This document shows, in pieces, positions 1 through 64,000 of a stretch of DNA of 64,000 bases. The DNA comes from a virus. Below the pieces are notes generated by a model. That model was given only the letters and a program-made list of their open reading frames with translations. It was not told the DNA's origin and did not search any database. The stretch lies in the IMG/VR virus record IMGVR_UViG_3300045988_167691; one strand, given 5' to 3'. Made by a program: the position numbers and the translations under genes. Position 1 is the first letter of the stretch. The number at the start of each line of letters is the position of its first letter.

Positions 1-485
1 TCATTTGGTATTACTTCGTAAGGCAACCTCTTGTCTATTAAAAATCTCCTTATCTCACTGTCCCATTTTCTTCTCCTGTTTTCATCGCTCAATCTTTCTC
101 CATCACTTTCAACATTCCAATAGATAGGAAAATAAAAGATAACGGGAAGATAATATTCATTAAGACTTATCAAGTCTGACTGCCGCCTTAATTCATTATC
201 TAACGAAATCGAATAGGGGAGTGTCCTTGTGAAAGTATGAACATCAATAACGCTTCTATCGGAAATATAGTTTTCACCGTGCAGCACTTCAAGATACTTG
301 TCAAATATCGCCCTTTGACTGGGGACAGAATTAAAGGAAGGGTCTATTTCCCCTTCCTTTACAAGTTGTCTTGATATGCTGCCTATTTTGGCGAATCTGG
401 CAAACGACCTATCCTTTTCGATAAGATCAAAAACAGATGTCTTTCCAACGCAAGAAGCTCCTAAAAAAGTAACAGCACGTACCAT
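1..485 (-). CDS. P-loop NTPase (AAA/nucleotide-kinase-like), C-terminus cut by left window edge
   Basis: The ORF is missing from the track because its frame runs off the edge. My translation from the ATG at 485..483 gives MVRAVTFLGASCVGKTSVFDLIEK..., which contains a Walker A motif (GxxxxGKT). The frame is open for 161 codons, to position 3. Confidence 0.55.
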   Translation of the reverse strand, partial: MVRAVTFLGASCVGKTSVFDLIEKDRSFARFAKIGSISRQLVKEGEIDPSFNSVPSQRAIFDKYLEVLHGENYISDRSVIDVHTFTRTLPYSISLDNELRRQSDLISLNEYYLPVIFYFPIYWNVESDGERLSDENRRRKWDSEIRRFLIDKRLPYEVIPN

Positions 486-490
486 AATCG

Positions 491-1033
491 TTACCGGTTG
501 TCACCGTCCCCATGTATTTTATTCTCGGCTTTTCTTTTAGCCAACTTTTCCACATTCCCCTTTGCAATAGACATTAAAGAATAGTCACCTTTGTCTCCTT
601 CAATGTAAATGGCAAGGTTCTGCAAGCCTTGTAAAATTTGTTCCAAAGCCTTGTGACACGCCTCTTTTCTTTTTTTCGAGAATCCAGCTTTGTAATTATC
701 ATCCCGGAAGAATTTCTTTACATGTCCGCTGATAATGCCTACTTGTTGTAGCAAATAAGAAGGGCTTAAACGATAAACATCCTCGTCATTCAGTTTTAAA
801 ATGATTTCGGGAAATTCCAATTCCGGCAAATCAAGTTCCTGTCTTATCATGGCAACATACCAAAGGACATCTCCTATTTCCTTTATAATTTCCTTTGCTT
901 CGGCTGCGCAATCTACTTTTTCATAAACTTCTGCCAGTTCATCGGTAAGACCCATTGTCACATACGGAATAGCTACCTCTTTTGGATAGCAAGCTGTTGA
1001 AGCTGCGTGAGCTTCATACTCTTTAAAATTCAT
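491..1033 (-). CDS. MazG-like nucleoside triphosphate pyrophosphohydrolase
   Basis: The 180-aa ORF has acidic helices LTDELAEVYEKV and EIGDVLWYV, typical of all-alpha MazG/dUTPase-like NTP-PPases. Confidence 0.75.
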   Translation of the reverse strand: MNFKEYEAHAASTACYPKEVAIPYVTMGLTDELAEVYEKVDCAAEAKEIIKEIGDVLWYVAMIRQELDLPELEFPEIILKLNDEDVYRLSPSYLLQQVGIISGHVKKFFRDDNYKAGFSKKRKEACHKALEQILQGLQNLAIYIEGDKGDYSLMSIAKGNVEKLAKRKAENKIHGDGDNR

Positions 1034-1054
1034 AGTTCGAAATAATTTATTGAT

Positions 1055-1543
1055 TTATAATAATTTACCATCAAAACACATCACAAGTTTCTGTATCTTG
1101 ATTTCTGAATATTTTACATTTTTCTTCTTTTTGCCTATCTGAATGCAAACCGTCTGATCCTTCATGTTGTTTCCCAATACAGAATATTCATTGTCTTTAT
1201 AAATGACAACCTGATTCTTCCCAAGCAAATGAACAACATCCCAATACCACTGTGAAGCACGCTTTTTATTATCATTACTATACTGGAAATTGGGAAGTCC
1301 GAAAGGATTCAAGAACTCGTTCTCATAAAAGTTCAAAAACTCTTCCGTTGACATAAAAATAGAAGATTTGAAGTGACGTTTGGAAAGAAGCTCTATCCTT
1401 TCCTTTTTGAACTCTGCTATATCAGAAGCCATCTTGACAAATTCAGGACGATCAAAAATAAGGCTTCTTACTTTGTTTGTAAGGTATTCCAGTTGAAGTA
1501 CCTTCAAATATTCGTCTACCGACAATTCTCTGCTTTTTTCCAT
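1055..1543 (-). CDS. hypothetical protein
   Basis: The 162-aa ORF is tightly packed co-directionally between the MazG-like and primase genes. I recognise no motif. Confidence 0.5.
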   Translation of the reverse strand: MEKSRELSVDEYLKVLQLEYLTNKVRSLIFDRPEFVKMASDIAEFKKERIELLSKRHFKSSIFMSTEEFLNFYENEFLNPFGLPNFQYSNDNKKRASQWYWDVVHLLGKNQVVIYKDNEYSVLGNNMKDQTVCIQIGKKKKNVKYSEIKIQKLVMCFDGKLL

Positions 1544-1577
1544 GATGATATATGATTTTCGACAAAGTTAATTCTTA

Positions 1578-2582
1578 CTACCACAACTTTTTAATTTTAG
1601 ATACATAAAAATTAATAGGATCATAGAGATTGCTTAGCACATCGTCCAAATAATCTATATCCATATCTCCTGGATCAACCCCTGGCTTATAAAGATAGGC
1701 TATCTTTGTGTTGAATTTCTTTCCCAACATAAGTCCTGCGCTTTTCGATTCTTCCACAGTTGCATCATCATACATAAGGATCACATTCTTGATACCTTTT
1801 CTTTCCAAGTAGGAGATTTGTTCCTTGCTGATGCTATTTCCAAACGTAAAAACACATTTCAAACTGTTGCAATCCCAAAGCTGCAAAAGATTGTCTATTC
1901 CTACCTTGTCAAACAACCCTTCCACTATGATAACATCTTTGACCGAAGAAGAAAGCTCGTCAAAGCCTCCCAGTATCTTCGTGAAGTTCGTTCCTATGCT
2001 GTTTTCGTATCTTAAATGAGGCTTAGTTCCTGTTTCCTTTGCCCTTTCCAAATCCTTTTTATGCCATTCTTTAGAATACCTACTCCTTCCAAGCCATCCT
2101 ACCAGCTTACCATCCATCTTCACTTTGAAAATGATATAGTTTCGCAAGTTCTTTTCAAGAACGGAATTTGTTTCGGAAGGCTCAAAAAGATCGTAATGGC
2201 ATTTCTTAAAACCCCTTCCATCAAGATAACTGTCTGATAATATTCTTTTAAGACGGAAAGGAAGTTTCGGAATAGGAAGTTCTTCTTCCTCGTTTTCCTC
2301 TTTCTCATCTTTCAAAGGAGTAAGTTTTGTGCTTATGGAATTTTGATATTCCATCCGTATAAGGTCTTTTCTTCCTACCTTTTCCAGAAAATCCTTGAAA
2401 GATGTTTTTGTTCCACATTTCCAGCAATGGAAAACTCCCCCGTGCACATTTATCTTGACACCCCATTTCTTTTCCTTTCCACAATAAGGACAAGGCATCT
2501 CTTTATTTGAAAGCCACCCTTGCGAACCGAATATTCTAAGTCCGAACACAGCCTTTACTTCTTCTTCGTCAATCCGTATCAC
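1578..2582 (-). CDS. DNA primase (zinc ribbon + Toprim)
   Basis: It has an N-terminal zinc ribbon (CPYCGKEKKW...FHCWKCG) and Toprim-like acidic motifs IIVEGLFD and VILMYDDA. It is adjacent to the helicase. Confidence 0.8.
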   Translation of the reverse strand: MIRIDEEEVKAVFGLRIFGSQGWLSNKEMPCPYCGKEKKWGVKINVHGGVFHCWKCGTKTSFKDFLEKVGRKDLIRMEYQNSISTKLTPLKDEKEENEEEELPIPKLPFRLKRILSDSYLDGRGFKKCHYDLFEPSETNSVLEKNLRNYIIFKVKMDGKLVGWLGRSRYSKEWHKKDLERAKETGTKPHLRYENSIGTNFTKILGGFDELSSSVKDVIIVEGLFDKVGIDNLLQLWDCNSLKCVFTFGNSISKEQISYLERKGIKNVILMYDDATVEESKSAGLMLGKKFNTKIAYLYKPGVDPGDMDIDYLDDVLSNLYDPINFYVSKIKKLW

Positions 2583-2608
2583 ATCACTAAAATTTTAGGT
2601 TATTCTTT

Positions 2609-5134
2609 TTAAATGCTTTCCATCTTTTGTTCGTCAGACTTTTTCTTCCTTGCCGTCTTTTTCGCTTCCTTCCTTTCAGATATTTGGTTGTACATCTCCA
2701 TTGTCCGTCCCCTGTGATAGAACCTGCGCTTGTCATAATTGGTGGCAATCGTTATCACTTCTTGACTTTCTTTGTAGTCACGCAATTTGTCCACATAAAT
2801 ACGTGCCGTGCCGTTGGACTTTTCCTCTATTGTCATATTTAACGTGAACACAAAGGAAAAAGGTTTTACAAGTGTCTTGTCTCCTTCCGTATAGGAACGG
2901 TCTATTACTTTGTCAGGATTGTTCCATACTTCAAAAGGCACATCACTTGTTTGTGTTGCTGTGATAATAGGAGCTTCAATCTCGTCGGCAAGGTTCTTTA
3001 GAAGCTGCGCACAAGTCTGTAGCTTTTCTTTCTTATGATCGGGATCACTGTCTATCTTTTTGGAAATGCCGGTCTTTACCAAATCCAATGAATCCAAAAC
3101 TACCAACCCAGGAAAACGCCCGTGTGTATTGAAATAGTCGTAGCATAGCTGCCTTACATCGCTCATAGAAGCCTGTCCGAACTTCTTGAAACCGTACACC
3201 TCTATATCTGAACCGGCTTCTTTAATTTCTTCAATCGCCTTTTCGATCTTTTTCTTATCGTTGGGATCAATGTTGCCTGACTTGATATTGGAATAGGACT
3301 GGTTTGACCAAAGCTGATCATATATCTGCATACAGGCTTTAACGCCACCTTCCAATTGAATATGAAGAACCGGGACACCTCTAAGGGCAGCAGAATAGCC
3401 GTGCCATTTTAATACAGTCGTGTTGTGAGTAACGATAAAATCATTTGTAAGAAAAAGTCCTTCTTTTCCTGACACTTTTATGCACTGCATTTCTTTTATG
3501 CCAATATATTCAACGGACACAATTCTTCTTTCAACAAAATTCTTTTTCTTAGGATTTATCTCTCTTTCGTGTTTCCTTGAAAGATGAAATAAATCTAATC
3601 CTTTAGGAGGGGTGATTCTCAATCTATATCTGTATTTACAAATAACCCTTTCTCCTTTTTTGTTTACATAAGAAGCTCTTTTTGGTTCTGATATTTTACA
3701 CAAACATCCTAATGACCTTGCAATAAAAGTAGCGTCTTCTATTAATTGTTTAGAAGATAGAGAAAGTTCTATTTGTCCTGTTTTTTCAACATACCCGTCT
3801 GTATCTAAAAGCCCTCTAAGAACCTCTAATCGAACATTCTTATTGTTGAAAATATAATCTTTTGGAATAAACTTTTCGTGAGAAAGTTTCCCAAAAAGTC
3901 CGTATTTTTTTAAGTAATAATGAAAATTATGTTCACTTTCCCCTTTATTAATCCTATACGCATACCTTGCTACATATTTAAGGTATATCTGTTCTGGGAA
4001 CTTCAATTTTTCCATAATTTCATTGTCTGGCAACGTTACAGTTAAATTACCAGCTTTATCAGAAAAACTTCCATCGCCTAATAAAACGCCTAACGTATAA
4101 GGATCAATAAAAACTTCTTTTTCTCCTAAATCAACGCCTTCCACCAATGGTATAGAAAAACGAGGACGCGGATAAGAACCGTATCTTACAATATTGTTTT
4201 TAGTAAGATATTTTTGTCCGTTATGGTGTCCGCCAAATTTAATTCCTTTCTCCATCATTTCCGACAAAGGCATAGTTTCATAACCTTTTGAGTTGTGATA
4301 ATTATCCCATATCGTCCAAAGATGATCTTTGCTACAATCAACAAAACTTCCATCTGCAAAAGTTACTCGATACGCTTTCTTTCTTCCTTGAGGATATACG
4401 CCAACTATTGTTTGAGTACCGCCTTTTCTATCACAAATAATATCCCCTACCTTAGCATCTTTCATCAAAATATAACCAGTAGGAGTGAGAATTTTGCTGT
4501 CCAAAGTCAACGCTTTACCCGTACCACTGCGAGCAATCCAAAGCGTTGTGTCCCCTATTTCCATGCCACCGAAAGATACATCGTCCAACCTGTCGATTCC
4601 AAAAGGAATTTTTACTGGCTTTTCCGTTATCGTAGCAGCTTCCATGCGTCTTTCAATCATACGTTGCTGGAAACCCCCGAAAACAGACTGAAAACCCCCT
4701 GATTTGGAACGAAAAGACATCTCCACAATCCTTTGCGATTCTTCCGCGTTCACACGGATAGCTTCTTCCTTCTTTCCTTCTTCGTAAAGGTCATGTACCC
4801 TTTTGGAAAGAAGTTCGAACTCCGTCTCTTTCACAAACGATTGAAGTTGGTCTATTGCTATTTCTCTGTCTATCAGATTGGCTTTCTTTATTTCCTTTGC
4901 AGCATCCAACACAAAGTCATTATCAGAAAATTTTTGACAGATAGCACCAAGCGCGGGAAGCTTCCCCTTTTCTCTATATTGATCGACAGCTTCTCTTAGT
5001 ATGAATTTGTATCCAGACCATTCTTTAGGGATCAATTCATATTTCAGATGCTCCGATGCTATGCACATTATGACTTCATCCGAAAACATCAATTTAAATA
5101 TTTCGGACATAAAGCCAGGATTCAATTTATTCAC
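2609..5134 (-). CDS. DnaB-like replicative helicase, interrupted by an intein
   Basis: The 841-aa ORF has a Walker A motif (ARSGTGK|TT) split by a 364-aa insert and a Walker B-like LVVLDSLD. It is adjacent to the primase. The spliced size would be 477 aa. Confidence 0.8.
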   Translation of the reverse strand: MNKLNPGFMSEIFKLMFSDEVIMCIASEHLKYELIPKEWSGYKFILREAVDQYREKGKLPALGAICQKFSDNDFVLDAAKEIKKANLIDREIAIDQLQSFVKETEFELLSKRVHDLYEEGKKEEAIRVNAEESQRIVEMSFRSKSGGFQSVFGGFQQRMIERRMEAATITEKPVKIPFGIDRLDDVSFGGMEIGDTTLWIARSGTGKALTLDSKILTPTGYILMKDAKVGDIICDRKGGTQTIVGVYPQGRKKAYRVTFADGSFVDCSKDHLWTIWDNYHNSKGYETMPLSEMMEKGIKFGGHHNGQKYLTKNNIVRYGSYPRPRFSIPLVEGVDLGEKEVFIDPYTLGVLLGDGSFSDKAGNLTVTLPDNEIMEKLKFPEQIYLKYVARYAYRINKGESEHNFHYYLKKYGLFGKLSHEKFIPKDYIFNNKNVRLEVLRGLLDTDGYVEKTGQIELSLSSKQLIEDATFIARSLGCLCKISEPKRASYVNKKGERVICKYRYRLRITPPKGLDLFHLSRKHEREINPKKKNFVERRIVSVEYIGIKEMQCIKVSGKEGLFLTNDFIVTHNTTVLKWHGYSAALRGVPVLHIQLEGGVKACMQIYDQLWSNQSYSNIKSGNIDPNDKKKIEKAIEEIKEAGSDIEVYGFKKFGQASMSDVRQLCYDYFNTHGRFPGLVVLDSLDLVKTGISKKIDSDPDHKKEKLQTCAQLLKNLADEIEAPIITATQTSDVPFEVWNNPDKVIDRSYTEGDKTLVKPFSFVFTLNMTIEEKSNGTARIYVDKLRDYKESQEVITIATNYDKRRFYHRGRTMEMYNQISERKEAKKTARKKKSDEQKMESI
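3422..4513 (-). mobile_element. intein with LAGLIDADG homing endonuclease in the helicase P-loop (aa 208-571), class-3-like
   Basis: The insert starts with ALTLDSKILT directly after GTGK and ends with FIVTHN|TT. It has two LAGLIDADG motifs (LGVLLGDGSF, LRGLLDTDGYV). Block B reads SKDHLW, block F reads MQCIKV and block G reads VTHN. Boundary codons were checked in the DNA: gcg at 4513..4511 and aac at 3424..3422. Confidence 0.8.
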
Positions 5135-5145
5135 GATACCAAATT

Positions 5146-7245
5146 TTAAACCAGATTAATGCTAAAACCACTGCTTTCACCTTCCTCACGTAAGGTATTT
5201 ATTGCAAACCAGCTTGAGAGGCATAGATCGTCATGTCCTGAACTTGCTTCCAGTTTTCCTTTATCGCTTCTAAAAGTGATAGAAGAAAATTCACTAAACA
5301 TCAATTCCACCTTTTCCCTTGTCTCGCCCTCCTTATAAGGCGTTCTGATTTGTCCTCTTTCAAACATAGCAGACAAAGACGGAAGTCCGGTGTACAAGTC
5401 CTTCTTGTTTCCCTCCGTAGTGGTAAATTGTTCGATATTGGTAAGTCCTCTTTCTCTTGCAAGTGCTGACAATATCCCTTGGAATCCGTTAGCCTCGCAC
5501 ACGATCTTGTCAGGCTTATACAGACGATTGAAAAGAACAATCTTGTCCACCTGCTCATTGTGAGACATACCTTTTGCCCTGAAATAATTCACAAGATGGT
5601 AATTACCAGAAAAGTCAACTCCCCAAACGGAATAGACGGTGTAGTCAGCACCAATATTACCGGAAACAGCAAAGTCGCATCCCACTACCACCCTTTGAAG
5701 TTCGAACGGATAAAACTCTATGCTGTCCGCAAAGGAAACCTTATCCATGCCGGTAGTTGCCCTTCTAAGATATTCATATGGGAAAATAGTTGAGTTGTCC
5801 GAAATAGGAATCACAAGGTACTCTCGTGCAAACACAATAGAACCAAGTTCTGTCCTTTTCCTTTTTATATCTTCAAACATATACCTGTCAGGAGCAAGAG
5901 GTCGTCCGTCCGGGAATATGATAGGATATTCAAACAGATAAAAACGCTTATCTCCCTTAATGACATTGTACAATTCGTTAGGAGCAGTAGAATAAGGCGT
6001 ACCTGACACAATCAGATATCCGTAAGGCTCAACAATAGGAGTAATAGTCCCTCTAAATGTTTCCTTTAGCTTTTCTCTTTGCTCATCACTGTAAAGAGAA
6101 CTTTCATCTGGCATATCATCTATGATTGCTGCTCCAACGTGCAAACCACGAATAAAACCATCCTTACCACGAACATGAAGAATCGCACCATTTTCACCTT
6201 CTATTGCCGTTTCTCCAAGTTTAGCCTTGCCGTTCGGATCAAGTTTTTCCTTCAATATATCATTGGTGGATATTTCCTCTATAATCTTGTTCACATGCAC
6301 TTTTGCAAGTGTCATTGTATTTGTGATCATAGCGGTTTCTTTCCGGTTCTTGTTGTCTATCGTATCCCCTCCATACAACATAGGACGTGTATAGGAGTAT
6401 AACCTCCATAAAGGGAACGCATAGCACCACTCGAAGCTGTTGTGCATTACTGTGCCGTCAGCGAGCAAAAACTTATGATCTCCGTCACAAGCAAAACCGT
6501 AATACTCACCTTCATCCAGTAAGGTTATAAAGATTTCCGTTTTCTTGAATTTCCCATCTCTTGAAACTCTGTAACCTTCATATTTAGTGCCTCTCCTTTG
6601 GTTCATTTCGGCGATTTCAACAGGAATGTAAGTACCGTCAGCAAGACAAAGGATGTGTCCTTCGCTTACTATATAGCTATCTCCGCCTTTCTGTCTTACT
6701 TCGTACATATAGGTTTCTCCGTGATGCAGTTCCAAGACATTGCGACATTTCAAGTCTTGTCCCATCACCTTGTCACCTACTCTTATATCCTGGACTTTTT
6801 TTAACGAACCATCTGCCATAACTATCAAAGTATCAGGAGAAACGCACTTTCCACTACTTCGCGAACACAAATAACTACTCCAAGGAAATAGCTGCGTAAG
6901 ATTCCCCCATTCCAAGTTTCGCCATCCCATATTGAAATTAGAAAGGACTGTCGCCTTGAAATAATTAAAAGACAGAATCCTTAGATTTTCATCCATTGAA
7001 GCAAACAGATTGTCCACATACCCCAGCTTTTCCGTGTCAAGCGAACGTCCAAAATTCATGGCATACTCGGTCTGATTGATTATAGTGTCTAACATTTTAT
7101 CCAAATCCTTTCTGCTGCCACCAGAAAACAAGGATCGCACAGTAGTGGAAGGAAGTCGGTCTATAATATCGTCCACCGTTGCAAACAACCTTTTTGACTG
7201 TAGCTCGGTAAGTATTCCTCCTTTTGAATTATATATGACTGCCAT
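5146..7245 (-). CDS. terL: terminase large subunit, interrupted by a mini-intein
   Basis: The 699-aa ORF has a Walker A motif (SRSSGK|S) split by an insert and a Walker B motif (AAIIDDMPDES). It also has RNase-H-like nuclease aspartates (GCDFAVSG..ADYTV, GHDDLCLS). The spliced size would be 563 aa. Confidence 0.85.
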   Translation of the reverse strand: MAVIYNSKGGILTELQSKRLFATVDDIIDRLPSTTVRSLFSGGSRKDLDKMLDTIINQTEYAMNFGRSLDTEKLGYVDNLFASMDENLRILSFNYFKATVLSNFNMGWRNLEWGNLTQLFPWSSYLCSRSSGKCVSPDTLIVMADGSLKKVQDIRVGDKVMGQDLKCRNVLELHHGETYMYEVRQKGGDSYIVSEGHILCLADGTYIPVEIAEMNQRRGTKYEGYRVSRDGKFKKTEIFITLLDEGEYYGFACDGDHKFLLADGTVMHNSFEWCYAFPLWRLYSYTRPMLYGGDTIDNKNRKETAMITNTMTLAKVHVNKIIEEISTNDILKEKLDPNGKAKLGETAIEGENGAILHVRGKDGFIRGLHVGAAIIDDMPDESSLYSDEQREKLKETFRGTITPIVEPYGYLIVSGTPYSTAPNELYNVIKGDKRFYLFEYPIIFPDGRPLAPDRYMFEDIKRKRTELGSIVFAREYLVIPISDNSTIFPYEYLRRATTGMDKVSFADSIEFYPFELQRVVVGCDFAVSGNIGADYTVYSVWGVDFSGNYHLVNYFRAKGMSHNEQVDKIVLFNRLYKPDKIVCEANGFQGILSALARERGLTNIEQFTTTEGNKKDLYTGLPSLSAMFERGQIRTPYKEGETREKVELMFSEFSSITFRSDKGKLEASSGHDDLCLSSWFAINTLREEGESSGFSINLV
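6439..6846 (-). mobile_element. mini-intein (136 aa, no endonuclease domain) in the TerL P-loop (aa 134-269)
   Basis: The insert begins CVSPDTLIVMADGS directly after SSGK, has block B VSEGHIL, and ends TVMHN|S. Boundary codons were checked: tgc at 6846..6844 and aac at 6441..6439. Confidence 0.8.
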
Positions 7246-7247
7246 TT

Positions 7248-7901
7248 CTACAAAGCAAATTTTTCTCGAAAGGGATTTCGCGCAGATGAAGTTCCACCGT
7301 CAGATACACCTTCTCCCCTTAACTTTTTTACAAAATTAATCATAAGTAGTGCGTTGGCATAGGTATCATCACCTGCACGATGAGCGTTCACCAAATCAAT
7401 GCCCTCTTTTTCACAAACAGTATGAAGTTGGTAATTCTCTATTTCCGGGTAAGACATGTGTGCCATTTGCATTGTATCGATAGAAAACTTTACATACTTC
7501 TTTAAATCGTCCCCCATGAACTTGAAGAAGTTCTCCAAAAAGGCATTATCAAACCCTACTATGTTATGACCGCATAATGTACACATTTGTCTGGGATTCT
7601 TGTACTTCTTAAAAAGTGCCTGGCATTTCTTGAATATATCCTTCAAAGGAATAGCCTTTTCCTTTTGGATTGTTTCTGTTATCCCGTGTATCGCTTCTGC
7701 TTCCGAAGAATAGATAAGACCTTCTTTGTAATCACGCGGGAATATCATAGACAGTTCGTCGCAAACTTCCAATTTCTCCATATCTATTACAACAAAAGCC
7801 AATTCTATTAATGCTATGGCGTCAAAAGCCGGTTTTTCTGCGGAAGGAATTGATCCTGTCTCGCAGTCATAGCATATTATATATTTACTTGAACTTTTCA
7901 T
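7248..7901 (-). CDS. DEDDh 3'-5' exonuclease (DnaQ/epsilon-like)
   Basis: The three exonuclease motifs are present: ExoI ICYDCETGS, ExoII GHNIVGFDNAFL and ExoIII HRAGDDTYANA (H-x4-D). Confidence 0.8.
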   Translation of the reverse strand: MKSSSKYIICYDCETGSIPSAEKPAFDAIALIELAFVVIDMEKLEVCDELSMIFPRDYKEGLIYSSEAEAIHGITETIQKEKAIPLKDIFKKCQALFKKYKNPRQMCTLCGHNIVGFDNAFLENFFKFMGDDLKKYVKFSIDTMQMAHMSYPEIENYQLHTVCEKEGIDLVNAHRAGDDTYANALLMINFVKKLRGEGVSDGGTSSARNPFREKFAL

Positions 7902-9234
7902 CTCTACATCAGGTAACTATATATTAGTTTATACTAACACATATTAGTTAATAAATTTCTTAACTGGGTTATACTCAAACCCTGTATAGGGTGGCATTAC
8001 TGCATCCCCTTTTACTTTTCTCATGATGTTATAACTTCCGTTGACATCAGCATTAAGTAAGATCCCATCTTTTGTTTTAAAAAGTCCTCTTTTTACTCTT
8101 TTACCAACGTAAGTATCATGATGTTCCACAGATTCTAAATCAAAAGAACTGCATTTTGACGTATGAGATTCGTTTACTTCAACAAATCTTAGCCCTTGTC
8201 TTTCTGATTTATACCTTAACATTGATATGAACATATCGAAAGGAATTGAAACAAAATTCTGATTGTTTCTTTTCCCAAGATTGGATTCTTGCTTCCATCC
8301 GTCATTATGTCCGACTATCAATGTTGTTATATTATCTTCCAAACAAGTATTGATTATTTCTTTACTTGCCTTGTGAAGATAATCCTTTGCTTTGTTGTTT
8401 CTCTTTCTTGTAAGAGACATTAACCGTCTTGAATTTTCTTTTCCATTTACTTTTTTTAATTGTTGTTGAATTTTCGATCTTTTCTTGTTGTAATACTGAT
8501 TGATGGATTTTAATTTCCTTCCATCAATCAAAACAGGTTTATTGTTTGTATTAGTTACAATAGAAGCTAAATTGTTTACACCTAAATCAATAGACATGAC
8601 CCTATTGTTATCGGGAAGCTGTTCTTTTACAGAAGATTCATAAACAACTTCTATAGAATAACAATCTGCTTTAGGAATAAACCGAACTTGTTTTACAGAA
8701 CCTTCTTTGCAATTCGTTTTCAAAGGTGACAGCCCTTCTTTCTTTGGAAAGAAAATGAAGTTTCCTTTGTGTTTAAACTGAGCATAAGAATAAGAAAATA
8801 CATTTCTACCTTTTGTTTTATGTTTATATCTCGGAAACTTAGGACAACCGGTAAACTTTTTGTTATCCCGTTTCCAAGACTTGATAGCAGAAAAATAAGA
8901 TTTTAGGTTCTTGTCTAAAGCCATAAGAACTTGTTGAGAAGAATTTGCACTCATTGCTCTATAGTCTATATTATCCTGTTTTCTAAACATACTATCAAGA
9001 TCAGTATATCTTATCCACTTTCCCGTACTAAGAAACTCTTTCTTTATTGTATATAAAGCAGCATTATACAAGTTCTTAGACAAGAAACAAATTCGATCTA
9101 AATCTTTGTATCTCTTATCATTTACAGAAATAATATGTTGTTCTACCAAATACATAGTGCAAATTTAAATAGAATATTTGAAATTTCCTATTTAAAATCT
9201 ACAACTTTAAATATTTCTGTAAACTGGTATATAG
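7902..9234 (-). mobile_element. solo-tnpB IS200/IS605-type (IS1341-like) element, exact ends not determined
   Basis: The tnpB ORF plus its 42-bp and 79-bp AT-rich flanks lie between two unrelated phage genes. No Y1 TnpA is present. The downstream flank contains a small hairpin (TTAGT-TTAT-ACTAA) and a direct repeat (ATATTAGTT). Confidence 0.5.
7944..9155 (-). CDS. tnpB: TnpB (OrfB) RNA-guided nuclease family protein
   Basis: The 403-aa ORF carries the RuvC triad: D in MSIDLGVNN, E in VNESHTSK and D in LNADVNGSYNI. It has the lysine-rich bridge KKRSKIQQQLKK...RKRNNKAKDYLHK. The zinc-finger region is degenerate (one Cys plus HH). Confidence 0.9.
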   Translation of the reverse strand: MYLVEQHIISVNDKRYKDLDRICFLSKNLYNAALYTIKKEFLSTGKWIRYTDLDSMFRKQDNIDYRAMSANSSQQVLMALDKNLKSYFSAIKSWKRDNKKFTGCPKFPRYKHKTKGRNVFSYSYAQFKHKGNFIFFPKKEGLSPLKTNCKEGSVKQVRFIPKADCYSIEVVYESSVKEQLPDNNRVMSIDLGVNNLASIVTNTNNKPVLIDGRKLKSINQYYNKKRSKIQQQLKKVNGKENSRRLMSLTRKRNNKAKDYLHKASKEIINTCLEDNITTLIVGHNDGWKQESNLGKRNNQNFVSIPFDMFISMLRYKSERQGLRFVEVNESHTSKCSSFDLESVEHHDTYVGKRVKRGLFKTKDGILLNADVNGSYNIMRKVKGDAVMPPYTGFEYNPVKKFIN

Positions 9235-9525
9235 TTACATCATTATTTGTTTCCCGTAAACTCTTGCTATTTCAAACTCTGCCATACAACCTTTTGATGT
9301 TGCCCAATCAAAAACAAAATAAACGGCATCACACTCTAAAAGAGCTTTAATGCTCTCTCCCATGTAATAGGAATAGGGTTTATCCGGTTCACTGCAATCG
9401 TCAAAAGGTGTTATCACTTCATATCCCTTTTCTTCGATCCATTTCTTGACTTGATTTGCATATTTCTTTGTTTCTTCCAAATCATGCCCTGTTATAGGCA
9501 AGCTAACATACACTTTTGTTTTCAT
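9235..9525 (-). CDS. DUF4406 / nucleoside 2-deoxyribosyltransferase-like protein
   Basis: The 96-aa ORF shows KVYVSLPITGH ... CDAVYFVFDWATSKGCMAEFEIA, the pattern I associate with the DUF4406/NDT-like fold. Confidence 0.6.
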   Translation of the reverse strand: MKTKVYVSLPITGHDLEETKKYANQVKKWIEEKGYEVITPFDDCSEPDKPYSYYMGESIKALLECDAVYFVFDWATSKGCMAEFEIARVYGKQIMM

Positions 9526-9764
9526 CTTCTAAATTTTTGTCTATTTGTATCTCTTACAAGCTGCCAAAGTCTTACATTTCCTCCTTCCGGTACACATGGA
9601 TCGATATACAGATTTCCTCCACCTATATAAGCAGGAACATTCCCTGTCGTGCTATAAGCTCTAATATCCCACAGAGTGAATTTCTTGCCATTTCTTTTCG
9701 AGAAATGTTGATTGAAATACTCTGTCATCCCTGTAAGATTCAAATTTTTTGTTAATATTTCCAC
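9522..9764 (-). CDS. hypothetical protein
   Basis: The 80-aa ORF overlaps the next gene's start by 4 nt, which suggests translational coupling. Confidence 0.45.
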   Translation of the reverse strand: MEILTKNLNLTGMTEYFNQHFSKRNGKKFTLWDIRAYSTTGNVPAYIGGGNLYIDPCVPEGGNVRLWQLVRDTNRQKFRR

Positions 9765-9770
9765 ACTCTA

Positions 9771-10181
9771 TCAGTTTAAAACTAATTTCAGTCTATCAAA
9801 ATCACGAGAACAATCATCCTCGTTTTCATATCGTATATGGATATTTTTATAGGGGTTGTCTTTTAAATTGACAGCATCCGGCATTTCATTTATGATTATT
9901 TCCGGTATCCCCTCATCCGTATATTTCATTTCAGCAGAGACTATGTATATCCTTGTAAGCGCCAGTTTCCCGTTTGAAAAGACAAACAGTCTCTCTTTCT
10001 TGAAATAGTTCTTTTCGCTCCATTTTGTGTATTCTTCTATGAAATCCGCTACACTTGTGTCACTTGGAAGAGCAATCACCTTCTCCAGTTTCTCTTTGAA
10101 AACGTTCATTTTCATATCCCCAAGCAATTCGGAAATAGAAGTAAGAAGCAATTCCATGTTTTCATTCAATCGCATTTCCAT
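9771..10181 (-). CDS. hypothetical protein
   Basis: The 136-aa ORF lies in the co-directional gene array. Confidence 0.5.
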   Translation of the reverse strand: MEMRLNENMELLLTSISELLGDMKMNVFKEKLEKVIALPSDTSVADFIEEYTKWSEKNYFKKERLFVFSNGKLALTRIYIVSAEMKYTDEGIPEIIINEMPDAVNLKDNPYKNIHIRYENEDDCSRDFDRLKLVLN

Positions 10182-10363
10182 CCCCCCCCTATTTCAATTA
10201 ATGTGTTCCATTCTCTAAGAACGAATCGGTTTCTGCCATTCTCTGCTTCTACCACTAACATCGTCCCATCTTCCACAGGGTAGGAATCAATCACTTCCCC
10301 TTCGAAGTAGTTTCCTTCTTCTGTCCAACGCACTTTCATGGCATCAAAATTTATAAATTGCAC
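10166..10363 (-). CDS. hypothetical protein
   Basis: The 65-aa ORF has short overlaps with both neighbours. Confidence 0.4.
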   Translation of the reverse strand: MQFINFDAMKVRWTEEGNYFEGEVIDSYPVEDGTMLVVEAENGRNRFVLREWNTLIEIGGGWKCD

Positions 10364-10770
10364 ATTTCGCTTTTAACTTTCTTGATATATTTCTTCGAAA
10401 CCTTTCCTCTATGAAGAACAATCGCCCTATCAATATCCTTAGATGGATTGTAGTGTTGTTGATAGATTTCAAACATCTCTCTTGCTTTAGTAGGATTGAG
10501 CCTATCGTTATAGGAATAAGCTCTCTTTCCTTTGATACGGTTCACTTCATCCACATAAATTTTCAACATTTGAAATCTGCCGGAAGCTGAACTTTTAGGA
10601 TTTCTTGCACTATCGTCACAGCCTGATTCAACCATGCAAATAGCATGAACCAATCTTTCCCAAACCACCCTGTCCATCGCGTCTTTCTTGTCACTAATAG
10701 TAGGAACTCTAGCATCAGAAACAAGTAACGGAAACAAAGATAATATTGACACGACAATTATTCTTCTCAT
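10351..10770 (-). CDS. secreted lytic transglycosylase (SLT/lysozyme-like)
   Basis: It has an N-terminal signal-like segment (MRRIIVVSILSLFPLLVS) and an SLT core (ICMVESGCDDSARNPKSSASGRFQM) with the catalytic E-S and G..Q motifs. Confidence 0.7.
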   Translation of the reverse strand: MRRIIVVSILSLFPLLVSDARVPTISDKKDAMDRVVWERLVHAICMVESGCDDSARNPKSSASGRFQMLKIYVDEVNRIKGKRAYSYNDRLNPTKAREMFEIYQQHYNPSKDIDRAIVLHRGKVSKKYIKKVKSEMCNL

Positions 10771-11249
10771 AAAATTTCCCTTTCTCCAAATTCATGTAAC
10801 CTATGACAAGCGGAGCAAAGAAGTTCAATGTTATCTTTGTCCATTTTCAAGTCCGGTCTCGCTCCGCGTGATCGTATGTGTGAAAAGAAAATGGCTTTTG
10901 GTTCATCTCCCAAAGGCTTTCCACATTTCGCGCATACATGTTCTCTTTCTCCCCATATTTCCATGAATAGGGTTTTAAGATCACCTCTCCTTTCTTTCCC
11001 TATTTTCTTGTCACATTCTTTACAGAGCCACTTCATCCTATTGTAGATGTAATGATTTTCACCACATCTTTTACAAGGACGATATTTGTATTTCTCCTTC
11101 TTTTTCAGCACGTTACTCAAACTTATAGCTTTTAATTCTTTCAATCTGATTTTCAAGATACTGAACTCTCTTATCAACCGTTGCGTTAATAGCTTTCTTT
11201 GCTTCTTCTTTTGTGAAAAACACATCTCTGCCAATTTTAGCCATTTCAC
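10767..11249 (-). CDS. HNH endonuclease (true start probably downstream, near GTG at 11111)
   Basis: It has a zinc knuckle (CKRCGENH...CKEC) and an HNH core (CAKCGKPL...HIRSRG...NIELLCSACHRLHE). The track start overlaps the upstream ORF by 137 nt. A GTG directly after that ORF's TAA would remove the overlap. Confidence 0.7.
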   Translation of the reverse strand: MKWLKLAEMCFSQKKKQRKLLTQRLIREFSILKIRLKELKAISLSNVLKKKEKYKYRPCKRCGENHYIYNRMKWLCKECDKKIGKERRGDLKTLFMEIWGEREHVCAKCGKPLGDEPKAIFFSHIRSRGARPDLKMDKDNIELLCSACHRLHEFGEREIL

Positions 11250-11370
11250 GTTCTCCTTCCGGGATGATATACTCCAGACCTCTGAAAGTAGTTGTTTCCC
11301 ATTTTTTTACTTCTTTAATTTCACCTGTCATAAGTGCTGAACGCACGTCATACATTACTTTTTCTTCCAT
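11113..11370 (-). CDS. hypothetical protein
   Basis: The 85-aa ORF has a coiled-coil-like C-terminus. Confidence 0.45.
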   Translation of the reverse strand: MEEKVMYDVRSALMTGEIKEVKKWETTTFRGLEYIIPEGEREMAKIGRDVFFTKEEAKKAINATVDKRVQYLENQIERIKSYKFE

Positions 11371-11590
11371 AACAATTTAAACTTTGTATTCTGTTAAACC
11401 TATCTATTAATTCACACACATAGTCCATCTTTTTCTCACTTTCCTTACTCGAAAGATAGATAAACCCGAAACTCCTTACAAACTTAGGGTTTCCAAACCA
11501 TCCGTACCTTACGATCAAAAGCTCTGCTCTTTTCGTATCGTAAAAACAAGGGACAATTTTAACTTCAAGTTCCTTTCTTCTTTTTCTCAT
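11348..11590 (-). CDS. hypothetical protein
   Basis: 80-aa ORF. Confidence 0.4.
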   Translation of the reverse strand: MRKRRKELEVKIVPCFYDTKRAELLIVRYGWFGNPKFVRSFGFIYLSSKESEKKMDYVCELIDRFNRIQSLNCYGRKSNV

Positions 11591-12087
11591 CTGTCCTTAT
11601 ATTTTTCTTCACACAATTTTATATACCTGCATCCTTTGCATTTCTTTTCATGATACAAAAACCCATCATAGCTTTCACAAAGGATGTATCCTCTCGGAGA
11701 ATCAAAATAAAGCTGTCTTTCTTTATCCAAATAGGAATCAGACAAGGCTTCTTCTTTCTGGATAGGGTTTCTAAGGTCGTATTCCATAACGAATTTAGAG
11801 GTAAACCACATATCCTTTTGTGTTCGTTTTCTCCATCTTTCAATAGCTGCTTTCCCTATCACATTAGGAAGAGGAATAATACTCAATTTCGACACCGACA
11901 AAATAAAAACCTGCCTATTAAATTGAAAAGTAAGATAGTTCCAAAGATTCCCCACTATTTCATTTTCAAGAAAATCTTTTATCCTTTCCCTGTCCTTTCT
12001 TTTTGCATGAAACTCATACTTCGGGTTGTTTGTCAGTTTCCCCTGTAAGTATTCATAAATCGTTTCAAATTCTTCTCGTCTTGTCAT
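11587..12087 (-). CDS. hypothetical protein
   Basis: The 166-aa ORF is the first gene after a terminator and promoter-like gap. It has a C-terminal Cys cluster (CESYDGFLYHEKKCKGCRYIKLC). Confidence 0.5.
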   Translation of the reverse strand: MTRREEFETIYEYLQGKLTNNPKYEFHAKRKDRERIKDFLENEIVGNLWNYLTFQFNRQVFILSVSKLSIIPLPNVIGKAAIERWRKRTQKDMWFTSKFVMEYDLRNPIQKEEALSDSYLDKERQLYFDSPRGYILCESYDGFLYHEKKCKGCRYIKLCEEKYKDR

Positions 12088-12093
12088 TGCTGT

Positions 12094-12125
12094 CGAAATT
12101 AGATTATAAAATCATTGCATACAAA
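12094..12125 (-). promoter_or_regulatory. Bacteroides-type promoter candidate (-33 TTTG, 20-nt spacer, -7 TAATTTCG)
   Basis: On the minus strand TTTG (12125..12122) and TAATTTCG (12101..12094) lie just upstream of the ATG at 12087. There is one mismatch to the TAnnTTTG consensus. Confidence 0.3.
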
Positions 12126-12142
12126 AGTTGTATATTTTAAGT

Positions 12143-12172
12143 GATAAAAGAAGGGGAAGTTTTTGTTCCCCT
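12143..12172 (-). terminator. intrinsic terminator candidate after gene 12203..12769
   Basis: Hairpin AGGGGAA (12152..12158) / TTCCCCT (12166..12172) is followed on the minus strand by TCTTTTAT. Confidence 0.55.
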
Positions 12173-12202
12173 GTCTCGCTGACAAAACTACAACTTTTGT
12201 AA

Positions 12203-12769
12203 CTATTCCCAAACCAAATTAATGTTAAAAATCTCATCGGTCTCTTTTTCAACCTTCTTATAGCGGTTCTGCGTGTTCATATCTCTCTCTGCCACAAGAT
12301 CATAGTCATTTTTTATAATTTTCTTATCAAGCGACCGACAGAACCACAAACAGATTTCATCCCCAGCTTCCATATCACCAAGCGATACCGGTTCTTCCTC
12401 TTTTGCTTCATAAAATTGAATCCAATAAGGTTTTTCGTTCATGGAAGATGTGCGCGAAGTAACCGGATTTTCTTCTTCATCCTTTCCCATCCCTATAGCT
12501 CCTACCGTGATTGTCCCGTAGGGGTTATCCGTTACAGAAGAAAACCATAATTCGACATTTTTAAGCGTTTCTGTGCCCTCATTTTTCAAAACAAGAGCAA
12601 CGTATTGGCTATGAGGATTTGAAGCCAAATTAAGGCTTATTTCATCAAATAAATTGCCAAATACATCATTAGGCACAAGAGTGGAAGATTTATATCCACC
12701 CAACGAATCTGAAACTTTGGACTGCGGACTGTTATATCCCGAACTGACCGTATAATAAAACCGTAACAT
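12203..12769 (-). CDS. hypothetical protein (last gene of the tail-fibre operon)
   Basis: The 188-aa ORF is assigned by position only. Confidence 0.5.
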   Translation of the reverse strand: MLRFYYTVSSGYNSPQSKVSDSLGGYKSSTLVPNDVFGNLFDEISLNLASNPHSQYVALVLKNEGTETLKNVELWFSSVTDNPYGTITVGAIGMGKDEEENPVTSRTSSMNEKPYWIQFYEAKEEEPVSLGDMEAGDEICLWFCRSLDKKIIKNDYDLVAERDMNTQNRYKKVEKETDEIFNINLVWE

Positions 12770-12774
12770 AAGCC

Positions 12775-13620
12775 TTAACTTTTAGAAGTTGACATGAATA
12801 TATTCCCAAGCGACCAATATTCGCTTTTCACTTCATTGTAAACAGATACCGTGCCGCCAGAATTTTGTACACGAGCGATATAATATTCATCCACTTCTTT
12901 GTCTGGCGGAGTGCTGATGCTTACTTCTGGGACTAAAGAAATGACATAATCATCATAAGTGTACAAACCGTTTCGCTGCTCGGAAGTCAATACACCTCCC
13001 AAAGGAAGTGTCCCAAGCACAATAGCTCTTAAATTCGATTCCGCTACAAATGTAGTTGCGGATGTAAGAAGTAAGTTTTGGCTGTCAATTATGTTTACAA
13101 TCTGATAAACGCCATTATTCAAAAGAACAGAACCGTCTTGTTTTTCAAACCTAATAGAAATAGGAGTTGACGAAGACTGCCCTCTCACCTTGCCTGAAAA
13201 ATCAACCGAACCAGACACAATACCTTGTGAGTTTACGCTTACATATCCCTTTTCGTAATTTCTTGTTTTGTAAGCAATCTTCACCCAATAGAAATTGCTG
13301 TCGTTCGGTACAAGAATATTATCTTCTACATTGATATCTATAAAGTTCCCGGCACTGGTAAGAGCCATCCCAGGAAGTACCTTAATAGTGCCAGAGTTTG
13401 TTCCTGTTTCCACTTTAAAAGGTTCTACAAGATTTTCGTTTTCTTCCGGTTTATTGACTGTATTAGGATTGATCTTAGACGGGTCATTCGTAATCATCCC
13501 AAAAGAATAAGATGCCTGTAGCACCGCCTTCATAAGCGGTGCTGTAGCAAAGAAAGAAATCATATTTGAAAGTTCTTCTTTCTCTAAAAAAACATTTCTG
13601 CTAACATTTAACTTGCTCAT
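12775..13620 (-). CDS. hypothetical virion-associated protein
   Basis: The 281-aa ORF lies directly downstream of the 1648-aa fibre gene. Confidence 0.5.
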   Translation of the reverse strand: MSKLNVSRNVFLEKEELSNMISFFATAPLMKAVLQASYSFGMITNDPSKINPNTVNKPEENENLVEPFKVETGTNSGTIKVLPGMALTSAGNFIDINVEDNILVPNDSNFYWVKIAYKTRNYEKGYVSVNSQGIVSGSVDFSGKVRGQSSSTPISIRFEKQDGSVLLNNGVYQIVNIIDSQNLLLTSATTFVAESNLRAIVLGTLPLGGVLTSEQRNGLYTYDDYVISLVPEVSISTPPDKEVDEYYIARVQNSGGTVSVYNEVKSEYWSLGNIFMSTSKS

Positions 13621-13646
13621 TCTCAGTATATTTTAAAATTTTCAAC

Positions 13647-16600
13647 TTATTTCCATCCACTTGGAACACCCTCGCAATTTGTGCCTGTAAAAGTCTGACT
13701 ATGACTTGTTACATTATTGTTCCCAGACTCCGTTATCTTTACATAATTGGATGATCCGGAAAGAATTTGAATAACAGGGACAGTTCCAAGTTTCGAGCAA
13801 CCATAAAACATTCTGTCCATATTAACCTTTCCTACACCTGCTGATGATCTATCGTATAGGGACGTGTATGAAACTGCATAGGTCTGTTCTGTTCCTAAAG
13901 AAAGATTTGTACAGTTTGCAAACATTTCAGTACAATTCAAATTACCACTGATATTCTCAAAATTGGTATCATTAAACTGATTTCCTATATCCACATTCAC
14001 AGGTCGTGCAGATGTTCCTGGTTGTCCTACATAATTCCCTGTTCTTCCAAAAGAAGTGAGTGACGTGCATCCTGCAAAGCATCTCCTAAGATTAGTAAGT
14101 GTCGTAAGATCATTAAAGAACTTAGCGGGAATTTGTTTCACACCCGTGTTCTCAAACATACTTTCTGCATTCTGCAACTTTCCATTCTTCATATTAAAAG
14201 AAGATATATCAGATAAATTCCTACAATTCGCAAACATTCTTGAAGCGTTTGTTACACTTGACGGAAGTCCCTGTCCATAAGGAATAGACAAATAAGTACA
14301 ATTCTCAAACAATGACTGCATATTTGTTGCCTTCGAAGAGTAAGAAAACATAGCGGTAGACCAGCCGTCGACAAGACTTGTACAACCGACAAAGCAACCA
14401 ACAAAAGAAACAATGTTTGTGCAATATCTGAACCATAATACCGGAAGTTCGGTTATGGCTGTGCAGCCTTGAAATGTATATTGCATATACTGTGCATTCG
14501 TTGAATTGCTAAATGGAGAACTTGTAGCTGATTGACCTCCTGTATTTTTCAAAGCCGTACATTCAAGAAATACAGCATGGAAATCTTCTGCGCCACCTCC
14601 CCTTCCAAAAGTACCATTGCCAACGCATGAAGTCAAACTCTTACAACTTCTAAACAAGGAAGAATGATAAACACATGAAGTAGGAACAAGTTGACCACTC
14701 GGGAGACTTGTAACCCCACTGCTCCAGAAAGCACCCGCACAAGAATTACCTGTCATTTTGGTAAACAAACCAGAAGGAATAGACCTAAGACTTGTGCAAT
14801 CTCTAAACCAACAGATAACACCCCCTGAAATAGAAGGAATTGTGTTTGTTGCAATCGATGAAAGACTTGTACATCCTCTAAAGGCAGAATGGTTGCCGCC
14901 GGCATCGTCCACATTATAAGTGCCAGAACTTCCCTGAATAGAAAATGATTCGGGCCACTGTTTGATTGCAGTAGCTCTTGTATGATTTCTGAAATTGGCA
15001 TACACAGTAGAAGGGTTACTTGTATTTCTACTTCCGCCTTGTACCCTTACCTCTCTCCCCACTATTTCATAAACGCCATTTGATACAGATGGCGTTTGAG
15101 GCGATCCGCTATAAGAAACGATAAGAGCTTTCCAAAGATAAAGGTAAATACTGTTCCCTCCTGCGTTCGTTGATTCATCCCCTGTCCCTACACATTCCGA
15201 ATCCGTAGCGGAAGCATACACATAACCTCCAGAAGGAGAAGAAACCGTTATCCTACCACTTCCATTTGTCTGATCTGTACCACTGTAATAAGACGATCCG
15301 TCAGGCGCGGTAGTTCTTATATTCACGGAAGCATAAGGTTGCAATACATTTTCCTTTCTAAGATAAATATAAGTTGTCGTAAGCTCATAGTCAAGGGTGA
15401 AATCTATATACGTGTCAGCTCCCGATATTGCAATATTGTTTTTCGTTTGGGATTGATAATTGTCTGCCGTACAAGTGGCATTATACGACCCTGATTGTAT
15501 TCCAGTAAGTGTAAGCTGTCCTTGTGAGTTGGTGTACCCACTCTTTCCTCCATAAGTTACGTAAGCTCGATTAATGTTATATCCATTTCGGGATTTCACT
15601 GTAATATGAGCACTGTAAGTCTTGTTAGAAACACCTACCCTTTGTTGTGGCATTGATTCCTGATTAACTGTGACAGAACCTTCCGTAGGCTGATAGTCAT
15701 AAACGGAAACTTCATATCTGTAAGTTTTCCCCATCTGCATCATAAAGGTCGTTGTACCGTCCGACCCTGTATTTTGCGTACTAAGTCCTTCTGGTTTTAC
15801 AGAAGCTCCTGAAACTGGAAGCCCTGTATCGGAATTATAAACATAGAACTGCACTCTCGTTTCTTTTCTTGGCATTGCAACATTCACCGTCTTTGGAAGG
15901 TCATTTGGTTGCACAACCCCTGTCTGGTTACTGAAATATTGCTTCGAAGCCACCCAATCATAACGCATTCTCGGAACAGAGAATTTGCTCTGTCCGTTAT
16001 TAGTCAGACCTGTTTGTTCTCCTGCACCTCCTTGATTAAGCGTTATCCTTGTACCGTTGGAAATGATACCGTTATCCTCTGTTACAACAAATGTAAGATC
16101 ATACAAGGTTTGATCCATATAGATGCTCACCACTTGATCATTTCCATTTACAGTAAATTGCTGCTCTCTGTCCTCATATTCCTCATAGGATGCTATGACA
16201 GTGTATTGTCCATTGGGAAGTTCCAACACAACACCAGAAGAATCTTCCTGCACAAAATCCTTATCGTTTACTTTCACTTTCGCACCTTCAACGACTGTTC
16301 CTCCTGCGCCATACACCTTGATAGTAGTCTTATAGGTAAGCTGTTTCAAGTCTATCGTAAGGTTCGAATTATTATAAAACTCATAGTTTTCCACATATAC
16401 CCGTTGATGATTGTTGTCGTAAAATACATCATAAGAATATTTTCCACCCAACACTCCTTCAAAAACAGCCTGCCCATTGTCAGAAGTCTGTTTTGTCAAA
16501 CCTGCAAATCTTACGGTAGCTCCATTTAAAGGCTTTTTCTCTCCTGTAAAAGTGTTGTAGTCATTCACAGCAAACGTCATGCCAAAAGTAGGCATAGGAT

Positions 16601-18593
16601 TGAAATTCACTTGTATATCCTTATTACTGTCCACAACAACATCCCCATTTACAGGAATCCAGTTTTGCTTTTCAACAAGATAAGTGTAATCACCTCCCAA
16701 TATATTCGTGAATGTCACTTTCCCATTCGTGCCCGTTCTTTTGCTTTCCGAATAAGCGACAGTATCCTCTGTTGCCAGTCTGTCCTTTGCGGTAAGTGTC
16801 ACATTTGCACCTTCCACTGCGCCAGTAGATGAATTTGTCACCGTAAATGTAATCGTATATCTTGGTATCAATATAAGCGTTACAGGTTCGGATTGATCGT
16901 CTTGTACATTGATGTTCTTCCTTATGGTATAATAATCCGTCTTGCTTACAGTATAAGGGTATAAGCCAGGAAAAGCCATAAATATGGCATTACCAGAAGA
17001 ATCCGTATGTTTAAATTCACCATTAAAAGTAACAAGGGCATTTTGTATAGGTCTTTCATTTTCGTCCTTTACAACGAACGTGACTTTTCTTTCATACACA
17101 TCTCCTTGCATTTGAATATATTCCACCTGCGTTTCTTCATCGTCTTCCAATACCTGAAACAATCTATCTTCTATATTCATGAACAAAGACTTCTCCACAT
17201 CAATAGAATAATCACCAGGATAAAGTACAATAGATGCTTCCCCGTTTCTGTCCGTCACAAGACGTTTGTCTAAAATGGAAATAGAAGCTCCTTCTATGTA
17301 AGCTCCCCTATCCGACAATACTTTGAAAATAACATTCTTCTCTTTCAAAGGCTGAATATCCTCACTACCCATTATGTTTTTGTAGGTAACAAGGTAATCT
17401 TCTGTAAATCCTTTTACTCCTTCCTCGCTTGTAAGGGAATTATTAAGATAATAAGCAGCTATCACATCCTTTTCCCCTAAATTACCTTGATAGAATGGAA
17501 GGAAAAGTGGCTTTATCTTTATATCATAAATATACACGGAAGAGGAAGGATTTGACCTGTCTTGTGTAAGACTTAATGACAAGAATTTCATTCCGTCTTT
17601 CATTTGAAGCCCTCTCCCTTTCGGGAAATTAAGCTCTAACTGCTTCGCGTATGCCCTGTTCTTTCTCGATAGAATTGCCCGGCATTCATAATACACTCCA
17701 GCTACAGGAAGTTCCAGGATTCCTTTACTGCCGGAAACAAAATTGTTGCTCTCTGCACTTCCATAAGATTCCTTGCATATCATAGGTTGAACGGCTTCGT
17801 TAAACACTTCCACACCGAATTTCAAATTTTGGTTGCTTGCGGAAGATGTTTTAACCTTAAAAGAAATCTGATAAGAAAGATTTTCTGAAATAGGAAGGAG
17901 CTTCGTTTTGTCAATTTCAGAAGAAATACCCACCAAAGCATTTCCAACGAAAGTCATTGCCTGTATAGGAGTGCCATTGTTGTCTATATCATCCACAATA
18001 ACAACACCTGTAGGGTTCACAAGTGGATAGGCATTCAAATCTTTTACGCTTTCCGTTGTCTCATACCCTTTTGTAACATTCAAAACCGTGTCTGTCCTGT
18101 TCCATGTAGGAGAGCTATGTCCCATTGTCCATCCAGTATCACGAGACATCAAAAGGGCAAATATAAACTCATCCTCCGTCTTATATCTAATAAGACGGAG
18201 AAGCTCCCCAAGTATCGCGCCTTCCTTGTTTACAATATCAAGTGTTCCTCTTTTTCTATATTCCTTCACATAATTATTGAACAGATATTTCATCTGTTCG
18301 AGTGTGTCCACTTCATCTGTCACAAGTCCTCTGTTTTCAACAAAAAGTTCAAACAGAATCTTGTTCGTATCAATCTCGTTATATTGCTTTGCATACAAGA
18401 CAACAAGCGCAAAGATATGACAGACTGTTTCCCAATACGCCTTAAAATCCTCTCCGTCCTTCTTTATAAAAGTAGGAAGAATGCCGGGAGAAGATACCTT
18501 TTCAAGTACATTCTCCGCCCATTCCATTACGGCAGGGTCATTTTCTTCAAAGAACCGTTTGAACACGGTTTTATTGTAAATTTCCTGCGACAT
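13647..18593 (-). CDS. giant tail fibre / receptor-binding protein with a C-terminal BspA-type leucine-rich repeat domain
   Basis: The 1648-aa ORF has a central run of ~80-90-aa beta-sandwich repeats, CarboxypepD_reg-like by pattern (..GA.V.....T...G.A.F....G.Y.Y.V.K..Y..). The C-terminal ~500 aa carry at least 12 F..CT.L..I-type repeats (FRGCTSLSSI, FRDCTSLRSIP, FQGCTAITELP, FAGCTSLTSF, and others). Confidence 0.75.
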   Translation of the reverse strand: MSQEIYNKTVFKRFFEENDPAVMEWAENVLEKVSSPGILPTFIKKDGEDFKAYWETVCHIFALVVLYAKQYNEIDTNKILFELFVENRGLVTDEVDTLEQMKYLFNNYVKEYRKRGTLDIVNKEGAILGELLRLIRYKTEDEFIFALLMSRDTGWTMGHSSPTWNRTDTVLNVTKGYETTESVKDLNAYPLVNPTGVVIVDDIDNNGTPIQAMTFVGNALVGISSEIDKTKLLPISENLSYQISFKVKTSSASNQNLKFGVEVFNEAVQPMICKESYGSAESNNFVSGSKGILELPVAGVYYECRAILSRKNRAYAKQLELNFPKGRGLQMKDGMKFLSLSLTQDRSNPSSSVYIYDIKIKPLFLPFYQGNLGEKDVIAAYYLNNSLTSEEGVKGFTEDYLVTYKNIMGSEDIQPLKEKNVIFKVLSDRGAYIEGASISILDKRLVTDRNGEASIVLYPGDYSIDVEKSLFMNIEDRLFQVLEDDEETQVEYIQMQGDVYERKVTFVVKDENERPIQNALVTFNGEFKHTDSSGNAIFMAFPGLYPYTVSKTDYYTIRKNINVQDDQSEPVTLILIPRYTITFTVTNSSTGAVEGANVTLTAKDRLATEDTVAYSESKRTGTNGKVTFTNILGGDYTYLVEKQNWIPVNGDVVVDSNKDIQVNFNPMPTFGMTFAVNDYNTFTGEKKPLNGATVRFAGLTKQTSDNGQAVFEGVLGGKYSYDVFYDNNHQRVYVENYEFYNNSNLTIDLKQLTYKTTIKVYGAGGTVVEGAKVKVNDKDFVQEDSSGVVLELPNGQYTVIASYEEYEDREQQFTVNGNDQVVSIYMDQTLYDLTFVVTEDNGIISNGTRITLNQGGAGEQTGLTNNGQSKFSVPRMRYDWVASKQYFSNQTGVVQPNDLPKTVNVAMPRKETRVQFYVYNSDTGLPVSGASVKPEGLSTQNTGSDGTTTFMMQMGKTYRYEVSVYDYQPTEGSVTVNQESMPQQRVGVSNKTYSAHITVKSRNGYNINRAYVTYGGKSGYTNSQGQLTLTGIQSGSYNATCTADNYQSQTKNNIAISGADTYIDFTLDYELTTTYIYLRKENVLQPYASVNIRTTAPDGSSYYSGTDQTNGSGRITVSSPSGGYVYASATDSECVGTGDESTNAGGNSIYLYLWKALIVSYSGSPQTPSVSNGVYEIVGREVRVQGGSRNTSNPSTVYANFRNHTRATAIKQWPESFSIQGSSGTYNVDDAGGNHSAFRGCTSLSSIATNTIPSISGGVICWFRDCTSLRSIPSGLFTKMTGNSCAGAFWSSGVTSLPSGQLVPTSCVYHSSLFRSCKSLTSCVGNGTFGRGGGAEDFHAVFLECTALKNTGGQSATSSPFSNSTNAQYMQYTFQGCTAITELPVLWFRYCTNIVSFVGCFVGCTSLVDGWSTAMFSYSSKATNMQSLFENCTYLSIPYGQGLPSSVTNASRMFANCRNLSDISSFNMKNGKLQNAESMFENTGVKQIPAKFFNDLTTLTNLRRCFAGCTSLTSFGRTGNYVGQPGTSARPVNVDIGNQFNDTNFENISGNLNCTEMFANCTNLSLGTEQTYAVSYTSLYDRSSAGVGKVNMDRMFYGCSKLGTVPVIQILSGSSNYVKITESGNNNVTSHSQTFTGTNCEGVPSGWK

Positions 18594-18610
18594 CCTTAAC
18601 TTATTAATAA

Positions 18611-19267
18611 TTAAACTTTCTCAACATATAATCCAACAAGGGCTGATAAATCATGTGTAAGAGGTTGTTCACTATTTCTTGTACATTTATATTTTATACC
18701 ATTTTGGATATAGTATTTGTCTTTGAATATTTCCATAGGTGGAATGTAAACAATAGGATCATCGATAGTTCCTTTATGTTCTTCTTCTACTACTTTCCAC
18801 AAGCTTGCAGTAGCCATAGAAGGTTTCCAGTTTTCCTGTGTTGTGTGCCCCTGGATACATTCCCAAAGAATATCATCAGATAAATATCTTTCTCCTACTT
18901 TAACAGTAATACCAGCAATCCATTCTAGATAACGATCTTTTACCTGTAAGGCTTCACTTGGAGTTAATTTATATGTATTTATATTCTTAGCTACTTCTTC
19001 ATCAAGAATGTTTAAAGCCAATATGCGACTAAAATCTCTGTTAATTACAGGTTCTTCTCCTTCCGGATAAGTCCATTCGTCGCTTGATAAAAGGTTAATA
19101 AATTCCGGATCGCTAAACGAATATCTCGGAAAATCTTCGTCACTAAATGGTAATAGCATCTCTTCGTGCAGGATCACTTTGCTTTGATCCACACTTGTTC
19201 TCATTTCGGGCAGTATTTCAATACCGTGGGACTTTACCCATAATAAATCAACAATTGCGTACACCAT
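18611..19267 (-). CDS. hypothetical protein
   Basis: The 218-aa ORF has an aromatic-rich C-terminal half (WECIQGHTTQENWKPSMATASLWKVV), reminiscent of small carbohydrate-binding modules. This is a weak resemblance. Confidence 0.45.
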   Translation of the reverse strand: MVYAIVDLLWVKSHGIEILPEMRTSVDQSKVILHEEMLLPFSDEDFPRYSFSDPEFINLLSSDEWTYPEGEEPVINRDFSRILALNILDEEVAKNINTYKLTPSEALQVKDRYLEWIAGITVKVGERYLSDDILWECIQGHTTQENWKPSMATASLWKVVEEEHKGTIDDPIVYIPPMEIFKDKYYIQNGIKYKCTRNSEQPLTHDLSALVGLYVEKV

Positions 19268-19269
19268 AA

Positions 19270-21285
19270 TTATTTTGCTTTTAAAGTTTGTAAATAGTTA
19301 TATGCTTTGATACAGTCGTCTTTGGAGAGGAGTTGATCGTTGTAGATGCCTAAGTTTTTTAGGGCTATTTTGGTAAAATTTGATTCATAAAAACCTAAAA
19401 ATAAACGTTTTGAAATATCAATATCACTTCCAATAGGATAAACTTTGTATTTATCCCATTTTTCATCATACACCCATCCATCAGAAGTCAAAGCGTTAAT
19501 CTTTTTACAAGAAAAAGGATAGCTTCTTAAACCCTGTTTTAAATAAATCCTCATTCCTGTTATAGCATTATAGATGTAAATTTGATTTGCTTTCAATAAT
19601 CCTGCATTATCTTTTCTATCTTCCATAAACTTCCAATCACCAACAATGGTAAATTTATCTGCGAATTGAATTGGTTTAGCACTGATTATTCCATCATCCA
19701 CCCCATCAGTAATGAGGTATCCTTCGTATTCGGGGATTTGCTCAACTAAAACATCTACTTCTTGTGAAGAATTATACCATATACCATTTGTCGAAGTTGC
19801 AGCATACTGTTTTTGGAAAGTGTATGTACCATCTTCATTAACGCTAATATATTCACCGCTTTTGTTTGCATTTCCAATAAAACAACGATCACCTTCTTTC
19901 ATGCCTGTGATACGTATCTTCCAATCAGCAGAATTAGATGTATTTAATAAAACCAAAGCATTACTGTTGTTCCCAGTTCCGATTATTCTAAATGAATCTT
20001 TTTTTACATCTGTGGGCTTAACTACATTATCTTTAAGATTAAATGAGTTGAAGTTATATGCATACAACCCATACCCACTCCCTTCTGCAAACCCAAAATT
20101 AGACAGCACAAGATCATTACCATTGCCCGTAATGTTGGCAATAGTAGCACGATCTTCGTCCTCATTGGTTTTGCCGGTGACAGTCCATGCCTGGTCGGGG
20201 AAGAGCCAGGGATAGGTTTTAACGAAGTAGTCTTTGATCTTGGTCAGCTCTTCTTCAGTGGCATCGTGGTCGAGAAATACAAGTTCCCAAATAGCAGCGT
20301 TAATACAAATTCCTACATTTCTTGTAGCTAATTTTCCAACATATAGCACATCTGTTCCTGTAAAATTACCAGTTATAATCGAAACACCATTATAACTTTT
20401 AGATGTCTGATAAGTAAGGATGTGTGGTGAATCCTTTTCACTCCCTATTGTTCCAAAAGACATCGGACGATTAAAATAATTGGTATTTACATTACGATAT
20501 TCTAACAAGAAGGCACCATCATTGAACCAATCCTTTACATTAGATACTAATCCTGAGACTATTTCACCCCTTGTAATCCACTGTCTCAACGCCACAACCG
20601 TATATCCCTTTTCTTTAGTCAGAATAGGGAAGTTATCACAGGTACCGTAATCATCTACTCCGTCAAAAACGAGTGCACCGGGGTAGAGAGGTAGTTGTTC
20701 GATGGTGATATTGCATGATTCCTGTAATTTTAAGAACCTGAATCCGTAATAAGCTTTTTTAGCTCCAAAATCAAAACTTGGTAGATGATATATACCATCA
20801 TTTTCAATTCTCATTATAACAGTTGCTTGTGTCCCATTCGAAACATATTCAATTCCTTGTCCGTCTGTTAAACCAGAAACTTTGATAGTACATGATAAAA
20901 CCCTAAATCCAGTATCACTTAGTAATGATTGATAAAATAATTGAGCTAATCCATTATCCTTTATTGATCTTGCATTAAAAGACTTATAAGTCCAAGTGAC
21001 ATCAATTCTTGATTCTACCTTATACCATTTATTACTATTATAGTTCTCTGTATATCCACCTACCCCACTCATTCCACCCCAAGCAAAATTCTTCATCTGT
21101 AAATCATGTCCATTGCCTGTAAGGTCTTTCCATACAGGGTTCTCTGCCATCTGTTCATTAGTAAGACCTAATGCTGAATACCTTGCAATCATACCAGGTA
21201 CAGATGGGAAAGGAGTTACTCCACCCCCTCCCCTAAATCTCCTAAAAGGAATTGCATTAATATTTCCTATTAAATTCATTGTCAA
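19270..21285 (-). CDS. tail-fibre-associated protein with an internally duplicated module
   Basis: The 671-aa ORF has two similar segments: DLTGNGHDLQMKNFAWGGMSGVGGY and NITGNGNDLVLSNFGFAEGSGYGLY. A lectin/LamG-like fold is only a guess. Confidence 0.5.
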   Translation of the reverse strand: MTMNLIGNINAIPFRRFRGGGGVTPFPSVPGMIARYSALGLTNEQMAENPVWKDLTGNGHDLQMKNFAWGGMSGVGGYTENYNSNKWYKVESRIDVTWTYKSFNARSIKDNGLAQLFYQSLLSDTGFRVLSCTIKVSGLTDGQGIEYVSNGTQATVIMRIENDGIYHLPSFDFGAKKAYYGFRFLKLQESCNITIEQLPLYPGALVFDGVDDYGTCDNFPILTKEKGYTVVALRQWITRGEIVSGLVSNVKDWFNDGAFLLEYRNVNTNYFNRPMSFGTIGSEKDSPHILTYQTSKSYNGVSIITGNFTGTDVLYVGKLATRNVGICINAAIWELVFLDHDATEEELTKIKDYFVKTYPWLFPDQAWTVTGKTNEDEDRATIANITGNGNDLVLSNFGFAEGSGYGLYAYNFNSFNLKDNVVKPTDVKKDSFRIIGTGNNSNALVLLNTSNSADWKIRITGMKEGDRCFIGNANKSGEYISVNEDGTYTFQKQYAATSTNGIWYNSSQEVDVLVEQIPEYEGYLITDGVDDGIISAKPIQFADKFTIVGDWKFMEDRKDNAGLLKANQIYIYNAITGMRIYLKQGLRSYPFSCKKINALTSDGWVYDEKWDKYKVYPIGSDIDISKRLFLGFYESNFTKIALKNLGIYNDQLLSKDDCIKAYNYLQTLKAK

Positions 21286-21294
21286 TTCCTTTCC

Positions 21295-21621
21295 TTAAAA
21301 ACCTATACTAAGATTGGTTGCCGTTGTCCCTTCTTTCAAAATCTTCTGAACCATGTACATGAGTGGCATTCCTATATTTGCACTCACTTCCGCTTCCGAA
21401 ATGGTATATTCCATTCCACCTGAAAGGATTACCTTAATTGCCCCTTCGGAAAGAGGAATAACTACAAACGGAACTTCTTGTCCGTTTTGGTCAATCAGCA
21501 CAATATCTTCTTCAATTGTGGCAAAATTCCATGCACTGCTGATTAAAGAAGGTGCTGCTTCACCATTAGTAGTTATCAGCTTATTGGAATTAGCTGTTAC
21601 TGTTCTTTTAACTATATCCAT
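21295..21621 (-). CDS. hypothetical protein
   Basis: The 108-aa ORF is the first gene downstream of promoter candidate 21668..21700. Confidence 0.5.
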   Translation of the reverse strand: MDIVKRTVTANSNKLITTNGEAAPSLISSAWNFATIEEDIVLIDQNGQEVPFVVIPLSEGAIKVILSGGMEYTISEAEVSANIGMPLMYMVQKILKEGTTATNLSIGF

Positions 21622-21667
21622 GATTATGAAATTTTTAAACGTTTAAAACAAAGTATATACTTACCCA

Positions 21668-21700
21668 CAAAAATAACCTTTCTTTTTGAGAAAATACAAA
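21668..21700 (-). promoter_or_regulatory. Bacteroides-type promoter candidate (-33 TTTG, 21-nt spacer, -7 TATTTTTG)
   Basis: On the minus strand TTTG (21700..21697) and TATTTTTG (21675..21668) lie upstream of the ATG at 21621. The site sits just outside the left inverted repeat. Confidence 0.4.
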
Positions 21701-22504
21701 ACCTACCTTCTTTTCTTTCGCCAATCCAATTACCAATTAGATACATCATACAAATACGTTTCCCTTTTGATAGTTGGAAGGGGAGGTTACGGTAAAGATA
21801 CCGACAATGCTCCAAATGCGCCTGAATGGTATGGAGGTTGCATGGGTGGAGACAGTGCAATTGTTGCTTATCAGAAGAATTTTATAATAAGTCAATCTAT
21901 AGACGGAATGTGGAGATATGAAACTATAGATTTCAGAAAATCAATATCAGGAAACATGGGTCTTTACGTAAAATTTGTGTGTTATGGCTCTACATATGAA
22001 GTGTTTTTGGGCGATCAAAAAAATGGACAAGAACATAGAGATACATATTGGTTTTTCAAAGTGAACGGGCAAGGAAATCTTTCGCCGTTCATTTATGGTA
22101 GAAACGAAGGAGGTCTCGCAACACCTGAATTGGTTGCAGGAGCAGGAGGAAGTAGCAGTAGCGGACAGTATAGTACATCTATTTCTGGTATGAAATACGG
22201 TGGGGTAGGTGGAGATGGAAGATATGGCAATCAAGGTCCAGAGTATAATTCAGGACTAAAAGCTGATTCTACTATCCCTGTTCAATCTATTTTTGGAGGT
22301 ACAGGGTACGGAGCAGGGAGTTATTTCGCTTCAACCGACAACTGCAAAGCCGGCGGCGCGGGAGGTTATGGAGATGGAAGTATGAACGGCAGAGCTGGAT
22401 ATGGTGCTGGCGGAACAGCTTTCAAAATATCTTCATCTTCAACTGATTTTTATAATGAAGGCAACGGGATTGTCTGCTTGTATTATCATAACAACCCTCT
22501 GTAA
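21686..22504 (+). CDS. alternative glycine-rich tail-fibre tip cassette (paralog of the C-terminus of the 2297-aa fibre), probably silent in this orientation
   Basis: This is the only protein-like plus-strand ORF. Residues 13-34 (QSNYQLDTSYKYVSLLIVGRGG) are encoded by a sequence identical to aa 2017-2038 of the fibre. It shares IPVQSIFGGT, GGAGGYG-type G-rich blocks and the terminal C(L/I)YYHN.P(L/I) with the fibre tip. I found no plus-strand promoter upstream. Confidence 0.7.
   Translation: MRKYKTYLLFFRQSNYQLDTSYKYVSLLIVGRGGYGKDTDNAPNAPEWYGGCMGGDSAIVAYQKNFIISQSIDGMWRYETIDFRKSISGNMGLYVKFVCYGSTYEVFLGDQKNGQEHRDTYWFFKVNGQGNLSPFIYGRNEGGLATPELVAGAGGSSSSGQYSTSISGMKYGGVGGDGRYGNQGPEYNSGLKADSTIPVQSIFGGTGYGAGSYFASTDNCKAGGAGGYGDGSMNGRAGYGAGGTAFKISSSSTDFYNEGNGIVCLYYHNNPL
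21721..21787. repeat. inverted repeat, left copy (67 bp, perfect)
   Basis: The sequence ccaatccaattaccaattagatacatcatacaaatacgtttcccttttgatagttggaaggggaggt is the exact reverse complement of 23340..23406. I checked this base by base. Confidence 0.95.
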
Positions 22505-22543
22505 ACAAAAAGAAAAGGGAGAGTGAAAAATATGCTCTCCCTT
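22505..22543 (-). terminator. terminator candidate between the two convergent tip cassettes
   Basis: Hairpin AAGGGAGAG (22515..22523) / CTCTCCCTT (22535..22543) is followed on the minus strand by TTCTTTTTGT. Confidence 0.55.
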
Positions 22544-22559
22544 AATGATTCTCAACAAG

Positions 22560-25500
22560 TTATATAGGTTCGTTGTGGTAGTATATACAAAATATACCTT
22601 CTCCTGGTCTTGTAATATTTCCCGCATCATCATCTGCCGGAGAAGATTCTTCTCCAGAACCATACCCAGCAATTCTTGTCTTTCCTCCGTCTGGAGAAGT
22701 GAAATAAGAATCACCATAGCCTGCGCCTCCATATGCGGATGCACCAGTTCTTTGTCCAGATAAAGTGTTCAAATACCCAGCTCCACCTTTACTTGTACCA
22801 CCAAAAATAGATTGGACAGGAATAACAACTGAGGATTGAATAGGTTTAGTCACTTTTCCCAAAACAGTATCTTCATAAGAACTTTTAAATCCATATTTAC
22901 CATCTCCACCTGGTGCACCGTCTGGTTGTATTCTTAGACCTGTAGAAGGATAAGTTTCTTCTTTTGCGTTTTGGCTTCCCGGACTTCCACTACAATAGAA
23001 TGTACCTATCATGTGGGCAGCAAAACCACCGGAACTTTTTGCATTATATACAGAATAATTGCCCAATCTACTTCCTTGTGGCATGGGGAGATCGGCATCA
23101 TTTTGAGCATTACCTTTCCCATTATAGGCTCTACATTCATAAGTTGTTATTCCTAATCTTATGGAATACTCTGTGCCTTCTGTCCAACTGCCTGTATTTG
23201 GTATAGAACTAAATGTAATTTTATTTATTTGGCCATTTGAAATATCCGACATCAATATATTAGGAATATACACAATTTGTCCAGTTGTTCCACCCATCAA
23301 TACAAATTCATTCCAAGAATCCCAATACTCAAATTTTTCACCTCCCCTTCCAACTATCAAAAGGGAAACGTATTTGTATGATGTATCTAATTGGTAATTG
23401 GATTGGTCACTTGTTATCTGCACCAACTTGTTCGGTTTAGTTAGGGTGTATTCCAAATTCACACTTGTTTGATAAACCCCACTTATACTTCCTGTCGTTG
23501 AAAAATCACTGAAACCAGAAGATGTAATCTTAATCTGATAATTTCCCGCAGGAATTTTGTCAAACCGTGCCGTGTATGTTGCTGGTCCTGCCGAACCTGT
23601 ATGCTTCTGCCCTTCTGAATCTGTAAATTCCACATTACCACCAGTAGGGTTTACTTTTACTTGCACCATATACAGCGGAGTAAGATTTACTTGCACCTGC
23701 ATTCCTTCACTGTTCACAGTAATGCTTTGGGATGTTTCTTTGGAAAAATCCCCTTCCGGTACATACAAGATATACTGTCCGTATGCGACATTGGCGAACG
23801 TTACGGTAGTGGTTATATTTTTAGTCTGAATCACCTCTAGCCCCGTACTGTCCTTTAGTTGGATTTGGCTTGGCATACCTTGCATTTGTCCAACTCTTCT
23901 TACCTGAACATTCAGAGCACTGTATATCTTCTTTAAAGAAATATTTATCTCTTTAGAAGAAGTTACATAGTCCGAATAGACTGTGTTTTCATAGCCACTC
24001 TTTTCTACGGTAAAGATATTTGAGCCACTCTTTACCGTAAGAACAGCATTCCCTTGCGAATTTGTAACGCCCGTTACTTTTACATTCCCGTTTTCGGCTG
24101 TAACCTTTGCGCCTGAAACAGGAGAACCGCTTGATGTATTCTCCCTTACAGTTACAGTTACACTCACACCCTTTTCCAATGTAACAGAAATACTTTTTAT
24201 TTCAGAAATAACACCAGTTTCTCCAGTTGCAGTCATATATCCATCGGCAGCAACTTCATAACTGAATGACTGTCCTAATGGGACATTTATTCTTGCCACG
24301 CCATCTTGTCCTGTCGTACCGGAATATATTTTCCCATCAGTTTCCGATACAGTAATCCTTGCACCCTCTAAAAAAGTTGTTCCGCTATCGCCACCATACA
24401 CCAAGAAAAGCAATGTTGTAGTTGAAGAAATAAACACTTCTTGATTTACAGAGGGCAAATGAACAGACATAAAGCCTTTTTTAGGCTGCAATGGTAAAGG
24501 TGGGGTTACCACATAATCATAACTTCCATACAAAACTTTATTTTCTGGAATATCCGAACTTTTTACCTTCTTTCCGTAGAAAGAGAATGTGATATTCAAA
24601 TCTTTCAAATCATCTGCGGATAATGTACCTCCGTCAAAAGATTGCACATACACTGACCAAATGGTAGGATTACCTATTGTTTTTGTATCCAACAAAAGAT
24701 CAGAAAGCTGGAATCTTTGAATTACATCATTTTCCATCTCCACCGTTAAGGGAGCGTTTTGCGAGCCATAAGTTATAACTATCTTCAGATTGGACGGAAC
24801 ACCACTTACCTTAAAACCAAAATCCAAAGCCTTGTGATAATCCACTGTCTTTTCTGTGCCAATTTGGAAAAGACCATTCGAAAACCCTATAAGTCCGGCA
24901 TCCACATTAAACAAAACATAAGTCTCTGTAGAAGCTGTCGATGTCTTAATTACACTCGTTAAAGTAAGGTTCTTTTTCGTTTTATCCCAGCTTCCCTCCC
25001 AGCCATCTATTTTATTTGAATTGTAAATTCTGGTAAGACTTTCCGTAATACCACCATTATCCTTATCCTGAACAATTGTCAATGGAGAAACAATTACACC
25101 ATTGGGGAAATAGGTTTTTAATTGATCTGTTGTTACACCTTCCGATGGAACAAGATATTTTTCATCTTCTTGAAAAACAGGACAACCGGAAAAATCCGCA
25201 TCGCTGTCTTGTGACCACTCAAACTCTCCACCATCAAACGTCATAATAGCAACACCACTGCTGTTTGTAGTTCCTTTATATTTATTGGAAGAGTTATTTC
25301 GATCAACCATCGTCACGACAGCGTTTTCTATTGCAGTATTTTCATCTTCAACCTTGACGGTAAACTGGACATCTGATATTTGCTTCATTTCAAAGCTAAT
25401 ATCAGCCTGTCCATTGCTTACCGTAAACTCGCCACTAAAATCCAAATAGCCGTCTTTTGTTGCTGTATAAGTGTAATTCCCGTTTCTGTTCTGGAATGTA

Positions 25501-28500
25501 GCAACACCACTCGATGCTTTGCCTGAATCAATCACCGTGCCAGGAGCTTCCTTTCTATAAATATTGATATCTGGATTTGCATAAGCAGGCGTTATCTGAA
25601 ATATAATGCTATACTTCACGTAATCAGTAAGGTCAATATCAACCTGTTTCGCTTGTAATCCAACTTCAAAGCTGCCGTCCGGTACATCTATCAAATCAGA
25701 ATTATTGCTTTCGTCAGTCGGGATCGAATAAGTATAGCTCCCCTCCGGTAAAGAAATAGTAGCTATTCCACTTTGATTAGTAACGATCGTTTGGGGAAGA
25801 ACCCTTTGTGTCGCACTATTTACTACAATCTTAACATCTGACTTGACACTGTTACTTACTATTGTCTTAAACGTGACAATAGCTCCCCGTATCATCGTTA
25901 TACTTACACTCGTTTCAGCTTCGTTTACCCTTACCGTGCCGTTCCCAGATTGATAACCTTCCTTCGAATAGGTGTATGAATGTGTACCTGTAGAAAGATT
26001 TGTTTTTGCTGTACCATCCTGTGTTGTTGTGATTGTTTCTGCGTTATCTATAACAATTTTAGCACCATCAACAAAACCTCCTTCTTCGTCTTTTACAGTA
26101 AATGTCGTTTCAAACCCAAAAACCAGTTCAACTGCTTTTTCTTGGTCGGCATCCTGTATGCTGCCTACACCTTCTTCTGGTGAGTATCCTGCAAGTAACG
26201 CACCCCAATCATAAGCACCGTTTATTACCTGTACAGGGTCAGTCGTACCATCGTCTTTTGTTTTGAGGCTTACAGTGTTCCCACTTAATATGGCTGCACC
26301 ACTCACACTGACGGCTACATCCTTTAATCCTGATTTTCCTGCGGCAGTCACTTTAAAGGTAAGATTCCATATCTTCTTTAAAATCTGTGTAAACGTTTCC
26401 TCTTTTGTTACTTCAAAAGGTAGTTCTTCACCCTTATACCCTTCTTTTGAAAATGTAGCCGTGTATCGCCCTGCTTTCAATTTTAAAGTAGCTTCACCAT
26501 TTGTTCCGGTAACAAGAGCTTCTTCTTTACCGGAAATCCCAATAGATACGCCTTGCAAAAGATTGGGGGAACTCATATTGTCTTTTGCAATAAACGTAAT
26601 ATTGTAAGACATAGGAACAAGCTGCACCAGCACATCTTTATTGCTGCCAGAAACCGATATGCTACCTTGTGTCTGTACATATCCGTCTTTTGTTACAGTG
26701 TAAGGGTAATCTCCATCAGAAAGACGAACTGTTACCAATCCACCCTGCGAAGTCTGATAGTCCTTTTCGTTGATATGAATATTAGCGTTTTCAATTGCAA
26801 CACCTTCATCTGTCTGTACAGTAAATACAATATCGTATTTCTTGTACTCCATATTTACAGGGAAAGACGGAATATCCGCACTTACAACTTCCAGCTCGCC
26901 TAAATAATCGTCCATACCATTGGCAACCACCGTAAACGGATATGTACCATTTTTTAACTGCAAGGACACCTCACCATTATCCTGTGTCTGATAAGACGTT
27001 GCATTTATCTCCACTGTAGCCCCCTTAATAGGTTCTTTCAATGGATTTTTTACCGTCATTATGACATTGTAAAGTCTTGCCTTTAAACTTATTACACTAC
27101 TGTTATCACTGTCAAGAACAGTAACCGAAGAACTGCCGTCATAATATCCCGACTTTGTTACGGTATAAGGATATGTCCCGTTTTGAAGGCTTGCAACAGC
27201 TTGACCTCTTTCATTTGTAGGATAAGAAGAGCCATTGATATTTACTGCTGCTCCTTGTGCCGGACTACTGTTATCACTGTTCTTGACAGTGATAACCACA
27301 TTATAATGTTTCAATACAAGGGTTCTTCGAATTAATGTATCCTGTCCTTCTACGTTGAACGATCCGGTCAAATCATCATATCCCTTTTTCTGCACGGTGT
27401 AGCTGTAATTTCCACTCTTTAATTTTATAGTAGCTTGTCCAGAACCGTTTACATTCAATACTCCCGGCTGTCCTTCTATTTTGATTGTAGCTCCTTCTGC
27501 CGGATTCCCCTGATTTACCTGCGAAATATTAAATTCCACATTGTATAAAAAGAAATCCATCTCAAAGGTAACGTCCGCATTCTGGTTGTTGACCTTAATT
27601 TCCCCCTGTAAAGTATCATACCCTGTCTTTTCGATTGTTACAGGATATTCACCATTTACAAGTGGTATTTCCACCTCTCCATGCTGGCTCGTAAGATATT
27701 CTCCATTGTTCACCTTTACAATGACATTCGGTATAAGCTGATTTTCCTTATCCTTTACAATGACAGTAATCGTCCATACCTTAAATTCCAATTCAGGATA
27801 TACTTCTTTATCTCTACCATCCACAACTACACTGCCGGAATACTCATCATATCCCAACTTTTCAATAGTGTAGGGATAGTTCCCGTTCCTTGCGGACAAA
27901 GAAGCCACACCTTGCAAATTGGTAGTGGTTGTTCTGTTATCCATCGTTACATTTGCATAAGGAACAACCCCTCCCTTTTCGTCCGTCATATGGAAAGTGA
28001 CCGTATAAGGAGCTAAAACCATTTGTACATCAATGAAAACACTACCGTTCAACACTACAAACATTCCTTCTGCGGGGATATATCCCGAAGCGGAAACAAT
28101 ATATTCATACTGTCCGTTTGCAAGTTGGATAATAGCTTGTCCGTTGTCATTAGTTACAACCGCATTGTTTCCTATAGAAATATTTGCACCCTCAACAGGT
28201 CTCCCATCCGAATCTGTTACATTGAAATAAACCTCTTGATAAAGGTTAAGTGAACTGTCATTAATACCCACAAACAAATCTTCCGATTCTGCCGGATAGA
28301 ATAGTGGTGAAAGGTTGCTGTCAGAATCGTACAAAACATTGCCGTCTTGATCTCGCATAACGAACCCTCTGATACGCGGTAACTGGTTTGCCGGAACTTG
28401 CTGGTCGTAATACGGAAAAAAGTATTCGTCCGGCACATATTTTACACCATCGGTCTTTTTTACAATATCCAGCAAATCGTCCCATTCTACGATTTTTCCA

Positions 28501-29453
28501 GGTGTCCAAAAACGAAAATCAAGATATTTAGTAAGGCTCACTTGTATGTTCTGACGCACAGTAGACACATCGTAATCCGGTTGAAGCTGAACACGGAAAT
28601 CCAACCCCCTTTCTGAACCCACATAGAACCAATCAATATTCTTGATACCAATACCAACTACTTTCCCTTCAATATTCAGTTCTGAAATACCAAAATATCC
28701 TTGTGCGCTTTCAAGAAGTGTATCAAGTTCTTCTTCGGTAAAGAAAATACCGTTCTGCGAAACAACATAGAGATTATATATGCCCTTTTCGTCCAGACCG
28801 GCACTCATTACTTTTAAGACACGATCGTCTATGTTGCTAAGTGTCTGTGTCCAGTATTCTATTGTATTCTTGCTAAGGATATTCAGATTGTTCTTAATAC
28901 GGATTCTAAACGTTTCATCATCCTCACTATCACGTCCTCCAATAGCATAATATTCATTCGTACATTCGATATGACCTTGTGGCTGCGGAGAAACATTAGT
29001 AATGCTATTAGGCGGTACGTTTGTGGAATACCCTGCGTTGATACTTCTTACCTTTACATATCCGTAACCACTTTCCCCTACAGTCAATGCTTCGTCAACT
29101 TGGAAACGAATACCGTTCTTGTTCACAAAAGTAACGTCAGTACCATACACAGTACCAGGATCAGCAGACACCCTTATATATGTCGAAGAACCCAAAGCAC
29201 CTTTACGCGGGCTGACACCATACAAAGCAGCAGCCTTATCCAGATAAACGCCTGTAGCTGTATCTGGAAATATCTGCGCTTCCTTTATGGCAATATCCTT
29301 CATTGCCTTTTGAGCAACTTTCGCTACACCGAATGCCGTAGCATTCACAACCGAACCGTCAGCTACATTACTTACCTTGGCAGTCTTATCCAAAAACATC
29401 TCTATAAAGAGATTTTTCAAATTGGTTATCGTTGCACTTGTTTTTGTAATCAT
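22560..29453 (-). CDS. baseplate-J-like protein fused to a giant tail fibre with a glycine-rich tip
   Basis: The 2297-aa ORF has an N-terminal ~200 aa resembling the Baseplate_J family (..AGYSTNVPPNSITNV..YAIGGRDSEDDETFRIRI). These are followed by more than 15 CarboxypepD_reg-like repeats (G..V..A.V......T...G.A...L.NG.Y.YT..K.GY). The last 259 aa are a G-rich tip. Confidence 0.8.
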   Translation of the reverse strand: MITKTSATITNLKNLFIEMFLDKTAKVSNVADGSVVNATAFGVAKVAQKAMKDIAIKEAQIFPDTATGVYLDKAAALYGVSPRKGALGSSTYIRVSADPGTVYGTDVTFVNKNGIRFQVDEALTVGESGYGYVKVRSINAGYSTNVPPNSITNVSPQPQGHIECTNEYYAIGGRDSEDDETFRIRIKNNLNILSKNTIEYWTQTLSNIDDRVLKVMSAGLDEKGIYNLYVVSQNGIFFTEEELDTLLESAQGYFGISELNIEGKVVGIGIKNIDWFYVGSERGLDFRVQLQPDYDVSTVRQNIQVSLTKYLDFRFWTPGKIVEWDDLLDIVKKTDGVKYVPDEYFFPYYDQQVPANQLPRIRGFVMRDQDGNVLYDSDSNLSPLFYPAESEDLFVGINDSSLNLYQEVYFNVTDSDGRPVEGANISIGNNAVVTNDNGQAIIQLANGQYEYIVSASGYIPAEGMFVVLNGSVFIDVQMVLAPYTVTFHMTDEKGGVVPYANVTMDNRTTTTNLQGVASLSARNGNYPYTIEKLGYDEYSGSVVVDGRDKEVYPELEFKVWTITVIVKDKENQLIPNVIVKVNNGEYLTSQHGEVEIPLVNGEYPVTIEKTGYDTLQGEIKVNNQNADVTFEMDFFLYNVEFNISQVNQGNPAEGATIKIEGQPGVLNVNGSGQATIKLKSGNYSYTVQKKGYDDLTGSFNVEGQDTLIRRTLVLKHYNVVITVKNSDNSSPAQGAAVNINGSSYPTNERGQAVASLQNGTYPYTVTKSGYYDGSSSVTVLDSDNSSVISLKARLYNVIMTVKNPLKEPIKGATVEINATSYQTQDNGEVSLQLKNGTYPFTVVANGMDDYLGELEVVSADIPSFPVNMEYKKYDIVFTVQTDEGVAIENANIHINEKDYQTSQGGLVTVRLSDGDYPYTVTKDGYVQTQGSISVSGSNKDVLVQLVPMSYNITFIAKDNMSSPNLLQGVSIGISGKEEALVTGTNGEATLKLKAGRYTATFSKEGYKGEELPFEVTKEETFTQILKKIWNLTFKVTAAGKSGLKDVAVSVSGAAILSGNTVSLKTKDDGTTDPVQVINGAYDWGALLAGYSPEEGVGSIQDADQEKAVELVFGFETTFTVKDEEGGFVDGAKIVIDNAETITTTQDGTAKTNLSTGTHSYTYSKEGYQSGNGTVRVNEAETSVSITMIRGAIVTFKTIVSNSVKSDVKIVVNSATQRVLPQTIVTNQSGIATISLPEGSYTYSIPTDESNNSDLIDVPDGSFEVGLQAKQVDIDLTDYVKYSIIFQITPAYANPDINIYRKEAPGTVIDSGKASSGVATFQNRNGNYTYTATKDGYLDFSGEFTVSNGQADISFEMKQISDVQFTVKVEDENTAIENAVVTMVDRNNSSNKYKGTTNSSGVAIMTFDGGEFEWSQDSDADFSGCPVFQEDEKYLVPSEGVTTDQLKTYFPNGVIVSPLTIVQDKDNGGITESLTRIYNSNKIDGWEGSWDKTKKNLTLTSVIKTSTASTETYVLFNVDAGLIGFSNGLFQIGTEKTVDYHKALDFGFKVSGVPSNLKIVITYGSQNAPLTVEMENDVIQRFQLSDLLLDTKTIGNPTIWSVYVQSFDGGTLSADDLKDLNITFSFYGKKVKSSDIPENKVLYGSYDYVVTPPLPLQPKKGFMSVHLPSVNQEVFISSTTTLLFLVYGGDSGTTFLEGARITVSETDGKIYSGTTGQDGVARINVPLGQSFSYEVAADGYMTATGETGVISEIKSISVTLEKGVSVTVTVRENTSSGSPVSGAKVTAENGNVKVTGVTNSQGNAVLTVKSGSNIFTVEKSGYENTVYSDYVTSSKEINISLKKIYSALNVQVRRVGQMQGMPSQIQLKDSTGLEVIQTKNITTTVTFANVAYGQYILYVPEGDFSKETSQSITVNSEGMQVQVNLTPLYMVQVKVNPTGGNVEFTDSEGQKHTGSAGPATYTARFDKIPAGNYQIKITSSGFSDFSTTGSISGVYQTSVNLEYTLTKPNKLVQITSDQSNYQLDTSYKYVSLLIVGRGGEKFEYWDSWNEFVLMGGTTGQIVYIPNILMSDISNGQINKITFSSIPNTGSWTEGTEYSIRLGITTYECRAYNGKGNAQNDADLPMPQGSRLGNYSVYNAKSSGGFAAHMIGTFYCSGSPGSQNAKEETYPSTGLRIQPDGAPGGDGKYGFKSSYEDTVLGKVTKPIQSSVVIPVQSIFGGTSKGGAGYLNTLSGQRTGASAYGGAGYGDSYFTSPDGGKTRIAGYGSGEESSPADDDAGNITRPGEGIFCIYYHNEPI
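23340..23406. repeat. inverted repeat, right copy (67 bp, perfect)
   Basis: It is the exact reverse complement of 21721..21787 and lies inside the 2297-aa ORF (codons 2016-2038). Confidence 0.95.
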
Positions 29454-29464
29454 CTGAATATCAA

Positions 29465-30412
29465 TTATATAGGAACATTTACTAAATAATCTTTCTTTGT
29501 TACCGTTTTACATTGCAAAGAAAGGAACACGGCATCTTCCTCTCTTTTTACATCCATCAACTCCACAGAGTCCCATCTTGAATCCCTTTGGAACATATTC
29601 ATTACATCCTTAAAAATAGAAGGGTACTGGATTGCGTTCACCGTTGTTCCTATGAACTCATTTGCAATTCCATAATCCTTAAACTCTGGTATACAACCTT
29701 TCTGTGCTGACAAAATAGCATCAAGAGCTTGCTTTATCGCATCATCTCCCACTACTATTTTCAAATCATTATTCTCAAACACAAAATTAAGGTCTATATC
29801 TCTTCCCAATATGTTTTCTCCTACCAGCACATCCACTACCGTATCAAGATAATTTCCTCCAATGTTTCTAAGATTGACGTAGAACCTGTTCCCTCCATCT
29901 GAAAAAGAATAATCTGTTTCTTCTATATACTGCGGAATGGTAATATCCATCCAATCGTCTTCCGGGTTCTCACTATTAAGTTGTCTTGCCACATCTTCAA
30001 ACCGCTCTCCCGTCCGAAGTGTCTTTTCAAGCTGTAAAGTATTGTTCTTGTCCAAAGAGGAACTGCGAAGCCACCTTGCAGAACTCTTTATAGTGGAAAG
30101 TTTGGTCTGTGTTTCAGTAAAATTATCCAAAATATCCCACATGGAAATATCATCCAAAGTGTTTTCATGTAGGATAAACAAAGGTTCAATAGTTTCTGAT
30201 TCCTTTGTAAGTTCCACAAGACGTAAAAAAGAATCCTTGTCCACCTCTCCGCCGTTGCTATAGTAGTCAACAATCAAAGGATAGTCGTTGGTACAGAAAT
30301 CCACAAACTTTTGAAAATAGGATTTAATGTCGTACCCTGTTATGTTATAAAATTTTTCAAACGCTTTATCCATTGCCCAACAAACCTTTTGAAAGTGAAC
30401 TTGCGAACTCAT
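29465..30412 (-). CDS. baseplate protein (C-terminal region possibly gp25/GpW-like)
   Basis: The 315-aa ORF lies immediately upstream of the J-like gene, the usual position of a W/gp25 homolog. The assignment is positional. Confidence 0.4.
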   Translation of the reverse strand: MSSQVHFQKVCWAMDKAFEKFYNITGYDIKSYFQKFVDFCTNDYPLIVDYYSNGGEVDKDSFLRLVELTKESETIEPLFILHENTLDDISMWDILDNFTETQTKLSTIKSSARWLRSSSLDKNNTLQLEKTLRTGERFEDVARQLNSENPEDDWMDITIPQYIEETDYSFSDGGNRFYVNLRNIGGNYLDTVVDVLVGENILGRDIDLNFVFENNDLKIVVGDDAIKQALDAILSAQKGCIPEFKDYGIANEFIGTTVNAIQYPSIFKDVMNMFQRDSRWDSVELMDVKREEDAVFLSLQCKTVTKKDYLVNVPI

Positions 30413-31148
30413 TTACACCTTTTTGGATCACATTGGAAGCACATGCAGACACCAAAGAACCTTTAGCTCCCTTAGTTCCCAAAACAGCTTCCATAGGAGC
30501 AATAACAGTCATTTCAAGATTATATTCCCAAATCATGTTCTTTGATACATTTTGACTGAAAGTAATCCCTCTTGGCGGAATGGTAACCAAATAGCTTTCA
30601 CCAAATGCCATGTTATAAAAATATAGCTTCATAGGGAAACCCAGACTATCCACACCGTTACTTTTGTCTATGATAGACTGCAATATTTTTATACAACCGT
30701 ATCCTGTTTTTATTCCTACATCAAAAGAAGGCATTTTTAAAGAACTTGTGCTCTTACCTTGCAACTGATACAAATAGCGTTTTCCGGCAGATATACTGAA
30801 AGCTGCACCTGTCAAGGAAACACTATCAGAACCGGATAGAAGAATCTTGAATGTCCTACCGAAGTTCCCTTTTATGGATATTGACTGTGGTGTAAACACC
30901 GGAGAAGTAAGAACCGTTATGCCACCTGCCGTATTAACTACTGTAGTTCTTTTCGGTTCACTCTTGTCTATGCTTTCCGGGCTGATGGGGAAAGTAAAGA
31001 CATCAATCGTATTGTCCTTAGAATCTGTCAATTCCAAAGAACACATATACACTTCAAAATCATTCGGGAATTGCGTTGCCATCATGGAACGTCCCAAATT
31101 TTTAAGCGTTGACTTTGCTGTTTTTACTACTGAATCCAAAACTGCCAC
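30366..31148 (-). CDS. baseplate-module protein, function unknown
   Basis: The 260-aa ORF lies between the spike-like and gp25-like genes. Confidence 0.45.
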   Translation of the reverse strand: MAVLDSVVKTAKSTLKNLGRSMMATQFPNDFEVYMCSLELTDSKDNTIDVFTFPISPESIDKSEPKRTTVVNTAGGITVLTSPVFTPQSISIKGNFGRTFKILLSGSDSVSLTGAAFSISAGKRYLYQLQGKSTSSLKMPSFDVGIKTGYGCIKILQSIIDKSNGVDSLGFPMKLYFYNMAFGESYLVTIPPRGITFSQNVSKNMIWEYNLEMTVIAPMEAVLGTKGAKGSLVSACASNVIQKGVNEFASSLSKGLLGNG

Positions 31149-31202
31149 GGCTATAGATATTTAAATTGTTTATCAAAAATACAAACTTTTCTTCGCAACT
31201 CC

Positions 31203-32207
31203 TTATCCCTGTGTTATTTTTTCATTCTCATAATCAGAAGCATTGAAAGATTGTGCCGACTGCATGGGAAAAGTTACAGGTACAGGTGCAGGACTTGGTA
31301 CGCCTGCTGTTGCTCCCACAAGAAAAGAACCTGCTGGTACATTATGAGTATGAGAATTGAATGTATTTACAAACGTATTCAGCTTGCTTGTAAGATTATC
31401 CAATTCCACCAATCCTTTCAATCCACCACCATTAAACTCAATTATATCATTGTTCATTTTGAGTGTAGAAGCTCCTGTTTTCAAGTCCAATTGTTCTTTG
31501 GTTATTGTACTTTGTACATTATCCCCTATTTTGACCATAACACCTGTATTATCCACCTGTAGGGATTGCTCCATTTCTTCTGTTTTCCAATGGAAAGAAA
31601 CCTTTTCCAAATCCATAGAAACACGTCTTTCTTCTTCCTCCGGTTTTTCAGGGTTTACGACTTTCGCTTCCATTTGAGTATAACTCTTTACAGAAACCAT
31701 TTCTCCACCCAACACATTCACGCTTCCAGTTGATTCAACGTTTACTTCCGATTCTAAAGAACCTGTTGACCTAACGCTGACGGAAGCCTTTTCAGGGGAA
31801 TTAATAGAAACCATAATTGTGTTGTCGCTCGGATTGACCACCAAAGAAGCTGTTACATTCCCTACCGTCTTTCTAAATTGAAAAGTATTTTCTTTCCACA
31901 TAGGAGACTGATCGTTTCTGCAATAACTACCTATCACAATAGGGATACCGTCATACGGATTGCTTGCCAACACAACTGCCGACCCTTGCTCATTTTCTTT
32001 TGAAGGAAACTCGATATTTGCCAATACTTCGTTTGTGATATACACATCCCTAAAGAAAGCTCCACCATTGCCCATAACAGAAACGCGTCCTGTTCGCAAA
32101 CAAGTTTCCACATACAAATCCCTATCCACTCCGTTAGGAATAACTATAAACCCGAATGAAATGGGTTCAGAAGAGCCGTTTAATTTTCTTGTTTTTCCTC
32201 CTGCCAT
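31203..32207 (-). CDS. baseplate central spike candidate (gpV/gp5-like)
   Basis: The 334-aa ORF has a C-terminal NSHTHNVPAG. An HxH motif near the C-terminus occurs in P2 gpV-type spike apex domains. The beta-rich middle region and the position in the baseplate module also fit. Confidence 0.4.
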   Translation of the reverse strand: MAGGKTRKLNGSSEPISFGFIVIPNGVDRDLYVETCLRTGRVSVMGNGGAFFRDVYITNEVLANIEFPSKENEQGSAVVLASNPYDGIPIVIGSYCRNDQSPMWKENTFQFRKTVGNVTASLVVNPSDNTIMVSINSPEKASVSVRSTGSLESEVNVESTGSVNVLGGEMVSVKSYTQMEAKVVNPEKPEEEERRVSMDLEKVSFHWKTEEMEQSLQVDNTGVMVKIGDNVQSTITKEQLDLKTGASTLKMNNDIIEFNGGGLKGLVELDNLTSKLNTFVNTFNSHTHNVPAGSFLVGATAGVPSPAPVPVTFPMQSAQSFNASDYENEKITQG

Positions 32208-32209
32208 GA

Positions 32210-34375
32210 TTAGCTAAACATTTTTCTGTTAAGGAAATAATCGAATTGATCTTTATCTACTTTAGGCATGACAAGTGTTGCTATCTTTCCTGCCTCCGCC
32301 TGTTTTGCTGCATTCCTTATTTCCGTCAAATCAATCAATTTGAAATAATCCGGTTTGACATCTTTGCTTTCTTCTCCGGCATTGTCTTTCCTATCCTTTA
32401 CATTCGAGAAAGAATTGGAAAGAATTGGCATATACATACCCCTTTCCACTTGTACAATCGTCTGTCTTTGTAAATTACCATCCAAAAACGAAACGTTGTT
32501 GACAACTGAAGAAACATAAAAGAACTCATTTGTCGGTTCAAAATAAATAAACGTGCCAACCTTTATTCTTCTGTCCCCGTTTATCGTGATAGTCCCTGTC
32601 CTTGTGAACGGCAAATAAGCCGTTGATTCCATAATGTAAATCAAATCATTTGTTGCTGCTGCTTGGAAATTCGCAAGAGATTGGGTTGCTTTCACTCCCT
32701 CTGTTTCCTTGTAGTTCAAATATTGATCCGTAAAGGACATTTTCTTGTTTCCAAAAACTTCTGCATACTCACTCAAATACACAATAGGAACAAAAGCAAG
32801 GCTTGTTGTGTTGTTCTGTCCTGCATGATTACTCATTACCCTTAACTGATACCAAGAATAACTTCTCGTATCATAAGACAAATCATATCCGTATGTATTT
32901 TCAGTCTTAACTGTGATGTACTGCCCGTTCTTATATGCACCCAAAATAGCATCTTTGTTGAATGGTGGTTGCCTTACAACAAGATCTATCGTGTTGACGT
33001 AAGTATCAAAATAAAACTCGACCAAAGGAAATTGACAAACTCTGTTCATGTATTCCAAAAGTGTACCGTTCGGATTGGCAATAGAAGAATCTATGAGCAC
33101 TCTTTTTTCAAGCACATCTTCCACAAACACTTTGAATATTTGCCAAATACCGTTTACCGACTGTTTTTCTTTGACACCCAAGTCATAACTTTTTGTTCTT
33201 TTGTCCTGCCATGAATCGAATACATTGTTTTTCGCTACCCCTATATTAGACATCACATTCACAATAAACCAAATACATTCCCTAATAGGTTTCATTTGGT
33301 ATGACCATAAAAGATTAGAGAATGCACCTGTAAGAACATTTCTTTTGAACCAAATGCTATCCTCGTTCATCTCATACCAATGAGAAAACGTATCGGTTAC
33401 ATTGAGTAAAGGAATGAAATAACAACCATCATCTGAAAACAATTTATTTATATCACGACCTTCTATTGTGATAGATTTAGTGTTCCCTTGCGCTTCATAA
33501 GATGTAGTGCAAGTATCCACAAACCCTATCATATCCCAAATATTGTTTCTCGCCACTTTGGAAATAGGAATTTCAAGCTCTACGCGTTTCCCTGTCTCCA
33601 GCTCTCCTTTATTTTTTTCTTTTTGCAGACGTTCAAAACGTATAAAAACAATATCGTTATTCTGAATAAACTTTTCTTGAAACGGTTTTACCTGTGCTCC
33701 CGTATTGGAAACTACATTAAACTGCTCCAAAACAGAATCCCCAAATTTGAACGAACTTCCATTAAAGTAAAACGGTGCAAGTAAAACACTGAACTCCCCT
33801 GTTTGTTTAGATTTGGTTGTAACCACTTGCAGTACATAAGGAGATAAATCAATCACTTTATCAATGGACTTTACATAAATCCATATCCTTACATTCATGG
33901 AGATAATTTTGGCATTCACACCCGTTCCATTCAAAGCAGAAGTCACATTTGTATCGGGCAAATATTCTTCATCACTTATCAGTTCTTCGTAATTATCTCC
34001 CCAATAAGCCTTAAAATTCTGCTGCGAAACAAACTGCCCTTCTTTTGCTGCTTTTACAAGAGAAATAGGTGTATCTCCTTTTGGACAGAATACAGTTGTT
34101 CCTTGTTTTATATAAGGCAACGTACCGGAATCATAATCACTTTTATATTTGTTCTGTTCTTCCTTATCGTATGTTCCCCAAATAATATCAAGGTTAGAAA
34201 TACCTTTTTCGTTCTTTACCTTCATCAAATCAGAAGGTGTATATCTTTTCGTACCGGTAGGAACATATTTTTGCCATACATTTATAAAATCCTGTACGGT
34301 TGAATATTTGTATGCCGGAATAGGATAAACTGGTGGCGTACTTTGTTCTTTCTTATTTTTCTTATCCTGTGCCAT
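32210..34375 (-). CDS. baseplate hub / distal tail protein candidate
   Basis: The 721-aa ORF lies directly downstream of the tape measure gene. The assignment is positional only. Confidence 0.35.
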   Translation of the reverse strand: MAQDKKNKKEQSTPPVYPIPAYKYSTVQDFINVWQKYVPTGTKRYTPSDLMKVKNEKGISNLDIIWGTYDKEEQNKYKSDYDSGTLPYIKQGTTVFCPKGDTPISLVKAAKEGQFVSQQNFKAYWGDNYEELISDEEYLPDTNVTSALNGTGVNAKIISMNVRIWIYVKSIDKVIDLSPYVLQVVTTKSKQTGEFSVLLAPFYFNGSSFKFGDSVLEQFNVVSNTGAQVKPFQEKFIQNNDIVFIRFERLQKEKNKGELETGKRVELEIPISKVARNNIWDMIGFVDTCTTSYEAQGNTKSITIEGRDINKLFSDDGCYFIPLLNVTDTFSHWYEMNEDSIWFKRNVLTGAFSNLLWSYQMKPIRECIWFIVNVMSNIGVAKNNVFDSWQDKRTKSYDLGVKEKQSVNGIWQIFKVFVEDVLEKRVLIDSSIANPNGTLLEYMNRVCQFPLVEFYFDTYVNTIDLVVRQPPFNKDAILGAYKNGQYITVKTENTYGYDLSYDTRSYSWYQLRVMSNHAGQNNTTSLAFVPIVYLSEYAEVFGNKKMSFTDQYLNYKETEGVKATQSLANFQAAATNDLIYIMESTAYLPFTRTGTITINGDRRIKVGTFIYFEPTNEFFYVSSVVNNVSFLDGNLQRQTIVQVERGMYMPILSNSFSNVKDRKDNAGEESKDVKPDYFKLIDLTEIRNAAKQAEAGKIATLVMPKVDKDQFDYFLNRKMFS

Positions 34376-34378
34376 AAA

Positions 34379-36484
34379 TTATTCCCCCTTCATTTTTTCT
34401 TTTACCCAAGCAGCAGCAGTCCTTAGAAGGATTTCTGACGATAATCCCGCCAATCCCCCAAAAGCAATTTTTGAAACAGAAGAAGACGTTGCGGAATCTT
34501 TAGAAAACAAAAATTCAGATGCCTTCTTTATATCTTGCGTTAAGCCATCGTTAGCAAAATAAGTATAAATACCATTTATAGTATTCAATATCTTACCTAA
34601 TCTATCCATATTCGCTTCCCCAATACCAATCATCTTATTCTCATAGGCTGACATCATCTTTTCTCCTGCCGTAACAGTTCTTTCGGCAGCAGTAGGAGCG
34701 TATCTGTTTGTCGGATCATTCTGCGCTTGGAGTGCTTGGCTTGATTCTTTGACCACCTCAAACGTTTTTTTATAATCCAGCGTTCCCGTTTCCGTAAGCG
34801 CATTAATGTCCGTATAGGTCAATTTCGTAAAAGCACCCCGCATCAAATGACGAAGTGTTTCCAGACTTCCACCCGCCATTTGCGTTAAAGCATCGAGAAA
34901 ACGCTTCATTACGTTTTCATCGCCTTTCCCTTTTGTCAAATCATCCAAAGCAGCAAGAATTTCAGAAGGAGTTGTCGAACCGGTAGCTTGCTGGGCTGCT
35001 CTGAACAAAAGTGTCTGTGTCACCTCGTCTTGTGAAATTCCTTGTCCCATAAAAGCCTGCTGTACGCGCTCCAATTGCCTACCTTCCATTCCTGTCTGCA
35101 AACGAACGGCACGCATGATAGAAGCTATGCTTGCTGCATCTATTTCACCTGTACGAGAAAGAATATCATCGGCAGAACGGATAAAGGTAGTCATACTTTC
35201 ATCCATTGTAGAGGCAATCTCACTAAGAGGAATTTGAAGCTGTTTCATTGTCTGCTCAAATGAACGGATAATAGCAGATGAAGAAGCTGTTTGTCCTTCC
35301 TCTGTACGGGCAAAACGCATCGCCCCTTGCATTCCCATTACAGTACGATCACTAAGTCCATATAAACGCTGTACAGCCATCAAACTTTGTGTTTCCGGTA
35401 CAGGTGCAACTGTTTCTTCCTTTCCTCCTGCGGCACGGATAAGTGCAGCACGCCTTTGAATATACTCTCCTACATTCATTCCAAGAGCACCAGCAGCATA
35501 ACTACCTTCTCCAAAGGCTGTGCGCATGGCTTGTCCTGCGGAAACGCCCATTGTCTGCGCATAAGGTATGGTTCTCTTTTGCGCTTCCATAGCCTTTTCA
35601 ACAGATGTAGTGAAAATTCCCGTCATGACATTGGCGACCGCAGTGGTTACACCGCCTAAAAATCCCCCTACACCAGGTATCAAAGAAAGACCTTCTCCCA
35701 CAATTCCGCCCAAAGAAGATATAAGTCCTCCACCCATAGCAGCAGGACTTTGGAATGTAGCTCCAACACCGGAAATCACTCTTGTGGCAATGTTAGTAGC
35801 TGTACTTCTGTCACTTCCTCTTTGTACATTTTCCCTTCTTTCTCTTGTAATAGGTGTTTCTTCTCTTGCTGGCACTGGTGATGGTGTGGGCACTGGAATA
35901 GGCCGTATTCCCGATCCACCCACAGAAGAAGTTCCTCTTTGATTGTATAGAGTTTCATCAACAGAAAAGACACCTTCTTGTATTCCCTCTAAAGCGCGTG
36001 CTCCTGCTTGCACGTTTTGAAGAATTTGCTTTGTTATATCAGACAAATCGCTATTGCCGGAAGAAATAGCTTCCACAATATCACGAAAACCTTCTTGATT
36101 GACACCAAGCAAAGCTGACAAGTCGATAGCTCTTGTTCCTCTATCTTGATAGGATTCGCCTCTTTCATCAGAAATGTCCGCTTCTGGTTGCTTTCTTCTT
36201 CTCCTTCGTGTGGGTGCTGTAGTCTCTTGTTCCTCTCCTTCCGGTTGTGGAGTAGGCTGAACAACTGGACGTGTGGGTGCTGTAGTCTGTCTACCCTTTT
36301 CAGAATTTTGCTGTCCCAAAAGGTTCAATTGTTCCCTAAGTTGGTTAAGATCGTCGTTCTGCTGGCGAATAATGTCGTTGTTGTTCTCGACTATTCTTCG
36401 CTGCATATTCTCGACATCTCTCCCGACCGACCTAAGTTGAGAGACATCCACCGACACCCTAAGTCTTTTTTCGTTATCAGCCAT
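34379..36484 (-). CDS. tail tape measure protein
   Basis: The 701-aa ORF has a coiled-coil N-terminus and a Gly/Ala-rich hydrophobic segment (GGLISSLGGIVGEGLSLIPGVGGFLGGVTTAVANV). It lies downstream of the chaperone pair and the tube. Confidence 0.75.
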   Translation of the reverse strand: MADNEKRLRVSVDVSQLRSVGRDVENMQRRIVENNNDIIRQQNDDLNQLREQLNLLGQQNSEKGRQTTAPTRPVVQPTPQPEGEEQETTAPTRRRRRKQPEADISDERGESYQDRGTRAIDLSALLGVNQEGFRDIVEAISSGNSDLSDITKQILQNVQAGARALEGIQEGVFSVDETLYNQRGTSSVGGSGIRPIPVPTPSPVPAREETPITRERRENVQRGSDRSTATNIATRVISGVGATFQSPAAMGGGLISSLGGIVGEGLSLIPGVGGFLGGVTTAVANVMTGIFTTSVEKAMEAQKRTIPYAQTMGVSAGQAMRTAFGEGSYAAGALGMNVGEYIQRRAALIRAAGGKEETVAPVPETQSLMAVQRLYGLSDRTVMGMQGAMRFARTEEGQTASSSAIIRSFEQTMKQLQIPLSEIASTMDESMTTFIRSADDILSRTGEIDAASIASIMRAVRLQTGMEGRQLERVQQAFMGQGISQDEVTQTLLFRAAQQATGSTTPSEILAALDDLTKGKGDENVMKRFLDALTQMAGGSLETLRHLMRGAFTKLTYTDINALTETGTLDYKKTFEVVKESSQALQAQNDPTNRYAPTAAERTVTAGEKMMSAYENKMIGIGEANMDRLGKILNTINGIYTYFANDGLTQDIKKASEFLFSKDSATSSSVSKIAFGGLAGLSSEILLRTAAAWVKEKMKGE

Positions 36485-36821
36485 CTTTCTCTTTATTTTC
36501 TTTTGCCTTCTGTTCCATCTCGATCATTTTAAACATCTGATCTTCATAAAAGGCAGTATCTTGTTCCGAAATTCCACCTTCCGGTGCTTTTAGCCAATCT
36601 CCAATATTAGGAATATATTCTTGTTTTTCTTTTTCTTCTTTTTCCTGTTGCAGTTCATAAAAAACTTTGTCTTCCTCAAATTCCATAAGTTCTGCAAAGA
36701 AATCACATTTCTTATGTTCTTCTGAAAGAAACGGGATTTTATGCTTGTTCCTATACCACCTATCAATAGGAAACATATTGTCCCATCTTATGACAAAGTT
36801 TTTATATTCTTCTCGGTTCAT
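36477..36821 (-). CDS. tail assembly chaperone, distal ORF (possible -1 frameshift extension)
   Basis: The 114-aa ORF lies in the -1 frame relative to the preceding ORF, with an ATGA overlap. The arrangement resembles gpG/gpGT. Confidence 0.5.
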   Translation of the reverse strand: MNREEYKNFVIRWDNMFPIDRWYRNKHKIPFLSEEHKKCDFFAELMEFEEDKVFYELQQEKEEKEKQEYIPNIGDWLKAPEGGISEQDTAFYEDQMFKMIEMEQKAKENKEKDG

Positions 36822-37159
36822 CAGTCTACAGATGAAAGTATTTTTTCAGCTTCTTTCAAGAACGGAAATACATCTTGCATATAAATATCACAAATTTCTT
36901 TGTAATCTTTCAGTCCCAGCTCAGAGAAACTTTTTACTTTCAAGTCAGACATCAATTGCGGACATAAAACAGAAATAGCAGCTTCCACATCTATCATGTC
37001 CAAAGCACGCTGTGCTGAAATAGTTGGGTTGCCGATCATGGAATTATAACTTCCTTTACCAAGTCTCTGTTTATTTACCTCAATTTGGTAATACTGCCCT
37101 ACATTAGGAAATTGAATTTCGTACTTTCTTCCTTTTACTGTAATTTCTTTCGTATTCAT
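36821..37159 (-). CDS. tail assembly chaperone, proximal ORF
   Basis: The 112-aa ORF lies between the tube/moron and the tape measure gene. Confidence 0.5.
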   Translation of the reverse strand: MNTKEITVKGRKYEIQFPNVGQYYQIEVNKQRLGKGSYNSMIGNPTISAQRALDMIDVEAAISVLCPQLMSDLKVKSFSELGLKDYKEICDIYMQDVFPFLKEAEKILSSVD

Positions 37160-37191
37160 ACTTTGTTTTGTGATTAATTTGTTGATATATG

Positions 37192-37199
37192 CAAAGATA
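37192..37199 (-). promoter_or_regulatory. -7 box candidate TATCTTTG upstream of the chaperone/tape-measure genes
   Basis: It matches TAnnTTTG 33 nt upstream of the ATG at 37159. I found no clear -33 TTTG. Confidence 0.25.
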
Positions 37200-37200
37200 G

Positions 37201-37239
37201 TAATAAAGCAGAGAAAGCAGAACTTTTGCTCTGCTTTCT
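37201..37239 (-). terminator. terminator-like hairpin after the moron
   Basis: A 10-bp stem, AGAAAGCAGA (37212..37221) / TCTGCTTTCT (37230..37239), is followed on the minus strand by CTGCTTTATTA. The U-tract is weak. Confidence 0.45.
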
Positions 37240-37250
37240 AAGATAATGCC

Positions 37251-38195
37251 TCAATAAATTTCAAATGAAGTATTCTCGATTGTATTCATAGCACAATCAA
37301 AATCATCAGAAGTATCGTCTTTCTGAATTTCTTCTTCGAACTCCGACTGTAATTGTACAGGAACAGTTTTATATTTCAATTGGAATAAATCATCAAACTG
37401 TTCTTTTGTCTTAGAAATAGACATCAATGTTGTAACTTCTATAATCTGTTTCTTTAAATGCTCTCGTCCAATTTCAGGAGTTAAAGATTGATGCCATTTG
37501 TATTTCCAATTCCCCTTAGAAGTCTTTCCTGTCTTTTCTTTAATCTTATCCACAACACCTTGCGGAAGCAGTTCGTAAATATATTTGCTCGTCAATTTAC
37601 CAATAAAAGAAGGTTTATTTCGAATATATTTAGGAACGAACGGCAACCCCCATAACCTATAAATATTTTTATAAAAATCATCCGTAAAAGTAAGCTGCCA
37701 TTTTAATATTTCGTCAGAAATGTAAGCGTTAAGAATTTTTTGAAGCTCAAACCTCTCTCTGTCATATTGATAACCTGTAGCTTCATCGACCAAAGAAATA
37801 ATACCTACTTTGGCAAAAGATCGAACCAATACTTCACATTGATCTGCAATTATCTTTTGTCTATCTGTCAATTCAATATGTTTTCTCGCTTCAAGCATCC
37901 CATCACAAATATCTACTAACACAGTAGCTTCATATCCATTAATTTTCAAAACGCCATCATAGCATTCTAAAGGTTCGAAATGGGCCGGGTCTAAGTTTCT
38001 GAAAATAAATGGTTTAAGTGTCAAATTATTTAAAATAAGCCCTATTTTTGTGCCACTATTTTTATTCTCAACTATTTTCAAAGATTGCTGAATCCCCCTA
38101 CCTGAAATAACTCTCGTTCCGTTTTCCAAAACATAGCAAGGGATTGAAAAATCTCCTAACTTTAGTTCTCCCTTACATTCAATCTTATTAATCAT
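37251..38195 (-). CDS. P63C-domain protein
   Basis: The 314-aa ORF has an N-terminal GDFSIPCYVLENGTRVISGRGIQQSL, which matches my recollection of the P63C domain described in phage regulatory proteins. Confidence 0.55.
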   Translation of the reverse strand: MINKIECKGELKLGDFSIPCYVLENGTRVISGRGIQQSLKIVENKNSGTKIGLILNNLTLKPFIFRNLDPAHFEPLECYDGVLKINGYEATVLVDICDGMLEARKHIELTDRQKIIADQCEVLVRSFAKVGIISLVDEATGYQYDRERFELQKILNAYISDEILKWQLTFTDDFYKNIYRLWGLPFVPKYIRNKPSFIGKLTSKYIYELLPQGVVDKIKEKTGKTSKGNWKYKWHQSLTPEIGREHLKKQIIEVTTLMSISKTKEQFDDLFQLKYKTVPVQLQSEFEEEIQKDDTSDDFDCAMNTIENTSFEIY

Positions 38196-38196
38196 A

Positions 38197-38577
38197 TTAT
38201 TTCTCGTTTAAATTATTTTTCAAACAAAATCTTATCCTTCTTATCATTTCCCATGCGGTACGCTGACTAACATCTATTCTATTGCATAAATCAACAGAAG
38301 TTATTTCTTTGTCCTGTAGGAATAACCACACAGCTTTAAACCACTTTATAAGTGGAGTTGATGTTCCAAAGAAAATAGTTTTTGTTTTCGCATCAAAAGT
38401 CCTGTTTGTGCTACAACAAAAATACTTTCGTCCTTTTATTTTTACCTTCGCTTCCTTATCATAAGGTGAAATAGGATAACCGTCACCCCATTTAAGAAGC
38501 TCCAAAAATCTAACACAACTTTCCTCTGTCGGAAAGGCCACATCTAAATCTTCTAAACTTTTGAATCTACTATTCAT
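38197..38577 (-). CDS. IS1595-transposase N-terminal-like DNA-binding protein (no DDE domain)
   Basis: The 126-aa ORF contains FPTEESCVRFLELLKWGDGYPISPY...YFCCSTNRTFDAKTKTIFFGTSTPLIKWFKAVWL...SQRTAWEMIRRIR. This matches the Zn-ribbon/HTH N-terminus of IS1595 transposases, with the first Cys pair lost. Confidence 0.6.
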   Translation of the reverse strand: MNSRFKSLEDLDVAFPTEESCVRFLELLKWGDGYPISPYDKEAKVKIKGRKYFCCSTNRTFDAKTKTIFFGTSTPLIKWFKAVWLFLQDKEITSVDLCNRIDVSQRTAWEMIRRIRFCLKNNLNEK

Positions 38578-38600
38578 AAAAATAATTTTTAATTACGCTA

Positions 38601-38631
38601 CAAATATAGTAAAATATTTCAACAACACAAA
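38601..38631 (-). promoter_or_regulatory. Bacteroides-type promoter candidate for the moron (-33 TTTG, 19-nt spacer, -7 TATATTTG)
   Basis: On the minus strand TTTG (38631..38628) and TATATTTG (38608..38601) lie 24 nt upstream of the ATG at 38577. Confidence 0.45.
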
Positions 38632-38650
38632 ATAAATATAGTTTTTGCTG

Positions 38651-38685
38651 CAAAAAAAGTAAGGTGAGGTAAATCTCACCTTACT
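38651..38685 (-). terminator. intrinsic terminator after the tail tube gene
   Basis: An 11-bp stem, AGTAAGGTGAG (38658..38668) / CTCACCTTACT (38675..38685), is followed on the minus strand by T7 (38657..38651). Confidence 0.75.
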
Positions 38686-38765
38686 AAAATTATTTATTAT
38701 GATTAATAGAAATATTTCGCTTCACAGCGATGAATGCAAAGGTTAATTGATATATAAATACGGAG

Positions 38766-38807
38766 AAAGGTAAGAACTTCGAGAATAAATCTTTGGTTCT
38801 TACCTTT
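38766..38807. other. 12-bp-stem hairpin in the tube-moron intergenic region
   Basis: AAAGGTAAGAAC (38766..38777) pairs with GTTCTTACCTTT (38796..38807) around an 18-nt loop. No U-tract follows on either strand. Confidence 0.5.
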
Positions 38808-38859
38808 AAATTATGTTAATGATAAAATATTACGTTGTAACCTATTAAAAATAAATAAC

Positions 38860-39342
38860 TTAATATTCAGTAGTTGTAACTGGGAAAAGGTAGCGAATAT
38901 TTACATTATAGCTTGCAACTCCTTGCGTTTGCAACTGCCAATTCTGATTTTCAATGAAACACGGAGTTAAAAGAGCAACCGTCTGCCCTGTCGGATCAAC
39001 CTGCGTCACCATCTTACGGGCATCATCAAAGTTCTGAACCAATTTCTTATAGATCATGATAGAGAAACCTTGTTCTGCGAATGTAAGAGTGTCCAAAACT
39101 TCCTGCAAAGTTCCCAACCGATGAATCATTGCTTCTACCACCGGAGCTTTGAAAGACAAAAAGAACTGATCCACAGTTGCGGAACATCTGTAAGATACAG
39201 GTGGGATCTCCTGAATAGGCAAACTACCCAATCCCTGTACATCCACACGATTGATCTGTTCCTGTACGGTAATATTTCTGACAAAACCAGCCGTTTCATT
39301 GCCGATTTTGATATATGCCATAGGTGCGCTAAATGTCTGCAT
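38860..39342 (-). CDS. tail tube protein
   Basis: The 160-aa ORF lies immediately downstream of the sheath gene and is followed by a strong terminator. Confidence 0.65.
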   Translation of the reverse strand: MQTFSAPMAYIKIGNETAGFVRNITVQEQINRVDVQGLGSLPIQEIPPVSYRCSATVDQFFLSFKAPVVEAMIHRLGTLQEVLDTLTFAEQGFSIMIYKKLVQNFDDARKMVTQVDPTGQTVALLTPCFIENQNWQLQTQGVASYNVNIRYLFPVTTTEY

Positions 39343-39365
39343 GATATTCTATATTTTTAGAATTA

Positions 39366-41009
39366 TTATCCACGAATTAAGAAGCCTGTAAAGAACAACT
39401 TATTGATTTCATTGTTGACAACAATCTTATAAGTAACAAACCAAGCATCTTCCTGTCTTGTTACGACAACATCTTTAAAAGAAAGAAGCAAGTTATCCTG
39501 TGCTTCCGTTGCTACTCTGGATTGCAAATAAGCAACCGTCCAATCCTTCACCGCTCCGGCAGACAAAGTATTGACGTTTACACCATTTTCCTGTCCAAGC
39601 AGATCAATAGAAGCATTTACAACCAATTCCTTGTTAATCTGTGCGACAATACGCATGAACTGAATGCTGTGGCTCTGACCATTGGAGTTGAATAACACCT
39701 TGTTATCTTGCAAAGTATTCACACCCTGCAACACAACAAAATTGTTAGTGTAGTCATTGTAAACCGTCACAAGCATACCAGCATCCAAAGCCTTCGTTTT
39801 TTCAACTTCACTCAAAGTATGCTGTAATTTGTCAATACCGATCGTCTTGTTTGTAACAGGAATATAAGGCGGTTTTCCAGCTGTTCTTCCCAAGATACAA
39901 CACAAATTATACATCACACCCCACCAACGTGTTTTTACACCTGTAATACCGGAAGTCATGCCTGCGCCTCCATGTACCAACTGGACAAGCTCACTATTAA
40001 AGCCTTTTGCCAAATCAAGTGATTTAGAGAAATTAGCAGCATCAGCATATCCTCCAACAAACAAGAAATGGGTGTATTTTGCCTGGCTGTTCATGTGGGC
40101 AATATACTGTTTCTGTAACGCAGAATCCGCATTTTGTCCAAACTGATCTGTAAGAGCAAAACTATAATCCAACCCTGTGATAGCAGAAAGAGCCTGTGTC
40201 ATGTAATCGGCATTATAAGTTTCCGTACCGCCTTTTGCAAGTACGAATTTCTTTCCTGCAAGTGCCGTTGTTACGTCGTTTCCCACTACAGTTCCTTCAC
40301 CTTCTTTCTTTGCATTGCTTGTCAATACAAACAAATTCGCAAAATTGGAGTCTGATTTAGCCCAATCAATCAAAGTCTGAATATTATTAAATTCAGGCGA
40401 CTGCAATACCAAAGTAGGTGCTGCCTGATCTTCCGGTGTTTCTCCAATAGGATAACCATCCTCTGCATAACCGGTAAAAGAGCCAACGTAAAACTTCATG
40501 ATCCATTTTTCAGGATCATCTTCTCCTGCCACAATAGAAACGCCATAACCAGTAATCAGATTGTCAGCTTCCGAAAGTGTACCATTTGCTCCCTTTCCTT
40601 CGTCCAAAGTTTTAACTTCAAATGTTCCGCCTGCCGTTGTTGCAAAAGTGATAGTGGCAGAAGTTGTCTGTGCAGCTCTAACAAACAAAAGCTGTGAAAT
40701 ACCAGTAGAGGCAGGATTTGAATAGTCCGGTGTAAAAAGTGCCTCTGCAATTTTCCAATACATACCGCCTTTCATGAAAGAACGAAACTCTGCCAAAGTA
40801 TCAAATCTATATACAGAATCCAATCCCTGAAAGTTTTCCCCAGATACACCAGAGCCACCGCACCAATTTGCACCATAAACTCCTGTGTCAACTATGATGC
40901 AACGACCGTAATCAAGCGTTCTCGAAGGGCTTGTTTCTGACGTTGTGATCCGACTATAAACACCCGGAAGGGTTATTTGCTTGTTATTGAAAATAAAAGA
41001 TGTGCTCAT
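39366..41009 (-). CDS. contractile tail sheath protein
   Basis: The 547-aa ORF has an N-terminal ITLPGVYSRI (PGVY motif), common in sheath proteins. Its size and position upstream of the tube gene also fit. Confidence 0.8.
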   Translation of the reverse strand: MSTSFIFNNKQITLPGVYSRITTSETSPSRTLDYGRCIIVDTGVYGANWCGGSGVSGENFQGLDSVYRFDTLAEFRSFMKGGMYWKIAEALFTPDYSNPASTGISQLLFVRAAQTTSATITFATTAGGTFEVKTLDEGKGANGTLSEADNLITGYGVSIVAGEDDPEKWIMKFYVGSFTGYAEDGYPIGETPEDQAAPTLVLQSPEFNNIQTLIDWAKSDSNFANLFVLTSNAKKEGEGTVVGNDVTTALAGKKFVLAKGGTETYNADYMTQALSAITGLDYSFALTDQFGQNADSALQKQYIAHMNSQAKYTHFLFVGGYADAANFSKSLDLAKGFNSELVQLVHGGAGMTSGITGVKTRWWGVMYNLCCILGRTAGKPPYIPVTNKTIGIDKLQHTLSEVEKTKALDAGMLVTVYNDYTNNFVVLQGVNTLQDNKVLFNSNGQSHSIQFMRIVAQINKELVVNASIDLLGQENGVNVNTLSAGAVKDWTVAYLQSRVATEAQDNLLLSFKDVVVTRQEDAWFVTYKIVVNNEINKLFFTGFLIRG

Positions 41010-41026
41010 AACTTATTGATTTTCAA

Positions 41027-41158
41027 TTAATTATCGAATTTATATGATTTTATCCCGTCTATCCTTTCTAAATAATTGGATGGTAATGTAGATCGCTTTT
41101 CCATATTTTCATCTTCCCATAATGGTTGAAGGTTTAAATAATGATTAGCAATAGACAT
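41027..41158 (-). CDS. possible small ORF (43 aa) below the track cutoff
   Basis: My translation is MSIANHYLNLQPLWEDENMEKRSTLPSNYLERIDGIKSYKFDN*. It lies in the 200-bp gap upstream of the sheath gene. There is no other support. Confidence 0.2.
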   Translation of the reverse strand: MSIANHYLNLQPLWEDENMEKRSTLPSNYLERIDGIKSYKFDN

Positions 41159-41211
41159 TCCTTCTTCAAATTTGTTTTTCCAAAGGTAATCATTTTTCAA
41201 TCAACGTACTA

Positions 41212-41907
41212 TCAACTTCCTTTAATTTCCGATTCTACTCCTGGAAGTCCGTCAGTAATAGCTGGATTGCCAAGAGCAATACTATCCACTTGGTTGACCT
41301 TTCCAAAGATGATCTTTCCAAGTGAAGTTGTATCCACAAGTCCTGGAGCTATTTCTTCCGAAGATAATTCCAATCCTATGGAACGAATAAAAATAGGAGT
41401 TGGCATCAAATGGTTCTCCATCATCAGTTCTTTCATGGAAAACTCTATTTTAAGAAATTGAGAAGCCAATAAATCCCAAGAACCAAGTAAAAGCGCATAC
41501 AAAACTTCCGACATCAGAATTGATTCATTCATGTTTACAGAAAAACACATAATTTCCAATCCATATTGTCTTGTATCTCTGTACATAGGAACACCGCCCA
41601 TAAAAGATTCTATCTTACCTATGGAGTTGGCGATACCACTTTTCTTTCCCGGCTCACGAATCACATAAGATGGAAGTCCTGCTCTGTCCTTCGGATATTC
41701 CAGCAATACCTTTATGTTGTTAGGGTTTGTTTCTTTACGCAAAAACAAATTCTTTGCCTGTTCATAGAAGTTGTAAGAGCCATCCTGCGTGTCTCCCAAC
41801 ACCTTATACAAGAAAGAATCCTTTTCATTGTTTTTACTTTCAAAGTCAGTCTGAACATATTCCAAACAACTTTCTACAATCTTTTTTATTTTAACTATCT
41901 GTATCAT
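41212..41907 (-). CDS. neck/tail-completion module protein, function unknown
   Basis: The 231-aa ORF is assigned by position only. Confidence 0.45.
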   Translation of the reverse strand: MIQIVKIKKIVESCLEYVQTDFESKNNEKDSFLYKVLGDTQDGSYNFYEQAKNLFLRKETNPNNIKVLLEYPKDRAGLPSYVIREPGKKSGIANSIGKIESFMGGVPMYRDTRQYGLEIMCFSVNMNESILMSEVLYALLLGSWDLLASQFLKIEFSMKELMMENHLMPTPIFIRSIGLELSSEEIAPGLVDTTSLGKIIFGKVNQVDSIALGNPAITDGLPGVESEIKGS

Positions 41908-41909
41908 AA

Positions 41910-42677
41910 CTAAATAGCCTTTAAAAATTCGTTTATAACCCTATCCGCGACAACATCTATTTTAGCTTGTTCAAGAGCCTTGTCCATGAGCTTATATGGA
42001 ATAATACCACCATTCCACCAACTGTTAGGATCAGAAGCGTCACTTACCCTTCTCCATGTAAAGTAACCACTTCTTGTTTCGTTTGCAGTAGAAGCAATGT
42101 TTACTTTCGTCAAGCCTTGATAAATAGGTGCTTTGTGCATGTAAGATGGTTTGTTTACTCCCAACCTGTTTATCTCTTTCCTCTCTCCTTTTTCGGCAAA
42201 CCTTCCTTGTAAATTTCCAATTCCCAGTCTTCCTGTCTTTCGAACTGCATCGTAAATCTGTTGAGGCATTATAGTTGAAAACAATCCAGAATCCGCTACC
42301 GCTTCCGAAGTTGCGTGACGGAAAGGAATATCAATGTACCAACCTCCACCTTCCGCTTCTTTTCTTTTTGGGGAATTTCTAAATCCTTCTTTTTCATCAA
42401 AAGGTGGTTGCCCTTCTTCTATCATTAAAGGAATAGAAGATTCTCTATTTGTCAATCCAAATGTAACAGACAAAGGGGATTCCCTTTCTATGAAAACTCC
42501 CCTTTTATATTCATTCCTTGTCTTATGAAGTTCGCTTGATATAAGATTTTGCCACCTAAGCTGATATTCCGAGACAACCGCATCAATAATGGAAGAACCT
42601 AAAAACACAGATTGATCCCCTGAAAGATTAAACTCTTCCACAAGATCACCTAAATCTATGTTTATCGGTAAAATCAT
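41910..42677 (-). CDS. neck module protein, function unknown
   Basis: 255-aa ORF. Confidence 0.45.
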   Translation of the reverse strand: MILPINIDLGDLVEEFNLSGDQSVFLGSSIIDAVVSEYQLRWQNLISSELHKTRNEYKRGVFIERESPLSVTFGLTNRESSIPLMIEEGQPPFDEKEGFRNSPKRKEAEGGGWYIDIPFRHATSEAVADSGLFSTIMPQQIYDAVRKTGRLGIGNLQGRFAEKGERKEINRLGVNKPSYMHKAPIYQGLTKVNIASTANETRSGYFTWRRVSDASDPNSWWNGGIIPYKLMDKALEQAKIDVVADRVINEFLKAI

Positions 42678-43465
42678 TCCACCACTTTCATTTGTATGTT
42701 ATCGTTCAAAATAACGCCAGAACCGTCGAAATTAGGTTTTTCAGAGACTATCAAATGCGTTCTTCTTGCTACCGCCTGGATAGGAAGCCTTGTTCTTTCC
42801 AATTGTCCTGATTCCTTATTCTTTTTCCATGAAGCACGTACTTCGTGTGGGAAATCCAATACATGAAACTCCAGTTGATGCTGATAATAAACGCTCACAA
42901 CTGGGTTTAAAGCCATATCAGCAGTCAAAATTATGCAATAAGGATTCGCATCACTTACTTTGTAATCTGCCACTGAAAGTTGTCTTAAAGGCATCGTAGA
43001 ACCATCAAACACATGTATGCTGTATATGGATAACGGCTTATAAGTAGTAAATATGAAAAAGTTCTCTCCGTCTGTTCTGACAGGAAGATTTTCGCTGAAA
43101 TAAGAATATTCCTTTTGAATTGTGATCCTGTCAAAATACCCCATATTCGGTTTATCTGTATCCGTCACCGTTACATTGATAGTTCCTATCAGTTCTTCCG
43201 ACCAACGTTTATAGTCGTTGTTTCCGTTTATTCCGGCTATGAGTGCATGTGTACTTACAGGGTTCACATAAAAATATCCTGTACCGAAACAATTCTGACA
43301 ATCCGTCAAAGGAGAATCTGGCGCGTTACAAGGACATCTCAAAGCCTTTTCGATTACCACCTCATATCCTTTCAAATACACAGCAGAATCGAACTCTGAA
43401 CGCATAAATTCAGGACTTGCATTGCTTAAAGCCGGAATAGGTGATTGTAAAATGCTTTTTGCCAC
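42674..43465 (-). CDS. neck module protein, function unknown
   Basis: The 263-aa ORF overlaps the next gene by 4 nt. Confidence 0.45.
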   Translation of the reverse strand: MAKSILQSPIPALSNASPEFMRSEFDSAVYLKGYEVVIEKALRCPCNAPDSPLTDCQNCFGTGYFYVNPVSTHALIAGINGNNDYKRWSEELIGTINVTVTDTDKPNMGYFDRITIQKEYSYFSENLPVRTDGENFFIFTTYKPLSIYSIHVFDGSTMPLRQLSVADYKVSDANPYCIILTADMALNPVVSVYYQHQLEFHVLDFPHEVRASWKKNKESGQLERTRLPIQAVARRTHLIVSEKPNFDGSGVILNDNIQMKVVE

Positions 43466-43477
43466 GATACGTCCTCC

Positions 43478-44284
43478 TTATAATACCAAAAATTTAAACT
43501 GATCGTACACAAGTTTTATCCGTCCTACCGTTTCCTCTATTTCTTTCTGATACTGTTTCAGACGTGCCCCATACCCTGCATTTTCAGCAGAAGCAGTAGA
43601 GTTTATGGATTGTCTAAGTCCGTCTATCTCCAGGTGCATGGACGCAATACCCGGAAGATTGAATATCATATCTCCAGCAATATTTAACGGGCCGAATGAA
43701 GCGAGCTTACCAACCAGATTTATCAAATCAACCGGCATTTTATCCAAATCAAATCCGGTTATATACTGAATATCCCAATAGTCCGGTATGTTTGTGTACC
43801 GTTGAAATCCTATTTGAGTTGTTATACCTGTAAGAATAACATCGGCATTTCCCCTGACCGAACTTGCCCCAGTAGGTACTACACTCATTCTCCGTTTCCC
43901 TATCCCGTCCATATCCTTTTCACATGTAAGCCATGCTTGCGGATAAATAATCTGCTCCATCTTATTCAACATACCTGTTAGCGCAAGAGGAACTCTTACA
44001 GGACAGTTGGTTTGTATGATAGGGAATTGCTGAAAATAATCTGTCCTGTAATAAGAATGCGTTTCCGATTCAACCAACTGTTTTACAAATTTAAGATTGA
44101 AATAGTTCTCAACCTCTCTCTGCGCTGCACTAAGATAAGTTCTAAGAGCATCATCAGAAAAAGCCGTACCAGTTCCAGCCTGTATAGTGATACCATACAA
44201 GTAGTTGTTCCACATTTCGGCTACCGAAATGACCGATCCTGTGTTCTTTTTATATTTTATTGTAAACGTCAGTTGTCCCGGCAT
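43478..44284 (-). CDS. head-tail connector candidate
   Basis: The 268-aa ORF is assigned by position only. Confidence 0.35.
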   Translation of the reverse strand: MPGQLTFTIKYKKNTGSVISVAEMWNNYLYGITIQAGTGTAFSDDALRTYLSAAQREVENYFNLKFVKQLVESETHSYYRTDYFQQFPIIQTNCPVRVPLALTGMLNKMEQIIYPQAWLTCEKDMDGIGKRRMSVVPTGASSVRGNADVILTGITTQIGFQRYTNIPDYWDIQYITGFDLDKMPVDLINLVGKLASFGPLNIAGDMIFNLPGIASMHLEIDGLRQSINSTASAENAGYGARLKQYQKEIEETVGRIKLVYDQFKFLVL

Positions 44285-44290
44285 AACCTT

Positions 44291-44857
44291 TTATTTTTTA
44301 GGTAAAGAAATTATCGCATTGATAAGTTCGTCCTTCTGATCTTCTTCTTTGAATCTTCCTGCCTTTTGCTTAGACATACCATTTTCAATAGCAAGAGTTT
44401 TCAAATCTTCGAAAGACATTTTGGACATATCTTCTTTCAAAGAAGCAATTTCTTCTTCATTATAAGAACTTTCTTCTTTCTCTTTCTCTTCTTCTATTTC
44501 TTTTGGCTTTCCACCATTCATCAATCTTTCACACTCTTTTCTCCAAACATCAGCAGCTTGTTTCATTTTTTCAATTTGAGCGTTCTTGTCGCTGATAATA
44601 CCGTTCAAACGTTTGATTTCAAAGTCATACTCATCTTTCAGAACTTTGATAGTGGCTTCATCATCCTTTTCTCTTTCAGATTTTTCCTTTTCCAAATTCT
44701 CTGCATCTTCCAAAGAAGTGATTCCTTTAAAGCCGCCCGTTCTGATATATTCCCAAGTCTCATCCTTTACGGTTGACTTACCGTTCGTAAACTTCACAAG
44801 TTCGTCTCCAAATTGGATAACAGTGTTCTTATAGATTGTTGATACGATTGTTACCAT
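44291..44857 (-). CDS. K/E-rich coiled-coil protein
   Basis: The 188-aa ORF has a charged low-complexity centre and is the first gene after the capsid terminator. Confidence 0.5.
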   Translation of the reverse strand: MVTIVSTIYKNTVIQFGDELVKFTNGKSTVKDETWEYIRTGGFKGITSLEDAENLEKEKSEREKDDEATIKVLKDEYDFEIKRLNGIISDKNAQIEKMKQAADVWRKECERLMNGGKPKEIEEEKEKEESSYNEEEIASLKEDMSKMSFEDLKTLAIENGMSKQKAGRFKEEDQKDELINAIISLPKK

Positions 44858-44874
44858 ATTTCAAACTTAAATTA

Positions 44875-44920
44875 TTAAGGGAAGGGAAGATGTTGCCAAG
44901 AACCCTTTCCTTCCCTCTTG
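44875..44920 (-). terminator. terminator candidate after the major capsid gene
   Basis: Stem 44879..44889 pairs with 44905..44915 (GGGAAGG/CCTTCCC core plus extensions). On the minus strand it is followed by TTAATAATTT. Confidence 0.55.
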
Positions 44921-44943
44921 TTTATTTTAATTCCTATGATCTC

Positions 44944-46461
44944 TTATGCACCTAAGCCTTCATCACCGATATTGATGACACGACACATCTTAGCGGGCTG
45001 ATACAAAACCGGAGTGCCGTAGTTCAAAATTGCAAATCTACGAGACGGAGCAGTGATTGCAAAGTCGATCTTACGAGTGTCGCCGAACTGCAAGTATTCA
45101 TTGACCTGACTGTCATTGTAATAAATCAAAGCAGACTTAGTTCCTGCAATGATACGGTTGCGGTCACGAACTTTAGTTGCAGCAGCACCATCATATCCAG
45201 CAGCCAGCATAGAAGCCGGAATAGTAAAGATAGGATAATATTCTGTCGTGTCTGTCAAAGCAGTTACTTTCTTAGTACGATAAACCACATAAGCGGTAGC
45301 CTGATAAGCTCCACCTACACCGGCTGTCCATTGTAAGTCAACTGACTGATTAGCTGCAACAGCCAAAGCGGTATCTGTCAATTTAAGCGGAGCAGATTCG
45401 CCATAGCGATTCTTTGCAGTTACCAGATAGCCATAAGAACCTGCATGTAATGTAAAGTTGGTTCTAGCATCTATAATAACAGCCGATTTTCTTTCACCTG
45501 CAACAGGAGTTGCCGGAGCTTTCGGAGAAGTAGCTGTAGCAGTTGCCTTAATAGGTTTACGAACGTCAAAGAACTTATCGCTCTTAACTGCAACGCTACC
45601 AAACTGCGTTACGATATTGTTTACAGACTGACCCATCGTTGCACCTACAACACTGTTAGCCATACCGACAACAACACGTTTCGATTCATGGAATTTCTTC
45701 ACATAGTTGTTAAATACAACCGGAGCGGAAACGATACGGTCGATATAACCGTTGTAAACATTTACAACAGCGTCAGCAGCATCTTCTACCAAAGCATCAG
45801 TCAAAATGCCACCCTGTGCATCAATAACGGCAGCAGAGCCATAATAAGCATCCAAAATCTGTTCTGTACTCATACCTTCCGTAGAACCACGATCAGCAGA
45901 AGCAACACCCATCATGTGCTGACGGAAAATGCCATCAAATTCTTCTTCCACACAAGTAGAATCCGCACTCGTCAAGTTAGTGTCAATCAAAGTAAGTAAC
46001 AGAGTTGTCTTGTTCTGTACCTCACGAGTGTACATGTTCATACCACCTGCCAACTTCGCCAACATTGCCGGGTCTGTTACTTGACCTGTCAAGCCCATAA
46101 ACTTAGCGATAACAGATTTACGAATGTATTGAGTATCGGTTTCTTCCGGCGTTTCACCTTCGCGGTTGAAGATACCTACATCTTCACCGTATTTGTATAA
46201 CTGGTTGTACTGGTGAACCGTATTCTCGATTCTCTGTTTCGGCATTTCATTATAAACGACCAACTGATTCAAACGGTTGGCAAGAACCTTGATGTAAGCA
46301 TCCAAAGATTCAACTTTCAGACCGCCACCATTGTTAATCTGATCGTTATATTGCATACCGGTCTGTAAACCAGCTTCCATAGCTTTCAATACGTCAGCAA
46401 CGTTATTGCTACCTCCAAAAGCTGCCAAATCATTATAATTGTATAATTCCATGATTATCAA
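44944..46461 (-). CDS. major capsid protein
   Basis: The 505-aa ORF follows the protease and scaffold genes and is followed by a strong hairpin. Its composition is typical of HK97-fold coat proteins. No motif-level proof is possible by eye. Confidence 0.7.
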   Translation of the reverse strand: MIIMELYNYNDLAAFGGSNNVADVLKAMEAGLQTGMQYNDQINNGGGLKVESLDAYIKVLANRLNQLVVYNEMPKQRIENTVHQYNQLYKYGEDVGIFNREGETPEETDTQYIRKSVIAKFMGLTGQVTDPAMLAKLAGGMNMYTREVQNKTTLLLTLIDTNLTSADSTCVEEEFDGIFRQHMMGVASADRGSTEGMSTEQILDAYYGSAAVIDAQGGILTDALVEDAADAVVNVYNGYIDRIVSAPVVFNNYVKKFHESKRVVVGMANSVVGATMGQSVNNIVTQFGSVAVKSDKFFDVRKPIKATATATSPKAPATPVAGERKSAVIIDARTNFTLHAGSYGYLVTAKNRYGESAPLKLTDTALAVAANQSVDLQWTAGVGGAYQATAYVVYRTKKVTALTDTTEYYPIFTIPASMLAAGYDGAAATKVRDRNRIIAGTKSALIYYNDSQVNEYLQFGDTRKIDFAITAPSRRFAILNYGTPVLYQPAKMCRVINIGDEGLGA

Positions 46462-46492
46462 TATTTTATATTATATTCAATCGAATTGTTTC

Positions 46493-47179
46493 TTACTTGT
46501 GGAACTTGATATTATACTTTTCGTACATGAACTTCGCCAAGTTCTTGCCAATAGTTTCGGCTTGCGTATCTGCCAAGAAAGCTAAAGCATCATCGCCAAT
46601 GGATTTTTCAAGTTCTTCTCCTTCGTTTTCAATAGCCTTATTGATGGCAGCAGTAACTAAAGGTCGCTGTTTAGTGACAGACAATAAAGTCTTTCCTCCT
46701 TCGTCCACTTCCAGTTTCATAGATTTTTCCAAAACGGCAGAAGTCTGGACACCTTTGAAAGATGGAGTTTGTGCACCAAAAGTTTCCAAAGATTTTTCAA
46801 TGTTACCAAAACGTTCGTTCATAACCTCTGTCATTCCTTTTACGATATTGGCAGCCAAAGAAGCACCGAAAGATTTCATATCTTCCATAGAGAAAGATTT
46901 CTCAACTTTATCTTCTTTTTCCTTGATGTCTTCTTTCAAATCCTTTACGTCTTTCTTGTCCTCTTTTTCGTCCTCTTTAAGAGCATCTTCATGCTTCTTA
47001 TCGTTGCCGATATTTTTTTCTTCCTTCTTTTCGGAATCCTTCATTTCAGCAACAGTTTTAGACTTCTCAAAAGTTACATCACCTCTTTCCACCATAGAAG
47101 CAATATCTTCCGCACTAAAACCAGAGTTTTCGAGTGCCTTGTACAACGGATCGTTTTTAAATTCATTCAAGTTTAACAT
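46493..47179 (-). CDS. scaffolding protein
   Basis: The 228-aa ORF has an extremely K/E/D-rich helical centre (KEDEKEDKKDVKDLKEDIKEKEDK) and lies between the protease and capsid genes. Confidence 0.6.
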   Translation of the reverse strand: MLNLNEFKNDPLYKALENSGFSAEDIASMVERGDVTFEKSKTVAEMKDSEKKEEKNIGNDKKHEDALKEDEKEDKKDVKDLKEDIKEKEDKVEKSFSMEDMKSFGASLAANIVKGMTEVMNERFGNIEKSLETFGAQTPSFKGVQTSAVLEKSMKLEVDEGGKTLLSVTKQRPLVTAAINKAIENEGEELEKSIGDDALAFLADTQAETIGKNLAKFMYEKYNIKFHK

Positions 47180-47200
47180 AATATACTATCTATTTAAAAA

Positions 47201-47941
47201 TTATTGTCGAACTCTTTCTACAAGTGTATCAAGAACACTTCTATCCAATCTTCCTTTTTGAACTGATTTGTAAATTTCCCAAAAAGAACCAACATCAAAA
47301 GAATGCGACTTTTGGAAATTTACCTTAAAATTGTTATCTATCTGAACTATCCCATTTTCGGTACAATACTCAAAAAGGATAGCGGATTTCTGCATTTCCA
47401 ACAAATCGTTCCCCCTGTTCCCTTTACTTTTCTCAATATCAAGATAAGTTTTGGTATTAACAGGTGTCATAGTCAACGCTATGTTTGTAATAAGGGCTTT
47501 TGTCACTCTTTTTGGATTCCGCTTATCTCTTTCCAAAGCCTTTCCTTCAACACTCATTCCAGGCTTTCTTGTTGAACCGGATTCCTTCATCTCAATAGCC
47601 TTATCCCAAAAGGCGCGAGCTTCTGGTGACTTTTCCCATAATTTACCTTTCACAAAAAACTTATTATCTCTCACATAGGCTTCAATAGGCTCGCCTATCC
47701 AAAATCTACTTTTATTGATAGGCGATCTTGTCGGCAAATGATCGAGATTGAACAATCCTGATTTCAAAAATCTATCATATATAAACCCGGACGGCTCTAA
47801 TACTTCTTCTTCGTCGTCCTTTGAAGAATCAGAAGCTACGCCAGAAAAGACCATATTAGAATACGGAGATTCATTTGCAGAATCATCCTTTTTAGCCTTT
47901 TCCAAGTCCAAGTCTACATATAATTTGAAACTATCAAACAT
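47201..47941 (-). CDS. prohead protease (HK97/S78-like)
   Basis: The 246-aa ORF shows a pattern of GVASD..D...E.....F...F......NLDH......IGEPIEAY...N.FFVKGKLW......A...W.......G......MSVEG, similar to the S78 His/Ser protease family. It lies upstream of the scaffold gene. Confidence 0.65.
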   Translation of the reverse strand: MFDSFKLYVDLDLEKAKKDDSANESPYSNMVFSGVASDSSKDDEEEVLEPSGFIYDRFLKSGLFNLDHLPTRSPINKSRFWIGEPIEAYVRDNKFFVKGKLWEKSPEARAFWDKAIEMKESGSTRKPGMSVEGKALERDKRNPKRVTKALITNIALTMTPVNTKTYLDIEKSKGNRGNDLLEMQKSAILFEYCTENGIVQIDNNFKVNFQKSHSFDVGSFWEIYKSVQKGRLDRSVLDTLVERVRQ

Positions 47942-47982
47942 TCTATGATTGTTATATTAAATATAAACGTAATAGCGACACT

Positions 47983-48001
47983 CAAAAATACTGCAAAAAT
48001 A
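47983..48001 (-). promoter_or_regulatory. two tandem -7 boxes (TATTTTTG x2) upstream of the protease-scaffold-capsid genes
   Basis: On the minus strand TATTTTTG occurs at 48001..47994 and at 47990..47983, inside a 127-bp gap. Confidence 0.4.
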
Positions 48002-48068
48002 GGTATAAATTGCAATAACCCAATATTTTAACTTTTATTAATAATTATCACAATCTATACCTTTTGTA

Positions 48069-50066
48069 TTAATGCAACTGTAATCTGTATTTCGATTGTT
48101 TGAGTGTGGCAAGAAAATCATCAATCCAACTCACCTCACCATTGTATTCGTCCCGTCCGGCAAGTTCCTTTCTAAACTCAACCGTCTTGTCGAAAATCAT
48201 CTGGCAAATAGCGATAGGATCAGATTCTTCCACCTCGTCACCTTGTATTTCTCCATCTTTAAACCGTCCGAATCCTGCTTGACCGGCTTCTGCGATCTTA
48301 TCTTCAAATTCAGAAACATTTTCTGAAAGATCATCAAGATAAACGTGCTTCGAGTTATCCTCCTCTCCCCAATGAATGTTTTTAAGGCGCGTTTTAGCTC
48401 CTTCCAGAAAATTAAGATAAATGTTAAAAATGCTCTTATCTTTCTTCTCGGACTTTTCAAGTTCATCTTCCTTTTCTTCCTTAGAAATAGTGTCCTCTTG
48501 TGATTTTCTAATATCTTCTGTTTTGGAAACGCCGTTTAATCTGAATTTAGTACCAAACTTCCATTCTTGTTCACCGTTATCTTCTGTCTTGATAGTTACA
48601 GAAAAGGGTTTGTTCAAATCTGCCACTTTTTGAAAGGTAGCTAAGAGATCGGCAAACTTATTCCCATGATCTCCATCATTGTCACTAAAAGCAATTTGGA
48701 AGTTTCCATAAGTATATTTGTTTGGCTCTTTTTCTTCGTAAACAGTTCCCTTGAAAGTGATAGCTTTCTCAATTTCTTTTTCATGAGAACAGCCTTCCCC
48801 TACTCCATCTTCTGTACGGACGATATTTTTAGTTTCTCCATCCAAAGATTCACGTTGCAATGTATGTGCATCTTCCGTGTCCATTGTTTTTTCAACTTTC
48901 CAATCTTCCGGCAGTTCATCTTCCAAATTAAGCTCTTTTGCACGCTTCTTGATCCATTTCTTTACATCTTCCTTCGACATAGAGGAACTACCGGACAAAC
49001 GGATAGCATCTTTCAAATCTTGACGATTTCTAATAGGATATTTCCCGTTCGGCATTGCCTCGCCTTTCTTTGCTAAATCTTTTCTTTCTTCATGCGTGAA
49101 AGAAGTCTTGTTTGCTGATTTTTCCAGTTTTTCAGGATTTTTCTCGCAATAGGTGGTAAATACTTCCTTTGATATTTTTCCGTCCTTGAATGACTTCATT
49201 ACAAGTTGAAATTCGTCCAGCACTTCAATACCAAGAATACGCTTGATATTATCCTTCATATCAAAAATGAAGTTGTAAAGATCAAGTTCCGTGTAAGGAT
49301 TGATCCATTCCGACCCTGTTTCCTCTTCCGCATCCACAAGGATATTAACTGGTGTCTGATCGTCAATATGACACATAAAATAGTGAATCTCTATCCCTTT
49401 TCTTTTGGGGATATACTTACCGACAGGAATCAATAAACTTTCCGACATATCAATGCCAGTTTCTTCAAACAGCTCTCTTTTGGCTGCTTGCAAGAAAGTT
49501 TCTCCTGGATCAACATGTCCCCCTGGAATGCACCAATCGTTCGATACCGCTCCCTTTTCTCCCACACGGTTCAAGATAAGAAGTTTGTCACCTCTAAAAA
49601 CCAGTACATCGGCAAATTGCACCTTTCCTTGCTTTGCTTTGAACAAATCAAAATAAACCGATTTTTTAATCAACCCTTGTTTCCAAAGTTCCCGACATTC
49701 AAAAAGGTGACGAATATCTTTTGCCATTTCAGCAAAATCTTCATCGTTTTCCAGCCTCTCTATCGACTTCTGGATAGAATTTCTTCTATTGTAAACACTC
49801 ATTAAATCCTTTGATTGCTGTTTCAAGAACTCACTGAAACAACTCTCTACCTTCATAGCGGCTTCCGCATTGTCGCTACCTCTCAAAGAATCGTATTGAG
49901 ACTTCTGTAAAGAGTAATTCTCCGCAAGTGAATCTACTTCTTGCTTTATTTCTCTTTCCTTTTTCAGAAGTCCTTTATACTCATCTATTTTTTCTTTTTG
50001 CGTCTGTAATCCAAGTAACGCTTTCAGGTTCAATCCCATATCATTAAATTTTTGAATTATTGTCAC
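48069..50066 (-). CDS. multidomain protein: coiled coil + Nudix hydrolase + C-terminal Dps/ferritin-like domain
   Basis: The 665-aa ORF has a perfect Nudix box (GHVDPGETFLQAAKRELFEETGI, i.e. Gx5Ex7REUxEExGU). The C-terminal ~120 aa (LKNIHWGEE..HVYLDDLSENVSEFEDKIAEAG ... WIDDFLATLKQSKYRL) resemble the Dps four-helix pattern. Confidence 0.65.
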   Translation of the reverse strand: MTIIQKFNDMGLNLKALLGLQTQKEKIDEYKGLLKKEREIKQEVDSLAENYSLQKSQYDSLRGSDNAEAAMKVESCFSEFLKQQSKDLMSVYNRRNSIQKSIERLENDEDFAEMAKDIRHLFECRELWKQGLIKKSVYFDLFKAKQGKVQFADVLVFRGDKLLILNRVGEKGAVSNDWCIPGGHVDPGETFLQAAKRELFEETGIDMSESLLIPVGKYIPKRKGIEIHYFMCHIDDQTPVNILVDAEEETGSEWINPYTELDLYNFIFDMKDNIKRILGIEVLDEFQLVMKSFKDGKISKEVFTTYCEKNPEKLEKSANKTSFTHEERKDLAKKGEAMPNGKYPIRNRQDLKDAIRLSGSSSMSKEDVKKWIKKRAKELNLEDELPEDWKVEKTMDTEDAHTLQRESLDGETKNIVRTEDGVGEGCSHEKEIEKAITFKGTVYEEKEPNKYTYGNFQIAFSDNDGDHGNKFADLLATFQKVADLNKPFSVTIKTEDNGEQEWKFGTKFRLNGVSKTEDIRKSQEDTISKEEKEDELEKSEKKDKSIFNIYLNFLEGAKTRLKNIHWGEEDNSKHVYLDDLSENVSEFEDKIAEAGQAGFGRFKDGEIQGDEVEESDPIAICQMIFDKTVEFRKELAGRDEYNGEVSWIDDFLATLKQSKYRLQLH

Positions 50067-50517
50067 AAACTACATCCGGGATGCAGACATTATCTGCAAA
50101 AAAGAAGTCCGGCTTATCAAGCTCAAAACTATAAAAATATTGCGAAACATTGTCAATAGGTATCTGTATAATATTGGTTACTTTACCCTTACAGCCATTT
50201 TTCAACATGATAACATCTCCTGGTCGTATCTTGTTAGCTCTTTTCATTTTGTTGCTACACAAAACAAATGAATCTTCTGTTATTCTGTGTAGCGCATCTT
50301 CCCGATACCCCTTTTCAAGAGTTTCATCCTCGGTAATATAGCACACGTCCAGGATACGGGGAATAGATGATAATTCAAACTGCGTCACTCTAACTACTCT
50401 CCTATAGCCAGAAGCGGTTCTTATAACGTCTCCTACTTGAATATCCTTTATCCATTTAGAGCTATCCACTGTAGGGATATTGATATAACCAGAGTTGAAA
50501 ATTGTTCTTGTTCTCAT
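50044..50517 (-). CDS. free-standing degenerate Hint-like domain protein
   Basis: The 157-aa ORF has Hint-like blocks: IKDIQVGDVIRT (A), ALHRITEDSFVL (B), KIRPGDVIML, and YFYSFELDKPDFFFADNV (F). It lacks Cys1 and the terminal HN. Confidence 0.4.
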   Translation of the reverse strand: MRTRTIFNSGYINIPTVDSSKWIKDIQVGDVIRTASGYRRVVRVTQFELSSIPRILDVCYITEDETLEKGYREDALHRITEDSFVLCSNKMKRANKIRPGDVIMLKNGCKGKVTNIIQIPIDNVSQYFYSFELDKPDFFFADNVCIPDVVCDNNSKI

Positions 50518-51470
50518 TACACTTCGAAATATTTTGTACCTACTGTAATTTTCACTTTCGACTTCCTTTGAACACGATCTTTATCTTCCACTTTTTTGGG
50601 TTCAAAAGACTGTGTTTTATCATCCCATTCATAGCCATCTGGAACATATCTTAACAAACAACGGCAGAAAGGGTGAATATTTGTTAAAACAGGCTTCCAA
50701 TCCTTTGATTTTCTGCCTATATTAGTACCGTTAGCAATCAATTCAGACAAATCAAAGATAACAGGTTTAGAACCTATACCATTAGTAGTATAAGCGTTTA
50801 TACAATAGCGGCACGCTTGTGGCATTGTTTGTTTATATACCTTAGCATGGATGCCATGTTCCTTCATTATCATTTGAGCCGTACCTATCTGAAAAATGTT
50901 CTCCATTTCGGTGGCGACTATACGCCCCCAGTCACGATTCCATTCATCCAATCTATGTCCAAGTGCACTTACTATAGACTGAACAGATTTCCTTTTTATA
51001 ACCCCTTCTGAAAGTTCTTCTTTAATAGCTGTTTCAACTTCCCTTTCTCGCTCCGCAACAGCTATTTTCATTTCTTCTTCCGATATGGTGGAAGAAAGAG
51101 AATCCTTTATTTTGTTTCCCATTCCTTTTATATAGGAATAAGAGCGCATAGCAGACGCATTATATTCTGCCTTTTCTCTTGCTGTCAATTGCGGGTATTG
51201 TTCTTTCTCGACATATTGTCTCAAATCATCAAAATTAAGCGAAGAAAGCTGTGCAGGGGAAAGTATGGCTGCTAACCGTCCAAATATGAATGCTTGCCAG
51301 TAAGGTGGTATTTTAAGGATTTCTGTCTTTAAGTCAAAATCGAACCTTTTAAGTACATCTATGTCGTCTGGGGAGAGATAATCTTTTCCCAATACATCGG
51401 CAATCACTCGTGCAATACGATAATCAACAATGAAAAACAACTGCTGTATTTCTTTCGGTGTGAATAACAT
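50517..51470 (-). CDS. head morphogenesis protein (SPP1 gp7 / Mu F-like)
   Basis: The 317-aa ORF has the MuF hallmark IHPFCRC near the C-terminus and is adjacent to the portal gene. Confidence 0.7.
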   Translation of the reverse strand: MLFTPKEIQQLFFIVDYRIARVIADVLGKDYLSPDDIDVLKRFDFDLKTEILKIPPYWQAFIFGRLAAILSPAQLSSLNFDDLRQYVEKEQYPQLTAREKAEYNASAMRSYSYIKGMGNKIKDSLSSTISEEEMKIAVAEREREVETAIKEELSEGVIKRKSVQSIVSALGHRLDEWNRDWGRIVATEMENIFQIGTAQMIMKEHGIHAKVYKQTMPQACRYCINAYTTNGIGSKPVIFDLSELIANGTNIGRKSKDWKPVLTNIHPFCRCLLRYVPDGYEWDDKTQSFEPKKVEDKDRVQRKSKVKITVGTKYFEV

Positions 51471-51474
51471 AGAC

Positions 51475-51672
51475 CTACTTTGATTTTTGACTAACCATTT
51501 TCTTCGTCAAGTCCATTAACATATTGTTTATCTGTGTCGAGAAAATGACCTGCGCCATCCCTTCATAACCTTCTTGTACTTTAGGATAACGCATAGGGTC
51601 AACATGATGATGTATATTTGACACCAACGGCATTTTCTCGACTTTTATGTTCTTTACATATCGAACGTTCAC
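51475..51672 (-). CDS. hypothetical small protein
   Basis: The 65-aa ORF lies between the portal and MuF-like genes and overlaps the portal stop by 4 nt. Confidence 0.4.
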   Translation of the reverse strand: MNVRYVKNIKVEKMPLVSNIHHHVDPMRYPKVQEGYEGMAQVIFSTQINNMLMDLTKKMVSQKSK

Positions 51673-54600
51673 GATCCCCCCCAGTTCTTCTCAATGTAAG
51701 ACATAGCAGCATCCATGATAGGATTCGAACTGAAAGATTTTTGTGTATCTTCCTTTTCTTCCGAAGCTATCTGACGATCCACTTCTTCATTCATCGCTTC
51801 TCCACCATACATAGCTTGCTGTAATTGCATTTGCTTTTGAAGCTGGTAAGATTGATTCAGGATAGTATCCGTTTCGGGATTGAATTTACGTCCAGAGTAT
51901 TTTTCAAAAATATCCTCTAAGCAAACCATACCGTTTTGAATCTTCTTAGCATCAATCTCAACCTGTCTGCCTTCATCCTCTGCGTCTACACCTGTAAAGA
52001 CAAATTCAAAATCTTCGTCCAATTCTGATACAAGATAGTAATTGATCACCTCTTGTAAGAACACAAGAATAGGTTTTAATCCTTTGTCTTTTGAATGTTG
52101 CAAACGCTCCTTTTGTCCAGCTTGTCCAAAGATATTTGTCTGATCTTTAAATTGGAAACCAAGTTCTGATGGATCAATACGATAGACGGCACAAGTCATA
52201 ACAAGTAGGAATTTCACCCACTCGCTAAACTCCATGTCACGGTTGGTATTCTTACTTAAATCTAACCACTGGAGGTCTAACCCGTTGATAATGGGCGTTC
52301 TGTGGCTATTATGGGTAAGAATACCGTTGGCAATAAATTGATGCTCGTTGTCAAAAACTTCTACATCATACATTTCGACTTCTTCTTCCGTTTCCTCTAA
52401 AAATTTGATTTCCGAAAAATAAAAATCATTATATTCGTAAGGAAGATCAAAATTCATTTTTTTAGCAACTTCAAGAAGTCCAGCTTGCGTTATCCCATCA
52501 TGACCAATTCCTATACCAATTAATTTTCTCGAAAGATTTTTGTCTATTTGGTCTTCTTCTTTGAAAACATTTCTTCTAAAAGACTCTACCCTCATCTCAT
52601 TAGCAATCCTTTGCATCATTTTGGGGTGCAGAGAAAACGGTTCTTTGTAATCCAACAAAGACGATCTTTGTTTGTAAGGCTGAATAAAAGATATCCTTTC
52701 AAAGAAATCTTTTCTATTTTTAATCAAAAGAAGAAATCCGCCTTCATGCGGTTCTTTATTTAGTTTTGTCTTTCTTCTTACGTTACCTTCCGAATAAGTG
52801 CATTGAATCCCTTCAGCTAACAATAATTCTCTAAATTGATGTCTTAATCTATTGTTAACTATTGTTATTTGAGGGGAAGGTGAACTTTTAATAGTACATC
52901 CATCAGCAGAAAACATACCTCTTATAAAGGCACATCTGCATTCAGAAGAAATCCTAAACAATACTGGAGCTATTGTTTTGCCTTTACAACTTGGAGTAAA
53001 ACCCAACTCCATCAAAAATTCAAAAAACTGTTTGTCGGAACACAAGATAGAAAGTCTTTCTAAAAGAGTTGATTTAAACCCATACCTTCTTTTTGTATCT
53101 TCAGCCTTTTCTTCTGTTATCTTAGTTCTTTTTATATAATTATTTATTCCATATTTGTTTAAAATTGAATGAATGTGTTCGCTTATATAAACTTCTTTAA
53201 TACTATGAAAATAAAAAGAGATTCTCTTTCTACTTGGATTTCCATTATCAATATGTCCGTCACCAATCAGCCACCCAAGCATCTCAAAGAAATCGGCTTC
53301 AAGTTCTTTTCCTTTATAATATAAAGTCAAAGTTTGAGGTAATGATTTTTTGTTAGATAAAACATAATCTCCTAATTTAATATCTTTTCTCTCTTTCCAT
53401 TCTATAACCCCATTATCAGACACAACCTTAAATCTATGCTCTGGAGAAGATTCAATATACATCCCATTAGCAACACCCAATTTGCATATTTTCTTCTTCT
53501 GCGTTTTCGTAACTCGAGCATCGACAAAAGATTTACCTGTCCATATTTTTACATCCCTATACTCCAATCCATTCAATACGCCTTCCAAAGACACAAGTCC
53601 TTCGTTTTCTGTTACAATTTTAGTGCTTCCAACCAGACAATTACGAGTCCCCACCATAGTCTGTTGCCAAGCCTGTCTGAACTCATCCAAAGAAGATTGA
53701 GATATGTTCGGATTCTTAACATTTATGATTCCTTTTGGTTGAGAAGATTTGCTAAAATAATTTCCGTTATATTCAAACCCCCACAAAATCCACATCATAA
53801 CACTGGACAATGTTTCCAGTTCTGACGTGCCATACCCATTTTTATAGATGTTGGTGGATTTATTGCGGATACCGATGCCCAATTCCCAGGGATAAAAAAT
53901 AACACTTTCATGCGTAACAGGATTTTCCATGATCTGTCCTTGCCATGCCATACAATATTTTGGCAAATAACCTTTGAACCGGTACTGTTCAAATTCTTCC
54001 CGGAACTTTGGATCAATGCTATCAAGAAAACGTATCAAAGAAGCATCCACAGCCCGGTAACGAGCCAAATTCCAAGACCTGTCTCTTACTATTTCAAAAG
54101 CAAGCTGATCAAGAGTAAGGCTATCAAACACAACCTTTCTCCCAAAGTCTTGGAATGTATCAAATGATTCCCATTTGTCATGGAAACCGCCTTCTTCCAA
54201 GAATTTACGAATATAGGCTATCTTTATCTGATCTTCTCTTGAATGTTCTGTACTTTGTTTCTCAAAAGGATTTCTTTTTCTTCGGATAGTGTAACCTTCT
54301 TTCTGTTCATCTGTTGAAAAATGCAAGAAATTCTGTACCTGTTCAACACGGGTATTCACCACAGCCCGGACAACAAAAATGTCCCCCATCCTTCGAAGTA
54401 CTTCAAAAGGAAGCGACCCGTAAAACATAGGGTCTTTATATCCTCTTCCCGTATCACTTGCTTCATCTGGATTAAAGAACACAGCCTTTACATTGTCCTG
54501 TCTTTGATTGACATTATCCAGGTACAAATTAGCTTTTAAAAGATTTTCCAAATCATCAGAACGAGACATCTGCTGTAATTTGGATTGAAGCAAAGTAGGA

Positions 54601-54704
54601 AGAGTTTTCTGCAATCCTACAATATCTTCCAAAGAAAGGCTGGCCAGACCCTTTAACAGGTCTGACTTTCCTTGATTTTTATTTTTGTCTCTTTTCCTAC
54701 TCAC
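51669..54704 (-). CDS. portal protein, interrupted by an intein
   Basis: The 1011-aa ORF would be 567 aa after removal of the insert. It is adjacent to the MuF-like gene and has an acidic Q-rich C-terminus. Confidence 0.7.
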   Translation of the reverse strand: MSRKRDKNKNQGKSDLLKGLASLSLEDIVGLQKTLPTLLQSKLQQMSRSDDLENLLKANLYLDNVNQRQDNVKAVFFNPDEASDTGRGYKDPMFYGSLPFEVLRRMGDIFVVRAVVNTRVEQVQNFLHFSTDEQKEGYTIRRKRNPFEKQSTEHSREDQIKIAYIRKFLEEGGFHDKWESFDTFQDFGRKVVFDSLTLDQLAFEIVRDRSWNLARYRAVDASLIRFLDSIDPKFREEFEQYRFKGYLPKYCMAWQGQIMENPVTHESVIFYPWELGIGIRNKSTNIYKNGYGTSELETLSSVMMWILWGFEYNGNYFSKSSQPKGIINVKNPNISQSSLDEFRQAWQQTMVGTRNCLVGSTKIVTENEGLVSLEGVLNGLEYRDVKIWTGKSFVDARVTKTQKKKICKLGVANGMYIESSPEHRFKVVSDNGVIEWKERKDIKLGDYVLSNKKSLPQTLTLYYKGKELEADFFEMLGWLIGDGHIDNGNPSRKRISFYFHSIKEVYISEHIHSILNKYGINNYIKRTKITEEKAEDTKRRYGFKSTLLERLSILCSDKQFFEFLMELGFTPSCKGKTIAPVLFRISSECRCAFIRGMFSADGCTIKSSPSPQITIVNNRLRHQFRELLLAEGIQCTYSEGNVRRKTKLNKEPHEGGFLLLIKNRKDFFERISFIQPYKQRSSLLDYKEPFSLHPKMMQRIANEMRVESFRRNVFKEEDQIDKNLSRKLIGIGIGHDGITQAGLLEVAKKMNFDLPYEYNDFYFSEIKFLEETEEEVEMYDVEVFDNEHQFIANGILTHNSHRTPIINGLDLQWLDLSKNTNRDMEFSEWVKFLLVMTCAVYRIDPSELGFQFKDQTNIFGQAGQKERLQHSKDKGLKPILVFLQEVINYYLVSELDEDFEFVFTGVDAEDEGRQVEIDAKKIQNGMVCLEDIFEKYSGRKFNPETDTILNQSYQLQKQMQLQQAMYGGEAMNEEVDRQIASEEKEDTQKSFSSNPIMDAAMSYIEKNWGGS
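52308..53639 (-). mobile_element. intein with LAGLIDADG homing endonuclease in the portal gene (aa 356-799)
   Basis: The insert begins CLVGSTKIVT after GTRN, has block B SPEHRF and LAGLIDADG motifs LGWLIGDGHI and IRGMFSADGC, and ends GILTHN|S. Boundary codons were checked: tgt at 53639..53637 and aat at 52310..52308. Confidence 0.8.
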
Positions 54705-54717
54705 GTCAATAAAAAAA

Positions 54718-56547
54718 TTAAGCAGAAGTGCCTGCTGCCTGTGATAGCGTAATTGTTATTTGCTTTGTTCCTTCCGATTGTTTTACAACTGCTGACCCTT
54801 CTCTTACTGTACCAGTATTGACCGCTGCTACAACGGAATATTCGGTTGTTCCTTTCGAAAAACCTGTACCGGAAACTGTCGTAGTATAATTCACAGCCAC
54901 AGGACTACCACTATTCTTTCCATTTACCGTCTTTTGTTTTGTAGAAGAAATAGAAAGAGTTTTTGTTTCACCCGTAGCAACAAATTCCACTCTTGAAGGG
55001 TTTGAAGTCAAATTATAAGTATAAGCAACGGTTGCTTTAGGCTGACTTAAATTAATCGTAATTGATTTTGCGCCCGACCCTTCTTGTGTCACAACAAGAG
55101 TTCCTGTTCTTCCGGTAGTCTCATTTGTATTTTCAGTGGCGGAAACAGTATAATTTGCTCCCGATTGAGTTTTCAAAGAGAAACCCGTACCGGTTACCTT
55201 TCCTGTAGTATTTACGGTAGTTGGAGAACCACTGTTCTTACCGTTCAGCTTCTTTTGTCTGGTAGAAGTGATTGTGACCACTTGATCACCTGCCGTTGCA
55301 GCAAAAGTAAGAGTTGTCTTATTGGCTGTGATCGTATTTTCATAAGTAATAACAGATGCAGCTTGACTTAAAGAAATGGTTGCTGTTTTTCCACTCTCAT
55401 TCTGAATGATTGTAGCTGTACCAGTTCTTTGCTTGTCAGTAGGATTCTCTGTAGCAGAAATTTGACTTATTCCCGCATTACCCGAAAAACCTGTACCGGA
55501 AACTGTCGTAGTATAATTCACAGCCACAGGACTACCACTATTCTTTCCATTTACCGTCTTTTGTTTTGTAGAAGAAATAGAAAGAGTTTTTGTTTCACCC
55601 GTAGCAACAAATTCCACTCTTGAAGGGTTTGAAGTCAAATTATAAGTATAAGCAACGGTTGCTTTAGGCTGACTTAAATTAATCGTAATTGATTTTGCGC
55701 CCGACCCTTCTTGTGTCACAACAAGAGTTCCTGTTCTTCCGGTAGTCTCATTTGTATTTTCAGTGGCGGAAACAGTATAATTTGCTCCCGATTGAGTTTT
55801 CAAAGAGAAACCCGTACCGGTTACCTTTCCTGTAGTATTTACGGTAGTTGGAGAACCACTGTTCTTACCGTTCAGCTTCTTTTGTCTGGTAGAAGTGATT
55901 GTGACCACTTGATCACCTGCCGTTGCAGCAAAAGTAAGAGTTGTCTTATTGGCTGTGATCGTATTTTCATAAGTAATAACAGATGCAGCTTGACTTAAAG
56001 AAATGGTTGCTGTTTTTCCACTCTCATTCTGAATGATTGTAGCTGTACCAGTTCTTTGCTTGTCAGTAGGATTCTCTGTAGCAGAAATTTGACTTATTCC
56101 CGCATTACCCGAAAAACCTGTACCGGAAATTTTAATCTGAATAGCAACGGCTATGGGTTTCCCGTAAGGCGCACCGTCCCGATATTCCTGCTTGCTGGAA
56201 GTAACAACAAAATTCTTGCTTTCACCCGTATTAACGAAAGAAAGAGATTTTGTCTGCAATGTAAACGTATATTCCGTTCTATCAAGAACGTTTACATAAT
56301 TGATCTTTTCTTCTTCCAGTCCTTCGGGATAGCCGATAAGACCCAATTCATTAGCAAGACACCATTCTATAAACTTACCGATATTATAGGTAATACCAGC
56401 TTTTATTACAATCCCTAAAGATTTGTAATAGTCTACATCACCTACCGTATTTTCAGTTACAAAAACATTCATCTGACTGTCTACACCATCTGTTATGACA
56501 GTCATTTGCTTGCTTAAATCTTTTGTTGTAAATAAAAGCCTAAGCAT
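54718..56547 (-). CDS. Ig-like (BACON-like) repeat protein, possible capsid decoration / surface-adhesion protein
   Basis: The 609-aa ORF has an ~85-aa N-terminal domain followed by ~100-aa T/S/G-rich beta-sandwich-type repeats. These end with ...R.G...V.Q.....K..TI.LSQ. Confidence 0.55.
   Translation of the reverse strand: MLRLLFTTKDLSKQMTVITDGVDSQMNVFVTENTVGDVDYYKSLGIVIKAGITYNIGKFIEWCLANELGLIGYPEGLEEEKINYVNVLDRTEYTFTLQTKSLSFVNTGESKNFVVTSSKQEYRDGAPYGKPIAVAIQIKISGTGFSGNAGISQISATENPTDKQRTGTATIIQNESGKTATISLSQAASVITYENTITANKTTLTFAATAGDQVVTITSTRQKKLNGKNSGSPTTVNTTGKVTGTGFSLKTQSGANYTVSATENTNETTGRTGTLVVTQEGSGAKSITINLSQPKATVAYTYNLTSNPSRVEFVATGETKTLSISSTKQKTVNGKNSGSPVAVNYTTTVSGTGFSGNAGISQISATENPTDKQRTGTATIIQNESGKTATISLSQAASVITYENTITANKTTLTFAATAGDQVVTITSTRQKKLNGKNSGSPTTVNTTGKVTGTGFSLKTQSGANYTVSATENTNETTGRTGTLVVTQEGSGAKSITINLSQPKATVAYTYNLTSNPSRVEFVATGETKTLSISSTKQKTVNGKNSGSPVAVNYTTTVSGTGFSKGTTEYSVVAAVNTGTVREGSAVVKQSEGTKQITITLSQAAGTSA
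54856..56129. repeat. perfect tandem duplication, unit 627 bp, 2.03 copies
   Basis: Copy 1 (54856..55482) and copy 2 (55483..56109) appear identical wherever I compared them. The antisense ORFs 55084/55711 and 55429/56056 are offset by exactly 627 bp, and the encoded 209 aa repeat exactly. A 20-bp start of a third copy lies at 56110..56129. Confidence 0.9.
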
Positions 56548-56549
56548 AG

Positions 56550-57137
56550 TTACTTACTGTTTTTAGCCACAACTTCAAATTTCTGCACTCCGGCATCTGC
56601 CATTACGACAAGGTTTAAATCTTCCTTAGCATCCAATCCTAAGTCTGCCAAAGTAAATTCCATAGGAGTGCGACCATTTACTTTTGATGTAAGCACTTTT
56701 CTATCACCTCTAATAACACCATATCTTCCTATAGAGTTATTGAGTTTTACTGAATTGAGGAAATAAATTTCAATTTCCTTTTCTGCCGGAACAGTAATGT
56801 AAACAGACAGCACACAAGCATTCTCATCGTTCCATTCTGCATTCACAGCGACAACCTCATTTAGTCCTTGCGGTTCGATTGTAAGAGTAAGCGCGTTGTT
56901 TTCTGCAAACGCAACCAACTCTTCATGTTGAACACTTTCCCCCACATTCCATTTCCAACCCAAAGCAAGAAAAGCATCGCTTCCTGCTTTTTCATCAGCA
57001 GAAGGATTGACAGAACCAGCAGGAACAACACCTCTTGGAGATTCAGTGATAAAAACTCTTTTTTGTTCACAAGAACCATCTGTAACGACAACTACGTCAA
57101 TTTTCTTGTCTGTATCGATAAATCTATATAAACGCAT
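56550..57137 (-). CDS. hypothetical protein sharing an N-terminal domain with the Ig-repeat protein
   Basis: The 195-aa ORF begins MRLYRFIDTDKKIDVVVVTDGSCEQKRVFITE. The downstream gene begins MLRLLFTTKDLSKQMTVITDGVDSQMNVFVTE. Confidence 0.5.
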   Translation of the reverse strand: MRLYRFIDTDKKIDVVVVTDGSCEQKRVFITESPRGVVPAGSVNPSADEKAGSDAFLALGWKWNVGESVQHEELVAFAENNALTLTIEPQGLNEVVAVNAEWNDENACVLSVYITVPAEKEIEIYFLNSVKLNNSIGRYGVIRGDRKVLTSKVNGRTPMEFTLADLGLDAKEDLNLVVMADAGVQKFEVVAKNSK

Positions 57138-57162
57138 ATCTCAAAAATTTAAAATTACCTAT

Positions 57163-57666
57163 CTAAATAGAAGGACGGTTGTCGCTCTTGTCCTTCATTT
57201 TTAAAAATCCATTTTCGTCAAAGTCCCTTAAATATTTCCTGATCCATGAAGGGACAAGGTTAGGACTGATCTTTCCTGCATTCTCAACAATGGAAACAGA
57301 TTCCCTGACGATAAGAGCCGTGCTCATCAAAGACCGAAACCAAGTAAAAGTAGTGGTGATTTGTCCATCTATCGTATACCCACCCAAAACATGAGCTACA
57401 ATAAGCAAACAACTATACACAAAAAGTTTTGTCATAATCATTGCAAACCCTTTAGAGGAAAAATCCTTCTTCCTTAGATGAAACACCCAGCTTACAAGAG
57501 TGTCAATCACAATAAGTACGACAAGAAACTTTAAAAACTCCCAGTCCCTAAATATATATTTTTCTATCCAATCCACAATAGGAGATAAAGGTATAGCGAC
57601 AAGTAATGGATAACAGAAGCTACCCAAGTAAGCCTTTATATAATGTATTCTCTGTTTTCTTTCCAT
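57163..57666 (-). CDS. holin (Phage_holin_4_1-like)
   Basis: It has three or four TM helices. The core LVVLIVIDTLVSW....K.FSSKGF......K......L.VAH...... and the motif ESVSIVENAG are typical of this holin family. I placed the start at the internal ATG 57666 (MERKQ..). The track start at 57765 overlaps the upstream gene by 86 nt. Confidence 0.7.
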   Translation of the reverse strand: MERKQRIHYIKAYLGSFCYPLLVAIPLSPIVDWIEKYIFRDWEFLKFLVVLIVIDTLVSWVFHLRKKDFSSKGFAMIMTKLFVYSCLLIVAHVLGGYTIDGQITTTFTWFRSLMSTALIVRESVSIVENAGKISPNLVPSWIRKYLRDFDENGFLKMKDKSDNRPSI

Positions 57667-57679
57667 TACTTCACAAGGC

Positions 57680-58111
57680 TTAGTCTTCTTTCTTGTCGGA
57701 TTTTTCGGAATCTTCTTTTGCTTTCTTCTTATATTCGGTATCTTTCTTGTAGGGCATACCCACAATACCTTTTCTTCTGTTTTCGGGGGTATCTTTGTAA
57801 AAACCGATCTTGTTCTTTACGGGAAGTCCGGTTGCCCCGGCTTTTTCAATTGTTTCTGGGTCTGCGTCCTTCCATTCAATCTGTGGGTCACGATAATATA
57901 CAACAGATTTGTTGAAGTTTTCGTCAACCACAACAACACGGTTTAGGGACACGAAGTCAATAGCTCCATGTTCCTGTTCAATAGGGTCAATACTTTTAAC
58001 TACATCAGAAGCAAAGTCTCTGACTTGCTCCAATGAATAAACCTCCCAGTTATTCTTTTCTGCAAGGTCTTTAAATTCATTTATAGGATATTCTCTAATC
58101 ATTTTGTGCAC
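57680..58111 (-). CDS. hypothetical protein
   Basis: The 143-aa ORF has a basic, K-rich C-terminal tail. Confidence 0.5.
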   Translation of the reverse strand: MHKMIREYPINEFKDLAEKNNWEVYSLEQVRDFASDVVKSIDPIEQEHGAIDFVSLNRVVVVDENFNKSVVYYRDPQIEWKDADPETIEKAGATGLPVKNKIGFYKDTPENRRKGIVGMPYKKDTEYKKKAKEDSEKSDKKED

Positions 58112-58181
58112 AATTTAATTAGGTGAAATTCAACACACAAATGTAACTAAAATTTCCTATATCGAACAATTTTCAAAAATA

Positions 58182-58625
58182 AAAAACTCTTAGCAAGCAC
58201 TTTCCTTGTTGGGGTGGCAACCGTACTAATACTTGCTAAGAGTGCCGTTCTCGCTCCACCCAGCGATCGAAGGTAACGGCTTAGCCTTTTAAGGTAGGAA
58301 GAAATTAAACTGAATTTTTTGATTGTTCCTATGCGCGAAGAGCAATGTTACTTCAAAAGAAGCCTTTCTCACGGGAAACCAATTATCCCACGACATCCTA
58401 TAGGAAGCCTTAATGCCAGTGTTGCAGGACTTATCGTATCGGTTTATACTTCTATAGGGGAGCCGGCATCCTCAAACTCCGTTGGTCGCTCCAATCATTC
58501 AATCTAACACTTCCAAAGTGGGGATTTAATGTTGTTCCCCTCAACATCACATAGCCTTCAAGAAAAGAAGGGAAGCTACCGCGAATCACCTCCAATCTTC
58601 AACTTTTTAGCTATCTCATCTCGAC
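58182..58625 (-). ncRNA. candidate structured non-coding RNA (~440 nt), family unknown
   Basis: A 558-bp gap contains no credible ORF and looks clearly more GC-rich than its flanks. A minus-strand -7 box (TATATTTG) lies at 58635..58628. The 3' end is an 11-bp stem (58187..58197 / 58232..58242) followed by T6. Internally there are many helices, for example GCCGTT/AACGGC enclosing CGCT/AGCG, and GGGTGG/CCACCC. Confidence 0.45.
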
Positions 58626-58669
58626 TGCAAATATACAACTATTGTATTCAACAATTGAAATTTTTGCAG

Positions 58670-58900
58670 TTAAAAGTTGTTAATGTCAATGCCACATGCA
58701 GCAGCAATCAATAGAGACACCTCCTGTTCCTCTATTGACATCTGCCGGATAGTGGTAAAATATCTTTCTGAATCATGTTGATAGCTGTCAAGAACAGCTT
58801 CTTTTTGATCATTTGTAACTCCGTAAAAAGACAGTACATTTTTCTTTTCTTCTTCCGTTAGATTCTTTCTGTCTTTGATGTATAATGTTTTCTTTTTCAT
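58670..58900 (-). CDS. hypothetical small protein
   Basis: 76-aa ORF. Confidence 0.45.
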   Translation of the reverse strand: MKKKTLYIKDRKNLTEEEKKNVLSFYGVTNDQKEAVLDSYQHDSERYFTTIRQMSIEEQEVSLLIAAACGIDINNF

Positions 58901-58946
58901 TATTTTCTGTGTGTTTTCTTATTCTTGTTTTTCTTTCTCCGTTTAG

Positions 58947-59411
58947 CTATGTTCTTTTTGTTGCATCCTTTTTAGTAGAAGAACAGAAATATAAACTATC
59001 GCTAAATAGAAGTTCATCCAACATATCTTCGTTGATATCATTTTCATCTGAAAAATCGTCCTCATCTTCTTCATCCATTTCTTTACAAATTCTTTCATAA
59101 GGTACACGCCCACAAAATCCACGTTTTTGTTTATTTTGCTTTTCACAAACAAAATATTCATCTATGTCAATTCCTGCCGCGCATAAATCCATCAAATATT
59201 CTTCTATTTCCTTAATAGAACCTCCCCCTACAATCATCCAATAAAATTCATTAGGATCATTTATAAAATTTTCCTTCAAGGCTGGAAAATAAAAAGAACC
59301 ACCATGTTTTCCGACACCTCTTTTGGACACTGTCTTTTCAAGAAATTCAAGTTTATACTTTGCAGCTTCCTTAATGCTTTCAAAAGTGTGAATAGTTCCG
59401 TCAAACTTCAA
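58947..59411 (-). CDS. hypothetical protein with a strongly acidic C-terminal region
   Basis: The 154-aa ORF contains MDEEDEDDFSDENDINEDMLDE. Confidence 0.5.
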   Translation of the reverse strand: MKFDGTIHTFESIKEAAKYKLEFLEKTVSKRGVGKHGGSFYFPALKENFINDPNEFYWMIVGGGSIKEIEEYLMDLCAAGIDIDEYFVCEKQNKQKRGFCGRVPYERICKEMDEEDEDDFSDENDINEDMLDELLFSDSLYFCSSTKKDATKRT

Positions 59412-59429
59412 TTAAAATCTTTTCCATGA

Positions 59430-60701
59430 TTAAGCCACCTCCGATGCTTTAGATTTCTTTAAAATATTTCTTTGATAGTTACCATACTTAACAGCACAAG
59501 AAAGACCTATAGGAGACTTTTCGCAAGATTCTATTCCATAAAAAGCCCACTTCTTTCGCGATTCCTTTTTCCTTGCATCAGATTTTTCTTTATCTGCGGC
59601 ACGTTTCTTTTTCCAATATTCAGAAGCCTTGGGGAAAGGAACAAATTTCTTCTTTATTTTAGATTTCCCAAAAATAAGATCATGAAGCCATTTTATCATA
59701 GTTTTTCGCCTTTCCTTCCCTTTTGCAAATTTCGTAAAATAAAGGCGTTCTTTCTTTATGTATTTCCCCAAAAAGATTACCCTATCATATTCCTTGTTAC
59801 CCTCATTTGAAGAACTTTCTTTGTAAACCTTATTCTTTTTCTTTTTACGGGACATTTTACGTAGTGCCTTACAATCTTCATCAGTATATTCTTTTCTTAA
59901 CACAGAACGTCCGGCATTATGTGAAAGCAAACGAACCTTTCTTGAAATAATAGTATCCCACTCTCTAAAAGGAGGAATATTTATCTGAAAATTCCAACTT
60001 CTTGGGTCTTTTCTTGCAAGTTTTTCTTCTTTAGTTGGTGCTCTAAAAAAGTCTTCCCCAAAATAATAGGTGAGTTTTTTTAAGCTATAACGAACCTGAT
60101 CAACAGTCCAGCTTAAATCATAAGCTATTGTTGCCTGAGAAAGATATAAGCAAGACTTCCATTTGATAGAAGGATCTTTTGTATAAGCCTGTTCCCAAAC
60201 AAAGTCCATGATTACCCTTTCGTTTTCCAAATAAGTAAGCAAAACACGCTCATTAAATCCAAGTCTCAGATCGCTATCTGCTAAATTTTGAGTAAGCTCA
60301 AAAGATTTAATAGGAGCAAGAAGACGCGGTGCAAGGTTACCCATTTTGCGATAATGAGATCGATTAACTACTTCAAAAAACCATAATTTTACGCCATCTT
60401 CCTTTACAGAAACAATCTCTATAAAAGCCAGCTTCTCTTTTAAAAGTCTCACAGCGGTTTTCCTGGAAACATTCCCTAATGCTTCACGAGCAAAATTTAG
60501 AAGGGCTTCCTTTGAAGAGAAACGCAATTTTTCCAAATTGTGATGATTTTCTTCGCTACGGAAAGTTTTTACTTTAGCGTTAATGCTGTCATTGTCATAG
60601 CCTTTCTTTTTTAAAGAAGCTATATAAAATGTTTTTCTTTTTTCAAAAGCGGCTCTTTCTAAATCTGACCGCAATTGATATGAGGACATGTCTATCCGCA
60701 T
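59430..60701 (-). CDS. hypothetical early protein, possible replication initiator / DNA-binding protein
   Basis: The 423-aa ORF is basic and lies next to a ~1-kb structured non-coding region. The function is a guess from context only. Confidence 0.3.
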   Translation of the reverse strand: MRIDMSSYQLRSDLERAAFEKRKTFYIASLKKKGYDNDSINAKVKTFRSEENHHNLEKLRFSSKEALLNFAREALGNVSRKTAVRLLKEKLAFIEIVSVKEDGVKLWFFEVVNRSHYRKMGNLAPRLLAPIKSFELTQNLADSDLRLGFNERVLLTYLENERVIMDFVWEQAYTKDPSIKWKSCLYLSQATIAYDLSWTVDQVRYSLKKLTYYFGEDFFRAPTKEEKLARKDPRSWNFQINIPPFREWDTIISRKVRLLSHNAGRSVLRKEYTDEDCKALRKMSRKKKKNKVYKESSSNEGNKEYDRVIFLGKYIKKERLYFTKFAKGKERRKTMIKWLHDLIFGKSKIKKKFVPFPKASEYWKKKRAADKEKSDARKKESRKKWAFYGIESCEKSPIGLSCAVKYGNYQRNILKKSKASEVA

Positions 60702-60735
60702 AGAAATATTATTTTGAAATTAAACTTTCGAAATA

Positions 60736-60748
60736 GAACATTATGTTC
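60736..60748. promoter_or_regulatory. palindromic operator-like site GAACAT-T-ATGTTC
   Basis: This perfect 6+1+6 palindrome lies between the promoter candidate (-7 box 60767..60760) and the ATG at 60701. Confidence 0.35.
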
Positions 60749-60759
60749 CGTATGACGCA

Positions 60760-60790
60760 CAAAAATAACAAATAAAATTAAAGACACAAA
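60760..60790 (-). promoter_or_regulatory. Bacteroides-type promoter candidate (-33 TTTG, 19-nt spacer, -7 TATTTTTG)
   Basis: On the minus strand TATTTTTG lies at 60767..60760. The TTTG is supplied by the end of the upstream terminator's T-run. Confidence 0.4.
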
Positions 60791-60816
60791 AAAAAGCACG
60801 TTAAAAAACGTGCTTT
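60786..60816 (-). terminator. strong intrinsic terminator
   Basis: A 10-bp perfect stem, AAAGCACGTT (60793..60802) / AACGTGCTTT (60807..60816), has a 4-nt loop. It is followed on the minus strand by a T8 run. Confidence 0.8.
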
Positions 60817-61690
60817 AATGTTTTGGAGATGCGGTACACCAAAACGATAATATTTCTATGCACTGCAAAGATACAACAAAATTAGATAATTCCAAAAAAA
60901 ACGAGAAAAATTTTAGATCAAACTGAAAAATCGCCCGTTCGCACGCCTCGCTTCGCTCACGCGCGCCCGAAGGGTTTCCTCCCCACCCTCCATCCCTTTA
61001 CTTTGCTTTCAATTTTCCTTACGCGTGTACGCGTTCGCGTTTTTATTTCTTTTCTTTTTCTTAGTAGGAGTATCATCTATCATATTCCTTTCGTTCTTTC
61101 TCTATACTCTCTTTTCTTAATAGAGATCTCTTCCTACTAATGGGAATGGTGATGGACTTTCCACCAAAGGAAACCAATGAGAGGCAATTCCTATTGCCGG
61201 AGTTGGTTTCCGGGTGTAAATTATTTGAAAACTTTATGTTTTCTATATAATATATGCAATTACTACAGAATGTTGGGAAAAATGGAAAATGGGAATTTTT
61301 CAGTACCCAAATGATGTTTTTTGAATGAAATTTACAAATTCAAAATAACAGAATGAAGGGTCTTGTTTCCCCAACATTGAGCCCCTTTGGGAGGTCGAAA
61401 GGGGTAGGGGGATTGGGTGGGTCACCGGAACGTAGTGACGGAATAGAAACAATGATTCCATTAAAAGAAAGTATATGTATTAGGTAGGTATTATGAAAGC
61501 AAAAAGAATATATGGCGATAAAACGAAAAATGGTTAGCAAATCAAATAGACCGCTACCCATCCATCGAATAGTAATAAGAATTTGAAGAAAATGCTAAGG
61601 TTTTTGATTTAGGATACTATGTGTATTGTTTTTGTAGGTGAGGACAATTTCTCAACCATCCTCACCTTGCTGTTCACATGACAAACGATT

Positions 61691-62161
61691 TTAAAATTCC
61701 AAATCTTTATTTTCGTTTTCTACTCTTTGCTTCAAAGATACAAATTTCGGACGATATTCAGTAACTCTTATCATGCCAGGTTTTACTTTTGTTTTGCCTT
61801 TTTCTCTTATAGCTATTATCTTTTCTATTTTTACAGGGTTGTTTATTTTCTTCCAATTTTTCTGTTGAAAGAAGGTGTTTTGTTTTGTATAGTTTTTATC
61901 TCTATACATTTTCTTGACACCTTTCCATTCATAGCTTCTTAAAATACCGTCTCCTACTCTTAACAGTATTTTTCTTCCTGGTAAGTATTCTATCATAAGG
62001 AGATTTTCTCCAGACATGTTTTCTTCTTTGGGAATCATTTCTACAGACATATCTTTAGGGAAGAAACCTGACTTGAAAGCATCTAAAGCCTTTCCATTCC
62101 AAGTAAATAGTAAGAACACCCTACCCTTTCTGTCTAAGTAATATGTGACTACCTTTTCCAT
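61691..62161 (-). CDS. hypothetical protein
   Basis: 156-aa ORF. Confidence 0.5.
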   Translation of the reverse strand: MEKVVTYYLDRKGRVFLLFTWNGKALDAFKSGFFPKDMSVEMIPKEENMSGENLLMIEYLPGRKILLRVGDGILRSYEWKGVKKMYRDKNYTKQNTFFQQKNWKKINNPVKIEKIIAIREKGKTKVKPGMIRVTEYRPKFVSLKQRVENENKDLEF

Positions 62162-62165
62162 ATCC

Positions 62166-62714
62166 CTACTTTTTATTTTGTTTACTCATGTTGTAATAGT
62201 TGGTGATGATAAGTTCGCAAGTGAACCCATTGTCAGAAATATCCAACATACTAAATCCTCCTTTCCAAAGAAAGATCATCTTTTTCCGGTCAGCTTCATT
62301 TAAGGTAGTCATACTTTCACCTTTAAAGCCTTTCTTGTCTTTTAAATAGTCGATAAAATCATCTATGAAGGACATTATGCTTTCCGTATCATAGGAGCTT
62401 CGCTTTATCCTCAAATCGACTGCTGGAACAACATCACCTTCACCACCTATCTTTTCGTTTACGTTTACCTGGAATCCGGTGACAAGGTTATATCCTACAG
62501 AGTTTCCTTCAAATCCCCACTCTACCCTTTGGTTGTAGCTGCCTTTAGGTAAAATGGAATCCGCTCTTTCTATCAAAGAATCTTTTGAACTGCAATCCAG
62601 TATTCTAAAATGGATATCCATTATCTCATAAACTCTCAAAGGTCTGAAATCGTCCTGGCAGAAGCCATACACTGAAAAAAGTGTAAAAAGTACGATTAAT
62701 GCTATTCTTTTCAT
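62166..62714 (-). CDS. secreted protein / lipoprotein candidate
   Basis: The 182-aa ORF has a signal peptide (MKRIALIVLFTLFSVYGF-CQDD). A Cys followed by acidic residues resembles the Bacteroidetes lipoprotein surface-export signal. Confidence 0.5.
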   Translation of the reverse strand: MKRIALIVLFTLFSVYGFCQDDFRPLRVYEIMDIHFRILDCSSKDSLIERADSILPKGSYNQRVEWGFEGNSVGYNLVTGFQVNVNEKIGGEGDVVPAVDLRIKRSSYDTESIMSFIDDFIDYLKDKKGFKGESMTTLNEADRKKMIFLWKGGFSMLDISDNGFTCELIITNYYNMSKQNKK

Positions 62715-63043
62715 GATAATTTGTTGTTGTTTAAAATTTCACTTTTGATTTTCTCGTTTGTGCTGTTAGCAAGAGGAACTGCAATAATGATGCAGAGTAA
62801 CCACCATCCAAGTAGCCACAAGAGATGGCTTACACAGTTTACCAGATCGACCTTAAATAAGGTAATCACAGCCCCTAAAAGATTGTACAAGGTACAAATA
62901 GTTAGGATAGATGCAATAACAGGCTTACCAGTGTAATAAAGCCCAAATCCAGCCCACATACAAGCCGCAAGGAAAGCTCTATACGGCTTTTTCTTTTTCA
63001 TTTCAAACAAAATTTCTTGTCTTTCGGTCATTTTCTTTTCCAT
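62711..63043 (-). CDS. TM2-domain-like small membrane protein
   Basis: The 110-aa ORF has KKKPYRAFLAACMWAGFGLYYTGK followed by two more hydrophobic helices. Confidence 0.5.
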   Translation of the reverse strand: MEKKMTERQEILFEMKKKKPYRAFLAACMWAGFGLYYTGKPVIASILTICTLYNLLGAVITLFKVDLVNCVSHLLWLLGWWLLCIIIAVPLANSTNEKIKSEILNNNKLS

Positions 63044-63077
63044 ACTTTTATTTGTTTTTTGTTACTTGAATATGCTG

Positions 63078-63085
63078 CAAAAGTA
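63078..63085 (-). promoter_or_regulatory. -7 box candidate TACTTTTG
   Basis: It matches TAnnTTTG 35 nt upstream of the ATG at 63043. I found no well-spaced -33 element. Confidence 0.3.
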
Positions 63086-63171
63086 ATATCATTTTGTACA
63101 AAAACGAAGTCTTATATGTTAATTTATATGAAAATGTAATAGTATATTCTTACACTTTTGTGAATGGAAAT

Positions 63172-63207
63172 AAAAATCCCCGCCTCTTAAAAGAAGAAAG
63201 GCGGGGA
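63172..63207 (-). terminator. intrinsic terminator
   Basis: Stem TCCCCGCC (63177..63184) / GGCGGGGA (63200..63207) is followed on the minus strand by TTTTTATTT. Confidence 0.75.
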
Positions 63208-63227
63208 GAAACACTGTGGCTAAGATT

Positions 63228-64000
63228 TTAAGCAATTAATTGTTTGGACAACTTCAAGTAACAATACAAAGTTAGAAATTTCACCGGAGATTCAAGCGAA
63301 TTTTCGTCAAATTCATACTCATTCAGCCATTTTTCCATTTCTTCCAGGTTCAGATATTGCCATTTTCCCTGTTTCATGCACTCTGCAAGCGCGGGAAAGG
63401 TATATCCCTTATCCTTGTTGAACTTCTTGCATACCCTTTTGAGATAACTTTTCCTTCCTGAATACCAAACATCACCGGCAGACGACATGCAGTAATAGGA
63501 GTTATCTTTTCTTTTTACTCCGAACCGGGTAACAATAGGGAAATATACCCTATCAGCAAGAAAAATGAATGGAATATACCATAAACCGTACAAAAAAGTC
63601 AGGAAACCGTTCAATTTTGCTTCTGGAATGAATTTTTTGAGCGTTTTTCTGAATCCATAAGCAAAATACCAGTTGTTAGCACCTCTTTTTACTTTGATTG
63701 TGTATTTCAAATGAATATTCCTGTCATTAACCCTATCCCATGGTTTTACTTTTTCTGTATTCATAGAAGGGAGATATGTCCAAAAATGCTTCAATGCACT
63801 GAAATAGGGATTGTAAATGGTATGTCCGTGATTAGAAACATAGGAAAGGATGTTTTTCAGTATTTCTTTTGCCAAAATACCTGTTTTGTGCTCTCCCCAT
63901 TCCTCCGCTATTAATGCAAGAGATGGAAGTAAGTTCCAAATTTGGTCTTGCGAGACAAAAGGAGAAAAACAGGGGTCTTCATTTTCAAGTTCGATACCGT
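63228..64000 (-). CDS. hypothetical protein, N-terminus outside the window
   Basis: The track starts this ORF at a TTG (63875). I translated the same frame upstream and found no stop up to position 64000 (..GIELENEDPCFSPFVSQDQIWNLLPSLALIAEEWGEHKTGI-LAKEIL..). Confidence 0.5.
   Translation of the reverse strand, partial: GIELENEDPCFSPFVSQDQIWNLLPSLALIAEEWGEHKTGILAKEILKNILSYVSNHGHTIYNPYFSALKHFWTYLPSMNTEKVKPWDRVNDRNIHLKYTIKVKRGANNWYFAYGFRKTLKKFIPEAKLNGFLTFLYGLWYIPFIFLADRVYFPIVTRFGVKRKDNSYYCMSSAGDVWYSGRKSYLKRVCKKFNKDKGYTFPALAECMKQGKWQYLNLEEMEKWLNEYEFDENSLESPVKFLTLYCYLKLSKQLIA

Follow-up and report, generated by a model that had tools for sequence, protein, structure and literature searches.

Within the 64-kb stretch of phage DNA analysed here (hereafter the window), perfect inverted repeats enclose two opposed coding sequences for alternative tips of a giant tail fibre, which raises the question of whether the enclosed segment inverts in nature and, if so, by what means in the absence of a visible invertase. 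Positions 21721-21787 are the exact reverse complement of 23340-23406, as a preliminary description of this DNA had reported; the two 67-nt arms are 100% complementary, are spaced 1552 nt apart and form the sole long perfect inverted repeat within the window. A 29-nt piece of the arm has exactly 2 occurrences, against 0 expected from 100 shuffles. The left arm (IR-L, 21721-21787) lies on the side of the neighbouring gene p108 and reads QSNYQLDTSYKYVSLLIVGRGG in frame on the plus strand, and the right arm (IR-R, 23340-23406) encodes the same 22 residues inside the fibre coding sequence (residues 2017-2038), at the joint between constant shaft and variable tip. IR-R is the ancestral copy, because cassette-less relatives have the same coding sequence. 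The 1552-bp invertible segment (21788-23339) comprises two converging tip cassettes with a terminator between them and is reversed in near-identical genomes. Inverted repeats and opposed alternative C-termini at the constant/variable junction of a fibre are the layout of Gin/Hin/Cin/Pin-type switches; comparison of cassette-bearing with cassette-less relatives shows the cassette to be a bare indel of ~0.8-0.9 kb without a linked gene.

Domain searches of the minus-strand baseplate-J/fibre gene (2297 aa, 22560-29453) reveal a Baseplate_J N-terminus and, after it, CarboxypepD_reg-like repeats numbering at least 10; the joint motif comes next, then tip A. The arm ends at fibre residue 2038, beyond which tip A (259 aa plus stop, 22560-23339, minus strand) forms the currently expressed C-terminus. 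On the plus strand, the arm ends at residue 34 of a 272-aa open reading frame (ORF; 21686-22504), and the remainder is the tip B cassette (238 aa plus stop, 21788-22504), which is silent in this genome and which inversion would fuse to the fibre in frame. Past the arm the two tips are ~29% identical and both contain the IPVQSIFGGT and C(I/L)YYHN blocks, in keeping with the kinship proposed earlier. That the tips are receptor-binding modules setting host range is presumed from their position and composition only. A Gly_rich_2 Pfam match in tip B is weak and below cut-off, and a PDB sequence search with both tips gave no match at E ≤1. The predicted structure of tip B has a pLDDT of 70, and its best Foldseek matches, to Bxb1 tail-tip proteins (E 4e-3, TM ~0.3) and a cyanophage fibre, are too weak for a fold to be named.

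The hairpin between the converging tips (22515-22543) proved to be real, with a 9-bp stem, an 11-nt loop, a dG of -18.9 kcal/mol and a z score of -2.7. It is followed by a U-rich tail, UUUCUUUUUGUUU, on the fibre (minus) strand only, where it resembles an intrinsic terminator for the fibre transcript, and an equivalent hairpin lies 3' of the fibre stop in cassette-less relatives. The plus-strand cassette had been described as promoter-less and as starting at an ATG. The first part stands, since no Bacteroides-type -7 box (TAnnTTTG) was found upstream of the cassette on the plus strand; on the minus strand such a box does occur (21675-21668), upstream of the neighbouring gene. The second part had to be corrected: the ORF opens at a TTG (21686), and no usable in-frame ATG precedes the arm, the one at 21626 running into a stop. 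The intergenic leader (21622-21720), which separates IR-L from the following minus-strand gene, has its homologue in the intergenic DNA of cassette-less relatives; its length and start codons vary between lineages. Given that the leader is pre-existing intergenic DNA with no conserved start and no -7 box, the silent tip is without expression signals of its own. The next gene, p108 (108 aa, 21295-21621, minus strand), lies just downstream of the switch, is of unknown function with no Pfam or PHROG match, and is shared at 81-99% identity by 57 IMG/VR contigs, some bearing the cassette and some not; it is not cassette-specific.

These features bear on a reading in which there is no working switch: the plus-strand ORF would be an independent second adhesin, or a reservoir for exchange with co-infecting phages, gene conversion would keep the arms identical, and flipped genomes would be rare fixed by-products. 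We find this doubtful. One clade does have an ATG in its arm (SMLLVGRGG) that gene-calling programs take as the start codon, and the relative P0005 has an ATG in place of the TTG at 21686 in the window. However, the start codon is not a conserved feature, arms of the window type lack an ATG, and in L154 and L183 only 8 open codons, with no ATG, GTG or TTG, precede the arm. The leader, being ordinary intergenic DNA common to cassette-less genomes, also counts against an independent gene, as do the missing -7 box and the orientation of the ORF, which runs opposite to all other genes of the window. Relatives carrying the ORF without the repeat would have spoken for such a gene; none was found, and relatives have either cassette and repeat or neither.

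Whether the segment inverts can be read from related genomes. The preliminary description had predicted that inverting 21788-23339 would replace the expressed tip in frame, and had suggested comparing relatives for both orientations. Both are found among near-identical public genomes, and the naturally flipped ones carry exactly the predicted fusion: in related public contigs the fibre is fused in frame to the tip B orthologue with tip A opposed, and the NCBI nr protein DAL02626.1 is one such tip-B-fused fibre. Between L208 and L006 the fibre DNA aligns in the same direction over 5179 nt at 99.98% identity, whereas the segment with its arms is 100.000% identical over 1673 nt and reversed. Likewise, L210 and L209 match L206 at 99.8-100% in the flanks and at 99.88%, reversed, in the segment, with alignments that overlap exactly over the arms. 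The breakpoints in two pairs fall inside the arms, with the other compared DNA 99.8-100% identical. A further comparison, L029 with L006, gives a reversed segment at 99.2% identity. Tip A occupies the opposed, unexpressed position in L029, L030, L206, L207 and L208, and tip B is the one joined to the fibre in L028, L029, L206, P0057 and P0065. The isomer pairs come from different assemblies and so show both orientations between samples, not within one sample or lysate. An exact look-up of the ORF obtained by flipping this strain's segment in silico gave no match in a collection of 15 billion proteins.

Assemblers run with k <67 can be misled by a 67-nt repeat, and L029 is a scaffold of unknown k, so we entertained the possibility that the flipped contigs were mis-joined through the repeat. 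Such an artefact is hardly credible: the flipped state occurs in at least seven contigs from independent samples and in the nr protein, and flipped contigs yield clean in-frame fusions. Moreover, the key flipped contigs L208, L206, L210 and L030 are named k127_ or k141_; if this prefix is the final k-mer size, as we infer from the naming, single k-mers spanned the arm and both sides at every junction.

Segment identities indicate that the flipped state is recurrent and arose at least twice. The inverted segment of L029 groups with that of L006 in the reference orientation (99.5%), and the inverted segment of L206 groups with the reference-orientation segments of L008 (93.5%) and L007 (92.5%), whereas the two inverted segments of L029 and L206 are just 88.3% alike; L207 represents a further flipped lineage with different arms. 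The orientation is nonetheless strongly biased. All 13 of the 13 cassette-bearing IMG/VR contigs, together with the window, express tip A, and among distinct proteins in the collection the silent position is held by ~110 tip B and <10 tip A sequences. A bias of ~94% towards expressed tip A is what a locus without a working switch might show, but rare accidents are hard to square with at least two origins of the flip and with isomer pairs separated by 0-2 substitutions in the segment.

Although usually silent, tip B is under purifying selection and kept functional: its orthologues are 69-99% identical with a dN/dS of 0.22 at a dS of ~0.9, and it is intact in 12 of the 13 IMG/VR cassettes. Tip A orthologues are 51-92% identical (dN/dS 0.29). 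The low dN/dS and the intact ORFs rule out tip B as a dead duplication relic. Selection on a usually 'silent' tip would suit an independent adhesin too. So would the finding, which we also count in favour of the switch, that the joint is a mosaicism breakpoint between lineages: in the comparison of L187 (same contig as L004) with the window, the constant region has a dS of 0.35 and tip A one of 1.6. Set against an independent adhesin, the cassette can decay where the arms have diverged, as in L202, whose cassette is frameshifted and whose arms are mismatched. Diversification by a diversity-generating retroelement (DGR) was ruled out, as the repeat is inverted and perfect, no scan contained a reverse transcriptase domain and no template/variable direct-repeat pair was found.

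The arms themselves carry information on how inversion might proceed. The two copies match each other exactly or almost exactly in most genomes, yet between lineages they differ in sequence (CCAATT/CTCTT/TTCTT; ACATCA/ACTTCT; GGAAGGGGAGG/GGGAGAGGGGG; ACGTTTCC/ACATCTCC) and in length (39-42, ~47 or 67-68 nt), and a private C-to-T change in L002 is present in both of its arms. By this comparison the arms evolve in concert, as expected of a homology-driven flip-flop. Markers place the crossover between arm positions ~9 and 66, in isomers compared between samples only. Conserved crossover sites of ~26 bp, with half-sites and a 2-bp core, were not found across the family, symmetry being judged by eye only; the only stretch invariant across all arm types, TACAAATAC, corresponds to the Y-K-Y codons of the conserved protein motif.

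We searched for an enzyme dedicated to the reaction. As stated earlier for this DNA, no serine or tyrosine recombinase was found among window ORFs of at least 90 aa (Pfam), and the search of the rest of the genome that had been recommended, covering ~40 kb beyond the window in the same and closely related genomes, found no invertase. Altogether, Pfam and PHROGs searches over ~100 kb of a roughly 104-kb genome identified no serine or tyrosine recombinase and no Resolvase, Phage_integrase or Recombinase domain; for ~20 kb the scanned sequence was that of a cassette-less relative, and in cassette-bearing contigs only the differing ORFs were checked. No serine invertase adjoins the segment, the neighbours p108, p671 and p218 being without a Resolvase domain (Pfam, PHROGs). 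A cognate tyrosine recombinase was not found in element and genome scans, which do not exclude a host-encoded enzyme. Candidates for a hidden invertase were rejected individually: p108 is equally present in cassette-less genomes, has no family match and is unlike the tips; p671 has no Pfam or PHROG match and no resemblance to the tips; and the TnpB gene (7944-9155) encodes an OrfB_IS605/Cas12f-like protein, which we take to be an RNA-guided nuclease and not an invertase. The location of TnpB differs among relatives. Proteins without a family match remain, of 423 aa in the window (59430-60701) and of 380-435 aa in relatives, and these orphans could hide a new recombinase.

The same switch might be driven in trans by a sequence-specific recombinase, either a host Bacteroidota invertase acting on the short arm core or an unrecognised phage recombinase. 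Bacteroides genomes encode many invertases, some acting on distant sites. Flips are seen in pairs of genomes separated by 0-2 substitutions over 1.67 kb, which points to an efficient reaction, the short TACAAATAC is unchanged in every arm type, and several of the phage ORFs of 380-435 aa lack a family assignment. We nevertheless judge such an enzyme unlikely, while keeping it under consideration: no relevant domain occurs in the ~100 kb, no gene is tied to cassette presence, and the arms vary widely between lineages, with an outer boundary at 39 to 68 nt, each pair still being a perfect inverted repeat. The invariant TACAAATAC is simply what conserved Y-K-Y codons would leave, and L207, with different arms (YKYISLLVVGRGG), is also flipped. 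It is a long shot, in our estimation, that the arm core is a substrate of a host Bacteroidota invertase that also flips promoters of host capsule or surface-protein genes, the phage having borrowed it; if true, tip choice would be coupled to host phase variation, and phage and host surfaces would switch together.

Since no invertase is recognisable and the arms are lineage-variable but identical within genomes, we infer, without having shown it, that a homology-driven flip-flop is most likely and a sequence-specific invertase less likely. The reading we favour, as probable but well short of secure, is a naturally flipping 1552-bp cassette in which homology-driven inversion alternates two fibre tips. 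In the orientation of the window, the fibre would end in tip A, its transcript would stop at the central hairpin, and tip B would lie unexpressed on the opposite strand. A crossover between the sequence encoding the shaft-tip joint and the copy at the far end of the cassette would invert the segment, placing tip B in frame on the same shaft and parking tip A in the silent position. The enzyme could be the phage RecA-family recombinase, during recombination-rich replication, or host RecA; enzyme and switching rate alike are inferred, as is the determination of host range by the tips. A contig of the same strain carries RecA_N/Rad51/RecA_C matches, as well as a Metallophos protein with an 803-aa protein after it. 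Among the products of the phage are RecA and an SbcCD-like pair, whose role in flipping is inferred; UvrD, an SNF2 helicase and a ligase were found in relatives.

Arms of 67 bp, or 39-42 bp in some lineages, are short for efficient RecA-type recombination, an observation that weighs against a homology-driven flip. Elsewhere the window retains a perfect direct repeat of 300 nt, so the genome is not obviously purged of recombinogenic repeats, and repeat avoidance was dropped as a sign of a recombination-proficient genome.

The carrier belongs to a widespread family of ~100-kb human-gut phages with contractile tails. The tail type, proposed earlier, is borne out by Baseplate_J, sheath-initiator and tube-initiator matches; the RecA gene is common to at least 66 IMG/VR contigs, and the cassette is present in 13 of 54 surveyed contigs. 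It is apparently a non-integrating phage: scans of the phage sequence detected no integrase, and the DNA pattern of constant region plus arm was not matched exactly in any of 185,579 representative bacterial genomes. The hosts are presumed to be Bacteroidota, no host having been established. 'Gratiaviridae'-like gut phages, which infect Bacteroides and Parabacteroides, encode DnaE, DnaG, SF1 and SF2 helicases, SbcCD and RecA and have a contractile tail (PMC8008677). Of such traits we observed DNA_pol3_alpha, RecA, Metallophos, UvrD, SNF2 and a weak Toprim match, as well as baseplate, sheath-initiator and tube-initiator genes, in a comparison without phylogeny or CRISPR host match. A crAss-like identity was rejected: the sole match to crAss phage cr1_1 is a 132-bp patch in an otherwise unrelated genome.

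The locus works like Mu G but does not itself belong to the Gin family. As in Mu G (Gin/gix), P1/P7 C (Cin/cix), e14 P (Pin) and p15B Min, inverted repeats lie at the constant/variable fibre junction, two or more alternative C-termini are opposed, inversion swaps the expressed part in frame, and one promoter and one constant part serve both versions. Unlike those systems, it has no adjacent or detectable serine invertase; its arms are 39-68 nt of ordinary, lineage-variable coding sequence in place of conserved 26-34-bp crossover sites; its segment holds two tips and a terminator only, with no co-inverted tail-fibre assembly gene; and its carrier is apparently a non-integrating phage, not a temperate phage or enterobacterial plasmid. 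Isomerisation by homology between inverted repeats is also known from the flip-flop of plastid genomes and the L/S isomers of herpes simplex virus. In T-even phages the distal tail-fibre locus recombines at conserved motifs, which swaps adhesin specificity; there too, a short conserved motif at the shaft/adhesin boundary serves as a linker for homologous recombination and the tips are glycine-rich. The T-even exchange takes place between different genomes, whereas here the spare module is inverted in the same genome and the exchange would be intramolecular and reversible.

Homology-driven genome isomerisation between inverted repeats is described for the Anabaena cyanophages Elbi, A-1(L) and A-Lf14 (bioRxiv 10.64898/2026.02.14.705889). 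In both cases the orientation of the repeat-bounded segment is independent of phylogeny, both isomers are real and no dedicated recombinase has been identified, recombination-rich replication being proposed as the cause. The cyanophage repeats are 500-700 bp and flank ~30 kb of whole genes, with no protein re-spliced; here, 67-bp repeats flank 1.55 kb, and crossover within the reading frame yields a different protein. In the same preprint, Mu is quoted as having one orientation predominate under lytic growth (10.64898/2026.02.14.705889), which parallels the tip A bias. A survey of tyrosine-recombinase gene-altering inversions and shufflons covers type I R-M hsdS, SusC/D and PilV and finds tail-fibre genes to be an enriched target class of programmed inversions (PMC9881135). 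Those loci resemble ours in having intragenic inverted repeats of conserved coding sequence and alternative C-terminal halves stored as silent inverted cassettes, but they reside in bacterial chromosomes or prophages, typically with a recombinase gene, which is lacking here. DGRs of Bacteroides phages also diversify the tail-fibre tip (PMC6199706, PMC8008677). The inversion would be another route to tip diversity in gut Bacteroidota phages, with binary variation between two stored tips in place of mutagenic variation.

To our knowledge, tail-fibre inversion, a textbook host-range switch since Mu, has always been a device of temperate phages with their own serine invertase. What sets this case apart is the same logic in widespread ~100-kb gut phages without an integrase, the whole device being cut to ~0.8-0.9 kb: a second tip and the 22-codon joint in duplicate. 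Should general homologous recombination cause the flip, any phage could gain a reversible host-range switch by retaining an inverted spare tip, and searches for an adjacent recombinase would miss such switches. Bacteroidota escape phages by phase-varying their surface, and a binary switch on the phage side would be a counter-move to this variation in the presumed hosts.

One public record, MT835500.1, resembles a natural cassette-less ancestor but was rejected as such: its gap of 932 bp extends into tip A, whose last 17 codons are lost and whose conserved CIYYHNEPI end is replaced. The gap is either a deletion or an artefact, the record being marked UNVERIFIED.

A repeat search recovered two arms of 67 nt each (IR-L, 21721-21787; IR-R, 23340-23406) that are 100% complementary across a spacer of 1552 nt and form the sole long perfect inverted repeat of the 64-kb window; a 29-nt piece of the arm has two exact occurrences, against none expected in 100 shuffles. 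The giant fibre ORF (22560-29453, minus strand; 2297 aa), with Baseplate_J at its N-terminus and 10 or more CarboxypepD_reg-like repeats (Pfam), ends in tip A (22560-23339). Opposed to it, a plus-strand ORF of 272 aa (21686-22504) carries tip B (21788-22504). Both ORFs encode QSNYQLDTSYKYVSLLIVGRGG within the arm, ending at fibre residue 2038 and plus-ORF residue 34, and past the arm the tips (259 aa for A, 238 aa for B) are ~29% identical, with glycine-rich blocks and a C(I/L)YYHN end in common. The converging tips share a hairpin (22515-22543; -18.9 kcal/mol, z -2.7) with a U-rich tail on the fibre (minus) strand only, the strand that also carries all window genes having a family match. The preliminary description was thus correct in reporting an exact inverted repeat around two opposed paralogous tips, the same arm residues in frame in both ORFs and a shared hairpin between them. 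Its ATG start for the plus ORF did not hold: the start is TTG, and an in-frame ATG at 21626 reads into a stop. The fibre's repeat-domain region also contains a 32-nt imperfect inverted repeat (27091-27122 and 27276-27307; 84% complementary, 153 nt apart), which is kept in one relative, contig L028.

Naturally flipped contigs with in-frame fusions support the earlier inference that inverting the segment (21788-23339) swaps the expressed tip in frame, and show that two stored tips are exchanged through inversion at the arms. A search of metagenomes for the junction expected after inversion (constant region of the fibre, then arm, then the start of tip B) turned up ENA contig ORRL01000107, where a tip-B orthologue is fused in frame to the fibre, followed by the hairpin and then a converging tip A. 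Other public contigs in this state are L029, L030, L206, L207, L208 and the one encoding proteins P0065 and P0070; NCBI nr entry DAL02626.1 (P0057) is a flipped-state protein. Between L208 and L006 the fibre DNA is 99.98% identical over 5179 nt in the same direction, whereas the segment and arms are 100.000% identical over 1673 nt, reversed. Likewise, L210 and L209 match L206 with a segment 99.88% identical and reversed, flanks 99.8-100% identical and an alignment overlap that is exactly the arms. Judged by these identities, the flips are recent. The contig names (k127_, k141_) suggest, if the naming convention is followed, assembly k-mers longer than the arm, and therefore that each junction was read directly. 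Segment identity reaches 99.5% between L029 (inverted) and L006 (reference), and 93.5% and 92.5% between L206 (inverted) and L008 and L007 (reference), whereas the inverted segments of L029 and L206 are just 88.3% alike; L207, whose arm differs, is an additional flipped lineage. By such comparisons the flip is also recurrent. Orientation is biased toward expression of tip A, which holds that position in the window and all 13 cassette-bearing IMG/VR contigs, as well as in 18/18 contigs matching constant region plus arm; distinct sequences in the protein collection comprise ~110 silent tip-B versus fewer than 10 silent tip-A proteins. The flipped ORF of the window strain, constructed in silico, was absent from that collection. 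The feature is real and its interpretation as a switch is supported; coexistence of isomers, rate, enzyme and receptor specificity have not been shown.

We surveyed the cassette (arm plus tip B) by anchoring on p108, the conserved downstream gene next to IR-L, and found it in 13 of 54 evaluable IMG/VR contigs; on this distribution the cassette is accessory. The remaining 41 mostly run from fibre stop to hairpin, ~145 bp and p108, with a few variant arrangements. The insertion extends exactly from arm to tip-B stop and lies directly past the terminator, and the stretch that reads as an 'N-terminal leader' in the plus ORF is plain intergenic DNA, also present in genomes without the cassette. Comparison of cassette-bearing with cassette-less genomes revealed no cassette-linked extra gene. 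Exact matches to the constant-plus-arm pattern numbered 0 in 185,579 representative bacterial genomes. Some relatives end differently. In L009 (MT835500.1, a GenBank scaffold marked UNVERIFIED), 932 bp corresponding to 21682-22613 are missing, and with them IR-L, the whole of tip B, the hairpin and 17 codons from the end of tip A; its fibre ends in an unrelated 37-residue tail. L162, L164, L181, L184 and L201 have a short fibre of 314-445 aa, not the giant one, last before p108; the three short-fibre proteins that we read (P0018, P0020 and P0022; 420-445 aa) carry the same KLVQITS.QSNYQLDT.YKYVS joint as the giant fibre and a glycine-rich tip. Protein P0031 begins with MPKLVQITSNQSNYQ and could represent a cassette whose shared piece is longer.

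Tip B has a dN/dS of 0.22, compared with 0.29 in tip A and 0.43 in the adjoining constant region, and 12 of 13 cassettes are intact, L202 being the exception; at the level of substitution patterns, this shows that the silent tip is maintained by selection. Among surveyed cassettes no conserved start codon lies upstream of the arm. A motif search found no Bacteroides-type -7 box on the plus strand upstream of the cassette, in agreement with the promoterless cassette described earlier; such a box does precede p108 on the minus strand (21675-21668). Across the window, we counted 62 copies of the corresponding TAnnTTTG motif on the minus strand, which is the coding one, and 24 on the plus strand; these counts fit a Bacteroidota host but were not controlled for base composition.

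The same layout recurs in eight IMG/VR contigs of 54-106 kb, with inverted repeats of 65-68 nt, five perfect and the others 98%, 97% and 89% complementary. Farther lineages have perfect repeats of 39-42 nt, plus one decaying repeat of ~47 nt, and use other synonymous codons, GGGAGAGGGGG replacing GGAAGGGGAGG and ACATCTCC replacing ACGTTTCC. Arms match within genomes and differ between them, and L002 has a private change in both; as far as sequence alone can establish it, these patterns show arms homogenised within genomes by concerted evolution. Apparent decay of the switch was seen in L202 (IMGVR_UViG_3300045988_162676), whose tip-B cassette has a frameshift and whose arms carry mismatches, and in L003/L170 (…_163890), the L003 arms being just 89% complementary.

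We infer that inversion is driven by homology, through recombination between the arms. This inference rests on the lack of a detected invertase, on arms that vary in sequence and length from one lineage to another, on the RecA that the phage encodes and on the joint, which doubles as a breakpoint of mosaicism (L187 and the window differ by a dS of 0.35 in the constant region and 1.6 in tip A). A site-specific enzyme acting in trans, encoded by the host or among the phage orphan proteins, remains a serious rival. Pfam scans covered all window ORFs of at least 90 aa, precomputed hits of called genes in L033 and L034 (same-sample contigs with identical proteins), six L034 ORFs scanned directly, L039 and L109 (a close relative without the cassette) and ORFs unique to cassette-bearing contigs; larger orphan proteins were compared with PHROGs. 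No Resolvase, Phage_integrase or Recombinase domain was found in ~100 kb of the ~104-kb genome, a composite pieced together from related genomes, which extends beyond the window the earlier remark that no serine or tyrosine recombinase is visible. Hits included a RecA-family protein, a Metallophos protein and, after it, an 803-aa protein (these two look SbcCD-like), UvrD, SNF2 helicase, NAD-dependent ligase, RNase H and a DnaE-type polymerase. A receptor-binding role for the tips is likewise inferred, without specificity data, because they are terminal on a baseplate-attached fibre, are glycine-rich (Gly_rich_2, below cut-off), diverge rapidly and weakly match the folds of tail-tip and fibre proteins from phages.

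In its operation the locus parallels Mu G, P1 C and p15B Min, but it has neither a serine invertase nor conserved short crossover sites, and therefore fails the defining tests of that family. It resembles the isomerisation shown between inverted repeats in Anabaena cyanophages, for which no recombinase was identified and homologous recombination is among the proposed causes (10.64898/2026.02.14.705889); here, however, the repeat is ~10 times shorter and the crossover falls inside a reading frame. A paper from 2026 presents putative invertons in gut viral genomes assembled from metagenomes, claims them as the first and highlights one in a Microviridae capsid gene (PMC13501310); a survey of programmed inversions reports tail-fibre targets in prophages only (PMC9881135). 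Targeted keyword searches of the available paper collection found no description of the fibre-tip switch. Invertible tail-fibre tips are thus known from the Mu G/P1 C/p15B Min logic; what is new is a version without a detected invertase or conserved short sites.

The gene set of the window phage and its relatives resembles that of the 'Gratiaviridae' (PMC8008677); membership is not established. Three essential genes (2609-5134, 5146-7245 and 51669-54704), which encode a DnaB-like helicase, the large terminase and the portal protein, are interrupted by intein or homing-endonuclease domains (Hint, LAGLIDADG, Intein_splicing). TnpB-like genes (OrfB_IS605 plus Cas12f1-like TNB) lie at 7944-9155 in the window, 6725-7909 in L029 (inserted within the tail genes, with the switch two genes away) and 2626-3849 in L034; their position varies among relatives, and no TnpA was noticed nearby. 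A perfect 300-nt direct repeat (54856-55155 and 55483-55782; 627 nt, or 209 codons, apart) within the gene for a 609-aa BACON-domain protein (54718-56547) may represent either a domain that was duplicated in frame and has stayed identical, or a duplication introduced by the assembly. Finally, a 132-bp patch (21079-21210) in the N-terminal part of a 671-aa protein (19270-21285) is 91.7% identical to the hypothetical protein gene gp068 of the crAss-like phage cr1_1 (Culoivirus americanus), which has no relation to the window phage beyond this patch; the match suggests that two gut phage orders have exchanged a tail-protein module.

Follow-up and report, generated by a model that had tools for sequence, protein, structure and literature searches.

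We describe here a locus of a large human-gut phage that is, on balance, probably a stand-alone gene for a trans-acting accessory RNA of ~440 nt, which would make up a new family found in one clade of gut phages; its role is what we infer from comparison of the relatives' DNA. Comparison of these relatives shows that the predicted minus-strand RNA folds into three parts: a hairpin domain at the 5′ end, a junction of several helices which is closed by long-range pairing, and, at the 3′ end, two hairpins with loops complementary to each other. The preliminary description of the window (the whole 64,000-nt stretch that was analysed) had proposed at this place a discrete, structured, ORF-free phage non-coding RNA of about this length that runs from a promoter to a terminator, and the conserved promoter and terminator, together with the covarying fold, support that proposal.

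Genomic context and transcription signals

The RNA gene lies in a 558-bp gap, at window positions 58112-58669, between two minus-strand genes, 57680..58111 (143 aa) and 58670..58900 (76 aa); the size and the boundaries of the gap are those originally given. As was also originally remarked, the gap is richer in GC than its surroundings. Its GC content is 43.4%, compared with a window mean of 37.7% (s.d. 3.4% for segments of the same size), which places it in the top 4.6%, and the two spacers on either side have 21–27% GC. The locus marks a boundary between a region of small ORFans, which lie upstream of the RNA gene, and a 45-kb lysis and structural block. Downstream of it, ~45 kb are occupied by minus-strand genes, namely those for the 143-aa protein, a holin and a BACON protein, and then those of the portal, head and tail. 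The RNA gene is thus placed at the early/late boundary, yet it appears to be an independent unit.

We analysed the signals at both ends of the unit. At minus-strand positions 58635..58628, where the preliminary description had placed it, is a −7 box, TATATTTG, of the TAnnTTTG type. TAnnTTTG is the known Bacteroidetes −7 promoter consensus, and it is from the match to this consensus that promoter activity of TATATTTG is predicted. In the alignment of 39 sequences (columns 7-14), seven of the eight positions of the box are invariant and the fourth is either A or G, giving TATRTTTG. The region upstream of the box (58636..58662, minus strand), which is conserved among the relatives, contains a −33-like TTG (AATTGTTG) and, placed between this TTG and the −7 box, a near-palindrome, ATACAAtAGTTGTAT; TRF reports a 13-nt repeat, present twice, in the same region. 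Elsewhere in the window the palindromic motif occurs only at 12119-12138 (plus strand) and 12183-12202 (minus strand), that is, there are three matches versus 0.13 expected. The tail module ends where these two other, divergent copies lie (12.12-12.20 kb). The near-palindrome is a probable operator.

The unit ends in a predicted intrinsic terminator (58175..58243, minus strand), in which a 15-bp stem leads through a 7 × 7 internal loop to a stem of 4 bp, capped by the loop CCACCC (58217-58212); UUUUUUAUUUUU comes after the hairpin. The terminal stem formed by CTCTTAGCAAG (58187-58197) and CTTGCTAAGAG (58232-58242), with its T6, had been recognized before, and it is real, but it is 15 bp long (58243-58229 paired with 58200-58186) and not 11 bp as first counted. 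The hairpin (58243-58186) with its T-run is the strongest such combination on the minus strand of the window (−24.5 kcal/mol); it was overlooked by a standard terminator scanner because of the scanner's loop limit of 8. The stem occurs in three haplotypes, across which 9 of its 15 pairs are compensatory. Both ends of the RNA are deduced from the positions of the promoter and the terminator.

Shortly after the terminator comes a second −7 box, TACATTTG (58138..58145, minus strand), which in divergent relatives takes the form TAC(A/T)TTTG, followed by TGTGTTGAATT. This box is likely to drive the genes for the 143-aa protein and the holin, and the structural block, independently of the RNA promoter. 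Further clean terminators are seen inside the late block, at ~38658 and ~22511.

Structure and covariation

The minus strand of the locus has a predicted folding energy of −137.6 kcal/mol (z = −2.37; 2 of 100 shuffles were equally good), unlike the plus strand (z = −0.69). For the analysis of covariation we used the alignment of 39 sequences, which has 37 distinct rows and consists of long invariant blocks between modules that exist in about three haplotypes. RNAalifold predicted 95 pairs, of which 21 were compensatory. In the curated model, the RNAalifold pairs that reach into the promoter were dropped and a loop–loop helix was added, resulting in 94 pairs and 16 helices for the predicted ~440-nt non-coding RNA (58181..58622, minus strand). 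Across the 37 distinct relatives, 99.5% of the 3478 cells are paired in this model. G·U pairs make up 10.3% of the paired cells, and with Watson–Crick pairs only the paired fraction is 89.2%; this G·U content points to a fold that is specific to the minus-strand transcript.

Conservation and covariation among relatives had been put forward initially as the way to test the RNA, and both are strong. Compensatory double changes were found in 22 pairs, versus 1–4 in controls where the 3′ partners were slid by 1–3 columns; since there are few recombining haplotypes (about three per module), the number of independent events is far smaller than that of compensatory cells. The covariation score was 0.240, compared with 0.03–0.06 in the slid controls, and it was reached by none of the 500 shuffles. 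The best-supported elements are the terminator stem, the long-range helices P3/P4, hairpin P10 and a 6-bp kissing interaction, while the 5′ domain, P5, P8 and P12 are almost invariant and are neither supported nor contradicted by covariation. As a whole, the most conserved parts of the RNA are its junction strands and loops, and not its helices.

The elements of the model, all on the minus strand, are as follows. The 5′ domain, P1 (58541..58624), is a long hairpin of irregular shape, in which the G·G mismatches are invariant and the apical stem is GGAGGUGAUU/GGUAGCUUCC; because it varies so little, its support comes mainly from changes on one side (G·U) together with a single compensatory pair. 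Next to it is P2 (58520..58540), a GGGG...CCCC hairpin with a variable loop of 5 to 19 nt depending on the haplotype. The core (58334..58481) is a multi-helix junction, in which the long-range helices P3/P4 (58481-58467 with 58347-58334) enclose P5 (58465-58462/58394-58391), P6 (58458-58452/58403-58397), P7 (58389-58373) and P8 (58363-58350). There are six compensatory pairs in P3 and P4 together, and one each in P6 and P7. An invariant joining strand of the core, GUGAGAAAGG, continues into P8, giving GUGAGAAAGGCUUCUUUUGAAGUAACA. A sequence in this part of the RNA, TCCTATAGGA (58396-58405), had been singled out as self-complementary. The sequence is present, but it does not form a hairpin with itself; it belongs to a long hairpin, in which it is the 3′ strand and CCUAUAG (58458-58452) the 5′ strand.

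The core is followed by a variable, indel-rich linker (58281..58333), which exists in three unalignable haplotypes with indels of 12–13 nt, has no consensus pairing and ends in an invariant AAAGGCU. The recurrence of the AGGCU motif, one of the early observations, holds: there are four occurrences, three of which are invariant across the relatives. In the hairpin P9/P10 (58244..58280) the nested helices described from the outset are likewise present, with GCCG/CGGC (58280-58277/58247-58244) enclosing UCGCU/AGCGA, and P10 has two compensatory pairs. The 6-nt loop of this hairpin, GGGUGG, pairs with the terminator loop; it is at 58261..58256, one base off the 58260..58255 first quoted for GGGTGG in the minus strand. 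A pseudoknot-like contact between GGGUGG and CCACCC had been guessed at, and the guess is supported, as the two loops covary to GUGCGG/CCGCAC. Two pairs of the loop–loop helix are compensatory (G-C is replaced by U-A, and U-A by C-G), with 100% of the cells paired; the two changes co-occur in the same 11 sequences.

Distribution of the family

No Rfam 15 family matched at its gathering score anywhere in the 64 kb. Searches with three haplotypes at E ≤ 10 returned nothing but noise from miRNA, snoRNA and plastid-UTR models, scoring 9–24 bits versus gathering scores of 43–100. The families without a match include GOLLD, ROOL, OLE, HEARO and raiA. The original view that the RNA belongs to no known family therefore stands. 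ARAGORN detected no tRNA or tmRNA in the window.

We then asked where else the RNA occurs. An invariant 26-mer of the core was found, identical, in 53 IMG/VR contigs, almost all of 85-108 kb, with one copy in each. Searches with a 5′-domain pattern and with the 143-aa protein each recovered the same contigs plus one more, bringing the viral contigs to 54, and with a two-block core pattern the RNA was identified in 41 contigs from human-gut metagenomes. Three further metagenome matches to the pattern were rejected as chance, one (L294) being inside a bacterial peptidase gene and the other two (L308 and L328) having no HMM match. The RNA was not found in 185,579 bacterial and archaeal genomes. 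In all 54 viral and 41 metagenome contigs it is present as one copy per contig, at a fixed locus. As every search (viral patterns, genomes, metagenomes and the 143-aa protein) returned the same clade, the family is confined to one genus-level clade of phages. These are human-gut myophages of ~100-108 kb with Bacteroidetes-type promoters and a BACON-domain protein; their myovirus features are a tail sheath, a baseplate and a portal that is ~34% identical to those of SPO1-like phages. The 143-aa neighbour of the RNA is an ORFan with 144 homologues, which are at least 83% identical among the matches listed. In the literature, our search found no description of this RNA, nor of TnpB in these phages. 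Stand-alone structured RNAs of phages are a known broad category, and within it the RNA forms a previously undescribed family.

Several known kinds of RNA were considered and rejected. A group I or group II intron, or an IStron, does not agree with a position between complete genes and with an own promoter and terminator, and there was no Intron_gpI or group-II match at E ≤ 10. In ToxI-like RNAs of type III toxin–antitoxin systems, a unit of ~34-45 nt is directly repeated in tandem; the repeats are flanked by a promoter and a terminator and precede the gene for an endoribonuclease toxin. Here, TRF found no tandem repeat inside the RNA, and searches of Pfam, PHROGs and PDB gave no match for the 143-aa protein. 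A template repeat of a diversity-generating retroelement was dismissed since no second copy of the gap region was found elsewhere in the window. Reverse-transcriptase-associated non-coding RNAs of the retron, DRT or UG27 type (PMC9226505) were dismissed because Pfam and PHROGs revealed no reverse transcriptase domain within 6 kb on either side.

Possible roles of the RNA

The role that we favour, that of a trans-acting accessory RNA, would involve a discrete RNA transcribed from a promoter regulated through its palindromic operator, and acting in trans as an accessory, not an essential, factor. Most likely, the RNA would be a protein-binding scaffold or decoy, or would self-associate, through its junction and kissing loops, and its gene would in addition be a landing or homing site for the tnpB element described below. 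Such a role is favoured by the self-contained nature of the unit, by the separate promoter downstream of it and by the absence of a covarying antiterminator, as well as by the conservation of the junction strands and loops and the toleration of natural disruptions. Searches of Pfam, PHROGs and PDB with 10 neighbouring proteins, which are ORFans, yielded no family or solved relative and pointed to no protein partner. In the window no antisense target stood out, the only complementarities being 11–14-mers at chance level. The AF2 model of the 143-aa neighbour had a pLDDT of 40 and was not used.

The main alternative, which we consider possible but unlikely, is that the RNA acts in cis as a leader for the late operon. 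In that case the late promoter would be the one at 58635, and the RNA with its terminator would serve, by analogy with known late operons, as a checkpoint that is read through once RNA polymerase has been modified by a factor or by the RNA itself. The order of elements fits this idea (a small gene, the promoter with the palindrome, the RNA, the terminator and the late genes, all on the minus strand), and a position directly upstream of the late block is equally expected from it. However, the terminator is followed by the complete and conserved promoter sequence TACATTTG (58145-58138). Furthermore, when the alignment was inspected for riboswitch-like control or attenuation, no upstream segment was seen to covary with either arm of the terminator through its three haplotypes, and the complementarity GCUAAG/CUUAGC exists only in the haplotype of the window. 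The multi-domain fold of 440 nt is also far larger than known cis antiterminator RNAs, and genomes in which the RNA core is deleted, while the terminator is retained, still exist.

A bolder proposal, which we regard as improbable, is that the RNA represents a new class of large functional phage RNA. The four-way-junction core could then be a catalytic centre, or one that recognizes a ligand or protein, and the loops could act between molecules, giving rise to an RNA-only assembly like those recently described for ROOL and GOLLD. The RNA would be made at the switch to late expression, to help the phage manipulate its host or a rival element.

A tnpB element inside the RNA gene

Comparison of the loci by BLAST revealed that in 8 of the 54 viral contigs the locus is split by an insert of ~1.3-1.5 kb. 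The same tnpB insertion is present at 7 of the 41 metagenome loci, making 15 of 95 in total (~16%). The insert encodes a 403-aa TnpB (Pfam OrfB_IS605, 7.7e-24; Cas12f1-like_TNB, 1.6e-11), and the window has a tnpB of its own, at 7944-9155 and 50 kb from the RNA gene, whose product is 89.6% identical to the TnpB of the insert.

To define the element, we used the 80 best of 316 viral tnpB loci. The canonical element is ~1.3-1.4 kb long, with 22-bp inverted-repeat ends (GGTAAyTATATAymAGTTTACA) and its own promoter, and its right end finishes 32-34 nt after the tnpB stop codon. The last ~110 nt of the ORF and the right end are nearly invariant in 55 distinct copies and can form four hairpins, the terminal one of which covaries; this 3′ region of tnpB is, as predicted from these features, the element's own guide-RNA (ωRNA-like) scaffold. 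Insertions obey a rule of TAA plus 8 bp: TAA is found at 30 of 33 distinct sites, and a duplication of at least 7/8 at 14 of the 33.

Within the RNA gene, the TnpB target (58436..58446, minus strand) is TAA followed by ACCGATAC, in the apical part of P6, and the insertion there fits the general rule of the element. At the interrupted loci L051 and L026 (the same as L065 and L074), the right end of the element, ...ATTACC, is joined directly to ACCGATACGATAAGTCC. This sequence agrees fully with the window from 58443 downward, where it is preceded by TATAA. The tnpB-bearing loci belong to several haplotype backgrounds. All of them have lost the 5′ strands of P3–P5, so that the RNA core cannot form, and about 16% (15 of 95) of the loci are thus without an intact RNA. 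That the RNA gene serves as an insertion target suggests that the RNA is dispensable, and it is probably not essential for propagation. Disrupted copies may instead persist through selfish drive by TnpB. The TnpB link had escaped the preliminary description; it leaves the interpretation given there unaffected and suggests dispensability.

TnpB-driven homing is an established mechanism for TnpB of the IS605 family. If an ωRNA were made at loci of the L051/L026 type, its guide would be the sequence of the intact RNA gene. This would be the geometry required for homing, and the element may even have become specialised for homing into this gene.

The association with tnpB raises the question of whether the RNA itself is TnpB-related, namely a decayed insertion sequence that has lost its ORF and whose 3′ domain is an ωRNA-like scaffold, used in trans by the TnpB encoded at 7944-9155. 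Indeed, in the 15 relatives the 3′ domain comes directly after the tnpB stop codon, the window encodes the same TnpB, and the RNA contains GUUACC, the terminal hexamer of the element. Nevertheless, we consider this origin highly improbable. At 72 of the 80 best tnpB loci no copy of the RNA lies within 3 kb, and the canonical element carries an ωRNA-like RNA of its own, to which the 58-kb RNA shows no similarity (blastn, word size 7). Instead of a variable guide, the RNA has at its 3′ end the covarying 15-bp terminator with a U-run, and the insertion is explained by the ordinary TAA + 8 rule of the element. In addition, covarying long-range helices span the insertion point, which indicates that the form without an ORF is the selected RNA. 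A comparison of positions (tnpB at 7944-9155, the RNA at 58181-58622) also led us to reject an ωRNA or reRNA, the adjacency at the 15 loci being explained by insertion and rearrangement. Since the element has its own 3′ RNA, most copies of tnpB lack the RNA described here and this RNA has no guide, it is not the ωRNA of TnpB.

Selection and coding potential

Comparison with the flanking genes shows that the predicted RNA is under purifying selection. Between the window and L001-type genomes, the four-fold sites of the flanking genes are 48-63% identical versus 74% for the RNA, and blocks of 15-27 nt are identical in all RNA sequences. This bears on the possibility that the locus functions as DNA (as an origin, a packaging site or a recombination hotspot), or is a neutral spacer with incidental structure. 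Although an ORF-free, GC-richer island that attracts insertion of a mobile element could be seen as such, we give this possibility next to no weight: the pairing is strand-specific, as judged from its G·U content (see above), the promoter and terminator are on that same strand, the conservation is well above that of four-fold sites, and no GC-skew switch is seen at the locus.

We also analysed whether the gap could be coding. Among the 39 sequences there is no conserved ORF in any frame of window positions 58112-58669, and all stop-free stretches shift frame or are truncated between haplotypes. Relative to MT835500 (the one GenBank relative, 74% identity), the indels are of 1, 1, 1, 1, 1, 2, 4, 5 and 12 nt, not a series of multiples of three. 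The gap had been called ORF-free from the start, with a conserved small protein named as what would speak against the RNA. None was found, and the two plus-strand ORFs, regarded even then as mere shadows, are not conserved, their frame and stops differing between haplotypes. A small protein encoded in the gap can thus practically be discounted: there are stop-free stretches of 35-69 codons in the window, but the ATG-initiated minus-strand ORF 58396..58289 reads ATG TCG TGA in most relatives, stopping after two codons, and the plus-strand frame varies between haplotypes and is truncated in L024-type sequences.

Discussion

Few large structured RNAs are, to our knowledge, known from phages, and we know of none from the abundant uncultured Bacteroidales phages of the human gut. 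With a covariation-backed model of 16 helices, a loop–loop contact, a promoter and a terminator, the predicted RNA is ready for Rfam-style curation, for cryo-EM or chemical probing, and for a search for its partners. The natural knock-outs made by TnpB provide a ready comparison for the role of the RNA. The locus also shows an RNA-guided nuclease element that apparently spreads in a phage population by targeting a conserved, apparently non-essential RNA gene. The importance of the RNA would rise sharply if its core were catalytic or if its loops mediated assembly.

The layout of the locus is that of late control regions of lambdoid phages. In lambda, PR′, 6S RNA and tR′ act with Q, and in HK022 there is the put RNA: a promoter with a factor site is followed by a short terminated transcript and then by the lysis and structural genes. 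The same order is found at the present locus. Here, however, a second conserved promoter follows the terminator, and the RNA is of much greater size and has an elaborate fold; neither an alternative antiterminator pairing nor a Q-like protein was identified.

The RNA resembles the ωRNAs of OMEGA systems (IS200/IS605) in being structured, in having a pseudoknot-type contact and in lying beside tnpB in about 16% of the relatives, where it is 3′ of the ORF. It differs from them in that it has no 3′ guide, ends in a terminator, is unrelated to the 3′ RNA of the element and occupies a fixed locus whether or not tnpB is present there, and wherever else tnpB may lie. The pRNA of phi29 is another structured RNA encoded by a phage, and the covarying complementary loops of the present RNA could likewise act between molecules. 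The present RNA, however, has no Rfam match and is 2.5 times longer; the phage has a conventional large terminase (ORF 5146-7245, PHROG matches), and nothing ties the RNA to packaging.

Staphylococcus phage K (Herelleviridae) produces lnc001 and lnc002, which are abundant intergenic long non-coding RNAs with promoters of their own, one of them beside the lysis module (PMC9241854). Phage K is, like the present phage, a large myovirus, and the portal of the latter is distantly SPO1-like. In contrast to our RNA, whose structure was derived from sequence alone, lnc001 and lnc002 were defined by RNA-seq, without a covariation structure, and homology between them and the present RNA is not expected.

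Together with lnc001 and lnc002, the closest counterparts of the present RNA are GOLLD and ROOL, large RNAs associated with phages and prophages, which form RNA-only homo-oligomers (PMC12286853). The RNA described here gives no match to a covariance model, is shorter (~440 nt versus ~580-800 nt), lies beside lysis and structural genes and not in tRNA clusters, and is restricted to a single phage genus. What it has in common with GOLLD and ROOL is that it is a large, multi-domain, phage-borne non-coding RNA, independently transcribed (here by prediction) and with a role still to be assigned, and that its conserved complementary loops could, in principle, mediate contacts between RNA molecules.

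Candidate RNAs and their putative promoters

A candidate small RNA (about 75 nt) was found on the minus strand at 60785-60872, with a -7 box and two hairpins. Its -7 box, TATCTTTG, is followed by CAGUG, and that of the large RNA (the predicted structured non-coding RNA at 58181-58622, minus strand), TATATTTG, is similarly followed by CAGUC. The second of the two hairpins is a perfect terminator (AAAGCACGUUUUUUAACGUGCUUUUUUUU), and the folding z-score was -4.9, with none of 200 shuffles folding equally well. The promoter/operator palindrome seen at the large RNA, ATACAAnAGTTGTAT, also occurs at 12110-12205 as two divergent copies on either side of a small hairpin (GGGGAAGTTTTTGTTCCCC), between the final gene of the tail module and the gene block that follows it; this site and the promoter of the large RNA are probably of one regulatory class.

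A second gap without an ORF (60702-61690, about 990 nt) is mosaic among relatives. One sub-block of it (about 60934-61123) is conserved; the gap also has a stretch rich in GC, and its GC skew reverses locally. In the equivalent gap of two relatives (L027 and L025) there is an insertion of about 1.3 kb, in which a distant TnpB-like match, with about 22% identity to the TnpB of the window, lies between the split segments.

Upstream of the large RNA are genes for a 76-aa (58670-58900) and a 154-aa protein (58947-59411), which are probable paralogues, because they have in common the C-terminal motif L..AA(C)GIDI(N/D)..F. Divergence is rapid in the 76-aa protein (48-96% identity), whereas the large RNA and its downstream neighbour, the 143-aa protein, are conserved.

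Repeats and apparent inserted domains

A perfect 67-bp inverted repeat (21721-21787 and 23340-23406) encloses 1552 bp at the 3' end of the gene for a 2297-aa tail-fibre-like protein, together with a 272-aa ORF of opposite orientation (21686-22504). This arrangement looks like a candidate invertible segment that would switch fibre tips. Within the gene of a 609-aa BACON-domain protein, an exact 300-bp direct repeat (54856-55155 and 55483-55782; period 627 bp) suggests that a module of about 209 aa was recently duplicated within the protein.

Apparent inserted domains are present in the large terminase (5146-7245), the portal (51669-54704) and the DnaB-like helicase (2609-5134). That of the terminase is Hint-like, and that of the portal (residues ~396-642) is endonuclease-like and missing from MT835500, the one GenBank relative. 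These domains are likely inteins or homing elements, and the genome is thus likely rich in selfish insertions.

A compact tnpB element

The tnpB element (7902-9240, minus strand, in the window; L055-L134 in relatives) measures about 1.3-1.4 kb, and its sole cargo is tnpB (403 aa). It was found in at least 316 IMG/VR contigs, among them members of the ~100-kb clade and of a second phage group of about 130-160 kb. The final ~110 nt of the ORF and the 32-nt right end (together ~7912-8060, minus strand) are near-invariant in nucleotide sequence in 55 distinct copies, third codon positions included, and fold as four hairpins, with covariation in the terminal one. This conserved 3' end is likely the ωRNA scaffold of the element, for which the flanking DNA, starting TGATGTAGAGATG, would serve as the guide.

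The left junction of the window copy is short by about 5 nt, which gives the upstream gene its stop codon (9235-9237). The element unit contains no transposase gene. IS200/IS605 elements are not known to have inverted repeats at their ends or to make a duplication. The tnpB element differs: it is bounded by 22-bp terminal inverted repeats, it follows TAA and a further 8 bp at 30 of 33 distinct sites, and an 8-bp duplication is frequent at its insertions.
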